Shown one piece after another: positions 1 to 32,000 of a stretch of DNA of 32,000 nucleotides. The notes below the pieces were generated by a model. That model did no database searches and was not told the origin of the DNA. It saw only the letters and a program-made list of their open reading frames with translations. The DNA comes from Gammaproteobacteria bacterium (GTDB lineage: Bacteria > Pseudomonadota > Gammaproteobacteria > S012-40). The stretch covers positions 53,313 through 85,312 of the forward strand of contig JAOUMY010000004.1 in NCBI GenBank assembly GCA_029881255.1, read 5' to 3'. How positions within the stretch are numbered: position 1 is the stretch's first letter; each line of letters opens with the position of its first letter. The position numbers were made by a program, and so were the translations under genes.

Positions 1-2710
1 AAGTTTCCCAGCTATCCAGAAGAATGTCATAGCGGTGAACTGAGCGAACAAAATCTTGAGAGTTCTCGGAATTTATCTGACCGCCGATATAGTAGAGAGA
101 GTCGTCCTGGGCAAGTAAGGCGGCGTAGCGCCGGTTTTGCAAAACTTCCGCGCCTTTTTGCCATGAATCGGTCTCCGGGTCGAGGACCAGGATGTTATGC
201 GTATGGGTGGCATCTGAACTCGTAGGGATATCGGAATCGTCTATCGTCTCGGTTTGCGTATCCACAATTGTTTGTCGGTCGCCGCCAACCACGTAAATCT
301 TTCCATCCAATGCCGTAGCACTGGCACCGTAGAGCGTGTATGGCAACGAGGGCCCTTTACGCCATGAGTTGCTCGTCGTTTCAAATATATCGACATCGGT
401 TAACACGGTATCTTTCCTGGTAACTCCACCAATCACGTAAATGTCAGTGCCGAGTACTGCGCTAGCGCTCGCATATCTAACGAAGGGTAGCGAGACGTGA
501 GTGCGCCACTGGTCGGCTGGAATACTGTACGACTGAACCGCATTGGTAATTTCACGTGTGTCCGCCGTTATGCCCCCAATTAAATAGACGGACTCACCGA
601 CTTGCGCGTTTGTCGAAAGTAAGTGTATCGCAGCGGGGTTCTTTCGCGGATACCAGAGATTTTCTTTAAACGAAAAGTTGGCGCTCTGTTTGACAGGGAT
701 ATCGCCAATCAACCCACCAAGAATAAACAGGTGACCATTCAATAAATAGCTATGGTAATGCTCTCGCTGATCGATCATTTGCGCGACATTCACCCAGGAA
801 CTGTTTTCGCTTACACCGGATAGGCTAAAATTCTCCATCACTTCGAAGTTATTGAGCAATTTTTGTTCAACGTCATAACCATTTATCCGGTACAAATTAT
901 TGTCCGCGTAAATAATTTGCGCATGTTCCATGGGCTTGGACAGTGGTGAAACTTCGCTACCGGATGTCCAACTGTTATTGCTTAAGTCGTAGACAGCGAT
1001 ATTATCGGTTATACCATCCGGGGTACGGCCGCCAGCAATAATTATTTTGTTCCCGGTCTGCGTGAGAGCGAAACGACTTCTTGCAATGCTTAAACTTGGA
1101 CCCTGCCCACCGACTAGTTCGATTTGTCCGGGCGATACAAGAAAGACAGATACGGAATCTAGCGGGTTGCCATCGATATCTTCGCCACCAAAATAGAAAA
1201 TATATTTTCCATCACTACTGGTAACACATCCACCATAGGCGCGAGGCGTGTCGATGACGGCAGACGAATTCGGTGGCTCCAACTGCTCTTGTTTGAGGTT
1301 TAGAATGTCAATGTTTGTTTGTATCTTCGATATATAGCTGGAGATTCCGCCAAGCACATAGGCATAGTCGCCTGAGACGCAAACGCTATGTCCATGTCGA
1401 TAACTGTTGGCAGACCGGGTGCCATCGAAGCGATTGTTGTCGAAATTATAGGTAGCCATTTCTATCGACGTTTTGCCGTCGGGTGTCTGTCCACCGTGAA
1501 CGTAAATCGTATTTTTGTATCTGAAGGTTGCTGCATCCTTCAGGCCGTGTTCAAACGCTAGGTTAAACAGACGCGTGTTTTCCGGGAAATACACGGCGAG
1601 TTCATCACCCAATGGCAAGGGAGAATCATAAATGGCTTGAAGACGGTAGTAATAGGTAGTTCCCGGCGTCAGTTGTTGGTGTTGATAGCTTACAATTTTG
1701 TTTAGGGAAATTCTGGCACTTTGATCGGTGACTCCGGGTTGCTTGCTCCAGAACAAATTGTAGCCGCTCGCATCCATGTCTTCCCAGAATAGTGCAATAC
1801 CATCGCTGTCCACTTGTTTTACATTAATGCCAGCAATGATGCTTACTCCAATCTCGCGCTCGATATTTTTGAATAAGGCGCGGATCGTTACGGTGCCAGG
1901 GCGTTTGGCTGTGACTATTCCCGTCGTGCCTTCGACGGTGGCTGTATTTGCATCAACGCTTGACCACTTGAGGCGGCGATTGACTTCACCATGATTGCCA
2001 TCGCTAAAAACGCCGTCACTGATCAGTTTGATGCGCTTGCCGGTAACAACAACCTTACCCGGTGGCGTGATCTCGAAGTCGACGAGTTCAGGTAGTATGT
2101 TTATCGCGACTTCCCCTGTAAGTTGTCCAAATTTTACGTATATGGTGACGTCACCGTATCCCGTCGCTTCAAGAATTCCCCCCTCATTTATGACGGCGAT
2201 GTTCTCATTGCTGGTAGACCACTCAAGTCCTTCTTCGATGCGTCGAAATCGGCCTTCTCCCAAATTGCCGAGTGCATCTACGCGTATGGTATCTCCTTGA
2301 GTAATTTTTGAAATGCCGACAGAAGGGAAAACAGCGGTGATTTCGGGGAGAGGTTTTATCAATAGCGGGAGTTCTTGTTCCATTTTTTCAAAGTAGACTC
2401 TGATGACAACTTCGCCAGGTTCGTGAGTCGTAAGTTCCCCGTTACGCGTGATGCGCGCGATTTTCTCGTCACTACTAACCCAGTTAACTTTGTCGCTGAT
2501 ATCTTTTTCGATTTTTTCATCATAAATACCATAGGCGTATAGCCGGTCTGAGTTGCCTATCGTATAGGTGAGTTCAGAAGAATAAATTCGTATACCGGTG
2601 AGTTTAGGTTGAGCGCCGAAGGGATTTGCCTGATTACCCCCGCCACAACTCGTTAGCACGAGTAGACATGCACAGAGGATCAATGTTGAAATTTTGCGGG
2701 CAGGGGCCAT
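1..2710 (-). CDS. Putative surface/secreted lipoprotein with Big_2-like, FnIII-like and Kelch repeats (3' end beyond window start)
   Basis: Absent from the ORF track because it runs off the edge. Reverse translation from ATG at 2710 gives MAPARKISTLILCACLLVLTSCGGGNQANPFG (lipobox LTSC). The same frame gives RRLKWSSVDANTATVEGTTGIVTAKRPGTVTIRA (Big_2-like, ~1890-1980) and TIYVHGGQTPDGKTSIEMATYNFDNNRFDGTRSANSYRHGHSVCVSGDYAYVLGG (Kelch-like, ~1340-1510). I checked frame consistency at these three places only. Confidence 0.8.
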   Translation of the reverse strand, partial: MAPARKISTLILCACLLVLTSCGGGNQANPFGAQPKLTGIRIYSSELTYTIGNSDRLYAYGIYDEKIEKDISDKVNWVSSDEKIARITRNGELTTHEPGEVVIRVYFEKMEQELPLLIKPLPEITAVFPSVGISKITQGDTIRVDALGNLGEGRFRRIEEGLEWSTSNENIAVINEGGILEATGYGDVTIYVKFGQLTGEVAINILPELVDFEITPPGKVVVTGKRIKLISDGVFSDGNHGEVNRRLKWSSVDANTATVEGTTGIVTAKRPGTVTIRALFKNIEREIGVSIIAGINVKQVDSDGIALFWEDMDASGYNLFWSKQPGVTDQSARISLNKIVSYQHQQLTPGTTYYYRLQAIYDSPLPLGDELAVYFPENTRLFNLAFEHGLKDAATFRYKNTIYVHGGQTPDGKTSIEMATYNFDNNRFDGTRSANSYRHGHSVCVSGDYAYVLGGISSYISKIQTNIDILNLKQEQLEPPNSSAVIDTPRAYGGCVTSSDGKYIFYFGGEDIDGNPLDSVSVFLVSPGQIELVGGQGPSLSIARSRFALTQTGNKIIIAGGRTPDGITDNIAVYDLSNNSWTSGSEVSPLSKPMEHAQIIYADNNLYRINGYDVEQKLLNNFEVMENFSLSGVSENSSWVNVAQMIDQREHYHSYLLNGHLFILGGLIGDIPVKQSANFSFKENLWYPRKNPAAIHLLSTNAQVGESVYLIGGITADTREITNAVQSYSIPADQWRTHVSLPFVRYASASAVLGTDIYVIGGVTRKDTVLTDVDIFETTSNSWRKGPSLPYTLYGASATALDGKIYVVGGDRQTIVDTQTETIDDSDIPTSSDATHTHNILVLDPETDSWQKGAEVLQNRRYAALLAQDDSLYYIGGQINSENSQDFVRSVHRYDILLDSWET

Positions 2711-3030
2711 GGCCTTATATTTTTCCCTCGGGTATTGGCGTTATTCTAATGGCTTTCTTGAGGTGATGCATCGCCGTTAACGAACTGGTTATGCTAGTCA
2801 TGGGGGCTGAAGCATGAATTAATTCGCTTGTTTGTATATCTTGTTGTATTTAAAGAGTAAATATGATTGGATTCTTCTGAGTGCCTGGCCAGTGCTTACA
2901 TAAGCTCATCTGGCGCGGGAATTCGATTGACGACTAGTGGTCTTAGACATTCTTAAGGCAAGGTAGTGGTGTAACAAAATCCAGGGTTTGATTTCTAAAG
3001 TAGTGGTGGTATGTGAAGAAAGGATCATCC

Positions 3031-3519
3031 ATGAACAGACAATTGGCGACGGTATTCGTTTTGATGTTTGCCCTATTGCCCGCGACAGGGCAGGCATTTC
3101 AATTTTTGAAAGACTTCCAGGGAAATATCAAAAGCCTGACGGATTATACCGGCAAAGGTAAGTGGACGGTGGTAATGATGTGGGCGCATGACTGTCATGT
3201 GTGCAATCAGGAGGCCCATCAGTATGTGAAATTTCACACGGCGCATAAAGACAGGGACGCAATCGTGCTGGGAATCTCTATGGATGGATTGGAAAAAAAG
3301 AAGGAAGCGGAGAGTTTTGTTCAGCGCCACAAACTGAATTTTGACAATCTCTATGGCGAGCCCGAAGCATTGGCTGAGGCGTTCGAAAACTTGACCGGGG
3401 TTTCCTGGTTTGGTACGCCGACGTTTCTATTCTTTAATCCCAAAGGGGAGATTATGGCGCAACAGGTCGGCGCAGTACCCCCTAAATTGATCGAACAGTT
3501 TATGGTCAATAATCCCTAG
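3031..3519 (+). CDS. TlpA-like periplasmic thioredoxin-fold protein
   Basis: Signal peptide MNRQLATVFVLMFALLPATGQA, WTVVMMWAHDCHVCNQEA (CxxC = CHVC), late cis-Pro region WFGTPTFLFFNPKGEI. AAGAAAGGA lies upstream of the ATG at 3031; the track start (GTG 3013) is less likely. Confidence 0.85.
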   Translation: MNRQLATVFVLMFALLPATGQAFQFLKDFQGNIKSLTDYTGKGKWTVVMMWAHDCHVCNQEAHQYVKFHTAHKDRDAIVLGISMDGLEKKKEAESFVQRHKLNFDNLYGEPEALAEAFENLTGVSWFGTPTFLFFNPKGEIMAQQVGAVPPKLIEQFMVNNP

Positions 3520-4484
3520 CGCACGCAATTACGAGGGGTGCCATTTGCGAAGGCGTTAATGTTGCGGGTGATCTCGTTTAACAATTCCTGTCTTGCCCGT
3601 TGACCGGCCCAGGCGACGTGAGGTGTCAGGATGAGATTGGGGATATCGTTTGCCAGCAAAGGATTGCTGGCAATCGGCGGTTCCTTGCTCAAGACATCGA
3701 TTCCAGCACCGGCAATTTGACCTGCACGCAGCGCCGATGCTAAAGCACTCTCGTCTACTATCCCCCCACGGGCGGTATTAATCAGAAAGGCGCTTTTTTT
3801 CATTAATGTCAGTTCGCGAGTCGAAATCAGGTTTTGCGTGAATTCACTAAGCGGGCAATGCAGAGTGACAATGTCTGCAATGCGCAACAAATCATCCAGT
3901 GGGACTCGATCGCCGGATGATGATGGTTGGATATTCGTGGTCTGTAGCGATTGAGCGACCAGAACCTTCATGCCGAAGGCGCCGGCCATTTGCGCAACGC
4001 CTCGTCCCAGCTCCCCATAACCGACTATTCCCAGCGTCAGCGCATTCAACTCGACCATAGGATAATCGAGTACACAAAAATAAGGACTGCGCTGCCACTG
4101 ACCATCGTGCGCGGCCCGGTGATGTTGAAAAAGATTGCGTGTTAACGCCAGCATCAAACCGAATACGTGTTCGACTACCGATGCCGTCGCGTATCCGCGT
4201 GCATTGGCGACGGTTATTCCCAGACGAGTAGCCGCGTTTATGTCGATATTGTTATAGCCGGTTGCAGCGACACAAATGAGTTTCAAATTCTTTGCGGCCT
4301 GCATGTGGATTTCGTTGATGACGACTTTGTTACTGATGATGACATCGGCATCCGCGATACGCGGCACTAGCTCGTCGGGAGTTGTTGTCGCATGTAGTAC
4401 GCATTTCGTGAGTGATTTTTCTAAGTCTGACAAGTCGAGATCCTGCGGATGCATGCTGTCCAGATCTAAAAACACACCTTTCAT
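3516..4484 (-). CDS. D-isomer-specific 2-hydroxyacid dehydrogenase
   Basis: NAD-binding GIVGYGELGRGVAQMAGAFGMKVL, CPLSEFTQNLISTRELTLMKKSAFLINTARGGIVDESAL, and ILTPHVAWAG catalytic His region. Confidence 0.92.
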   Translation of the reverse strand: MKGVFLDLDSMHPQDLDLSDLEKSLTKCVLHATTTPDELVPRIADADVIISNKVVINEIHMQAAKNLKLICVAATGYNNIDINAATRLGITVANARGYATASVVEHVFGLMLALTRNLFQHHRAAHDGQWQRSPYFCVLDYPMVELNALTLGIVGYGELGRGVAQMAGAFGMKVLVAQSLQTTNIQPSSSGDRVPLDDLLRIADIVTLHCPLSEFTQNLISTRELTLMKKSAFLINTARGGIVDESALASALRAGQIAGAGIDVLSKEPPIASNPLLANDIPNLILTPHVAWAGQRARQELLNEITRNINAFANGTPRNCVR

Positions 4485-5482
4485 TTTGTTGTTCCTGCGC
4501 TGGGTCTATTGGCGAGATCATGGAGATACTGCAATATGGCGTCTTTGGACTTAAGCAGACCCTTGTATTTTAAAACTTCGTCACTCATCGACTCGATAGC
4601 ATTAATCAAATTGCCGATTTCCTCCGACGTAAGCATTTTCACGTTTTCAATATAGGTCCGTATCATGAACAGATAGGCTTCAACTTTCGGGATTCCTACG
4701 AGGCACTGACGCTCGATGCGTACATACAATTCCGGTTTCTCCGGATTGAACTGACGACCTTTCCACGATACAGGATCGGTTCCTTCCGGCGGCTGTGGGT
4801 GGTGATTGAGTCGCCCATCTGTCGCGATTCCCCAGGCGAAGCGCACAAAGGGACCTTTCTGCAGGAATTGGCGTGACAATGTGTCGATACCGCGGTTGAT
4901 TTTTTCCATGTGAGGTACGGGAATATGGGCGCCGGCAAAACATTTTCCGACTTTTTCCTCTGCGGACCAGTGATTGGGAAAACATAAGTGCAAAGCGGCA
5001 ACCACGTCATGTTTGCCGTCGAGTTGCACCAGGGATACGTCTTCCTGCAAATGCGTGCAAATATAGTCGAATAGATCTGCATAGGGACGTAATGCGCCTG
5101 GGCTGCCGTCTATCGTTTCGATCAGCGTATAGTCTTCGCTGAAACGCGCGCGTGACTGATCGAGATCGCATTCCAGCGTAAACGTGCCATCTTTTTCACG
5201 ATAGGTTTTATACAGATCTGGGTATTCGGTATTCAGCTGGTTCAGTAATAGCGTGATGACTGCCCTGCGCGTGTCATCGCGAAAATCGCGGTAGAGATAG
5301 TACTTTTCCAGTGACTCCTCTCTTGATCGCTGTTTGGTCTGAAAATATTCAGACCAACGTTCGTCTATCTGAAAGACATGGTGATCCTGGGGATTGCCAA
5401 AATTTTTGTCCAGCGCAGATAAACCGGCCTTGATCTCAAAGCGACCACTGTTATAGGGACAATAGTGAGCAGGTTTAAACAT
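4481..5482 (-). CDS. DUF3445 / heme-dependent oxidative N-demethylase (HODM)-like protein
   Basis: 333 aa containing LHLCFPNHWSAEEKVGKCFAGAHIPVPHMEKIN and VRIERQCLVGIPKVEAYLFMIRTYI, recalled as characteristic of DUF3445. Overlaps the downstream dehydrogenase by 4 nt (coupled). Confidence 0.7.
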   Translation of the reverse strand: MFKPAHYCPYNSGRFEIKAGLSALDKNFGNPQDHHVFQIDERWSEYFQTKQRSREESLEKYYLYRDFRDDTRRAVITLLLNQLNTEYPDLYKTYREKDGTFTLECDLDQSRARFSEDYTLIETIDGSPGALRPYADLFDYICTHLQEDVSLVQLDGKHDVVAALHLCFPNHWSAEEKVGKCFAGAHIPVPHMEKINRGIDTLSRQFLQKGPFVRFAWGIATDGRLNHHPQPPEGTDPVSWKGRQFNPEKPELYVRIERQCLVGIPKVEAYLFMIRTYIENVKMLTSEEIGNLINAIESMSDEVLKYKGLLKSKDAILQYLHDLANRPSAGTTK

Positions 5483-5648
5483 GTGGGGGTTCCAATTCGC
5501 GTAGGTGAGAGCGTTTTGTCTTGAGACTATCGTATGAAGCTATGCGATGGCTATAATAAATGCGCTTAGTCTGGTCGACATAATTCATATCGACCGAAAT
5601 CTCTGCCTGGGCTGTCTCTATTTGTGGGCAGCGGTTCAAACAAAAACG

Positions 5649-6572
5649 GTGAATACTCTGTATCTGCAACTCGCTATGTTTCTCTTGCTGTTTGTCACCG
5701 GGCTTATTCTACGCCAGACCCGGCTTGCGGACAAAGGAATTGCCGCGTCATTACTCAATATTGTCGTCAATTTCGGCTTGCCATTGCTCATATTGGGATC
5801 GGTCACGCAAGTCAAACTGGCCGGATATTACTCCTGGTTTCCATTCATCGCGGCAACGGTGATGTTATCGCTGGGAGCCGTGGCCTATTTTTTTACCAGA
5901 CACAGCACGGTGCTTGAGCAAAAAAGTCGTGGTGTTGTGATTGTCGGCGTGATGATAATGAATCTATCTACGCTTTATCCATTCTTGTCCTGGGCATGGG
6001 GAGACGAAGCCGTAGCGCGTCTTGCATTGGTGGATTTCGGGAATGGTGTGATCGCCTTTAGCGTGGTGGTAATGATAGCCTCATGGCATGGCCGGGGGCA
6101 GGGCAGTGTTGCATCCTCATTGATACTGATGTTGCGGTTCCTGCCGTTCTGGGCATTGTGGCTGGGTTTACTGATTAACGGGTTTGACTGGTATTTTCCG
6201 GAATCGCTGTCGCGTTTCTGTCTTGAATTAGGTAAGTGGATTGTGGTGCTGGTCTTTCTCGCGCTGGGGCTTCATGTCAATATACGCATGGGATTACATC
6301 CCTGGATCTGGCGGACAATTGCTGTGCGTGTTATTGGTGGTCTTTTGTTATCCTCACTGTTGGCGTTTTTGTTACCCTTGGACCCGCTTTCTCGCGCCGT
6401 GGTAATCGTTGCGGGCGCGGCGCCGATTGGTTTCAATACGCTGGTATTCGCCATACGCGAAGATCTGGATCAGGATCTCGCGGCGACTATGGCGTCCTTG
6501 TCCGTGTTGGCCGGTATGATTTACATACCACTACTGATAGTCTTATTGGAACGTTGGCTTTTAGCCGCATAG
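5649..6572 (+). CDS. AEC (auxin efflux carrier)-family transporter
   Basis: Hydrophobic protein VNTLYLQLAMFLLLFVTGLILRQTRLADKGIAASLLNIVVNFGLPLLILGSV ending with AAPIGFNTLVFAIREDLDQDLAATMASLSVLAGMIYIPLLI. GTG at 5649 is a more sensible start than the track start 5547. Confidence 0.8.
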   Translation: MNTLYLQLAMFLLLFVTGLILRQTRLADKGIAASLLNIVVNFGLPLLILGSVTQVKLAGYYSWFPFIAATVMLSLGAVAYFFTRHSTVLEQKSRGVVIVGVMIMNLSTLYPFLSWAWGDEAVARLALVDFGNGVIAFSVVVMIASWHGRGQGSVASSLILMLRFLPFWALWLGLLINGFDWYFPESLSRFCLELGKWIVVLVFLALGLHVNIRMGLHPWIWRTIAVRVIGGLLLSSLLAFLLPLDPLSRAVVIVAGAAPIGFNTLVFAIREDLDQDLAATMASLSVLAGMIYIPLLIVLLERWLLAA

Positions 6573-6578
6573 GGAATT

Positions 6579-7628
6579 ATGCAATTCGATCTTTTCTACG
6601 AGCTGGCTGTGCCAGGCCATCTTGAGCGCAGTGAAAGCGAAACCTATCGCGAAGCGCTTTCGGAAATCGCCTATGCGGATGAATTGGGTTTTGGCTGTGC
6701 CTGGGTGGTGGAACACCATTTCATGCGAGAATATTCGCACCTGTCCAAACCTGAGATTTTCCTGGGCGCATTGTCGCAGCTCACGCGCAAAATACGACTC
6801 GGTCACGCAATTATTCCTCTTCCCTTGCATCACCCGGTGCATATCGCCGAACGCATTGCGACGCTGGATATATTGTCGCAAGGGCGTATAGAGGTTGGTA
6901 TCGGGCGCGGTTTCTCCCCACTGGAGTTTTCGGTGTTTGGTGCCGATATGTCTCAAAGCCGTCAACAAGTGGAATTTTCGCTACAAACGATACGCAATAG
7001 TTTTGAAGGACAGCCGCTTAGCTTTCTGGATAAACAGGGGACTGCGAAAACGTGTGACATCGTACCGCATACCGTTCAGCCAGAAGGTCCGCCGTTATGG
7101 ACCGCGGCGGTTAGCCCCGAAAGTTTTGAGTGGGCCGCACTACAACGATTGGGCGTGCTCGCCGGACCATTCAAACCCTGGTTTATGGTGAAACAGGATA
7201 TCGCGCGATTTCGCGAGTTGTGGAGTGACGAAACGCCGCCAAAAACTGGGATGACAGTTGGAATAGTTTGTCTTGAAGATGGCGATTTGGCGCGAAAATG
7301 GGCGGAAACTTCGCTCACCTGGTTTTATAAAGAGCTGTATCGCACAACGTTGCCAGTATTGGAGAGTTTGTATCCGGGATACGAACACTTTCATGGTCTG
7401 GGTAGATTTCGCAAATTGATCAAAATGGGCATTAATTTGCGGATGCTTGAAACCTTTGGCATGGCCGTGGTGGGTACACCGGAGCAATGTATAAAACGTT
7501 TACGCAAGTATCAACGCGCAGGCGTAAGTCATTTGTTATGCGCGATTGGGGCTGGTGCCATGCCTACGGAGTTAGTAAAAGAGAGTATGAAGTGTATTAG
7601 CGAAAAGGTTATGCCTGCGTTTAGATAA
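6579..7628 (+). CDS. LLM-class flavin-dependent oxidoreductase (luciferase-like)
   Basis: ALSEIAYADELGFGCAWVVEHHF, ATLDILSQGRIEVGIGRGFSPLEF, VGTPEQCIKRLRKYQRAGVSHLLC. Confidence 0.9.
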   Translation: MQFDLFYELAVPGHLERSESETYREALSEIAYADELGFGCAWVVEHHFMREYSHLSKPEIFLGALSQLTRKIRLGHAIIPLPLHHPVHIAERIATLDILSQGRIEVGIGRGFSPLEFSVFGADMSQSRQQVEFSLQTIRNSFEGQPLSFLDKQGTAKTCDIVPHTVQPEGPPLWTAAVSPESFEWAALQRLGVLAGPFKPWFMVKQDIARFRELWSDETPPKTGMTVGIVCLEDGDLARKWAETSLTWFYKELYRTTLPVLESLYPGYEHFHGLGRFRKLIKMGINLRMLETFGMAVVGTPEQCIKRLRKYQRAGVSHLLCAIGAGAMPTELVKESMKCISEKVMPAFR

Positions 7629-7629
7629 G

Positions 7630-8517
7630 ATGAAAGTTTTTATTACGGGCAGTAGCTCACATCTCGCACAGGCCTTGTTGCCGCGCTTGTGCAATGACAA
7701 AGATATCGAGCGGGTATCCGGTCTGGACATCCGACCTTCACGTTTTCACCATCCAAAATTCTTTCCGGTCATCGAAGATATTCGTAGCCGCCGGCTGCAG
7801 GCGAGACTACTTGGTCACGATGCGCTTATTCATATGGCCTATGTTGTACTGCGAGGAAGAATGTCCGAACAGACCATGCGCTCAGTCAATGTTGATGGCA
7901 CTTTACAGTTGTTTTCAACGGCACGGGAAGTCGGTATATCGCGGTTAATCAACCTTTCCAGTGCGGCAGTCTACGGAAGCGGTACCATGCTGAAAGAAGA
8001 GGCCGTGTTCAACCCGCTTCCCGATTTTCTGTATGCAGCACACAAGGTAGACGTTGAACGGCGATTGAAAAAAATTGCGCCACATATTATTCAACTGCGT
8101 CCGCATATCATTCTCGGCCCCTGTGCCCAACCCTTACTAAAACAGCTGTTACGATTACCTTTTTACATAAAACTGGCTGATCCACAGCCCCGGTTGCAGG
8201 CGGTACATGAATCCGATGTTGCTAATGCCATTATGCTTGCCTTGCGGACGACAGGGCAGGGCGCTTTTAATCTTGCACCGGATGATAGCTTGAGCTTTTA
8301 CGACATGATGTATTTACGCCGTAACTTCAATATTGGCATAACGCCAGAGTTGGCGTCCACACTGGTAAATCTGGCATGGAGGCTTACGGGATGGGGCGGC
8401 GAGACTGCCTGGGTGCAGGGCGCAAACAACAGTCTGACCTGTGATAATGGGCGTGCAAAAACTGTATTGGGTTGGCAGCCTATCTATACGACAGAGCAAG
8501 TCATTAAAAGCTGTTGA
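7630..8517 (+). CDS. NAD-dependent epimerase/dehydratase (extended SDR)
   Basis: MKVFITGSSSHLAQALLPRL (variant Rossmann glycine motif), NLSSAAVYGSG, YAAHKVDVER (variant YxxxK), LRPHIILGP. Confidence 0.88.
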   Translation: MKVFITGSSSHLAQALLPRLCNDKDIERVSGLDIRPSRFHHPKFFPVIEDIRSRRLQARLLGHDALIHMAYVVLRGRMSEQTMRSVNVDGTLQLFSTAREVGISRLINLSSAAVYGSGTMLKEEAVFNPLPDFLYAAHKVDVERRLKKIAPHIIQLRPHIILGPCAQPLLKQLLRLPFYIKLADPQPRLQAVHESDVANAIMLALRTTGQGAFNLAPDDSLSFYDMMYLRRNFNIGITPELASTLVNLAWRLTGWGGETAWVQGANNSLTCDNGRAKTVLGWQPIYTTEQVIKSC

Positions 8518-9379
8518 GATCCAGGCGAATATCGTAGCGTTGAAGCTGGCGCATAGTTGGCAATACGCATTTTTCAACGAGGTGTACTCGTTTGGGATTG
8601 CAACGCGCACGCTGTCGCCACAACCGTCCATTTGACAATCCTGCGTATTCATAAATCTTTTCATGCGGCAGATAGAACGCAGTCACAAATTCATTGAAGA
8701 TTCGATTGATCAGGGCTTGGGAGATATAACGTGAAAAACGTGAGGTGCGCGCCATGGCGCGATCTAATTGTTCGCGTGCAAACGCAATATGCCGAGCTTC
8801 ATCCTTGATATGTCGTGTACACATTTGTTGAATCACCGGATTGACTGAGGAAGAAGACTCTTTGCGTATAAACCGGTTCATTTTGTCAGGTACTTCTTCA
8901 CCGATAGTAACGACTAGCCAAAATAATGCGCTGTTAAACGGCAGATGAAGTCCGACGAAATTTGCTAAACCTGGCCACTGATTTTCTATACTGGGTATGG
9001 CAAGTTTTGCCCGATGCATGAGTTCGAGAAACATCAGGCTATGTCCCGCTTCTTCGCGTATCTCATGCAAGATATAGCGGTGTTCTGCAAGCGTTCTATT
9101 TTCTTTGCGCGTGGCCTCAATAAGACGTTTGAGAAAGATTTGCTCCAGCCATACCCCTGCCTGAATGATGCTGATAAATTCGTATTGACTGAGACGTTTT
9201 CTTTGAAATTCAGGCAAAGACTCAAATTCTGCCAATCCTGATAGCGAAATTGCGTCCGCTGGTAGCCAATAGTCATGGATTGAAAGCGCATCCCATTCAA
9301 TGGTCGTGAGAGGATCGGCATATCGGCTGCTGTTATGGGACAGATGCTCGGCTAAGGCACGACGGTTGGCTACGGGCAA
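8504..9379 (-). CDS. AurF-like diiron oxygenase
   Basis: Helical ferritin-like protein with AEHRYILHEIREEAGHSLMFLELM and CTRHIKDEARHIAFAREQL (DExRH-type diiron ligands). Convergent 14-nt overlap with the upstream SDR gene. Confidence 0.72.
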   Translation of the reverse strand: MPVANRRALAEHLSHNSSRYADPLTTIEWDALSIHDYWLPADAISLSGLAEFESLPEFQRKRLSQYEFISIIQAGVWLEQIFLKRLIEATRKENRTLAEHRYILHEIREEAGHSLMFLELMHRAKLAIPSIENQWPGLANFVGLHLPFNSALFWLVVTIGEEVPDKMNRFIRKESSSSVNPVIQQMCTRHIKDEARHIAFAREQLDRAMARTSRFSRYISQALINRIFNEFVTAFYLPHEKIYEYAGLSNGRLWRQRARCNPKRVHLVEKCVLPTMRQLQRYDIRLDLNSF

Positions 9380-9697
9380 ACGAATACTCCTGTTTTACAA
9401 GGGAGAAAATGCTTAGATAATCCGCAATATAGCACTATCTTTCGCGATTCTGAAACCGCGGTATTGGCCAGTTCAGCTCACCTATAGTGCGCCGCGGCAC
9501 TTGTCAGCCGCTGAAAATATTTCCACCCCACGATGTCGCGTGTTGCGTAGCAAGTCGATACTAACTTTGTATATCGGTACGGCGTGTCTCTGACTCTTGC
9601 GCTGACTCAATATAAAGCCAAGTCTTTGCGTTTGAAATTTAAGAAAAAATCATGTCCTGTCGAAATAGCGTATATGGCTAAATAGATAAGGGAAAAT

Positions 9698-11245
9698 ATG
9701 TACAGCGGAACCCTCATTCAATTGGTGAGATTGAGTCTGTTATCAGTGTTGATGACAGCGCCTGTATATGCATGGGATAGGTTAGAACAATTACCAATAC
9801 CGTCTGCAAGGGAGTTGCTCGATGATGAGAAACCCCTTTTTAATCAATCGATAAAGCTTATGGTTGAGGGCAAAAACTCCGATGCGATACGTGCACTACA
9901 ACCGATGGCTGAGGGCGGCGTCGTTGATGCCCAGGTCGCCCTTGGAAATATTTTGGCCCATGAGTCAACTCAGCAACAGCAAAAGAGTGGTTATCGTTAT
10001 CTCTACTTCGCAGCCAATAATGGAAATTGGCATGCGCAGCTGGTGGTATCCAATGCTTTTCGTGAAGGAATTTTTACGCCGGTAGACTATGGCAAGGCGC
10101 GTCATTGGCTTAAACGGGCAGCAGTAAACGGCGATGCCGCCATAGTGTCTCAGGAAACTGAGGCCTTGAATCACACCATGATGCTGGAGTCGGTGTCGCA
10201 GCTAGAGCAGGCACAATACGATGAGGCAGAAAAACTCTTACGCGAACTGGCAGAAGAAAACGTCGTCTCCGCACAGGAAAAGTTGGCGGGTATTTATCAG
10301 AACGGCTTTCTGGGCGAGGACAAAAAAGATGTTGCGCAGAATTGGTGGCATAGAGCCGCGCAACTTGGCTCTCAGGAAGCACAATACCAATTGGCCATGT
10401 CGTATTTTTCCAGTCCTGCCATTAGTGACGAACAACGTCAAAACGCTATTCGTATGCTGGAAAAGGCCGCACAACCGGGTAAGGCTGAGGCGCAATATCA
10501 ACTCGGCATTATCTATCTGACCGGTCAAGGTACAGACAAAGATGCGGATAAGGGTATTTTCTATTACCGCATGGCCGCAGAGCAGGGAAATGTGGATGCG
10601 CAGTACTCCCTTGGTGTTCGTTACGTCCTCGGTGAGGGCGTGAGTAAAAATGAATATGAAGCCCATCGTTGGTTTAAGGCCGCCGCTGATCGCGGTATGT
10701 CGAAGGCGATGCACAATCTCGCCTTAACGTATTTATATGGAATGGGCACTGAACCGGATGCCCAGATGGCAGAACGCTGGTTCCGATCCGCGGCAAGAGA
10801 CGGCGTGGAGAAATCGACGGGATTTATTCAACAAGACACTTCAGTCCAACCAACGCTGGTTCGGGTTGCCGATGCAACACCGAGTGCAACAAAACCTAAG
10901 ACCAGCAAAAAAGCGACGGTTACGAATACTCGGAAAGTTGAAACAGTAAACGGCGCAGACTGGTTTCTCAACCTTCCGACCAAAGGATACACTTTGCAGG
11001 TACTGTCTGCCGCGAATCCCCGTAGTGTCGATGCATTTCTTTCAAAGCACAGGTTAAAGCGAAAAAACTATTTGCACTATATCGATCGATCCAATAAACG
11101 ACCTTTGCATGTTGTTCAATACGGCTATTTTGACAGTCGTGAAGAGGCGGAAAAAGCAGCGAAAGATATGTCGAAGACGCGAAAGAATTTTGAGCCATGG
11201 ATACGTGATGTAAAAAGTATCCGTAATAAAATTGTCAATATATGA
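9698..11245 (+). CDS. Secreted Sel1-repeat protein with C-terminal SPOR-like domain
   Basis: Signal peptide MYSGTLIQLVRLSLLSVLMTAPVYA. Several Sel1 repeats (AQYQLGIIYLTGQGTDKDADKGIFYYRMAAEQGNVDAQYSLGVRYVLGEGVSKNEYEAHRWFKAAADRG). C-terminal GYTLQVLSAANPRSVDAFLSKH...LHVVQYGYFDSREEAEKAAKDM. Confidence 0.88.
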   Translation: MYSGTLIQLVRLSLLSVLMTAPVYAWDRLEQLPIPSARELLDDEKPLFNQSIKLMVEGKNSDAIRALQPMAEGGVVDAQVALGNILAHESTQQQQKSGYRYLYFAANNGNWHAQLVVSNAFREGIFTPVDYGKARHWLKRAAVNGDAAIVSQETEALNHTMMLESVSQLEQAQYDEAEKLLRELAEENVVSAQEKLAGIYQNGFLGEDKKDVAQNWWHRAAQLGSQEAQYQLAMSYFSSPAISDEQRQNAIRMLEKAAQPGKAEAQYQLGIIYLTGQGTDKDADKGIFYYRMAAEQGNVDAQYSLGVRYVLGEGVSKNEYEAHRWFKAAADRGMSKAMHNLALTYLYGMGTEPDAQMAERWFRSAARDGVEKSTGFIQQDTSVQPTLVRVADATPSATKPKTSKKATVTNTRKVETVNGADWFLNLPTKGYTLQVLSAANPRSVDAFLSKHRLKRKNYLHYIDRSNKRPLHVVQYGYFDSREEAEKAAKDMSKTRKNFEPWIRDVKSIRNKIVNI

Positions 11246-12081
11246 GAGCACGGCAGGGCGGATTTATTTCATGGGACACCGTATTCGGCATACTTGCCGG
11301 ATTCGGTTTGTTCGTTTTTGCGGTATGGACATCGACAGACAATGCGTTGGTGTTTTGGAGTGTAGCGAGTTTGTCTATGGTTATCGGCGGTACATTTGCA
11401 GCTACGCTGATTTCATATCAATCCGCCTATGTCATGAAGACGATTAAGGCATTGTTTGGCATTCTAATTCCCACGCGTGTTAGTGCTGGATCTTTATTTG
11501 CCGATGTGGGACGGCTGCTTGAATGGAGTCGTGACGTACGGGAAAAAGGTCCGGCAATATTAGACGATCAGTTGGAAAATGCCGCCGCGAATAAGCTGGA
11601 TAAATTTACGGTGCACGGACTCAACATGCTTTCCAGCGGCTATAAGGGCGAGGAACTGCGGGAGTTGTTAATGGAACTGACAGAGACGATGTTTGATCGT
11701 TCTCAAGTGCAGGTGGGTGTTCTGAAAACGATGGCGCAGTTTGCGCCAGCATTCGGCATGATAGGCACCTTGGTCGGTCTGGTCATCATGCTGGATAACT
11801 TGAAGGCAGATGTAAGCCAGTTGGGGCAAGGACTTGCCTTAGCATTGATAACAACACTCTACGGTGTAATTGCCGCGAATCTCGTGTTTAAGCCAGCGGC
11901 ACTGAAAACGGATCAAAAAAACAATGTTATGCGCTTTCGAAACACGTTGTTATCTGAAGGGTTTGTGATGCTGAGTGAAAAAGTGGATCCACTCAAAATG
12001 CAGGACAAGTTGAACAGCTTTCTAGATCCCGCAGTTCACTTTGACTTGCTTGCAACAAACGAAAAGGGCAAGAAAAGGTAA
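11242..12081 (+). CDS. MotA/PomA-like proton/sodium channel subunit
   Basis: Four predicted TMs; FILGFGLFVF-type TM1 (TVFGILAGFGLFVFAVW), GGTFAATLISY, cytoplasmic SRDVREKGPAILDDQLENA, APAFGMIGTLVGLVIMLDNL, LGQGLALALITTLYGVIAANLVFKPAALK. ATG overlaps the preceding stop (ATGA). Confidence 0.93.
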   Translation: MRARQGGFISWDTVFGILAGFGLFVFAVWTSTDNALVFWSVASLSMVIGGTFAATLISYQSAYVMKTIKALFGILIPTRVSAGSLFADVGRLLEWSRDVREKGPAILDDQLENAAANKLDKFTVHGLNMLSSGYKGEELRELLMELTETMFDRSQVQVGVLKTMAQFAPAFGMIGTLVGLVIMLDNLKADVSQLGQGLALALITTLYGVIAANLVFKPAALKTDQKNNVMRFRNTLLSEGFVMLSEKVDPLKMQDKLNSFLDPAVHFDLLATNEKGKKR

Positions 12082-12087
12082 AACGCC

Positions 12088-12768
12088 ATGGCTACCAGAT
12101 ACCGAAAACGGTCTGCGGTGTCGGACGAAGATAGCGAAGACTGGTTGCTGACATACTCGGATGCGGTGACATTGTTGATGACGTTTTTAGTTTTGATGTT
12201 GTCCGTATCGACTATCGATCAGGCGAAATATGAGCAGGTTGTAGAGTCGATTAAAGAGAAAGGCCTGGATCAGGACAAGCAGTATGTATCGCCGTTCGAG
12301 ACGCTACAGGAAAAATTGAATGATGTTGCCAAAGAACATGATATGGAAAAAAACATGACCGTGACGCGCCAACCAAAAGGGCTGACGATAGAGTTGGCAT
12401 CGTCCAGTTTGTATACCGTGGGTTCTGCAGACATACAGGATGCGGCACTGGCGGCCTTGAGTGATGTGGCGTCGTCGATAAAAGGTTTTGACTATGACAA
12501 TTACCAGGTGGAGATTGAGGGGCATACGGACAATGTGGCAATCAATACCGAGCGCTATCCCTCGAATTGGGAGTTGTCTGTGCACCGGGCAACGAACGTC
12601 GTGCGCCATTTTCTGCAGAGTGGCATCGATAACGATCGTATCAAGGTCGCAGGTTATGCCGATACGCGTCCAAAAGTACCGAACCAGGACGTAGCTGGAA
12701 ATGCAATCCCTGGTAATCAGGCTATCAACCGACGCGTGGTGATTCACGTGGTGAGAAAAGAGGATTAG
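12088..12768 (+). CDS. MotB-like stator subunit with OmpA-type peptidoglycan-binding domain
   Basis: WLLTYSDAVTLLMTFLVLMLSVS with ion-binding-type Asp25 (codon 12160-12162). OmpA-C motif VEIEGHTDNVAINTERYPSNWELSVHRATNVVRHFL...NRRVVIHV. Confidence 0.94.
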   Translation: MATRYRKRSAVSDEDSEDWLLTYSDAVTLLMTFLVLMLSVSTIDQAKYEQVVESIKEKGLDQDKQYVSPFETLQEKLNDVAKEHDMEKNMTVTRQPKGLTIELASSSLYTVGSADIQDAALAALSDVASSIKGFDYDNYQVEIEGHTDNVAINTERYPSNWELSVHRATNVVRHFLQSGIDNDRIKVAGYADTRPKVPNQDVAGNAIPGNQAINRRVVIHVVRKED

Positions 12769-12777
12769 GGGCAGGTA

Positions 12778-13902
12778 ATGGAAATGACTTCACTTGTCAG
12801 AAATGGTAGCAAACGGAAGGCGCTGTTCTTGCTCATGTCTTTTTTCGTGATTTCACCAGACGCAGTGATGGCTGCTGATCCGTCAGCTACACCACAAGTC
12901 GAACGCTTCAAGTTGAGTTATCGCGATGCAGAGATGATTCAGTATATAGATGCTCAGGAAAAATTCGTTAAGTTGCTTGATTCGCCGGGTGTGTTAACAG
13001 AGGAAGTATTAAAGGATATAGATTTTGAAGTAAGAAATATTGCCTTTTATCGCTTCAACGACAGACAGTACAAAAAGTTTCCACGCATATTCTACGACTC
13101 GATTGAACAAAGACTAATGGACCGTTTTATTCGGGCCAAACGTTTCGCAGTACATGAATGTTTTGAATGTAAAACGACACGCGTACTGTTAAAGGAAAAG
13201 CAGTTTTCCGTTTTGCGCCAACTTGATTCGAACGAGGCACTCAACGAAGTGGGGAAGAAAATTGGCGTCGACAGCTTTGTTTTGTGGGAAGCCTATATGT
13301 ATAAGGGTGACCCTATGCTTAATATACGCGTCGTCTCGGCAGCAGATGGTCAGGTCCGATGGTCGAAACAATACCTGAGTGAACCTGCCTATGAATTTGA
13401 GTGGGAGATGTATAGCTCACTGTGGGGAATAAAGGCGATAAGGGCAAGAACTTCGGGTAGTGGTTCGGATATCAGCGTATCGCCCATTCTCGACATAGGT
13501 CTCAGAACCCTGTCGCGCTCAACTATTTCGGACAAAATTTATTATGGCTACGGCGTCGAAGCCTTCTTCAATACGATGTATCGCACCCAGGTGGATCTTT
13601 ACGGCTTGAGTCTGAATGCCCGTGTGGGCGTCGAAATGGATAGTATGCTTGGGCTGGAAATGAAGAACTATGGCAATTGGCTGATGTATCTTTCCGTTGG
13701 TCAGGCGTTCTTGAAAAACAATCCTGTGTTATTGATTCGGGGTGGTCTGGAGATACGTATAAACAGGCGTAATTTTATTGAGATTGGTGGCGTGTTCATT
13801 CCTACGACGACATTTAGCAACGGATCAGCTTTGGCAAATTACAGTGATGTGTCTTCGCTTAGTAACCTTGGTTACGACGTCACTATCGGTTTTCGTTTTT
13901 AG
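12778..13902 (+). CDS. Predicted exported protein: N-terminal periplasmic domain plus C-terminal outer-membrane beta-barrel-like region, function unknown
   Basis: Hydrophobic signal ALFLLMSFFVISPDAVMAAD. Domain with LNEVGKKIGVDSFVLWEAY...LNIRVVSAADGQVRWSKQYL. C-terminal alternating strands ending in Phe (NLGYDVTIGFRF). Confidence 0.6.
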   Translation: MEMTSLVRNGSKRKALFLLMSFFVISPDAVMAADPSATPQVERFKLSYRDAEMIQYIDAQEKFVKLLDSPGVLTEEVLKDIDFEVRNIAFYRFNDRQYKKFPRIFYDSIEQRLMDRFIRAKRFAVHECFECKTTRVLLKEKQFSVLRQLDSNEALNEVGKKIGVDSFVLWEAYMYKGDPMLNIRVVSAADGQVRWSKQYLSEPAYEFEWEMYSSLWGIKAIRARTSGSGSDISVSPILDIGLRTLSRSTISDKIYYGYGVEAFFNTMYRTQVDLYGLSLNARVGVEMDSMLGLEMKNYGNWLMYLSVGQAFLKNNPVLLIRGGLEIRINRRNFIEIGGVFIPTTTFSNGSALANYSDVSSLSNLGYDVTIGFRF

Positions 13903-13912
13903 GTGAATTGAC

Positions 13913-14602
13913 ATGGGTAAATATTCTGGTCGATTGAAATTAGTTTACATCTCACTGGTGGTAGTGGCGATCTCCGCTTGTATGCCGCGTATTCCTACCA
14001 ATCAGACTCAGACTCGCGACGTAGCTCTGGAAGACGTGCAGAACGAAATGCAGCAAAAAGGGCAACGAGTCAAGATGATTAATGAGCCCGGGATGATTCA
14101 TATTCAACGCCAGACAGAAGAGTATTCGATCAGCATGGTCCTCGATGCCAGTGACGAAAATATCTATTTCGTGATGGATTTGCCGCAGGAAGAGGAAAAG
14201 ATTCAGGAACCCGTACCGGTTGAAGAGCCACCGCTTCCAGAACCGGAGCAAGTTATCCCTGAGCCACCGCCAGAGGAAGAGAACGCAGTCGAAGAAGAAA
14301 AGCCTGCGCCGGTAGAAGAGGCTGCAACCGTAGAGCCGGAAGTCGACGATACTCGCGCGAGCAAATACATTTTGTATGCGCAAACCTATTTTCTGGAAAA
14401 GAAATATGCACGCGCATTAGAAGAGGTTAACCGTGCCGTAGGCTACTCGCCAGGATCTGCGGTAGCGCATTCATTGCGCGGTTCTATATTTTACAAGCTG
14501 GGCGAAAAAGAACAGGCTCGCAACGCTTGGACACGGGCATTGGAACTCGATGAAAGTCTCGACAATGTTAAGAAAATGTTAGGTCAGTTGGATCAAAAAT
14601 AG
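13913..14602 (+). CDS. TPR lipoprotein with Pro/Glu-rich linker
   Basis: Lipobox VVVAISAC; Pro/Glu-rich EPVPVEEPPLPEPEQVIPEPPPEEENAVEEEKPAPVEE; TPR-like ASKYILYAQTYFLEKKYARALEEVNRAVGYSPGSAVAHSLRGSIFYKLGEKEQARNAWTRALELD. Confidence 0.82.
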   Translation: MGKYSGRLKLVYISLVVVAISACMPRIPTNQTQTRDVALEDVQNEMQQKGQRVKMINEPGMIHIQRQTEEYSISMVLDASDENIYFVMDLPQEEEKIQEPVPVEEPPLPEPEQVIPEPPPEEENAVEEEKPAPVEEAATVEPEVDDTRASKYILYAQTYFLEKKYARALEEVNRAVGYSPGSAVAHSLRGSIFYKLGEKEQARNAWTRALELDESLDNVKKMLGQLDQK

Positions 14603-14626
14603 TTGCTTGTACCGGGAATCTGCATA

Positions 14627-16735
14627 ATGTTTGAATCGGGTCATAAACGCAAATTGATAATCAGAGCACTAGCGCTGGTGTTGTGCTATCTCATTGCGTT
14701 CCCGGTCGGCCTTGCAGAGGAGATCGAGCGACGTAGTAAGGTCAGTGATCTGGCACGCAGTACATTCGAGAAGGATCTGGAGCAGCGACTTTCCCGCGAT
14801 ATCAAAGCCTATCTCAATCACGAATTCTTTATCGTACAAATAAATGCGCAACTGGAAAATATCGAGAAGTGGGATATCAGCGAAGTTGTGGTGCCGGTTG
14901 AGCCGCCTCCTCAAGCTCCACCACAGGCTGCACCTCAAGCTCCACCACCGGTACCCGCGATAGATGAAAAGAAGAAAACGATATTATCGCAGATGGAGCT
15001 CGATACCAAAGACGGAATCAATAGTAGTATTCTGGAAAAAAGTATCGGTGTTGATACGGCTTTGCCCGGTGTACCTTTGTCCGATGAATTTATCGAGGAA
15101 GAACGAAAACGTTTGGTTGAGTTGGAGCAACTCAAACAGGAACTGAAGCAAAAACTGGAAGAGCCGCCGAAAGCGGAACCACCAGCGCCACCTCCACCAG
15201 TGCCTCAGGTGCAAACAAAAAAGGAAAAGGTAGAAAAACTACTCAGTAAACAGGAAGCGATCCGTAAACTGAATGCAAAGGTGATGCTGGATGAACACGT
15301 CTCTCCGGAGCAGGAAGTGTTTATTCGCAATCTGGTGATAGAGAAGGCCGATCTCTCTTTTTTGCGTGGAGACGAACTACGTATTTTGCGTTCCAAGTTT
15401 CCTGCGGCATCAGTACTGGATGAGCCAGTAGAAGAAGAGCCCAAGCCAGAAGAAGTACCGGAGGAGGCGGCTGAAACTCCGGCGGAAGAACCTCCCACAT
15501 GGTGGGAGGAAAATTGGCAATACGTGCTCGCGGCCGGTGCCATTCTAGCGCTGCTATTGCTGTGGCTTTTTGTCAGACGTAGAGAAAAGGCGCCTGTGAA
15601 TACCGAACCCATGGTGGTGGAGTCTGAGGCCTCGCGCAAGCTTGAAGAATTAATCCGAAAAATGCACGAGAAAGTCGATACGGTAAACGAAAACCGTCTT
15701 GGGGCGATTAAGGAAGAAATTGTTAGTCTCGCCGTAACAGATCAGGAAATGGTCAGCGAGCAAATCAAGGAATGGCTTGGTAGTGCCTCTGAGGATGACA
15801 AAAACAAGTCTGGCTTACTTTATCAAATGTTGGGTGAAGGCTTATATCGCGGCTTGGCGCATCCCGTGTTGACACCGGAAAAGCAAATTGCCGTCGTCGG
15901 TAAGATACTCGAAATCGAAGAGATGATGTCTCCCGATGAGAAACTGGCACTGGCGGAAAATGTGTTTCAGGCCATGATGCAACGCCGCTATCAGCAACAA
16001 CACGATTTGCGCGACGAGAATAAACCGTTCGCCTTTCTTGAAAAACTCAATGACGATCAGATTCTATATCTGTTGAAAGAAGAGCCGCTCAAAGTCAAGG
16101 CTTTGGTAATGTCGCAGTTGTCCTCTAATCGAGGTGCGTCCTTACTGAAACGTTTCAACATTGCCAGTCGTAGTAAGATCGCGATGGAGATCAGCCAGTT
16201 CGCCAAGCTACCGGTATCCGCGTTTCGGGATATCGCTAACAGGCTCGCAAAAAAGGCGGTTCACGTTCCGAGTTACGAAAATCTGGAAGTCGAGGGCATC
16301 GATTTGCTGACAGATATGTTGGACCATATGAATTCTGCGGAAGAAACGGCCCTGCTCAAATCCCTGCAGCGAGAAAATCCAGATCTCTACTATGCAATAC
16401 GCCAGGTATATGTCAGCTTCGACGATATCGTACAGATACCTACGCTTGGACTTAAAAATGTTATTCGCGAACTTGATCGTGAAGTGCTTGCCTTGGCCTT
16501 GTATGACGCAGACGAAAGCTACCGTGGCGTAATCTTCGGCACTATGCTGGAAAGGCCTCGGGCAATGCTGCAGTCGTCAATTAAGGCTTTGGGCGTACCG
16601 GAGCCAGATGCGGTGAACGATGCGAAACGCAAAGTGTCACGACAGGCTCGGGCGATGTTAAAGGCGGGTGTATTTGAGATGCCGAGTGGAAAGCCCAATA
16701 AAAAGACGACGCCAAACGAGAAGAAAAGCGCCTAA
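14627..16735 (+). CDS. Membrane-anchored FliF(C-terminal)-FliG-like fusion protein
   Basis: ATG at 14627 (the track uses TTG 14603). Residue numbers from the track start: signal/TM1 LIIRALALVLCYLIAFPVGLA; RBM3-like FEKDLEQRLSRDIKAYLNHEFFIVQINAQLE (aa 55-85) and AIRKLNAKVMLDEHVSPEQEVFIRNLVIEKADLSFLRGDELRILRSKFP (aa 219-267); TM2 WWEENWQYVLAAGAILALLLLWLFVRRR (aa 300-327); FliF-tail-like KEEIVSLAVTDQEMVSEQIKEWLG; FliG-like FAFLEKLNDDQILYLLKEEPLKVKALVMSQLSSNRGASLLKRF and LLTDMLDHMNSAEETALLKSLQRENPDLYYAIRQVYVSFDDIVQIPTLGLKNVIRELDREVLALALYDADESYRGVIFGTMLERPRAML. Confidence 0.85.
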   Translation: MFESGHKRKLIIRALALVLCYLIAFPVGLAEEIERRSKVSDLARSTFEKDLEQRLSRDIKAYLNHEFFIVQINAQLENIEKWDISEVVVPVEPPPQAPPQAAPQAPPPVPAIDEKKKTILSQMELDTKDGINSSILEKSIGVDTALPGVPLSDEFIEEERKRLVELEQLKQELKQKLEEPPKAEPPAPPPPVPQVQTKKEKVEKLLSKQEAIRKLNAKVMLDEHVSPEQEVFIRNLVIEKADLSFLRGDELRILRSKFPAASVLDEPVEEEPKPEEVPEEAAETPAEEPPTWWEENWQYVLAAGAILALLLLWLFVRRREKAPVNTEPMVVESEASRKLEELIRKMHEKVDTVNENRLGAIKEEIVSLAVTDQEMVSEQIKEWLGSASEDDKNKSGLLYQMLGEGLYRGLAHPVLTPEKQIAVVGKILEIEEMMSPDEKLALAENVFQAMMQRRYQQQHDLRDENKPFAFLEKLNDDQILYLLKEEPLKVKALVMSQLSSNRGASLLKRFNIASRSKIAMEISQFAKLPVSAFRDIANRLAKKAVHVPSYENLEVEGIDLLTDMLDHMNSAEETALLKSLQRENPDLYYAIRQVYVSFDDIVQIPTLGLKNVIRELDREVLALALYDADESYRGVIFGTMLERPRAMLQSSIKALGVPEPDAVNDAKRKVSRQARAMLKAGVFEMPSGKPNKKTTPNEKKSA
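14909..14947 (+). repeat. Short in-frame direct repeat CCTCAAGCTCCACCA, 24-nt period, encoding Pro/Ala/Gln-rich linker
   Basis: CCTCAAGCTCCACCA at 14909-14923 and again at 14933-14947. Confidence 0.85.
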
Positions 16736-16790
16736 CAGGCAAAGCCATCGGGTGCATTCCAATCTTTTAATCGAAACGCATTAATCCCTT

Positions 16791-17357
16791 TCAGGCAATA
16801 TATCGCCGCGACACTTCAGGCCAGTCATATTCGCGTAACTCTTTTTCCAAAGCCTGCGCCTGGTGGCGTTCGCGCAAACTACGCATTAAACAGGTGCGTG
16901 ATTGAAACATCATCATGGCTTCCAGCGGATTAAATTTCATTCCCTCTATAAATAGCAACATGATAGCATCGTGTATGCCAGGAAATTGTTCGAATCGTTT
17001 CAAGGTCTCTTCATGGACTTCATCCCACTCCTCATTTGAGTCGTGACACCAACCGAGTGTATGAAAGATCGGTGGAAGTAGCAGCAGTAGGTTCGGGAAT
17101 CGAATTTCCGCAGGCATAAAAACCACACGACGGATAGAGAAGGAAATGGCATAACTCAGTGGGAGATACAATTGAGCATTGTCTTCTAACAGAGTAAGAG
17201 TGTTCGCCTGCAACAGGTCTTCAACCAGGTCAGCCAGATCTTCCGCACTTTGGGCATGTGAAAGCGCTACGAAGGTTTGATTGACAAAGGCGAGGGGGTT
17301 TTGTGTGTATTCGTATCGTGGCTTTGTATCAAGAGTGTTTTCATCAACGGTAATCAT
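16791..17357 (-). CDS. Conserved-looking hypothetical protein, 188 aa
   Basis: ORF with normal composition, convergent to the motor operon; no family recognised. Confidence 0.6.
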   Translation of the reverse strand: MITVDENTLDTKPRYEYTQNPLAFVNQTFVALSHAQSAEDLADLVEDLLQANTLTLLEDNAQLYLPLSYAISFSIRRVVFMPAEIRFPNLLLLLPPIFHTLGWCHDSNEEWDEVHEETLKRFEQFPGIHDAIMLLFIEGMKFNPLEAMMMFQSRTCLMRSLRERHQAQALEKELREYDWPEVSRRYIA

Positions 17358-17528
17358 GACATCCTCGCAAAGTTTGCAGCTACGTTAGTAGTGTAATAGC
17401 AGCACTTATGCCATTTCTGAGGATGGTGATATGTCTAGTGATTACAATGGGATAAAGAATGTAAGCAGCACCTCGCCAGCGAGAGAGGAGGAGGGAGAAG
17501 GCAAGGTGCTGCCGCTTGCTAGGTGAAA

Positions 17529-17939
17529 CTAACCCATCTGAGGTGACAGCCTTTCCAAGGCCTCAGAGGCGTAGATACGTACTTTCTGACTCGTGTCACT
17601 CAATGCCTGGATCAAGGCCGGTCGGCAAAGCTGGGCAATAGGTGCGATATTACGCAGCGCGCGCGCGGCGGCGATACGTAACGCAGTTTCACCGTCTCTA
17701 AGGGTATGCACCAAGGCCGGTAGGGCTGGCGATGCCTGTTCACCTAACATACCAATAATGTCAAAGCATATGCTTCGCATGAGCGGATCGTTGTCGTTTA
17801 AGGCTTTGTCGGCTAGTTCGCAAACACTATTGTTATCCAACGGGCTGATCTGAGCCAGATATCTTGCAGTTTCCTGCTCTCGTTGCCTGAAATCGGTGTC
17901 TTCCATTGTTGTCATTTCATGTACCTCGTTTGTGCACAT
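17529..17939 (-). CDS. HEAT-repeat protein
   Basis: LMRSICFDIIGMLGEQASPALPALVHTLRDGETALRIAAARALRNIAPIAQLCRPALIQALSDTSQKVRIYASEALERL. Confidence 0.8.
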   Translation of the reverse strand: MCTNEVHEMTTMEDTDFRQREQETARYLAQISPLDNNSVCELADKALNDNDPLMRSICFDIIGMLGEQASPALPALVHTLRDGETALRIAAARALRNIAPIAQLCRPALIQALSDTSQKVRIYASEALERLSPQMG

Positions 17940-18129
17940 ATCCCGATAGAGCTCATCTATAGTTCAAGCATAGAGCCAGGTTTGTTGGAAAGCTGTGAGT
18001 TTCTTCACAAGGAACACGAATTTTTTTGCAATAAGTTCCCAAAAGACTCAGTACTGCCTCAGACTCTAGTTTGGGTTGGGTGTCGCAATGTGGTTTAATG
18101 TTGTCACAACAAACGACTGGGAATTACGG

Positions 18130-18870
18130 ATGGCAGGCGGGCGCAGGAAATTTGCTCTATTATTTGCCTTGTTTGGCAGCTTTCGTGATCTCGCCCCCAT
18201 CATTTTAGTTGTCGCCTTTTTTCAGTTGCTGGTGTTGCAGCAACCCATTCCTAATATGACCGATATCATCATCGGCGCGTTACTCGTGGCAGTTGGTCTC
18301 ACGCTATTTATTCAGGGCCTTGAGCAGGGTTTGTTTCCCATCGGAGAAAGTATGGCCTACGCCTTTGCGCGTAAGGGCAGTCTCTTTTGGTTACTGGCAT
18401 TCGCTTTCGCTCTGGGATTTGGCACTACCGTAGCGGAACCTGCGTTAATCGCCGTGGCTAAAGAAGCTGCTGCAGTCGCAGCCGGCGGCGGTGTCATTGA
18501 AAATACAGACGAGGCGAAGAGTGATTATGCCTATGGACTTCGGCTTACAGTGGCCTTGTCAGTCGGCGTGGCGATTGTGCTCGGGGTGTGGCGCATACTT
18601 AAGGGCTGGCCTATCCACTACATGATAGTCGTCGGATACATAGGTGTCGTCATCATGACAGCATTTGCGCCTAAAGAGATCATTGGTATTGCTTATGATT
18701 CTGGCGGTGTTACCACTTCGACTATTACCGTACCTTTAGTGACAGCACTCGGTGTTGGCCTGGCCTCCAGCATTAAGGGGCGTAATCCCATGATCGATGG
18801 ATTTGGGCTTATCGCCTTTGCTTCCTTATTACCCATGATATTTGTCATGGGGTACGGGATGTTGTTCTGA
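18130..18870 (+). CDS. DUF1538 membrane protein (first paralog)
   Basis: Hydrophobic; [29 protein letters not shown] and [49 protein letters not shown]. The track start is 18076; ATG 18130 is an alternative. Confidence 0.82.
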
Positions 18871-19664
18871 TGGAACTGATATTACAAATACTATCGACTT
18901 TACTCGCCACTATCGGTGATGTGTTACCGATCGCAGCCATCATCTTTGGCTTTCAATTTCTGGTTATACGCAAACCCGTTCCTCAACTAAAACGCGTCCT
19001 GGTGGGATTTGTCTATGTCCTGCTTGGCTTAGCGCTTTTCCTTGTTGGATTGGAAAAGGCCTTGTTCCCACTCGGCAAGTTAATGGCGCAACAATTGACA
19101 GATCCTGAATTTATTTCAAGAGGAATGGACGTAGTTACAACAGCGTTGTCCTGGCAGGACTACAAATGGGTATACATTTTTGCCTTTGCCATCGGATTTT
19201 CCACCACGATTGCCGAGCCATCTTTGATTGCGGTAGCCATTAAGGCACAGGAAGTGTCCGGTGGAACCATAAGTGTGTGGGGTTTGCGCATAGCCGTAGG
19301 TCTGGGAGTGGCCATAGGGATTGCCCTGGGTACCTTCCGTATCGTAACGGGTACACCTTTGCACTTTTATATTATTTCCGGCTATATCGTGGTCGTCATC
19401 CAGACCTTTTACGCACCGCGCATGATAATCGCCTTGGCATACGACTCTGGCGGGGTTACAACGTCGACTGTGACGGTACCATTAGTAGCTGCGCTGGGAT
19501 TGGGTTTGGCCAATACCGTGCCGGGGCGCAGCCCGCTGCTGGACGGATTTGGTCTAATTGCCTTTGCCAGTTTATTCCCCATGATGACAGTCATGGGCTA
19601 CGCGCAGTTTTCAGACTGGCGTTCCAAACAAAACAGGAAACGATATACGGAAGGAGGGAAGTAA
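18870..19664 (+). CDS. DUF1538 membrane protein (second paralog)
   Basis: Same signatures as the preceding gene: [82 protein letters not shown]. 1-nt overlap with the first paralog. Confidence 0.85.
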   Translation: MELILQILSTLLATIGDVLPIAAIIFGFQFLVIRKPVPQLKRVLVGFVYVLLGLALFLVGLEKALFPLGKLMAQQLTDPEFISRGMDVVTTALSWQDYKWVYIFAFAIGFSTTIAEPSLIAVAIKAQEVSGGTISVWGLRIAVGLGVAIGIALGTFRIVTGTPLHFYIISGYIVVVIQTFYAPRMIIALAYDSGGVTTSTVTVPLVAALGLGLANTVPGRSPLLDGFGLIAFASLFPMMTVMGYAQFSDWRSKQNRKRYTEGGK

Positions 19665-20014
19665 TGCATTTTAAATTAATTATTGCACTGATCGAGGACG
19701 ACAAAACTGAGGCCGTGCTCGAAGCTGCCCGCAAGCAGGGCGCGACTGGGGCCACGATTATCAATCACACGCGTGGCGAGGGCTTGGTTCCAACCAAGAC
19801 ATTCCTGGGCTTGTCATTGGAAACTCAGCGGGACATGTTGATGTTTCTGGTCGAGGAACATTTGTGCCGAAAAATTCTTGAGACGATTGCGGAAGTCGCA
19901 AGATTCGATGTGGATTCGGGGGCGGGAATCGCCTTTCAGATAAATGTTGAAGATGCAGTGGGGGTGTCTCATCAGGTCAGTCAATTGTCAAAATTGGTGG
20001 AGGATAATCTATGA
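19664..20014 (+). CDS. P-II-like nitrogen-regulatory family protein
   Basis: MHFKLIIALIEDDKTEAVLEAARKQGATGATIINHTRGEGLVPTKTFLGLSLETQRDMLMFLVEEHLCRKILETIAEVARFD. ATG overlaps the preceding stop by 1 nt; the track ORF 19277..20014 is an upstream over-extension. Confidence 0.82.
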   Translation: MHFKLIIALIEDDKTEAVLEAARKQGATGATIINHTRGEGLVPTKTFLGLSLETQRDMLMFLVEEHLCRKILETIAEVARFDVDSGAGIAFQINVEDAVGVSHQVSQLSKLVEDNL

Positions 20015-20412
20015 GTGAGAAAGCGCCGATCAAAGTCAGAGATGTGATGAAGGCAGAGTTCGATGTAGTCGATGGTATGGCGACGATTGATCAGGCAGTG
20101 GAACGTATGCAGCATGTCGATACTAAATGTTTAATTGTCGACAAACGACACGAAAACGACGAGTACGGCATTCTTCTGTTGTCAGATATTGCGCGTAAGG
20201 TATTGGCCAGAGATCTTGCTATGGATCGAGTCAATGTCTACGAAATCATGGCCAAGCCAGTCTTACATGTGGACCCGGAAATGGATATACGTTACTGCGC
20301 GCGTTTTCTCGATCGCTTTGATTTGTCGCGTGCGCCAGTTGTGGAAAACCGCAAAGTCATTGGCATCGTAAGTTATACCGATTTGGTATTGAAAGGATTG
20401 TGTCGGAAATAG
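20011..20412 (+). CDS. CBS-domain pair protein
   Basis: IKVRDVMKAEFDVVDGMATIDQAVERMQHVDTKCLIV...YEIMAKPVLHVDPEMDIRYCARFLDRFDLSRAPVVENRKVIGIVSYTDLVLKGL. 4-nt overlap with the P-II-like gene. Confidence 0.9.
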   Translation: MSEKAPIKVRDVMKAEFDVVDGMATIDQAVERMQHVDTKCLIVDKRHENDEYGILLLSDIARKVLARDLAMDRVNVYEIMAKPVLHVDPEMDIRYCARFLDRFDLSRAPVVENRKVIGIVSYTDLVLKGLCRK

Positions 20413-20419
20413 GTGTTGA

Positions 20420-20857
20420 TCAGGCGGTGCTGGCGCGAGGAGCCTGCAATCCGGCCCGTTTGTCGTTGTAGTATTGTTGTATGGCGTTTAAATGTTGAGG
20501 GTCCACTTTTACAATTCGCAATACGATGTAGTGTTGATTATTACGTATATGCTTGTGAGTCACCGTAGCCAGGACACAAATCTTCTTGATTGCATTTCCC
20601 AGATGCAAAGAAAATTGCACCTTATAAGGTGTTCCGGTTGTCAACGGAACCTGGTGGAGTATGCCAATTCTTTTCATCGAAATATTTGTCAAATCGCTGC
20701 GAAAATGTGTACCGTCTTTTGAATAAAGATGTGCCGTGCGATTTACAGGTACCGGTAATTGTTGTTGTGTTGCGCCAGACATATTCCAGGTTTTCCACAA
20801 AAAATGTATGTCTCTATTTCGGTATACGCCACCAAAATAAGAGTCCAAATGTATCAA
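20420..20857 (-). CDS. PilZ-like domain protein (start uncertain, possibly 20782)
   Basis: HFRSDLTNISMKRIGILHQVPLTTGTPYKVQFSLHLG...ICVLATVTHKHIRNNQHYIVLRIVKVDPQHLNAIQQYYNDK follows a PilZ pattern, but the c-di-GMP signature looks degraded. Confidence 0.45.
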   Translation of the reverse strand: MIHLDSYFGGVYRNRDIHFLWKTWNMSGATQQQLPVPVNRTAHLYSKDGTHFRSDLTNISMKRIGILHQVPLTTGTPYKVQFSLHLGNAIKKICVLATVTHKHIRNNQHYIVLRIVKVDPQHLNAIQQYYNDKRAGLQAPRASTA

Positions 20858-20977
20858 ATTGTGAAGTGCTAGGCGTTCGCTGCAAGCCCTTGCCTGAGCG
20901 GAAATTTACTGCCCCAAAAAAACCATTCTAAGTTGTTCGAATATATATAACTAAATGTTTAATAAGAGAAAAATGGC

Positions 20978-21514
20978 TTGGTAACGAGAGTGGCACAGTG
21001 CGTGCTGAAACTGGAACCAGGTCACACTTTTAATGAGCTAAATATGTCTGAGATGAATATGGCACCGCAACTAGATCGTTTGTTGTCGCAACTGGAAAAT
21101 CTAAGCCCTAAACCTGTACACGGTGCTTTGGCCAGCTCAACGCGGCTGATGTCGGTGATGTTTGGGTTTAAACTGGTGGAATTGTCACTGGTGTCACTGA
21201 CGATTACAGCACGTACAAAAGGACTGCTACCGGCACCCGACGTTATCAATCAGTCGGAAGGGTTAATCGGCCACACAGAGACACTTTACCGATATGGGTT
21301 GTTAACTTTTGAATCGTACGAGCGTTTGCTACGAATTGAGAATTTTCGCATACAGTGTGATGCGGAATTTTCTTTGCTTTCCAGCAAATTGATAAATTGT
21401 GAGGCTATCCTCGAAGATATTAGTCAGGTATTGCAAAGCACGGAAGAAGTCGTTCAGGAATTTTGTCAGCCATATGCTCACGCGAATAGTGAACACGGCG
21501 CCTCTATTAATTGA
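20978..21514 (+). CDS. Hypothetical protein (start uncertain; ATG at 21044 possible)
   Basis: 178-aa ORF; the track start is TTG, internal GTG 20990 or ATG 21044 are plausible. Confidence 0.5.
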   Translation: MVTRVAQCVLKLEPGHTFNELNMSEMNMAPQLDRLLSQLENLSPKPVHGALASSTRLMSVMFGFKLVELSLVSLTITARTKGLLPAPDVINQSEGLIGHTETLYRYGLLTFESYERLLRIENFRIQCDAEFSLLSSKLINCEAILEDISQVLQSTEEVVQEFCQPYAHANSEHGASIN

Positions 21515-21610
21515 GTGTGTTACTACGCTTTAGCAGGAAACACTTGCACCTGTCGTCATACAGTAGCAAACTAAAAATGTGAAACGGCAATTTGTATGAG
21601 AGGAGTATTG

Positions 21611-21844
21611 ATGAGCGCTAATCTTGTTGATGTAACCATTCACATTGATGAAACTCTGACTTTAGATCAGCAGAATGAAATCGAAACCATGATACGTGAG
21701 GCGAATGGAGTTGTCGGCGTCGGTCATCGCAAGGAACGTGCCCATCTTTTCATTATTGAGTATGATCCGGACGTCATAAATTCCAGTGAAATTCTTGAGG
21801 TAGTGAAAAGTAGTGGCGTGCATGCGGAGCTGATCGGACTCTAG
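21611..21844 (+). CDS. Small HMA-like (ferredoxin-fold) domain protein lacking the metal-binding Cys pair
   Basis: AGGAG before ATG 21611; MSANLVDVTIHIDETLTLDQQNEIETMIREANGVVGVGHRKERAHLFIIEYDPDVINSSEILEVVKSSGVHAELIGL. Confidence 0.65.
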   Translation: MSANLVDVTIHIDETLTLDQQNEIETMIREANGVVGVGHRKERAHLFIIEYDPDVINSSEILEVVKSSGVHAELIGL

Positions 21845-21960
21845 TCCAGGGATGTATGGATTTAACGCATCCAGGCTGATTCGGTAAAAGAAAGACTGTA
21901 CATATAAACAGGTGTATGTATAATCAGTGGTTCGTCGAAACTGCTGATAGGTGTTGAGTC

Positions 21961-24396
21961 ATGCCACAGGCTTCCGATGGTGCGATTACGCATTTACTGG
22001 AGCGCTTACGTAAACAGTCCGCAAATTGTATTACTGCTGAATTAATACAACCCGCCAATCGTGGCGAATATGCGGACTTTCCAGAGTACCTCGATCCGAG
22101 TCTTGTACGGGCGCTAGAGTCGCGTGGTCTTACGCGCCTGTACAGTCATCAACGCCAGGCACTGGAATATATAAACCAGGGTCTACACACCGTGCTCGTA
22201 ACGCCAACGGCCTCTGGTAAGACGCTTTGTTATAATCTGCCCGTACTCAATAGTGTATTGCGTGATCGCGCGAGGGCACTCTATCTTTTTCCCACCAAGG
22301 CATTGTCTCAGGATCAGGTAGCCGAAATTCTGGAGTTGAACGATTCCGGCGGCTTAGGCGTGCGCGCCTATACTTTCGATGGAGACACGCCAGGGGATGC
22401 GCGCAAGGCGGTACGCGTGCATGGCGACATCGTTGTTTCCAATCCCGATATGTTGCACCAGGGCATATTGCCGCATCACACCAAATGGGCGCAGTTTTTC
22501 GAAACACTGCGTTATATCGTTATCGACGAAATGCATATTTATCGCGGCGTTTTCGGCTCGCATATGGCCAATGTATTGCGCCGTCTGCAACGCATCTGTC
22601 GTTTTTATGGAAGCTCTCCACAATTCATTTTATGTTCCGCCACTATCGCCAATCCTGAGGAATTGGCCACGCGCTTGATTGGACACGAAGTAGTGACAAT
22701 TACCAGGAGTGGGGCGCCACGAGGGGAACGCCGGGTATTGTTGTGGAATCCGCCGGTAATCAATCCCGATCTTGGGATTCGCGCTTCGGCACGATCGCAG
22801 TCTACCCGAATAGCCAAAGAGGCTACGGGGATGGGTTTGAAGAATATTATCTTTGCCCAATCCAGACTAATGGTTGAGGTACTCACCAAATATTTAAAAG
22901 ACAAATTCGACAAAGATCCTCGTCATCGTGCGCGCGTACATGCCTATCGCGGTGGTTATTTGCCTAGCGAACGCAGGGATGCAGAGCAACGCATGCGACG
23001 TGGCGAAGTGGACTGTGTTGTGGCGACCTCGGCGCTGGAACTGGGTGTGGATATCGGTGCTCTGGATGTCTGTATTTTGAACGGATACCCCGGCACTATC
23101 GCAGCGACCTGGCAGCGTATCGGCCGGGCAGGTAGACGCAATCGTCCTTCGTTGGGGGTTCTGGTGGCCAGTAGTCAGGCACTGGATCAATATATTGTTC
23201 GCAATCCGGAGTTTTTTCTCGATGCCTCACCGGAGCATGCGCAGATCGATCCCGATCAGTTGCTGATTTTACTCGATCATGTCCGTTGCGCCGCGTTCGA
23301 ATTGCCATTTCGTGAAGGTGAGCGCTTTTGTGATCGAGGGGTGGAGGATTTTCTGGACTATCTGGAGGACGAGGGGATTTTGCATCACGAGGGTGATCAA
23401 TGGCACTGGATGACCGATGCCTACCCTGCCAATAGTGTAAGTTTGCGTTCCGTGGCGGAAGGCAACTTCGTCGTCATAGACACCACTGGAGGCAAGCAGG
23501 AGATCATCGCCGAAGTGGATTATTCCGCTGCACCACTGACGCTGTATGAAGGTGCAATCTATATGATACAAGCACGCCCGTGGCAGGTTGAACATCTGGA
23601 CTGGGAAGGACGCAAAGCCTTCGTAACGCAAACCCGCGCCGACTACTATACCGATGCCATCGACTACACCAAACTCAAGACGCTGGATCAGTTTGAGTCT
23701 GCATCACTGGGTGAATGTAAAGTCGCGATGGGAGAGGTTCATCTGGTGAGGCGTGTCGCGGGATATAAGAAGATACGCTATTACACTCACGATAATATTG
23801 GATTCGGCAAGGTCAATCTTCCCGATCAGGAAATGCATACCACCGCGGTTTGGTGGCAGGCAAAGCCTGAGAGTCTCGACAATGCCTTCCAAAACCGTTG
23901 GCAGGCCCTGGATGGTTTTCTTGGCGCTGCCTATGCCATGCATCACATTGCCAGTCTGTTGTTGATGTCGCAGCCTCAGGATCTGGGGCGCGCAGTGGGT
24001 AATAGCGATGCTGAGTGGTTGGCAACTGTTGGCGCAAACGGGCGTGGACAAATGAAATCCTTTGCTGGAACCGAAATCAGCGACTCATCGAACGTCGCGG
24101 AGTTTACGCCAACGCTGTTTCTCTACGACAACTTTCCCGGTGGTATAGGTCTGAGCGCGCCGTTGTTTGATAAACGTGAGTTGATTCTGCAGCGTGCGTC
24201 TTCGCTGATCGAAGATTGCGATTGTACTTCTGGATGCCCGGCCTGTATCGGTCCTATCCTCGCCAGTGAAGAGGCGCGAGGCTATTCTCCAAAGACATCT
24301 GCGCGCATGGTGTTGGCGCTGTTTCTTGGACAAGCGCAGGAAGGTTTGTCGATGATGGAAGAAAAGCGCAGAGAAAGGTATGCGCTCAATGGCTAA
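21961..24396 (+). CDS. DEAD/DEAH-box helicase with C-terminal DUF1998-type Cys motif, MrfA/YprA-like
   Basis: VTPTASGKTLCYNLPVL (Walker A region), VIDEMHIYRG (DEVH variant), ALELGVDIGALD, QRIGRAGR, C-terminal CDCTSGCPACIG. Confidence 0.92.
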   Translation: MPQASDGAITHLLERLRKQSANCITAELIQPANRGEYADFPEYLDPSLVRALESRGLTRLYSHQRQALEYINQGLHTVLVTPTASGKTLCYNLPVLNSVLRDRARALYLFPTKALSQDQVAEILELNDSGGLGVRAYTFDGDTPGDARKAVRVHGDIVVSNPDMLHQGILPHHTKWAQFFETLRYIVIDEMHIYRGVFGSHMANVLRRLQRICRFYGSSPQFILCSATIANPEELATRLIGHEVVTITRSGAPRGERRVLLWNPPVINPDLGIRASARSQSTRIAKEATGMGLKNIIFAQSRLMVEVLTKYLKDKFDKDPRHRARVHAYRGGYLPSERRDAEQRMRRGEVDCVVATSALELGVDIGALDVCILNGYPGTIAATWQRIGRAGRRNRPSLGVLVASSQALDQYIVRNPEFFLDASPEHAQIDPDQLLILLDHVRCAAFELPFREGERFCDRGVEDFLDYLEDEGILHHEGDQWHWMTDAYPANSVSLRSVAEGNFVVIDTTGGKQEIIAEVDYSAAPLTLYEGAIYMIQARPWQVEHLDWEGRKAFVTQTRADYYTDAIDYTKLKTLDQFESASLGECKVAMGEVHLVRRVAGYKKIRYYTHDNIGFGKVNLPDQEMHTTAVWWQAKPESLDNAFQNRWQALDGFLGAAYAMHHIASLLLMSQPQDLGRAVGNSDAEWLATVGANGRGQMKSFAGTEISDSSNVAEFTPTLFLYDNFPGGIGLSAPLFDKRELILQRASSLIEDCDCTSGCPACIGPILASEEARGYSPKTSARMVLALFLGQAQEGLSMMEEKRRERYALNG

Positions 24397-25633
24397 TCTT
24401 CCGTCGGTCCAAAGCGGGCTTAAAGATAAGCTGGCGGTTTTGAAAGGTCGAAGTTCGCAGAATACTACTTCGACGGAGACGATCGCAGATGACTTGCGAC
24501 GACGTTTACAGGCTTCTTCGCGCAAGGCAGCTATCAATCAGAATAAACCAGACGACGAGCAACTTGCGGGAATATTGGGCGCAGAGGTGCTTGGCCGAGG
24601 CGTTATATTGCGTCGTACAGTTGTGCCATTGGGTCGTCAACATGGAATGTTTCGTATAGAGCCAGTGAGTCAAAGAGCATTGGGTTTGCCCGAGCTTGAT
24701 GGTTTGAGTATGCAGCGCCTTCTTTTTTTTGATACCGAAACCAGCGGGCTTTCAGGGGGTACCGGGACACAAGCCTTTATCATTGGGTTGGCGTCACTCG
24801 ATCAACAAGCCGGACATGTTGACGTATCGCAGTTTTTGTTGACAGCGTTTTGTGGTGAACAACTCATGTTGCGTTTCGTCGCCGAGATCGTAAATCAGCA
24901 TGACGTGTTGGTCAGTTATAACGGCAAATCGTTTGATTCTCCCTTATTGGCAACACGGTATCGAATGCAGGGTGAAAAAGACCCGTTTTCTCATTTGCAA
25001 CATCTGGATTTATTGCACCCTGTTCGTCGTTTATTCAGACAGCTTTGGAAAGATTGTCGCCTGGCGCGCGTGGAAAGCGAATTATTAGGATTCCAGCGAA
25101 CAGACGACTTACCCGGTTCACAAGCGCCAGAGGTGTGGTTTGAGTGGATGCGATTCGGCAGGTATCAGCGACTGGACGCTGTATTACGACACAATTACTG
25201 GGATTTACTAAGTTTACTCGTAGCACTCAATCGCTTGTCCACACTGATAGCGGCGCCATCGGCTTCGCAGATATCGTTGTCGGCGTTGGCCAAGTGGTAC
25301 AGAGATACCGGTTTGTTTGACGTATCCCACGCGGTATTGGAGAAAAACCGAACTATACTTGATCATGAAGGTTTGCTGGCGTTAGCCGCTTCCTACCGAC
25401 GACAGCGACAGTGGGAACAGGCGGCCGAGATCTGGAAAGTGCTTGCCACGGACGGGTGTCTTACATCTGAAGAACAATTGGCCAAATATTACGAACATCG
25501 GCTGCGTGACTTTGAGTCCGCCCTGAGTAGTACTAAACGTCTTATGTGTAGTGATCGGCATAACAGTGCCTACCAACATCGTTTTATTAGATTGCAGCAG
25601 AAGCTTCACCTAAGACATTTGCAACTCGTCTAA
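24380..25633 (+). CDS. RNase H-like 3'-5' exonuclease, MrfB/YprB-like, with C-terminal helical repeat region
   Basis: LLFFDTETSGLSGGTGTQAFIIGLA, VSYNGKSFDSPLLATRY, LDLLHPVRRLF, DAVLRHNYWDLLSLLVAL. Overlaps the helicase gene by 17 nt. Confidence 0.87.
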   Translation: MRSMANLPSVQSGLKDKLAVLKGRSSQNTTSTETIADDLRRRLQASSRKAAINQNKPDDEQLAGILGAEVLGRGVILRRTVVPLGRQHGMFRIEPVSQRALGLPELDGLSMQRLLFFDTETSGLSGGTGTQAFIIGLASLDQQAGHVDVSQFLLTAFCGEQLMLRFVAEIVNQHDVLVSYNGKSFDSPLLATRYRMQGEKDPFSHLQHLDLLHPVRRLFRQLWKDCRLARVESELLGFQRTDDLPGSQAPEVWFEWMRFGRYQRLDAVLRHNYWDLLSLLVALNRLSTLIAAPSASQISLSALAKWYRDTGLFDVSHAVLEKNRTILDHEGLLALAASYRRQRQWEQAAEIWKVLATDGCLTSEEQLAKYYEHRLRDFESALSSTKRLMCSDRHNSAYQHRFIRLQQKLHLRHLQLV

Positions 25634-25657
25634 GACACACGTGTCAAGGAAGACTAT

Positions 25658-26977
25658 ATGGATACGAATATCAGTGAGTATGATGTTCCAGTTGGGGTTG
25701 TCATATCCGATCAGCTATTCAATACCAAACGCCGCTTTCTACGGCGTACCCGTTTTCTTCAGTTTGCATCAGATGAGTTTATAGAAGAACTTGCCCAGAC
25801 GGTACAGGCCATTGATGTGCCCGCTGGCATTACGGTTGTTGAAAAAGGTGAACAAGGCGATAGCTTATGTTTTATTGCCGAAGGGGAGGTCAAGGTTCAC
25901 GATGGGAATGTCGAGATTACACGTTTATCCAAAGGCGCAATGTTCGGCGAGATTGCGGCCTTATCGCCACAAAAGCGCACTGCGTCGATCACAACAGTCA
26001 CGGCGAGTCGGCTTTTCGTAGTTAAAGAAAAAGATTTTTATCGTTGCCTCTATGCTCATCCACAGGCAGCTCGCTGGGTAATACAGGGACTTTGCGATCA
26101 TGAGACCCGGCTTGTAAAAGAAGCAACGGAGGCGGCAGTGAAAGTAAAGCTGTTACAACGCGAACTGGAACTAGGTCAACAAATTCAAAAAAAATTTCTG
26201 CCCGATGAGCCATTGAAAATTGATAGTTGGCAAATCGAAAGTGATTTTGTTCCGGCGCATGAAGCAGCCAGTGATTTCTATGATTACTTTCGGCTGGAAA
26301 CCAGAAATAGAATTGCTGCTTTTATTGGCGACGTAGGTGATAGTGGTGTCGGCGCCGCTTTGTTTATGAGCTTGTTTCGTAGCCTGCTACATTTTGGCTG
26401 TGAATTTTATGACGAGTTGAATTATTCCTCGAAAAATACAGCAAGTCTAGATCAGACTTTACCATCAGATAAGGTGTTATTACTGGATATCATCCACCAG
26501 ATTAACCAATATGTAGTCAAGACGCATGCCCATAATGGAAAGTTTACCTCGCTGTTCTTTGCCGTTTTTGACATAGAATCGGGCGCGTTTGTATATGTTA
26601 ATGCCGGACATCCAGCGCCGCTTATCCGTCGTTTTGATGGTGAGGTAACAATCCTCTCGACAACGAGTCCGGTACTGGGTTTGTATCAACAAGCAAACTA
26701 TCAAATCGGAAAAGATTGCCTCGACCCGGGAGACGTGTTGTTTGCCTACACAGATGGCTTAACACAGGCCCGCAACATACGTGGCGAACATTTTGGGCAC
26801 CAGCAATTACCTGAAATTGTCCGTACCGCACAAAACGGGGCGACCAAAGTTTTACATACGGTCAGTACCGCTTTGGATAATTTTGTGCAGGGATGGAAGC
26901 AGCAGGACGACCTTACTTTACTCGCAATAGGCCGTTGGCCTGGCTCAGGCCAAACCCTTGCCACCAGTGACATTTGA
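25658..26977 (+). CDS. Cyclic nucleotide-binding domain plus SpoIIE/PP2C-type phosphatase
   Basis: FIAEGEVKVHDGNVEITRLSKGAMFGEIAALSPQKRTASITTVTASRLFVV, then QQIQKKFLPDEP, AAFIGDVGDSGVGAALFMSLFRSLL, NAGHPAPLI, DVLFAYTDGLTQARN. Confidence 0.92.
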   Translation: MDTNISEYDVPVGVVISDQLFNTKRRFLRRTRFLQFASDEFIEELAQTVQAIDVPAGITVVEKGEQGDSLCFIAEGEVKVHDGNVEITRLSKGAMFGEIAALSPQKRTASITTVTASRLFVVKEKDFYRCLYAHPQAARWVIQGLCDHETRLVKEATEAAVKVKLLQRELELGQQIQKKFLPDEPLKIDSWQIESDFVPAHEAASDFYDYFRLETRNRIAAFIGDVGDSGVGAALFMSLFRSLLHFGCEFYDELNYSSKNTASLDQTLPSDKVLLLDIIHQINQYVVKTHAHNGKFTSLFFAVFDIESGAFVYVNAGHPAPLIRRFDGEVTILSTTSPVLGLYQQANYQIGKDCLDPGDVLFAYTDGLTQARNIRGEHFGHQQLPEIVRTAQNGATKVLHTVSTALDNFVQGWKQQDDLTLLAIGRWPGSGQTLATSDI

Positions 26978-27104
26978 AAAAACGGATAAAATAATTAAAT
27001 GCTAATCCATATCGGCGTATAATCCCCGCCCGGTATTTTTCTACTCGCCGGGGTTCTCTCAAAACCTGGCGATTCACACTTAAGGGTATTTGGGAGCGTT
27101 TGCC

Positions 27105-27881
27105 ATGACCAATAAATGCGATTTGTCTTTTCAACAAAAAAATCTATTTCAACAGGGATATCAATCATATACACCTGCTGAGCTCAAGCAGATACAATGG
27201 GGACTGCGTTTTACCCCTGCGGTGTGTACGCTTATAACTATTTATGCCTTGTTTACACAATCACCAATACTACTGTTCCTCGTAGCCTTCCTGGGCATGT
27301 GGGCCTTCTTTTTTCCTGCCGGTCACCCAATGGATTTAATATACAACCACGGGGTACGTAAACTGTTCGATGCTGTCGCACTACCACCTAATCCCTTTCA
27401 GCGTCGTTTGGCATGTTTCGCAGCGGGAATTATGAACACCACCGCAGCAGTATTTTTCCTACTGGAGATGCCGGTCGCCGCTATAGTGACTGGTGGTATG
27501 CTGGTGGCTCTTCAACTTATTGTTATATTTACGCATTTTTGCACTTTGTCGTGGATGTACGAAGGCCTTATGCGCTTGCTAGGACGCTGGTCGGTACCCG
27601 TAGAACCTGAAAAAGCGAAAGCCCTGCTATCCCTGGACGCGATGTTAGTTGACGTTCGTGGTCCTGATGAATTCGCGGCAGAGCATTTGTACAGCGCAAC
27701 CAATCTTCCTCTGGAAAAACTGGATCACTGTATTGACGCATTAAAGGGAAAGCCGATACTGGTCTATTGCGCTAGTGGCACTCGTAGTCAGATTGCCAGC
27801 CAAAAGTTAAAGCAATACGGTGTCGATGTGTATGATCTGGGTAGCCTGACACGTGCCAAAGATGTGTTAGAAGAAGCTTAA
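27105..27881 (+). CDS. Membrane domain (DUF4395-like) fused to C-terminal rhodanese domain
   Basis: Multiple hydrophobic segments, then AMLVDVRGPDEFAAEHLYSATNLPLEKLDHCIDALKGKPILVYCASGTRSQIASQKLKQYGVDVYDLG (active-site Cys loop CASGTRS). Confidence 0.85.
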   Translation: MTNKCDLSFQQKNLFQQGYQSYTPAELKQIQWGLRFTPAVCTLITIYALFTQSPILLFLVAFLGMWAFFFPAGHPMDLIYNHGVRKLFDAVALPPNPFQRRLACFAAGIMNTTAAVFFLLEMPVAAIVTGGMLVALQLIVIFTHFCTLSWMYEGLMRLLGRWSVPVEPEKAKALLSLDAMLVDVRGPDEFAAEHLYSATNLPLEKLDHCIDALKGKPILVYCASGTRSQIASQKLKQYGVDVYDLGSLTRAKDVLEEA

Positions 27882-27907
27882 GTCAGTAGCGAGAATCCCA
27901 TGGAGCC

Positions 27908-27945
27908 AAAGGCTGGTGATATTCACCGGCCTTTTTCCTTTTTAA
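27908..27945 (+). terminator. Rho-independent terminator downstream of the rhodanese gene
   Basis: AAAGGCTGGTGA (27908-27919), loop TAT, TCACCGGCCTTT (27923-27934): 12-bp stem with one G.U pair, followed by T-rich TTTTCCTTTTT. Confidence 0.88.
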
Positions 27946-28053
27946 GGCCAAAGAACGGCTTGAAATTTGAAGACGTCTACCTACAATGGGGGGCAATTCA
28001 GCCACTCGGCCAGGTCATAGCCCTGGAGCCGGTAGTATTAAGGCGGGGAGAAA

Positions 28054-28413
28054 ATGAAAAAAGTATTGGTCTTGTTGGTTGCCGGTTTATTAGCCACCTC
28101 TGTGTTTGCACATGAAGGACACAAAGGTCATGGCAGCGGCAATCCGTATAAGGACTTCGATATACCCATCGAGCAGAAAGACGCAGAGACTTTTGCCAAG
28201 TCAGTCATTGATCGGTTGGTGGAAAAGAAGAAGATATCTGAATCGTGGCGCAATGCCGGATTTCTAGGGGCCACGCAAAAGGTGTTCAAAGACCAGCCTG
28301 AGTGGGTGGTCAGCTACAAGAATGTGTCGATCAAAGAGGAATCAAAACAGGTGCTATATGTGTTTCTATCCACATATGGCGAGTTTTTGGGGATCAACTA
28401 CACAGGTGAGTAA
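28054..28413 (+). CDS. Small exported protein with His-rich N-terminus
   Basis: MKKVLVLLVAGLLATSVFA signal peptide, HEGHKGHGSGNPYKDFDIPIEQKDAETFAKSVI; RBS-like GGGGAG upstream. Confidence 0.78.
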   Translation: MKKVLVLLVAGLLATSVFAHEGHKGHGSGNPYKDFDIPIEQKDAETFAKSVIDRLVEKKKISESWRNAGFLGATQKVFKDQPEWVVSYKNVSIKEESKQVLYVFLSTYGEFLGINYTGE

Positions 28414-28424
28414 TACACCACGCT

Positions 28425-29279
28425 ATGTTCGAACCACCTGAAACACAAGTTCCAGAAATTACTATAAAAGTGAATCCCGAGGATGTCGGTTTGCTAAGCG
28501 ACTTCCTAGTCAATCACACCGAAATCGCCAAGCGGCGCATCAAGGATGCCATCAGTAAAGGCGCAGTCTGGATCAAGCGCGGTAGAAGTGCACCTCGCCG
28601 CGTACGTCGCGCAAATTTCATGCTACGACCAAATGATCAAGTGTCATTATTCTATGATGAAGCCTTTCTTAGCCGTAGTATTCCCAGAGCCCTGTGCGTG
28701 GCTGACATGAAACACTACAGTGTTTGGTTCAAGCCAATGGGGCTGGGCATGGAAGGCGGTAAATATGGCGATCACCTTTCCCTTCGGCGTCAGGTAGAAG
28801 TTTTTTTCGATCCGTTTCGTGAAGTTCATTTCGTGCAGAGTCTTGATTACAGGCATTCAGGATTGCTTGTGGTTGCTCATTCCAATTCGGCGGCGACTAA
28901 ATTGGGCGTGCTGGCGGCGCGACATCGAATTCAGACCACTTATCGCATTTTAGTGGAAGGCGAGTTCTCAAAGGACGATCAAAACGGCACTATAGACACC
29001 GATATTGAGGGTAAGCCGGCAAAAACGAGCTACTGCGTGCAGCACTATGATCATGATCGAGATGTGTCTACAGTCGAGGTCAAGGTTAACAATTTACGTG
29101 AAAGCCAGTTCGATATACATTTTGCGTCAATCGGCCACCCGGTGGTGGATAATTTAGCACCGGACGGCGTGGTAGCTGACACCGAGGGGTCTATGCTTGG
29201 AGTAGAGTTAAGCTTTGAATGCCCTATATTGAAGAAGGATATGATGTTCGCACTGGATGAAAAACATCAGTATTTGTAG
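28425..29279 (+). CDS. Divergent RluA-family pseudouridine synthase
   Basis: S4-like N-terminus; VQSLDYRHSGLLVVAHS replaces the usual HRLDxxTSGLLLLAK, with the Asp (D141, codon 28845-28847) retained; C-terminal NLRESQFDIHFASIGHPVVDN. Confidence 0.75.
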   Translation: MFEPPETQVPEITIKVNPEDVGLLSDFLVNHTEIAKRRIKDAISKGAVWIKRGRSAPRRVRRANFMLRPNDQVSLFYDEAFLSRSIPRALCVADMKHYSVWFKPMGLGMEGGKYGDHLSLRRQVEVFFDPFREVHFVQSLDYRHSGLLVVAHSNSAATKLGVLAARHRIQTTYRILVEGEFSKDDQNGTIDTDIEGKPAKTSYCVQHYDHDRDVSTVEVKVNNLRESQFDIHFASIGHPVVDNLAPDGVVADTEGSMLGVELSFECPILKKDMMFALDEKHQYL

Positions 29280-29416
29280 GTGAAAGTGCGTAAATAGTTC
29301 TTGGGCGTTGGATTTACACAATCTCACTGTGTTAACTGGTCGACGATATAACCGATAACAAATTAACACGGTTTCGTATCGTGCATTTCATAGTAGCTGA
29401 GTAGAAAGATATCGTT

Positions 29417-29770
29417 ATGGATAGTGCAACCCAGGAAAAAATTCTCGCTAGCGTCAAGGTGTTACAAGATAAATTCCGTTCGAATCTTCGCGAACGATTT
29501 GATGCAGTGGAAGAAAATTTGCGTCAGGCCGTACAGGATGCGCAGAACGGCGATATTCAAAAAGAACTGTATCGAAGTGTACATAGCATGGCTGGCTCAT
29601 CTGGTACGTTTGGTTTGCCTGAAGTGGGAGACTCTGCCCGCCAATTGTTAAACGCAATCAAAGACTGGCAACAAATCTGCGCACAAGAACCCGGGGCATC
29701 GCTGGTTGAAGAGATCAATGTCCGGCTTGAGGCTTTGCGACAGGTCGTAGATCAAAACGCGGGCAATTAA
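29417..29770 (+). CDS. HPt (histidine phosphotransfer) domain protein
   Basis: ELYRSVHSMAGSSGTFGLPEVGDSARQLLNAI (HSxxGSSGTFG). Confidence 0.85.
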   Translation: MDSATQEKILASVKVLQDKFRSNLRERFDAVEENLRQAVQDAQNGDIQKELYRSVHSMAGSSGTFGLPEVGDSARQLLNAIKDWQQICAQEPGASLVEEINVRLEALRQVVDQNAGN

Positions 29771-29951
29771 GTCATCTACGATAAACTGGACTTGTCCTTT
29801 CTGATAATCATTATTTCATCTAGGTCATCTAAGTTTCCGTCTGAAAAATAAGGTAGAAAATCGGCCTTTATAAGGCATTACTGATACGTTTTCCGATATT
29901 TATCGGTTAGAATCCCTTTCTAGCGTATAAGTATTTTAATGTGGCAAAGAC

Positions 29952-32000
29952 ATGCGAGACTCATCAAACCTGGCTAAACTCAGTCCGCCCAGGGCCAACC
30001 GGATCATGCCAAGAGAGCGACTCTTCAAGCGCTTGACTGAATCCGTTGACGGTTCGGCATGCGTTTGGCTAAGTGGGCCTGCTGGTTCAGGTAAGAGCAG
30101 CCTGGTGAGTAGCTATTTAAAACGTCGTCGCACTAAAGCACTATGGTATAACTTCGATGAAGGCGATACCGACGCAGCAACTTTTTTTTACTACCTCAGT
30201 ACGGCAGCGCGAGGCCTGTTAGGTGAAACTGAAGCAGTTTTGCCGCACCTGGCCCCAGAGTATCTTCCCAAGATCAATATCTTTGCGCGGCGATATTTTG
30301 AAAAACTTTACAGTATTCTGCCGCAACCAACTACTCTGGTTTTTGAAAATTGTCAGGAAATTCCAGCAGATTCTGTCATATTCGAAATTCTGGCCATTGC
30401 CATTTCTGTTCTTCCGGAAAAAATGAATTTGTTGTTTACCAGCCGCAACGAATTACCGCCGCAAATATCACATTTGAAAATGCGCTACTCGATTGAAGCC
30501 ATTCATAGTTCGGAATTACGTTTTAATCGTGAAGAGGCTTTTGAATTTGCTAAGACTCAGCTCGGTGAAGTGGAAAGCTCCCAGCTTGCGACATTGATCG
30601 ATCAAATTGACGGTTGGGCGTCAGGTCTTGTGTTGCTAATTGATCAGCTTAAATCCGGTAAGAGTGCAATCCAATTAGGTGATGCGTTGGCAGAGTTGAC
30701 TGACACAACATTCAGCTATTTTGCCAGCGAGTATTTTGCCAGTGCAGGAGAAGAAGTTCGTGAATTTCTGTTGCGGACCTCCTGGCTACCATTGATGACG
30801 TCATCCATGGCCATGGAATTAAGCGGATACTCTGACGCAGAAAGTATTTTGACCGGCTTGGTAAACAGTAATTTCTTTATCGAAAGACATAGAACCGGCG
30901 AAACCGTTTACCGTTTTCACGCCTTGTTCAGGCAGTTTTTACAGAACGAATCGGTGAAGCACTATAGTTCCGAAACCTTGGATGAGATTCGCAAACTGGC
31001 GTCGCGGCTTTTGGTTAAACAGGGCATGAGCGAGCTAGCGTTTGATTTAATGGCTGACACGCAGGACTGGTCCTACCTTTTGAGAGAAACTCTGCGCCTG
31101 GCGCCTATGTTCGTTTCGCAGGGCCGACATCAAACGCTACATAAATGGCTGAATAAGGCGCCGGAAAGTTTTGTTGAACAATCTCCGTGGGCAGGATATT
31201 GGTTTGCCAAGAGTATTCTTTATCGGGATATCAAGCTTGCTAGAAATCATCTTGAAAAAAGTTTTAATTTGTTCACCAATAGACAGGATTATCACGGGCA
31301 ACTTGTTTCTTGGATTGGAATCGTCGAAACCTTTTTTTACGAGTGGGGCGATGTCCATCAGTTGGATAACTGGTTGGCAACGTTTTTCGATATGTACAAA
31401 CCCGACGTCTCTATAGGTAATAGTGATTTAGAAGCCGGTGTCGCTTTGGGTGTGTTTACCGCGATGTTTCTGCGCTGTCCAGAGCACGAAAAAATGGGAT
31501 ATTGGGAAGATCGCTTGCTTGGTATGCTGCAACAAAGTCTTCCACTTTCGATAAAGCTTAATATTGCAAACACGCTACTATTCCATTTTATCTGGTATAG
31601 CGGAAACCGAGGTAAGGCGACGCTAGTTATCGAAAGCATGCCGGCAAACATCGATACCAGTTCGGAAATAGAACCTCTTCTACAAACTATGTGGATTGCG
31701 CACCAAGCGTCTTACAAGTGTTGGTTTTCAGATAAACGGCAAGATATATATGGCGATATTGATCGCACGCTGGAACTAGCGAGGCATCATGGCATTCACA
31801 TTGCCGATTCGCTGGCCTTAATTGTTGGCGCATGTACGGCATTTATGGACGGTCAGTTGGAGAAAGGGCATGAGTTTATACGCGGCGCGCGAGATGCTCT
31901 AAATAGTAACAGGCGTGTAGACCTATCTCTTTATCATCAATATATGGCGTGGGAGTACTGGCTGGATAAAAAATGGTCCGATGCCTTGGCCCATGTCAGT
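29952..32000 (+). CDS. MalT/LuxR-type STAND ATPase regulator (C-terminus beyond window)
   Basis: Open frame from ATG 29952 to window end (683 codons), absent from the track because it runs off the edge. LSPPRANRIMPRERLFKRL, Walker A WLSGPAGSGKSSLVSSYL, ALWYNFDEGDTDAATFFYYL, FVFENCQ-type Walker B region (TLVFENCQEI), TPR-like helices after. Confidence 0.85.
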   Translation, partial: MRDSSNLAKLSPPRANRIMPRERLFKRLTESVDGSACVWLSGPAGSGKSSLVSSYLKRRRTKALWYNFDEGDTDAATFFYYLSTAARGLLGETEAVLPHLAPEYLPKINIFARRYFEKLYSILPQPTTLVFENCQEIPADSVIFEILAIAISVLPEKMNLLFTSRNELPPQISHLKMRYSIEAIHSSELRFNREEAFEFAKTQLGEVESSQLATLIDQIDGWASGLVLLIDQLKSGKSAIQLGDALAELTDTTFSYFASEYFASAGEEVREFLLRTSWLPLMTSSMAMELSGYSDAESILTGLVNSNFFIERHRTGETVYRFHALFRQFLQNESVKHYSSETLDEIRKLASRLLVKQGMSELAFDLMADTQDWSYLLRETLRLAPMFVSQGRHQTLHKWLNKAPESFVEQSPWAGYWFAKSILYRDIKLARNHLEKSFNLFTNRQDYHGQLVSWIGIVETFFYEWGDVHQLDNWLATFFDMYKPDVSIGNSDLEAGVALGVFTAMFLRCPEHEKMGYWEDRLLGMLQQSLPLSIKLNIANTLLFHFIWYSGNRGKATLVIESMPANIDTSSEIEPLLQTMWIAHQASYKCWFSDKRQDIYGDIDRTLELARHHGIHIADSLALIVGACTAFMDGQLEKGHEFIRGARDALNSNRRVDLSLYHQYMAWEYWLDKKWSDALAHVS

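Follow-up and report, generated by a model that had tools for sequence, protein, structure and literature searches.

A six-gene operon predicted to encode a self-contained rotor-stator motor from flagellar-type parts

The window, the 32,000-nt stretch of gammaproteobacterial DNA analysed here, harbors an operon that probably (we put the probability near 0.6) encodes a self-contained ion-driven rotor-stator motor, assembled from flagellar-type parts without a flagellum and directing its output to outer-membrane partners. Six closely packed genes (g1 to g6) occupy positions 9698-16735 of the forward strand, on which all features described below lie. Every open reading frame is present at its noted coordinates and the junctions measure -4, 6, 9, 10 and 24 nt, as expected from an earlier note on this DNA, which had read six same-strand genes with short gaps. 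The last junction (g5/g6) shrinks to 0 nt if g6 starts at TTG 14603. The operon is preceded by a 318-nt intergenic region and followed by a convergent gene. No earlier description of the module was found in the searchable literature, and this type of operon appears to be undescribed.

The predicted rotor subunit, g6 (14627..16735, 702 aa), was characterized by profile, alignment and fold searches and is a natural fusion: a short FliF, comprising two transmembrane (TM) helices, one RBM3/beta-collar and a tail, is joined to a complete FliG with N, M and C domains. The ATG start agrees with the deposited 702-aa protein (P0001), and the alternative TTG 14603 would give 710 aa. The order proposed in the earlier note (signal or TM segment, split RBM3, second TM helix, FliF-like tail, FliG N/M/C) holds for each element. 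Residues 9-29 (14651..14713) form a signal peptide or TM1 anchor according to a family hydropathy scan; the -3/-1 positions are variable in the family alignment (A1). The N-terminal half of an RBM3-like motif (aa 30-90, 14714..14896; strand, helix, long strand) and its C-terminal half (aa 197-265, 15215..15421; long strand, helix, strand) are both modeled by AF2 with pLDDT 85-94. Between them, at the collar position, lies an insert (aa 91-196, 14897..15214; alignments A1 and A4) that has low pLDDT in the monomer model and contains Pro-rich linkers, a conserved SQMELxTxDGI...LPGxP motif and a long charged helix. The LPGVP of g6 corresponds to aa 146-150 (nt 15062-15076), and L146, P147, G148 and P150 show little or no variation throughout the superfamily (A1, A4). 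The C-terminal half carries an invariant RGD (aa 247-249) and is aligned by hhalign to E. coli FliF 372-431. When the periplasmic AF2 model is searched with Foldseek, FliF RBM3/collar structures fill the first 18 places among the PDB matches (E 3e-7 to 4e-5), with SpoIIIAG ranking next. Pfam YscJ_FliF_C is marginal in g6 itself (E=0.1) and significant, above the gathering threshold, in relatives (11 of 28 diverse members, best 4.3e-5). As modeled, the periplasmic region is a split FliF RBM3/beta-collar fold, whose halves are parted by the Pro-rich linkers and LPGxP. A second TM helix (aa 298-316, 15518..15574, from hydropathy) occurs ~45 aa past the RGD in ~130 family members. RBM1 and RBM2 house the type III export gate in flagella; the corresponding Pfam family, YscJ_FliF, has no match in any family member.

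The cytoplasmic part begins with a segment that resembles the FliG-binding tail by position (aa 317-390, 15575..15796), being collinear with the tail of an unfused short FliF. This relative (locus L057) has the gene order MotA-MotB-short FliF-FliG; its short FliF contains YscJ_FliF_C (4.7e-10), is collinear with g6 and is aligned by hhalign (A1 positions 49-399 with residues 41-378, probability 93%). Because of this unfused arrangement, g6 can be regarded as a Rosetta-stone fusion. The FliG_N-like module (aa 391-465, 15797..16021) has no direct match to Pfam FliG_N and is assigned by transitive homology: A1 positions 391-687 align with the soluble FliG P0104 (residues 9-302), in which Pfam recognizes FliG_N/M/C, at 99.7% hhalign probability (E=1.4e-26). 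The middle domain (aa 466-557, 16022..16297; Pfam FliG_M 4.4e-10) and the C-terminal torque domain (aa 579-684, 16361..16678; Pfam FliG_C 1.3e-20) are also found by PDB alignment, the MC part matching 1lkv at E=1.5e-23, and hhalign to E. coli FliG gives 93% probability. The comparison with FliG and FliF that the earlier note had called for is thus positive on both sides of the fusion. In a motif census, only the first Glu of the FliM-binding EHPQR motif is retained in g6. Arg643 is the torque-helix Arg (E. coli R281 equivalent), basic in 45/45 members. The equivalents of D288 and D289 are Ser/Ser in g6; family-wide, the former is Ser in 38/45 members and the latter is acidic in only 23/45.

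The stator is encoded by g2 (11242..12081, 279 aa; Pfam MotA_ExbB 1.7e-22) and g3 (12088..12768, 226 aa; Pfam MotB_plug 2.4e-16, OmpA 2.5e-16). The A subunit is the best-conserved product of the module (72-78% identity), and MotP and PomA rank first among its NCBIfam matches, every one of which is under its equivalog cutoff. Alignment with E. coli MotA shows that the torque loop RxxGxxxL[D/E] is kept, with R100 and D108 corresponding to R90/E98, and that equivalents of P173/P222 are present; both prolines are retained in 38/38 family members, and the family-wide count for the loop is 38/38 as well. The B subunit carries its channel Asp, Asp25, in the TM segment and also has a plug and a peptidoglycan-binding domain of OmpA type; this Asp (MotB D32 equivalent) is retained in 35/35 members. 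These alignments indicate MotA/MotB-type subunits that keep every residue known to be required for conducting ions and delivering torque. The rotor-stator interface is only partly canonical, because D288/D289 are replaced and 11/38 members have Gln at the position of MotA R90. That the MotA loop, the MotB Asp and the torque-helix Arg of FliG are conserved further supports the reading of a stator combined with a ring or rotor.

An exhaustive search yielded a superfamily of at least 130 clusters when grouped at 50% identity, and the architecture is found in Gammaproteobacteria, in Fibrobacterales MAGs and in cultured Vibrio nigripulchritudo. A five-gene core (fusion, barrel, TPR protein, MotA, MotB) is found as a unit in 52 loci whose gene order is permuted and whose flanks are unrelated; such recurrence in independent loci is far beyond chance. 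Co-conservation of all six genes, anticipated earlier, applies to the close gammaproteobacterial clade; across phyla it reduces to five, g1 being clade-specific. With 23 E. coli flagellar proteins as probes, no match was obtained within 8-10 kb in any of the 52 loci, as the apparent lack of neighboring flagellar genes had suggested. Rotor proteins without filament genes are reported from 11% of non-motile species, remnants being one explanation that the authors discuss (PMC12199754), and the operon could by analogy be a functionless, decaying leftover of a lost flagellar system. This is effectively refuted by the conservation pattern: the ORFs are intact, functional residues are invariant at an overall identity of only ~20-25%, the five genes, non-flagellar ones included, are held across phyla, and strains and clusters are many (131 members in one 90% cluster). 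On the three points set beforehand against the earlier note's reading, the fusion matches FliF and FliG, lies outside flagellar gene clusters and keeps its partner genes; the reading is supported, and it is the rotation and the load that we infer.

The surroundings of the module vary. In V. nigripulchritudo it adjoins the nqr operon, with an AsmA-like envelope gene directly downstream. GGDEF response-regulator genes lie directly upstream in two loci (L008 and L058), and a marginal PilZ ORF is located in the window 3.7 kb downstream. The GGDEF and PilZ genes, together with the partly non-canonical interface charges, would suit a mechanosensor or a regulated ion channel: ion flux through MotAB would be gated or sensed by the FliG-like ring (in surface sensing or c-di-GMP circuits, for example) without sustained mechanical work. 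However, the GGDEF and PilZ neighbors are not conserved across loci, the obligatory outer-membrane barrel and lipoprotein are hard to fit to signaling, and the torque-related stator residues are all strongly conserved, which makes this possibility very unlikely.

Upstream of g1, a conserved promoter-like element with sigma-28-like hexamers (TTAAG-N15-GTCGAAA, 9639..9665) is positioned 59 nt from the gene. The pattern T[TAC]AAG-N14-16-G[TC]CGA.A has 13 occurrences in 1.46 Mb; seven lie 56-66 nt upstream of g1, one per gammaproteobacterial locus (7/7 loci; shuffle expectation 0.03), and the pattern is absent from the other clades. Since the element agrees with the sigma-28 consensus, TCTAAAG / GCCGATAA (PMC12784957), at just 4/7 and 5/8 positions, its assignment as a sigma-28 promoter is tentative. 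It hints at co-regulation of the module with flagella in this clade and, along with flagellated hosts (Vibrio, Ectothiorhodospiraceae-type MAGs), allows for a connection with the flagellar system. For this reason the term "non-flagellar", used in the earlier note, stands for composition and location and need not imply that the module is independent of the motility regulon. An unlikely alternative is that the operon belongs to the flagellar regulon, and that the fusion and its own stators join, modify or template a normal basal body encoded elsewhere, for instance by adding a rotor/stator set, serving as a platform for assembly or marking the pole. The promoter, the plug and OmpA type of the stator, the weak likeness of g1 to MotX and the presence of V. 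nigripulchritudo among the hosts, vibrios being polar-flagellated, point in this direction. Against it, the module supplies its own FliF-like ring domain, lacks the EHPQR motif and RBM1/2, is also carried by Fibrobacterales MAGs and sits beside a flagellar gene in 0/52 loci, its obligatory barrel and TPR lipoprotein are no known flagellar parts, and the promoter match is partial and confined to one clade.

Three genes encode envelope proteins, all of the classes named in the earlier note. The exported g1 product (9698..11245) has five Sel1 repeats (Pfam 1.2e-38) and a C-terminal SPOR domain (2.9e-11), matches NCBIfam MotX at 2e-14, far under the cutoff, and is confined to the 7 gammaproteobacterial loci of 52; it is a clade-specific accessory that possibly acts as stator scaffold or peptidoglycan anchor. 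The exported g4 product (12778..13902), earlier described as barrel-like, has no sequence match in Pfam, NCBIfam or the PDB. An AF2 model (pLDDT 78 overall, 85-95 in the barrel) and Foldseek refine it to a periplasmic LpoB-C/TolB-N-like alpha/beta domain with a clade-specific CxxC (LpoB 4q6l at 6e-4, TM-score 0.65), and then a small outer-membrane beta-barrel with GFRF at its C-terminus (OmpA TM 1bxw at 6e-5; also OmpW, Ail and NspA). This predicted barrel protein ends in Phe in 34/43 homologues and is co-distributed with g6. The g5 lipoprotein (13913..14602) has a lipobox (ISAC, Cys23), an acidic Pro-rich linker and C-terminal TPRs (Pfam TPR_2 1.5e-9, TPR_1 8e-8). Nearly all homologues have Cys right behind the signal-peptide hydrophobic core, and the gene is kept in the module across clades.

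In the proposed motor, g6 would oligomerize via RBM3 to build an inner-membrane ring resembling the MS ring, and its FliG domains would form another ring underneath. MotB-anchored units of MotA5B2 type would pass H+ or Na+ through Asp25, and the MotA loop (R100/D108) would push the FliG_C torque helix at R643, turning the ring. Given that RBM1/RBM2 and EHPQR are absent, the ring presumably lacks export apparatus, rod and switch complex and is probably unswitched. Force may exit via the LPGxP-bearing Pro-rich insert that takes the place of the FliF collar loop. This insert is proposed to contact the TPR lipoprotein, the periplasmic domain of the barrel protein or both; inner-membrane ion-motive force could thereby be coupled to a complex anchored in the outer membrane. 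In the gammaproteobacterial clade, g1 probably scaffolds or places stators on peptidoglycan, by analogy with MotX/MotY. Ring formation, rotation and contact between g6 and g4/g5 are what we infer from these parts. As a counterpoint, a ring of 2 x n TM helices without a gate would enclose a lipid plug, for which we know of no precedent. Candidate tasks of the motor include surface movement, envelope mechanics or other functions.

Much of this arrangement also parallels Tol-Pal. It has an A/B motor and a Pro-rich protein anchored in the inner membrane, g4 has a fold like that of TolB-N/LpoB, a TPR protein is present, and there are peptidoglycan-binding domains of the OmpA-like and SPOR types; the AsmA-like envelope gene lies next to the module in Vibrio. 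Instead of a rotating ring, g6 could be a stator-energized, TolA/TonB-like linear transducer that spans the periplasm and pulls on or signals to g4, together with a CpoB-like g5 and a septum-targeting SPOR protein present in one clade, serving envelope integrity, outer-membrane constriction or peptidoglycan-synthase control. We consider this distinctly unlikely. In Tol and Ton, transducer and motor are coupled via the transducer TM helix, whereas g6 has as its coupling domain an entire FliG in the cytoplasm, the torque-helix Arg of which is conserved, and the periplasmic fold of g6 is the ring-building RBM3/collar. In contrast to generic Tol/Exb-type motors, which are missing the flagellar plug and torque loop (PMC12505986), the g2/g3 stator of the proposed rotary motor has both and, with its plug and OmpA domain, is of the flagellar rather than the Tol/Exb type.

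Six plus-strand open reading frames fill positions 9698-16735 of the window, with junctions of -4, 6, 9, 10 and 24 nt, confirming the closely packed same-strand gene set described in the earlier note. The operon is preceded by a 318-nt intergenic region and followed by a convergent gene, and the base composition of the window is not unusual. The first gene, g1, encodes a protein with five Sel1 repeats and a SPOR domain (Pfam/NCBIfam). Its neighbor g2 matches Pfam MotA_ExbB (1.7e-22) and g3 matches MotB_plug (2.4e-16) and OmpA (2.5e-16); g4 has no Pfam or NCBIfam family, and g5 matches Pfam TPR. The last gene, g6 (14627-16735), encodes a 702-aa protein with matches to FliG_M (4.4e-10) and FliG_C (1.3e-20) and a marginal one to YscJ_FliF_C (E=0.1, aa 209-266). 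No flagellar gene was matched in the remainder of the 32-kb window, in agreement with the first reading of the sequence, which saw no export, rod, hook or filament genes. The evidence supports a rotor-stator motor of flagellar type whose configuration, flagellum-less and linked to the outer membrane, is new and apparently undescribed.

The stator genes were aligned with E. coli MotA and MotB (taken from NC_000913). The torque loop of g2 follows the pattern RxxGxxxL[D/E] (R100...G103...L107-D108), R100 and D108 corresponding to E. coli R90 and E98, and equivalents of P173 and P222 are present. In g3, D25 corresponds to the channel Asp of E. coli MotB (D32), and the protein contains plug and OmpA-like domains. 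The torque loop, both prolines and the MotB Asp are invariant in seven close loci. In the wider family, both MotA prolines are kept in 38/38 sequences and the MotB channel Asp in 35/35; the loop is acidic at the acidic position in 26/38 and basic at the basic position in 26/38. The MotA-like and MotB-like assignments of the earlier note, including the transmembrane Asp25, are thus borne out by Pfam, by the E. coli alignment and by family-wide conservation. The best named NCBIfam matches of g2 are MotP and PomA (1e-30 to 1e-37), all far below the equivalog cutoffs, and the pair does not score as an ortholog of a named flagellar stator (MotAB, PomAB, MotPS, MotCD), with 127 vs. 394 bits for MotP and 169 vs. 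283 bits for MotD. The TolQ and ExbB models reach only 0.006-0.07 against g2. The set does not fit motors of the Tol-Pal, Ton, Glt or GldLM type, which have a Tol/Exb/GldL-type A subunit, a B subunit lacking the flagellar plug and a transducer coupled via its TM helix: MotP and PomA match g2 far better than TolQ and ExbB do, and the MotB plug is present. Plug, torque-loop and related features separate flagellar stators from generic Tol/Exb-like motors in a recent survey (PMC12505986, where they form the FIT clade), and by these features g2/g3 are a stator of flagellar type. The g1 protein matches NCBIfam MotX at 2e-14 (53.6 bits vs. a cutoff of 330), other Sel1 families scoring about alike, and is found only in loci of the gammaproteobacterial clade.

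The C-terminal half of g6 is a FliG. The g6 family profile matches the ARM-like middle and C-terminal domains of Thermotoga maritima FliG (PDB 1lkv, E=1.5e-23, positions 472-693) and the FliG part of 8z4d, an engineered Vibrio FliF-FliG fusion; hhalign places the family on residues 108-327 of E. coli FliG with 93% probability, and both FliG_M and FliG_C are matched in 28/28 diverse relatives (Pfam). At aa 391-465, where the N-terminal domain that docks on the C-terminal tail of FliF would be expected, Pfam FliG_N has no direct match in g6, its matches overlapping the M domain instead. The FliG_N matches of relatives also mostly overlap the M domain (repeat cross-match) and were not taken as evidence for an N domain. 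However, hhalign aligns g6 aa 391-687 with a soluble three-domain FliG, P0104 (Pfam FliG_N, M and C), at 99.7% probability, and this match indicates that aa 391-465 are FliG_N-like. In the FliM-binding EHPQR motif the Glu alone is conserved, in all 45 members; the positions of H, P and Q vary, and g6 reads KEEPLKV there. The torque-helix position equivalent to R281 is basic in all 45 members, that of D288 is Ser in 38/45, and that of D289 is acidic in 23/45 and Ser in g6; K264 and R297 (E. coli FliG numbering) are not conserved in the family. These altered charges argue for a rotor-stator interface that is only partly canonical. Simple tabulation of the MotA loop against the FliG torque helix gave no clear pattern of charge covariation. 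A different FliG architecture appears in three proteins of about 590-656 aa: in P0197 and P0198 a single chain joins FliG_N, M and C to TPR repeats, and P0199 has FliG_M, FliG_C and TPR with no FliG_N match; they are possibly another non-canonical use of FliG.

The FliF half is recognized mainly by its fold. A profile of the periplasmic part of g6 has no match in PDB in sequence-only searches, even at E<=10, and hhalign to E. coli FliF gives a weak in-register match (residues 372-431, 3% probability), a pointer rather than evidence. The corresponding PDB search with the g4 profile is equally empty (E<=10); the relatives of both came to light by fold comparison alone. Fourteen sequences went into an AlphaFold2 model of g6 aa 30-291, in which the periplasmic core has pLDDT 85-94 and the topology strand-helix-long strand, insert, long strand-helix-strand, a single split RBM. 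All 18 top Foldseek matches in PDB are FliF RBM3/collar structures from Salmonella, Vibrio and Bacillus (E 3e-7 to 4e-5, probability 1.00), with target-normalized TM-scores of about 0.45 for RBM3-only chains; SpoIIIAG is at rank 20 (E=0.14). Among the 28 relatives scanned, Pfam YscJ_FliF_C is matched in 11, and YscJ_FliF (PF01514, covering RBM1/RBM2, the region homologous to SctJ) in none. In protein P0044, the YscJ_FliF_C match (4.3e-5, 24.4 bits vs. a gathering threshold of 23.8) spans the whole periplasmic region. By hydropathy g6 has two membrane segments, one at the N-terminus (TM helix or signal) and a second, a TM helix, at aa 298-316; about 130 relatives show the same arrangement. By analogy with FliF, which forms rings of about 33-34 subunits, g6 would assemble into a ring.

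An unfused relative clarifies how the protein is composed. A 5-kb contig (GCA_044345325.1, JAZHCF013964016.1, locus L057:1-3227) carries, in order, a partial MotA gene, MotB, a 382-aa protein and a 310-aa FliG, which is P0104. The 382-aa protein matches the full YscJ_FliF_C profile above the gathering threshold (4.7e-10) and is collinear with g6 aa 49-399 (93% probability), an alignment that takes in the LPG motif, RGD block, TM2 and cytoplasmic tail. This collinearity, a Rosetta-stone relationship, indicates that in g6 a short FliF, which has RBM3 as its only RBM and keeps the tail, is joined to a FliG that appears complete. The parse of the ~702-aa protein as a FliF-FliG fusion is thus upheld by the 1lkv match, the fold comparison and the unfused locus. 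Soluble FliG proteins of about 310 aa rank among the fusion-family matches of the exhaustive profile search. On the L057 contig, no g4 or TPR gene is visible; downstream, the opposite strand encodes a TonB-dependent receptor.

The two remaining genes encode predicted outer-membrane partners, described earlier as an exported barrel-like protein and a TPR lipoprotein, and both descriptions hold. Homologues of g4 form 22 clusters, on contigs that also carry g6, and no relatives outside the module, the five-gene core of fusion, barrel protein, TPR lipoprotein, MotA and MotB, were found by sequence. The AlphaFold2 model of g4 (pLDDT 78; barrel 85-95) consists of a barrel that matches the OmpA TM domain (1bxw, 6e-5) as well as OmpW, Ail, NspA and PagL, and an N-terminal half whose matches are the TolB N-domain and, at 6e-4 with a TM-score of 0.65, the C-domain of LpoB (4q6l). 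A C-terminal Phe, the outer-membrane beta-signal, is present in 34/43 homologues. The periplasmic domain contains a CxxC (HECFECKTT, window positions 13159-13170, aa 128-131) in a loop that is modelled with low confidence; this invariant motif is limited to the gammaproteobacterial and Vibrio clades and may be a disulfide or metal site. The lipobox of g5 reads ISAC with Cys23, and in nearly all homologues a Cys directly follows the hydrophobic core of the signal peptide.

The module is widespread, although near relatives of the window's version are few. A word-indexed protein search found close relatives of g6 in 19 clusters, all from uncultured Gammaproteobacteria, a count far too low for the family, and a diverse profile added almost nothing. 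A GTDB scan of about 185,000 species representatives gave three loci, an underestimate for the family since it used two clade-specific peptide patterns. An exhaustive HMMER profile search of 1.84 billion representatives yielded 122 matches below 1e-30, and about 130 of the best 150 share one layout: N-terminal TM/signal, LPGxP, RGD ~65 aa on, a TM helix ~45 aa later, and FliG. Fusions are about 600-730 aa long with ~22% mean identity; the invariant positions are LPGxP, G and D of the RGD, and a PFxF at the start of FliG_M. Existing annotations read 'hypothetical', 'FliG C-terminal domain-containing' or 'flagellar motor switch protein FliG'. Named hosts include Gammaproteobacteria and Pseudomonadota MAGs, Fibrobacterales MAGs, Vibrio sp. 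SCSIO 43132 and Vibrio nigripulchritudo (many strains, cultured).

Gene order differs between lineages. It is g1-MotA-MotB-g4-TPR-fusion in the seven loci of the gammaproteobacterial clade, fusion-g4-TPR-MotA-MotB in a large distant subgroup (42 metagenome loci from a scan with a subgroup alignment, where the contig extends far enough), barrel protein-TPR-fusion-MotA-MotB in locus L010 and in V. nigripulchritudo (L058), and TPR-fusion-MotA-MotB in L011. The barrel protein of V. nigripulchritudo matches the g4 profile, and the 409-aa protein in the barrel position of L010 has no significant match to it. The V. nigripulchritudo module, at about 3.07 Mb of AP027045.1 and with a fusion protein of the WP_052189023.1 family, keeps the CxxC and terminal Phe of g4, the MotA loop (RTDGITGLE) and the MotB YSD motif, and adjoins the nqr operon and an AsmA-like gene. 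Searching 52 loci with 8-10 kb flanks for 23 E. coli flagellar proteins (phmmer, E<1e-3) returned no match. The flanks are unrelated between lineages, and among 370 clustered flanking ORFs no sixth conserved partner was found, only lineage-specific housekeeping synteny. The module is independent of flagellar loci.

Several neighbors are recorded here in their own right. In the window, two minus-strand genes convergent with the operon encode a 188-aa protein without family (16791-17357) and a 136-aa HEAT-repeat protein (17529-17939), neither kept beside the module elsewhere. A 145-aa ORF at 20420-20857 (minus strand), 3.7 kb downstream of the operon, has a marginal PilZ match (22.7 bits vs. a 22.5-bit cutoff) and is not conserved in other module loci; YcgR-type PilZ proteins are flagellar motor brakes that act via FliG/MotA. 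Positions 18076-20412 (plus strand) look like an uncharacterized transporter-like cassette of tightly packed genes: a tandem pair of DUF1538 membrane proteins comes first, then an ORF in the 19277-20014 frame, then a CBS-domain protein. At 21961-25633 (plus strand), the gene of a DEAD/Helicase_C/MZB (MrfA-like) helicase overlaps that of an RNase_H_2-superfamily exonuclease, which looks like an MrfAB-type DNA-repair pair. Upstream, 4481-9379 encodes HODM-like, luciferase-like monooxygenase, NAD-dependent epimerase and AurF-like di-iron N-oxygenase proteins and an unknown 341-aa protein, possibly a small-molecule tailoring cluster of oxidative enzymes. In other genomes, two unrelated lineages encode GGDEF proteins upstream of the module: a Protoglobin-GGDEF with two other genes in between (L008:1262-2299) and a response regulator-GGDEF directly adjoining it in V. 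nigripulchritudo (L058:6953-8176). Right after the MotB-like gene and on the same strand, V. nigripulchritudo encodes a 1307-aa AsmA/DUF748 protein of the TamB/AsmA-like envelope lipid-transport family (L058:13419-17342), and L011 an overlapping or abutting MoxR AAA, DUF58, DUF4381 and VWA (Bat-like) set (L011:13496-16573). In three AT-rich loci (L021, L030, L048), the 300 nt preceding the fusion gene contain several copies of sequences like TGTGGATAA, which is the DnaA-box consensus in reverse complement, and in L010 the distance from the module to dnaA and dnaN is 6 kb (L010:18517-20975); these suggest that the module may be near the replication origin in some lineages.

The upstream region of the operon bears on whether the system serves a flagellum. 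A motif TTAAG-N14-16-GTCGA(G/A)A occurs 56-66 nt upstream of g1 in 7/7 gammaproteobacterial loci, even where the surroundings have diverged; it has only 13 matches in 1.46 Mb, and shuffling gives an expectation of 0.03 for the upstream regions. Compared with the sigma-28 consensus TCTAAAG/GCCGATAA (PMC12784957), it has 4/7 and 5/8 positions in common, the CGA core among them, and may tentatively be read as a sigma-28 promoter. Together with the flagellated hosts, this tentative promoter is the main support for an accessory of the flagellum, a reading we keep alive. No such motif was found outside the gammaproteobacterial clade, and no conserved sigma-54 motif was found. A generic scan for sigma-70 promoters and terminators gave no more than in shuffled sequence, and 146 kb contained no Rfam elements.

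With the parts identified and conserved, the fusion established and the loci separate from flagellar ones, a mechanism can be proposed. g6 would form an MS-ring-like ring via its RBM3 domain, and peptidoglycan-anchored units of MotA5B2 type would turn it through FliG_C. The ring would carry neither an axial structure nor a switch, given that RBM1/2, a FliM site and export genes are missing. Output would pass via the LPGxP arm, at the position of the collar loop, and reach the TPR lipoprotein, the barrel's periplasmic domain, or both. The parts, the fusion and the absence of flagellar matches in 52 loci support the interpretation, already advanced from the sequence, of a stator and ring/rotor machine outside the flagellum. 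We assign a probability of roughly 0.4 to its most novel form: an unrecognized, widespread class of envelope-spanning rotary nanomachine in which a free-standing MS-ring/FliG rotor driven by MotAB-type stators delivers torque via the LPGxP arm to an outer-membrane barrel and TPR lipoprotein, not to a rod or filament. It would be either a surviving relative of the pre-flagellar motor, with a rotor and stator older than or independent of type III export, or an ancient co-option of motor parts for surface mechanics. There is a substantial chance that the system is a categorically new machine. Competing readings are that it is a sensor or channel, or a relic. If the rotary reading is true, the module would offer biophysics the simplest natural rotor-stator pair, without switch or export gate and with 1:1 FliF:FliG, and would bear on the origin of the flagellar motor and the separate histories of motor and export apparatus. 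Its presence in the cultured, sequenced V. nigripulchritudo makes it directly testable; a widespread, coherent system with a culturable Vibrio host speaks to a modular origin of the flagellar motor.

A search of 8 million full texts, with subscription-only papers outside its range, found no description of the module, and a 2026 preprint on the ancestral flagellum does not mention it. One of the closest known systems is the flagellar motor core (FliF MS-ring, FliG and MotA5B2/PomAB/MotPS). Both share the stator plug, OmpA-like anchor, channel Asp, prolines and charged torque loop, and both rotors have two TM helices and an RBM3/collar fold, followed by a cytoplasmic tail and FliG M/C domains with the torque-helix Arg; the FliG N domain has a probable counterpart in the module. 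In the module, however, FliF and FliG are one polypeptide; RBM1/RBM2, and therefore a housing for the export gate, are missing, as is the EHPQR FliM-binding motif; no FliM/N, type III secretion, rod, hook or filament genes are near. A Pro-rich insert with a conserved LPGxP takes the place of the collar loop, the FliG acidic pair is not conserved, and an outer-membrane barrel and a TPR lipoprotein are obligatory partners.

Chlamydiaceae, which have no flagellum, encode a shortened FliF (signal peptide/TM, reduced periplasmic RBMs, TM2) that is naturally joined to FliG sequence (Bergeron, 2016, PeerJ, PMC4768692). That protein has ~330 aa, with RBM2, an RBM-like segment and only the M region of FliG. 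Its proposed role is alongside the injectisome (SctQ), and the description gives it no MotAB, barrel or TPR partner (PMC4768692). As judged from this published description, g6 does not fit the chlamydial type, being set apart by its 702 aa, RBM3/collar only, FliG M and C domains with a probable N domain, and MotAB operon. Engineered FliF-FliG fusions (Salmonella; Vibrio FliFG, PDB 8z4d/8z4g) can still form MS/S-rings with covalent 1:1 stoichiometry (PMC11481574). The Vibrio construct 8z4d is among both the sequence and the fold matches of g6, but these are laboratory constructs of full-length proteins within a flagellar system. SpoIIIAG shares the split RBM with a beta insert and a large periplasm-like ring, but lacks FliG and a stator, belongs to Firmicutes sporulation and is a much weaker match.

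Tol-Pal, Ton, Agl-Glt and GldLM/T9SS combine an ion-driven inner-membrane A/B motor with envelope-spanning, TPR and outer-membrane components and likewise deliver inner-membrane energy to the outer membrane or surface, a likeness on which a Tol-Pal-like linear transducer could be argued. In contrast to the module, their Tol/Exb/GldL-type stators lack the plug and the torque-generating loop of flagellar stators, and the driven element is never FliG or an RBM3 ring. In the T-ring of Vibrio, MotX and MotY together stabilize PomAB. The Sel1 repeats (MotX-like) and peptidoglycan-binding domain of g1 recall MotX plus the peptidoglycan-binding MotY, but the binding domain is SPOR, not OmpA-like, and g1 is limited to one clade. 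To our knowledge, FliG/FliF rings are used only within the flagellum or, in Chlamydia, beside the injectisome, and all non-flagellar 5:2 motors known to us have Tol/Exb/GldL-type stators and none a FliG rotor. This is why a conserved operon in which a genuine stator of the flagellar type is paired with a minimal FliF-FliG rotor and with outer-membrane partners would be important.

Follow-up and report, generated by a model that had tools for sequence, protein, structure and literature searches.

A single-chain FliF-FliG fusion without RBM1/RBM2 is encoded in a conserved module together with a flagellar-type MotAB stator

The stretch of DNA analyzed here (the window, 32,000 nucleotides) contains a six-gene operon that encodes a Sel1/SPOR protein, MotA, MotB, a FlgO/FlgT-like protein, a TPR lipoprotein and, as its last gene, a single-chain fusion of FliF and FliG. 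All of the genes and domains described below lie on the + strand. The fusion gene (14627..16735) begins with ATG and encodes 702 aa; the public annotation has the same start and length, and its product is 100% identical to ours (P0001). An alternative start, TTG at 14603, would share the end at 16735. The scan for promoters and terminators gave counts that were not above those of shuffled controls. Its top promoter-like site was located at 9394-9421, upstream of the first operon gene.

The first gene (9698..11245) encodes an exported protein with a signal peptide (PVYA before WD), four Sel1 repeats (Pfam E=1e-38) and a C-terminal SPOR domain, which is peptidoglycan-binding (E=3e-11). This protein weakly resembles MotX (NCBIfam E=2e-14; 53.6 bits vs a cutoff of 330), and its orthologs were found at loci L001-L003 and L016. 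The MotA-like stator A subunit (11242..12081; Pfam MotA_ExbB E=2e-22) is of the flagellar PomA/MotP-like type, with MotP, PomA and MotA as its best NCBIfam matches (E 1e-37 to 1e-30) and TolQ at 6e-3. The MotB-like stator B subunit (12088..12768) carries MotB_plug (E=2e-16) and the peptidoglycan-binding OmpA domain (E=3e-16). Judged from these matches, the pair is a plug-bearing stator of the flagellar type and not of the ExbBD/TolQR type. The MotA, MotB and FliG parts all score under the NCBIfam equivalog cutoffs.

The fourth gene (12778..13902) encodes an exported protein of 374 aa (unk374) with a signal peptide, an N-terminal alpha/beta domain and a tail ending in GFRF that family comparison predicts to be barrel-like. 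The window protein had no Pfam match, and the profile of its family had no match among PDB sequences. The N-terminal domain is weakly similar to FlgO, FlgT_M, CsgG and LpoB; within the family (16 members), FlgO was matched in 8/16 (best 1.8e-3) and FlgT_M in 6/16, in all cases below the cutoffs. The terminal Phe is invariant in this family (consensus YDLTLGxRF). The outer-membrane beta-barrel-like tail in the C-terminal half is inferred from sequence alone, since the single-sequence AF2 model was uninformative (pLDDT 31.5). The fifth gene (13913..14602) encodes a small lipoprotein (lipobox AISA before C) with a Pro/Glu-rich linker and C-terminal TPR (Pfam TPR_2 E=1.5e-9).

The likeness of the fusion ORF to FliF and FliG is well beyond chance. 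Pfam detected FliG_M (PF14841; 40.1 bits vs a gathering score of 25, E=4e-10) and FliG_C (PF01706; 74.1 bits vs 23.3, E=1e-20) in the fusion itself, which also scored 81.4 bits on the FliG equivalog TIGR00207, under the cutoff of 226.7. YscJ_FliF_C (PF08345) was sub-threshold in the fusion (13.5 bits) and above the Pfam cutoff in its relatives P0254, P0085, P0091 and P0119. Among PDB sequences, the profile of the fusion family matched FliG (E~1e-30) and Salmonella FliF (E=2.5e-6), the aligned parts of the latter being RBM3b (FliF 336-440) and TM2 with the C-terminus (FliF 447-560). The fusion is colinear across its junction with an unfused pair of short FliF and FliG (E=1.6e-38). The AF2 monomer gave RBM3 the order alpha-beta-beta-alpha-beta, including a long hairpin. 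Foldseek matched this model to full-length FliG 3hjl (E=3.7e-11, 313 aligned columns), to the FliF RBM3/collar (E~3e-5) and, only marginally, to SpoIIIAG (E=0.32).

Profiles, Pfam and predicted fold agree in showing that ORF 14627-16735 encodes the part of FliF that spans RBM3, TM2 and the C-terminal peptide, in frame with FliG and without RBM1/RBM2. The same evidence supports the natural single-chain fusion proposed in a preliminary description of this DNA. The three FliF-like peptides quoted there are all present (residues 211-259, 291-317 and 361-383), and the structural check it suggested predicted the RBM3 fold and the FliG domains in the AF2 monomer by Foldseek; the absence that would have refuted the proposal was not seen. 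It was also right that RBM1/RBM2 are missing. No match to PF01514 (RBM1-RBM2, SctJ-homology) was found in the fusion by Pfam even at E<=10, and only ~30 residues separate the N-terminal hydrophobic segment from the RBM3 helix, whereas the canonical FliF used as a control (P0164) does carry PF01514.

The chain begins with a hydrophobic segment, either TM1 or a cleavable signal peptide (residues 1-28, 14627..14710; AF2 helix 4-28). The preliminary description had only RBM3 and TM2 of FliF retained; both are, but this N-terminal segment is kept as well. RBM3a (residues 31-90, 14717..14896) consists of a helix (41-63) and a long strand (68-90) predicted with pLDDT 87-93; it aligns with E. coli FliF 230-251 and onward, and is sub-threshold when taken alone. 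Next comes a Pro-rich insert of low pLDDT (residues 91-196, 14897..15214; 21 of its 106 residues are Pro), located where FliF has its beta-collar tip or loop. A Pro-rich segment splitting RBM3 had thus been described correctly, except that its length is 106 aa and not ~130 aa. Because the insert occupies the canonical position of the beta-collar and disordered loop, the split represents normal FliF topology rather than an oddity. The insert contains a conserved ELETEDGI block, an LPGxP motif (146-150) and a helix (153-176). L146, P147 and G148 were nearly invariant among 74 diverse family members. A correspondence between LPGxP and the FliF collar-tip PGGVPGALSN is only suggestive, as the local alignment is insecure.

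RBM3b (residues 197-259, 15215..15403) comprises a long strand (197-222), a helix (227-241) and a strand (250-256), and aligns with Salmonella FliF 336-440 and E. coli FliF 331-431. It has the RGD...FP motif in common with FliF, of which R247, G248, D249 and F258 are nearly invariant across the family, and the YscJ_FliF_C matches of the relatives map onto it. TM2 (residues 291-318, 15497..15580) aligns with FliF TM2 447-471, so that two hydrophobic segments (hydropathy peaks 8-28 and 299-319) flank the periplasmic region as in FliF. The helices at residues 334-385 (15626..15781) are homologous to the C-terminal FliG-binding peptide of FliF by profile alignment: they align with Salmonella FliF to its end at residue 560, with E. 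coli FliF 495-552, also its end, and with the C-terminus of the unfused short FliF proteins.

The FliG part starts with a helical domain equivalent to FliG_N (residues 391-476, 15797..16054), which was assigned via the relative P0038 and Foldseek. Pfam did not detect FliG_N in the fusion itself; it scored 37.6 bits (cutoff 25) in P0038, was also above the cutoff in P0215, and the P0038 region maps through alignment to fusion residues 391-480. A loss of ~50 N-terminal residues of FliG_N was considered and rejected, since the Pfam match in the relative covers positions 4-92 of 104. Taken with FliG_M and FliG_C, this assignment points to a full FliG (N, M and C) instead of M and C alone. FliG_M (ARM_M) occupies residues 477-549 (16055..16273), and FliG_C with the torque helix residues 579-684 (16361..16678). 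By Foldseek, the latter matches FliG_C structures at TMt 0.9, including the MotAB-bound 8ucs_H.

The residues that contact FliM and the stator are retained to different degrees. In the EHPQR set for FliM binding (E125, H126, P127, Q128 and R160), only E125 is conserved (70/74 members). The fusion residues aligned to H126/P127/Q128 are P/L/K (KEEPLK), the R160 position is E, and all four positions vary across the family in the 74-sequence census. The equivalent of FliG R281 is R or K in 70 of the 74 members and R in the window fusion, while the D288/D289-equivalents are Ser-Ser in the window fusion and acidic only in some clades. In the stator, the MotB Asp equivalent to E. coli D32 and MotA P173 and P222 are invariant in all loci. 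The MotA E98 position is E or D in all loci (D in the window), and the R90 position is R in the window and Gln in Fibrobacterota-type loci. Only one of the two classical rotor-stator charge pairs is therefore general, because D288/D289 are replaced by Ser-Ser in the window clade, where MotA R90 is kept, and MotA R90 is replaced by Gln in the Fibrobacterota-type loci.

An exhaustive family search yielded 280 cluster representatives. The best 150 of these were sorted into fused and unfused forms, and 106/150 were fused. A second search for homologs, started from the 74-sequence alignment, added nothing to the 20 close proteins already found. The last five operon genes reappear together in Gammaproteobacteria and Fibrobacterota, in four or more different orders. 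With A for MotA, B for MotB, X for unk374, T for TPR and R for the fusion, the orders A-B-X-T-R, X-T-R-A-B and R-X-T-A-B account for 17/19 fused loci in these two groups; adjacent MotAB is missing at two fused loci (L014 and L016). Homologs of the 374-aa protein were present in 16 loci, those of the TPR lipoprotein adjoin in 17, and the genes flanking the five-gene module are not conserved between loci. The module is widespread in Fibrobacterota and Gammaproteobacteria, and the unfused form occurs in other lineages. Its carriers include T. pacificus 59MF3M-4, Bacterioplanoides (OZ244785), a Fibrobacterota MAG with IPK50_10545 and GCA_046861865.1. In the unfused clusters of MotA, MotB, short FliF and FliG (L022-L025), stop and start codons are adjacent, and these relatives show that the fusion arose through stop-codon loss. 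Next to the unfused versions lies a gene whose product carries a T9SS sorting tail (Por_Secre_tail). We found no published description of the fusion family in the literature. The MotA/TolQ/ExbB clusters of Fibrobacter succinogenes (PMC6851124) were set aside as ordinary TonB systems, and Cavalier-Smith 2006 had no bearing on the family.

Far from standing alone, the fusion is the rotor-like member of a multi-gene module that is conserved and has a MotAB stator of its own. It is co-inherited with flagellar-type MotA/MotB, the exported FlgO/FlgT-like protein and the TPR lipoprotein and, in the window clade, also with the Sel1/SPOR protein. Flagellar genes were found neither in the 32-kb window nor within +/-7-10 kb at ~20 related loci, where only the flanks and not whole genomes were searched, and no family locus contained genes for the export gate, rod, hook or FliM/FliN. 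A canonical FliF recovered by the same search (control L026), on the other hand, lies inside a full flagellar operon. The cultured marine carrier Thalassolituus pacificus 59MF3M-4 (L010) has an ordinary single polar flagellum (PMC9807766), which likewise speaks for a module independent of the flagellum.

Compared with canonical FliF and FliG (Salmonella, E. coli; PDB 6sd1, 6scn, 3hjl and 8umx), the fusion shares RBM3, including its long collar-position hairpin, RGD...F, TM2, the C-terminal FliG-binding helices, FliG M/C and, as assigned via relatives, FliG N, torque-helix R281 and the order of fliF followed by fliG. It differs in being one chain without RBM1/RBM2, in the loss of the EHPQR FliM site and in the lack of conservation of D288/D289, and its gene lies outside a flagellar operon, without nearby genes for an export gate, rod, hook, FliM or FliN. 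The FliF-FliG of Chlamydiaceae (Bergeron 2016, PMC4768692) is likewise a natural single chain with a shortened periplasmic part outside a complete flagellar system. That protein of ~330 aa contains RBM2 and an unassigned RBM-like segment, no SpoIIIAG-like RBM3 and only FliG_M, and is thought to act with the injectisome (PMC4768692). The present fusion has the opposite pattern: RBM3 is kept, FliG M/C and, by assignment via relatives, FliG N are present, and MotAB is dedicated. Engineered FliF-FliG proteins (Salmonella deletion-fusion mutants; Vibrio FliFG, PDB 8z4d/8z4g, PMC11481574) are also joined covalently end to end, but were made in the laboratory, contain full-length FliF (RBM1-3) and work inside a complete flagellum. 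They assemble rings, and a 1:1 fusion is therefore compatible with assembly.

Among stator-associated systems, the scaffold of the Vibrio polar motor (PomAB; the MotX/MotY T-ring; the FlgO/FlgP/FlgT H-ring) resembles the module in its PomA/MotP-like stator, in a MotX-resembling Sel1-repeat periplasmic protein and in an exported protein with weak FlgO/FlgT_M-like signals, all below the family cutoffs. The module differs from it in having no MotY or FlgP homologs and no L/P rings, and in joining the FlgO/FlgT-like domain to a barrel-like tail. The 5:2 motors GldLM-T9SS, ExbBD-TonB, TolQR-TolA and Zorya ZorAB share with the module an inner-membrane ion-driven motor co-encoded with periplasmic or outer-membrane partners (PMC12505986). 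However, these belong to generic non-flagellar stator clades and have no FliG/FliF rotor, whereas the module combines a flagellar-type stator with an inferred FliG torque ring.

On balance, we consider it more probable than not that the fusion serves as rotor subunit in a self-contained motor, flagellar in ancestry but independent of the flagellum. In the mechanism we infer, RBM3 would oligomerize within the inner membrane into a ring resembling the S-ring and thereby place one FliG per subunit beneath it; the FliF MS-ring has ~33-34 subunits, and isolated Salmonella RBM3 is known to assemble into rings of native stoichiometry (PMC8786727). Units of the MotA5B2 type, anchored to peptidoglycan via MotB, would conduct ions and push the FliG_C torque helix via the retained FliG R281/MotA E98 pair, so that the ring turns. 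With the FliM-binding site lost and without fliM/fliN genes in the module, the motor is not expected to switch direction; nor would it build a rod, hook or filament, since it has neither RBM1/RBM2 nor the export-gate genes. Most likely the exported partners would either surround the ring as a periplasmic/outer-membrane scaffold or be moved by it via the conserved LPGxP insert. Ring formation, rotation and stator engagement remain inferences in the absence of an oligomer model or experiment. A self-contained, non-switching ring driven by MotAB is the best reading of the module, for which no output structure or substrate was identified. The fuller proposal, a free-standing ion-driven rotary machine in which an RBM3 and FliG ring is spun by its own MotAB without export apparatus, axial structure or switch and is coupled to outer-membrane partners for non-flagellar work, is put forward tentatively, at a little short of even chances. 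Such a machine may have come about by drastic simplification of the flagellar motor, or it may survive as an analogue of the pre-T3SS proto-motor that flagellar-origin scenarios postulate.

It is also possible, though unlikely, that the RBM3 ring is a static scaffold whose FliG domains dock MotAB without rotating, rotation or ion flow being used otherwise, as in a trans-envelope tether, a force transducer of Tol-Pal/TonB-like logic or a SpoIIIAG-like channel. The RBM rings of SpoIIIAG and SctJ/SctD are indeed static (PMC4768692), the partners are exported and associated with peptidoglycan or the outer membrane (SPOR, OmpA-like domain, lipoprotein, barrel-like tail), and the classical charge pairs are conserved only in part. 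However, the stator is flagellar-type with a plug and not of the ExbBD/TolQR type, the FliG_C torque-helix fold and R281 are retained, and SpoIIIAG is merely a marginal structural match.

Less credible again is the reading that the fusion acts as an accessory or alternative rotor subunit of the host's canonical flagellar motor and co-assembles with it, for example in a mixed MS/C-ring or in a special ring that serves a second set of stators, instead of forming an independent machine. At least one carrier, T. pacificus, is flagellated, every domain is of flagellar origin, and the partners are weakly similar to the Vibrio H-ring/T-ring proteins FlgO/FlgT and MotX. Against this, the module never adjoins flagellar genes in the window or the examined loci and brings its own complete stator, and the fusion lacks RBM1/RBM2 and the FliM-binding motif needed for integration with the export gate and C-ring. 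The unfused versions stand beside the T9SS-tail gene, from which alone a usually non-flagellated lineage is inferred. Since only loci were examined, co-assembly with flagellar components encoded elsewhere in the genome cannot be excluded. A decaying, functionless relic of a lost second flagellar system, already disfavored, is scarcely credible even though partial flagellar gene sets are common (PMC12199754), since the ORFs are intact, LPGxP, RGD, FliG R281 and MotB D32 are deeply conserved (two phyla, 280 cluster representatives) and the five-gene module survives rearrangement.

Should the module be an autonomous motor, its one rotor polypeptide, MotA and MotB would make up the smallest natural rotor-stator set of flagellar descent, and the minimal torque-generating unit would become directly testable. 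The same would apply to the purpose of filament-less rotor proteins, a question raised in PMC12199754, and to whether an MS-ring/FliG/stator core can work when the type III export apparatus is missing, which models of flagellar evolution treat as a key step. For structural and single-molecule studies, a one-chain rotor would be attractive as a minimal system. Because the module occurs in the cultured, flagellated marine T. pacificus, it is accessible to genetics and cryo-ET.

We identified a FliF that retains only the ring-building domain RBM3 and is fused to FliG, encoded in a conserved module that also includes a stator of flagellar type and several exported proteins. The open reading frame lies on the plus strand, starts at 14603 (TTG) or 14627 (ATG) and ends at 16735; the 702-aa product of the ATG start is identical to the public 'hypothetical protein' OEZ43_09805 on a 366-kb contig of an uncultured Gammaproteobacteria MAG. 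The three peptides quoted in the preliminary description were located at residues 211-259, 291-317 and 361-383. In the FliG half, the Pfam domains FliG_M (residues 477-549, 40.1 bits) and FliG_C (residues 579-684, 74.1 bits) scored above cutoff, and FliG_N was detected in the relative P0038 (37.6 bits, cutoff 25), in a region that aligns with residues 391-480 of the window protein. The score against the NCBIfam FliG equivalog, 81 bits, is far under its cutoff of 227. The AF2 model of the fusion matched full-length FliG (3hjl) in a Foldseek search of the PDB (E=3.7e-11, 313 columns), and the fusion family also mapped colinearly onto E. coli FliF and FliG.

To probe the FliF half, two profiles were compared with PDB sequences, A1 built from 16 full-length relatives and A2 restricted to the N-terminal 455 residues of these proteins; each matched Salmonella FliF (A2, E=2.5e-6). 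Profile positions 163-254 corresponded to FliF 336-440, which is RBM3b with the common RGD...F motif, and positions 290-391 to FliF 447-560, which runs from TM2 to the last residue and includes the FliG-binding helix. The N-terminal helix of the family corresponded to the start of RBM3 (FliF 233-253), a stretch that was sub-threshold alone. The Pfam domain YscJ_FliF_C was sub-threshold in the fusion itself (13.5 bits) and was found in the relative P0254 (27.0 bits, cutoff 23.8). The AF2 model (pLDDT 73) consists of helix 41-63, strand 68-90, strand 197-222, helix 227-241 and strand 250-256, with a low-confidence insert between the first two strands; TM2 and a cytoplasmic part made up of helices alone come next. 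As modelled, this is the alpha-beta-beta-alpha-beta order of an RBM unit whose hairpin is very long. Foldseek retrieved many FliF RBM3/collar chains (6sd1, 6scn, 7cg7, Vibrio 8z4d; E about 3e-5), and the match to SpoIIIAG was merely marginal (E=0.32).

Profile, Pfam and fold searches thus agree with the earlier claim that RBM3, TM2 and the FliF C-terminal helices are joined to FliG, and the reported lack of RBM1 and RBM2 was borne out by the Pfam scan, in which PF01514 (the RBM1-RBM2 model) was not found in the fusion. Structure prediction of the monomer had been suggested as a check, and it returned both the RBM fold and the helical part in which Foldseek finds FliG. RBM3 had also been described as split by a Pro-rich linker. 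The insert exists (residues 91-196, 21 prolines), but the split is ordinary FliF topology because it sits at the position of the beta-collar tip and loop. The architecture is signal/TM1, RBM3, TM2, FliF C-terminal helices and FliG (M and C, with N inferred through the relatives and the fold match), without RBM1 and RBM2.

The fusion is the last of six closely packed plus-strand genes starting at 9698 (gaps of -4 to +24 nt). It is preceded by a protein with a signal peptide, four Sel1 repeats and SPOR, MotA, MotB with plug and OmpA-like domains, a 374-aa exported protein without a Pfam match (12778-13902) and a TPR lipoprotein (13913-14602). The module MotA and MotB scored best against the flagellar stators MotP, PomA, MotD and MotS, not TolQ or ExbB. 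Members of the 374-aa family combine a signal peptide and an N-terminal alpha/beta domain with a C-terminal half whose last residue is an invariant Phe (consensus YDLTLGxRF); an ending of this type is a signature of outer-membrane beta-barrels. When its members were scanned individually, weak, recurrent, sub-threshold matches were obtained to FlgO (8/16), FlgT_M (6/16) and, in a few, CsgG and LpoB. This likeness to FlgO and FlgT_M, and the weak similarity of the Sel1 protein to MotX, may serve as leads only.

A GTDB search with one genome per species yielded 13 loci. Three were from Ectothiorhodospiraceae-like MAGs (57-60% identity), with the gene order of the window, and ten from Oceanospirillales (Oleispira, Thalassolituus, Saccharospirillaceae, Bacterioplanoides; about 30% identity), in the order 374-aa protein, TPR, fusion, MotA, MotB. 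When the N-terminal profile was run exhaustively with HMMER, it returned 280 cluster representatives at E<=1e-3, 110 of them at E<=1e-10; among the best 150 of the 280, 106 carried both the RBM3-like part and FliG M/C (median length 614 aa). A large branch consists of Fibrobacterota MAGs, annotated as 'FliG C-terminal domain-containing', 'FliG-like' or 'hypothetical'. Four distant loci (L015, L017, L018, L019) have the same five genes in further orders, and at L016 the TPR protein is accompanied by a 422-aa protein and a Sel1 protein, with no MotAB adjoining. Homology of the 374-aa and TPR proteins was detectable across these loci, while the genes flanking the module were not conserved. At L014 (8001-11709), the family member has 771 aa and lies on a 2.1-Mb contig. 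The next gene encodes a KAP-family P-loop NTPase, and MotAB, the TPR protein and the 374-aa partner are all missing from the vicinity, so this locus may represent a variant use of the rotor protein. Genes of envelope biogenesis, for MreB (L019, 7682-8722) and for TamB and Omp85 (L015, 1-5338), lie near the module in single loci; this inconsistent pattern may be coincidence.

Some representatives (386-482 aa) possess RBM3, TM2 and the C-terminal parts and lack FliG. Four such unfused loci (L022-L025) have the order MotA-MotB-short FliF-FliG among non-flagellar neighbours, one of which encodes a T9SS sorting tail, and the fliF stop abuts the fliG start ('GAG TAA ATG'). Window residues 356-685 align without gaps across the junction of the concatenated short FliF and FliG (27% identity, E=1.6e-38). 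The fusion therefore arose when a fliF-fliG pair that was already truncated, and that travels with its own motAB, lost the stop codon between its genes. A canonical FliF recovered in the same search as a control (P0164, PF01514 and PF08345) was located in a complete flagellar operon. In RBM3-only FliF variants of 480-560 aa (P0119, P0131, P0136, P0143, P0153), RBM3 and TM2 are separated by a long coiled-coil-like stretch, and one of this type (L025, 846-3245) has MotB upstream and a separate FliG downstream.

In the module stators, MotB D32 and MotA P173 and P222 are invariant, and MotA E98 is E or D in every module locus. FliG R281 is the classical partner of MotA E98, and its position is R/K in 70 of 74 diverse fusions. 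It is possible, if unlikely, that the fusion is a static docking ring. Even less probable is its co-assembly with an ordinary flagellum: export-gate, rod, hook, FliM and FliN genes were absent beside the module in the loci examined, the 32-kb window held no other flagellar gene beyond the operon, and the FliM-binding motif EHPQR keeps only its Glu across the 74 fusions. At least one module carrier, T. pacificus 59MF3M-4, has a normal single polar flagellum (PMC9807766). A functionless relic is scarcely credible; two further features are nearly invariant, the LPGxP motif of the periplasmic insert (146-150) and the RGD...F of RBM3b. At MotA R90, gammaproteobacterial loci have Arg and Fibrobacterota-type loci have Gln, and the FliG D288/D289 positions are acidic in some clades only, being Ser-Ser in the window protein. 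In the MotA and FliG alignments (window and L001-L019) these charge pairs show only partial covariation: in Oceanospirillales loci MotA R90 and the acidic FliG residues are both present, in Fibrobacterota-type loci both are lost (MotA Gln; FliG Ser/Gly), and the window's clade keeps R90 yet has Ser-Ser.

We favor a rotor-stator module. RBM3 would form an S-ring-like ring, as isolated Salmonella RBM3 forms rings and sets ring stoichiometry (PMC8786727), with FliG beneath it in a 1:1 ratio. The module's MotAB would turn this ring via the retained R281-E98 contact, and the motor would presumably be unable to switch. The exported partners might scaffold the stators or take up the motion via the LPGxP insert. 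Rotation, ring formation and physiological role are only inferred and remain to be shown, and the output is unidentified.

The nearest known parallel, the FliF-FliG fusion of Chlamydiaceae, in contrast keeps RBM2, lacks RBM3 and has FliG_M only (PMC4768692). Engineered full-length FliF-FliG fusions assemble rings (PMC11481574; PDB 8z4d). According to a 2025 survey, 11% of non-motile species have rotor proteins but no filament, and its authors raised the question of a different role for these proteins (PMC12199754). No description of the fusion family or module was found in the literature searched. The original observation is confirmed and its interpretation supported. More broadly, the analysis reveals a module of flagellar ancestry that is minimal, widespread and previously undescribed, with a rotor and stator whose working is inferred.

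Three proteins of about 600 aa (P0018, P0019, P0020) combine TPR repeats with FliG N/M/C, with a weak RBM3b-like match in two, and are another non-canonical FliG architecture. Within the window, an unrelated cluster of oxidative enzymes lies directly upstream of the operon (3516-9379: 2-hydroxyacid dehydrogenase, HODM-like protein, luciferase-like monooxygenase, NAD-epimerase, AurF-like N-oxygenase). Two genes converge on the fusion gene (16791-17939, minus strand), one for a 188-aa protein without a family match, the other for a HEAT/ARM-repeat protein of 136 aa; they are not kept beside the module in other loci. PilZ proteins of other bacteria brake flagellar motors via MotA/FliG; some 3.7 kb downstream of the operon there is a small PilZ-domain ORF (20420-20857, minus strand), whose score of 22.7 bits is level with the Pfam cutoff and which is not kept beside the module in related loci. 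Two successive DUF1538 membrane proteins, then an ORF with a P-II-like domain and a CBS-pair protein (18076-20412, plus strand), may form a regulated transporter cassette whose substrate is unknown. An 811-aa DEAD/Helicase_C/WHD_HRQ1 helicase with an MrfA Zn-binding domain, overlapped at its 3' end by a 417-aa RNase_H_2-type exonuclease with TPR (21961-25633, plus strand), looks like an MrfA/MrfB-type DNA-repair pair.
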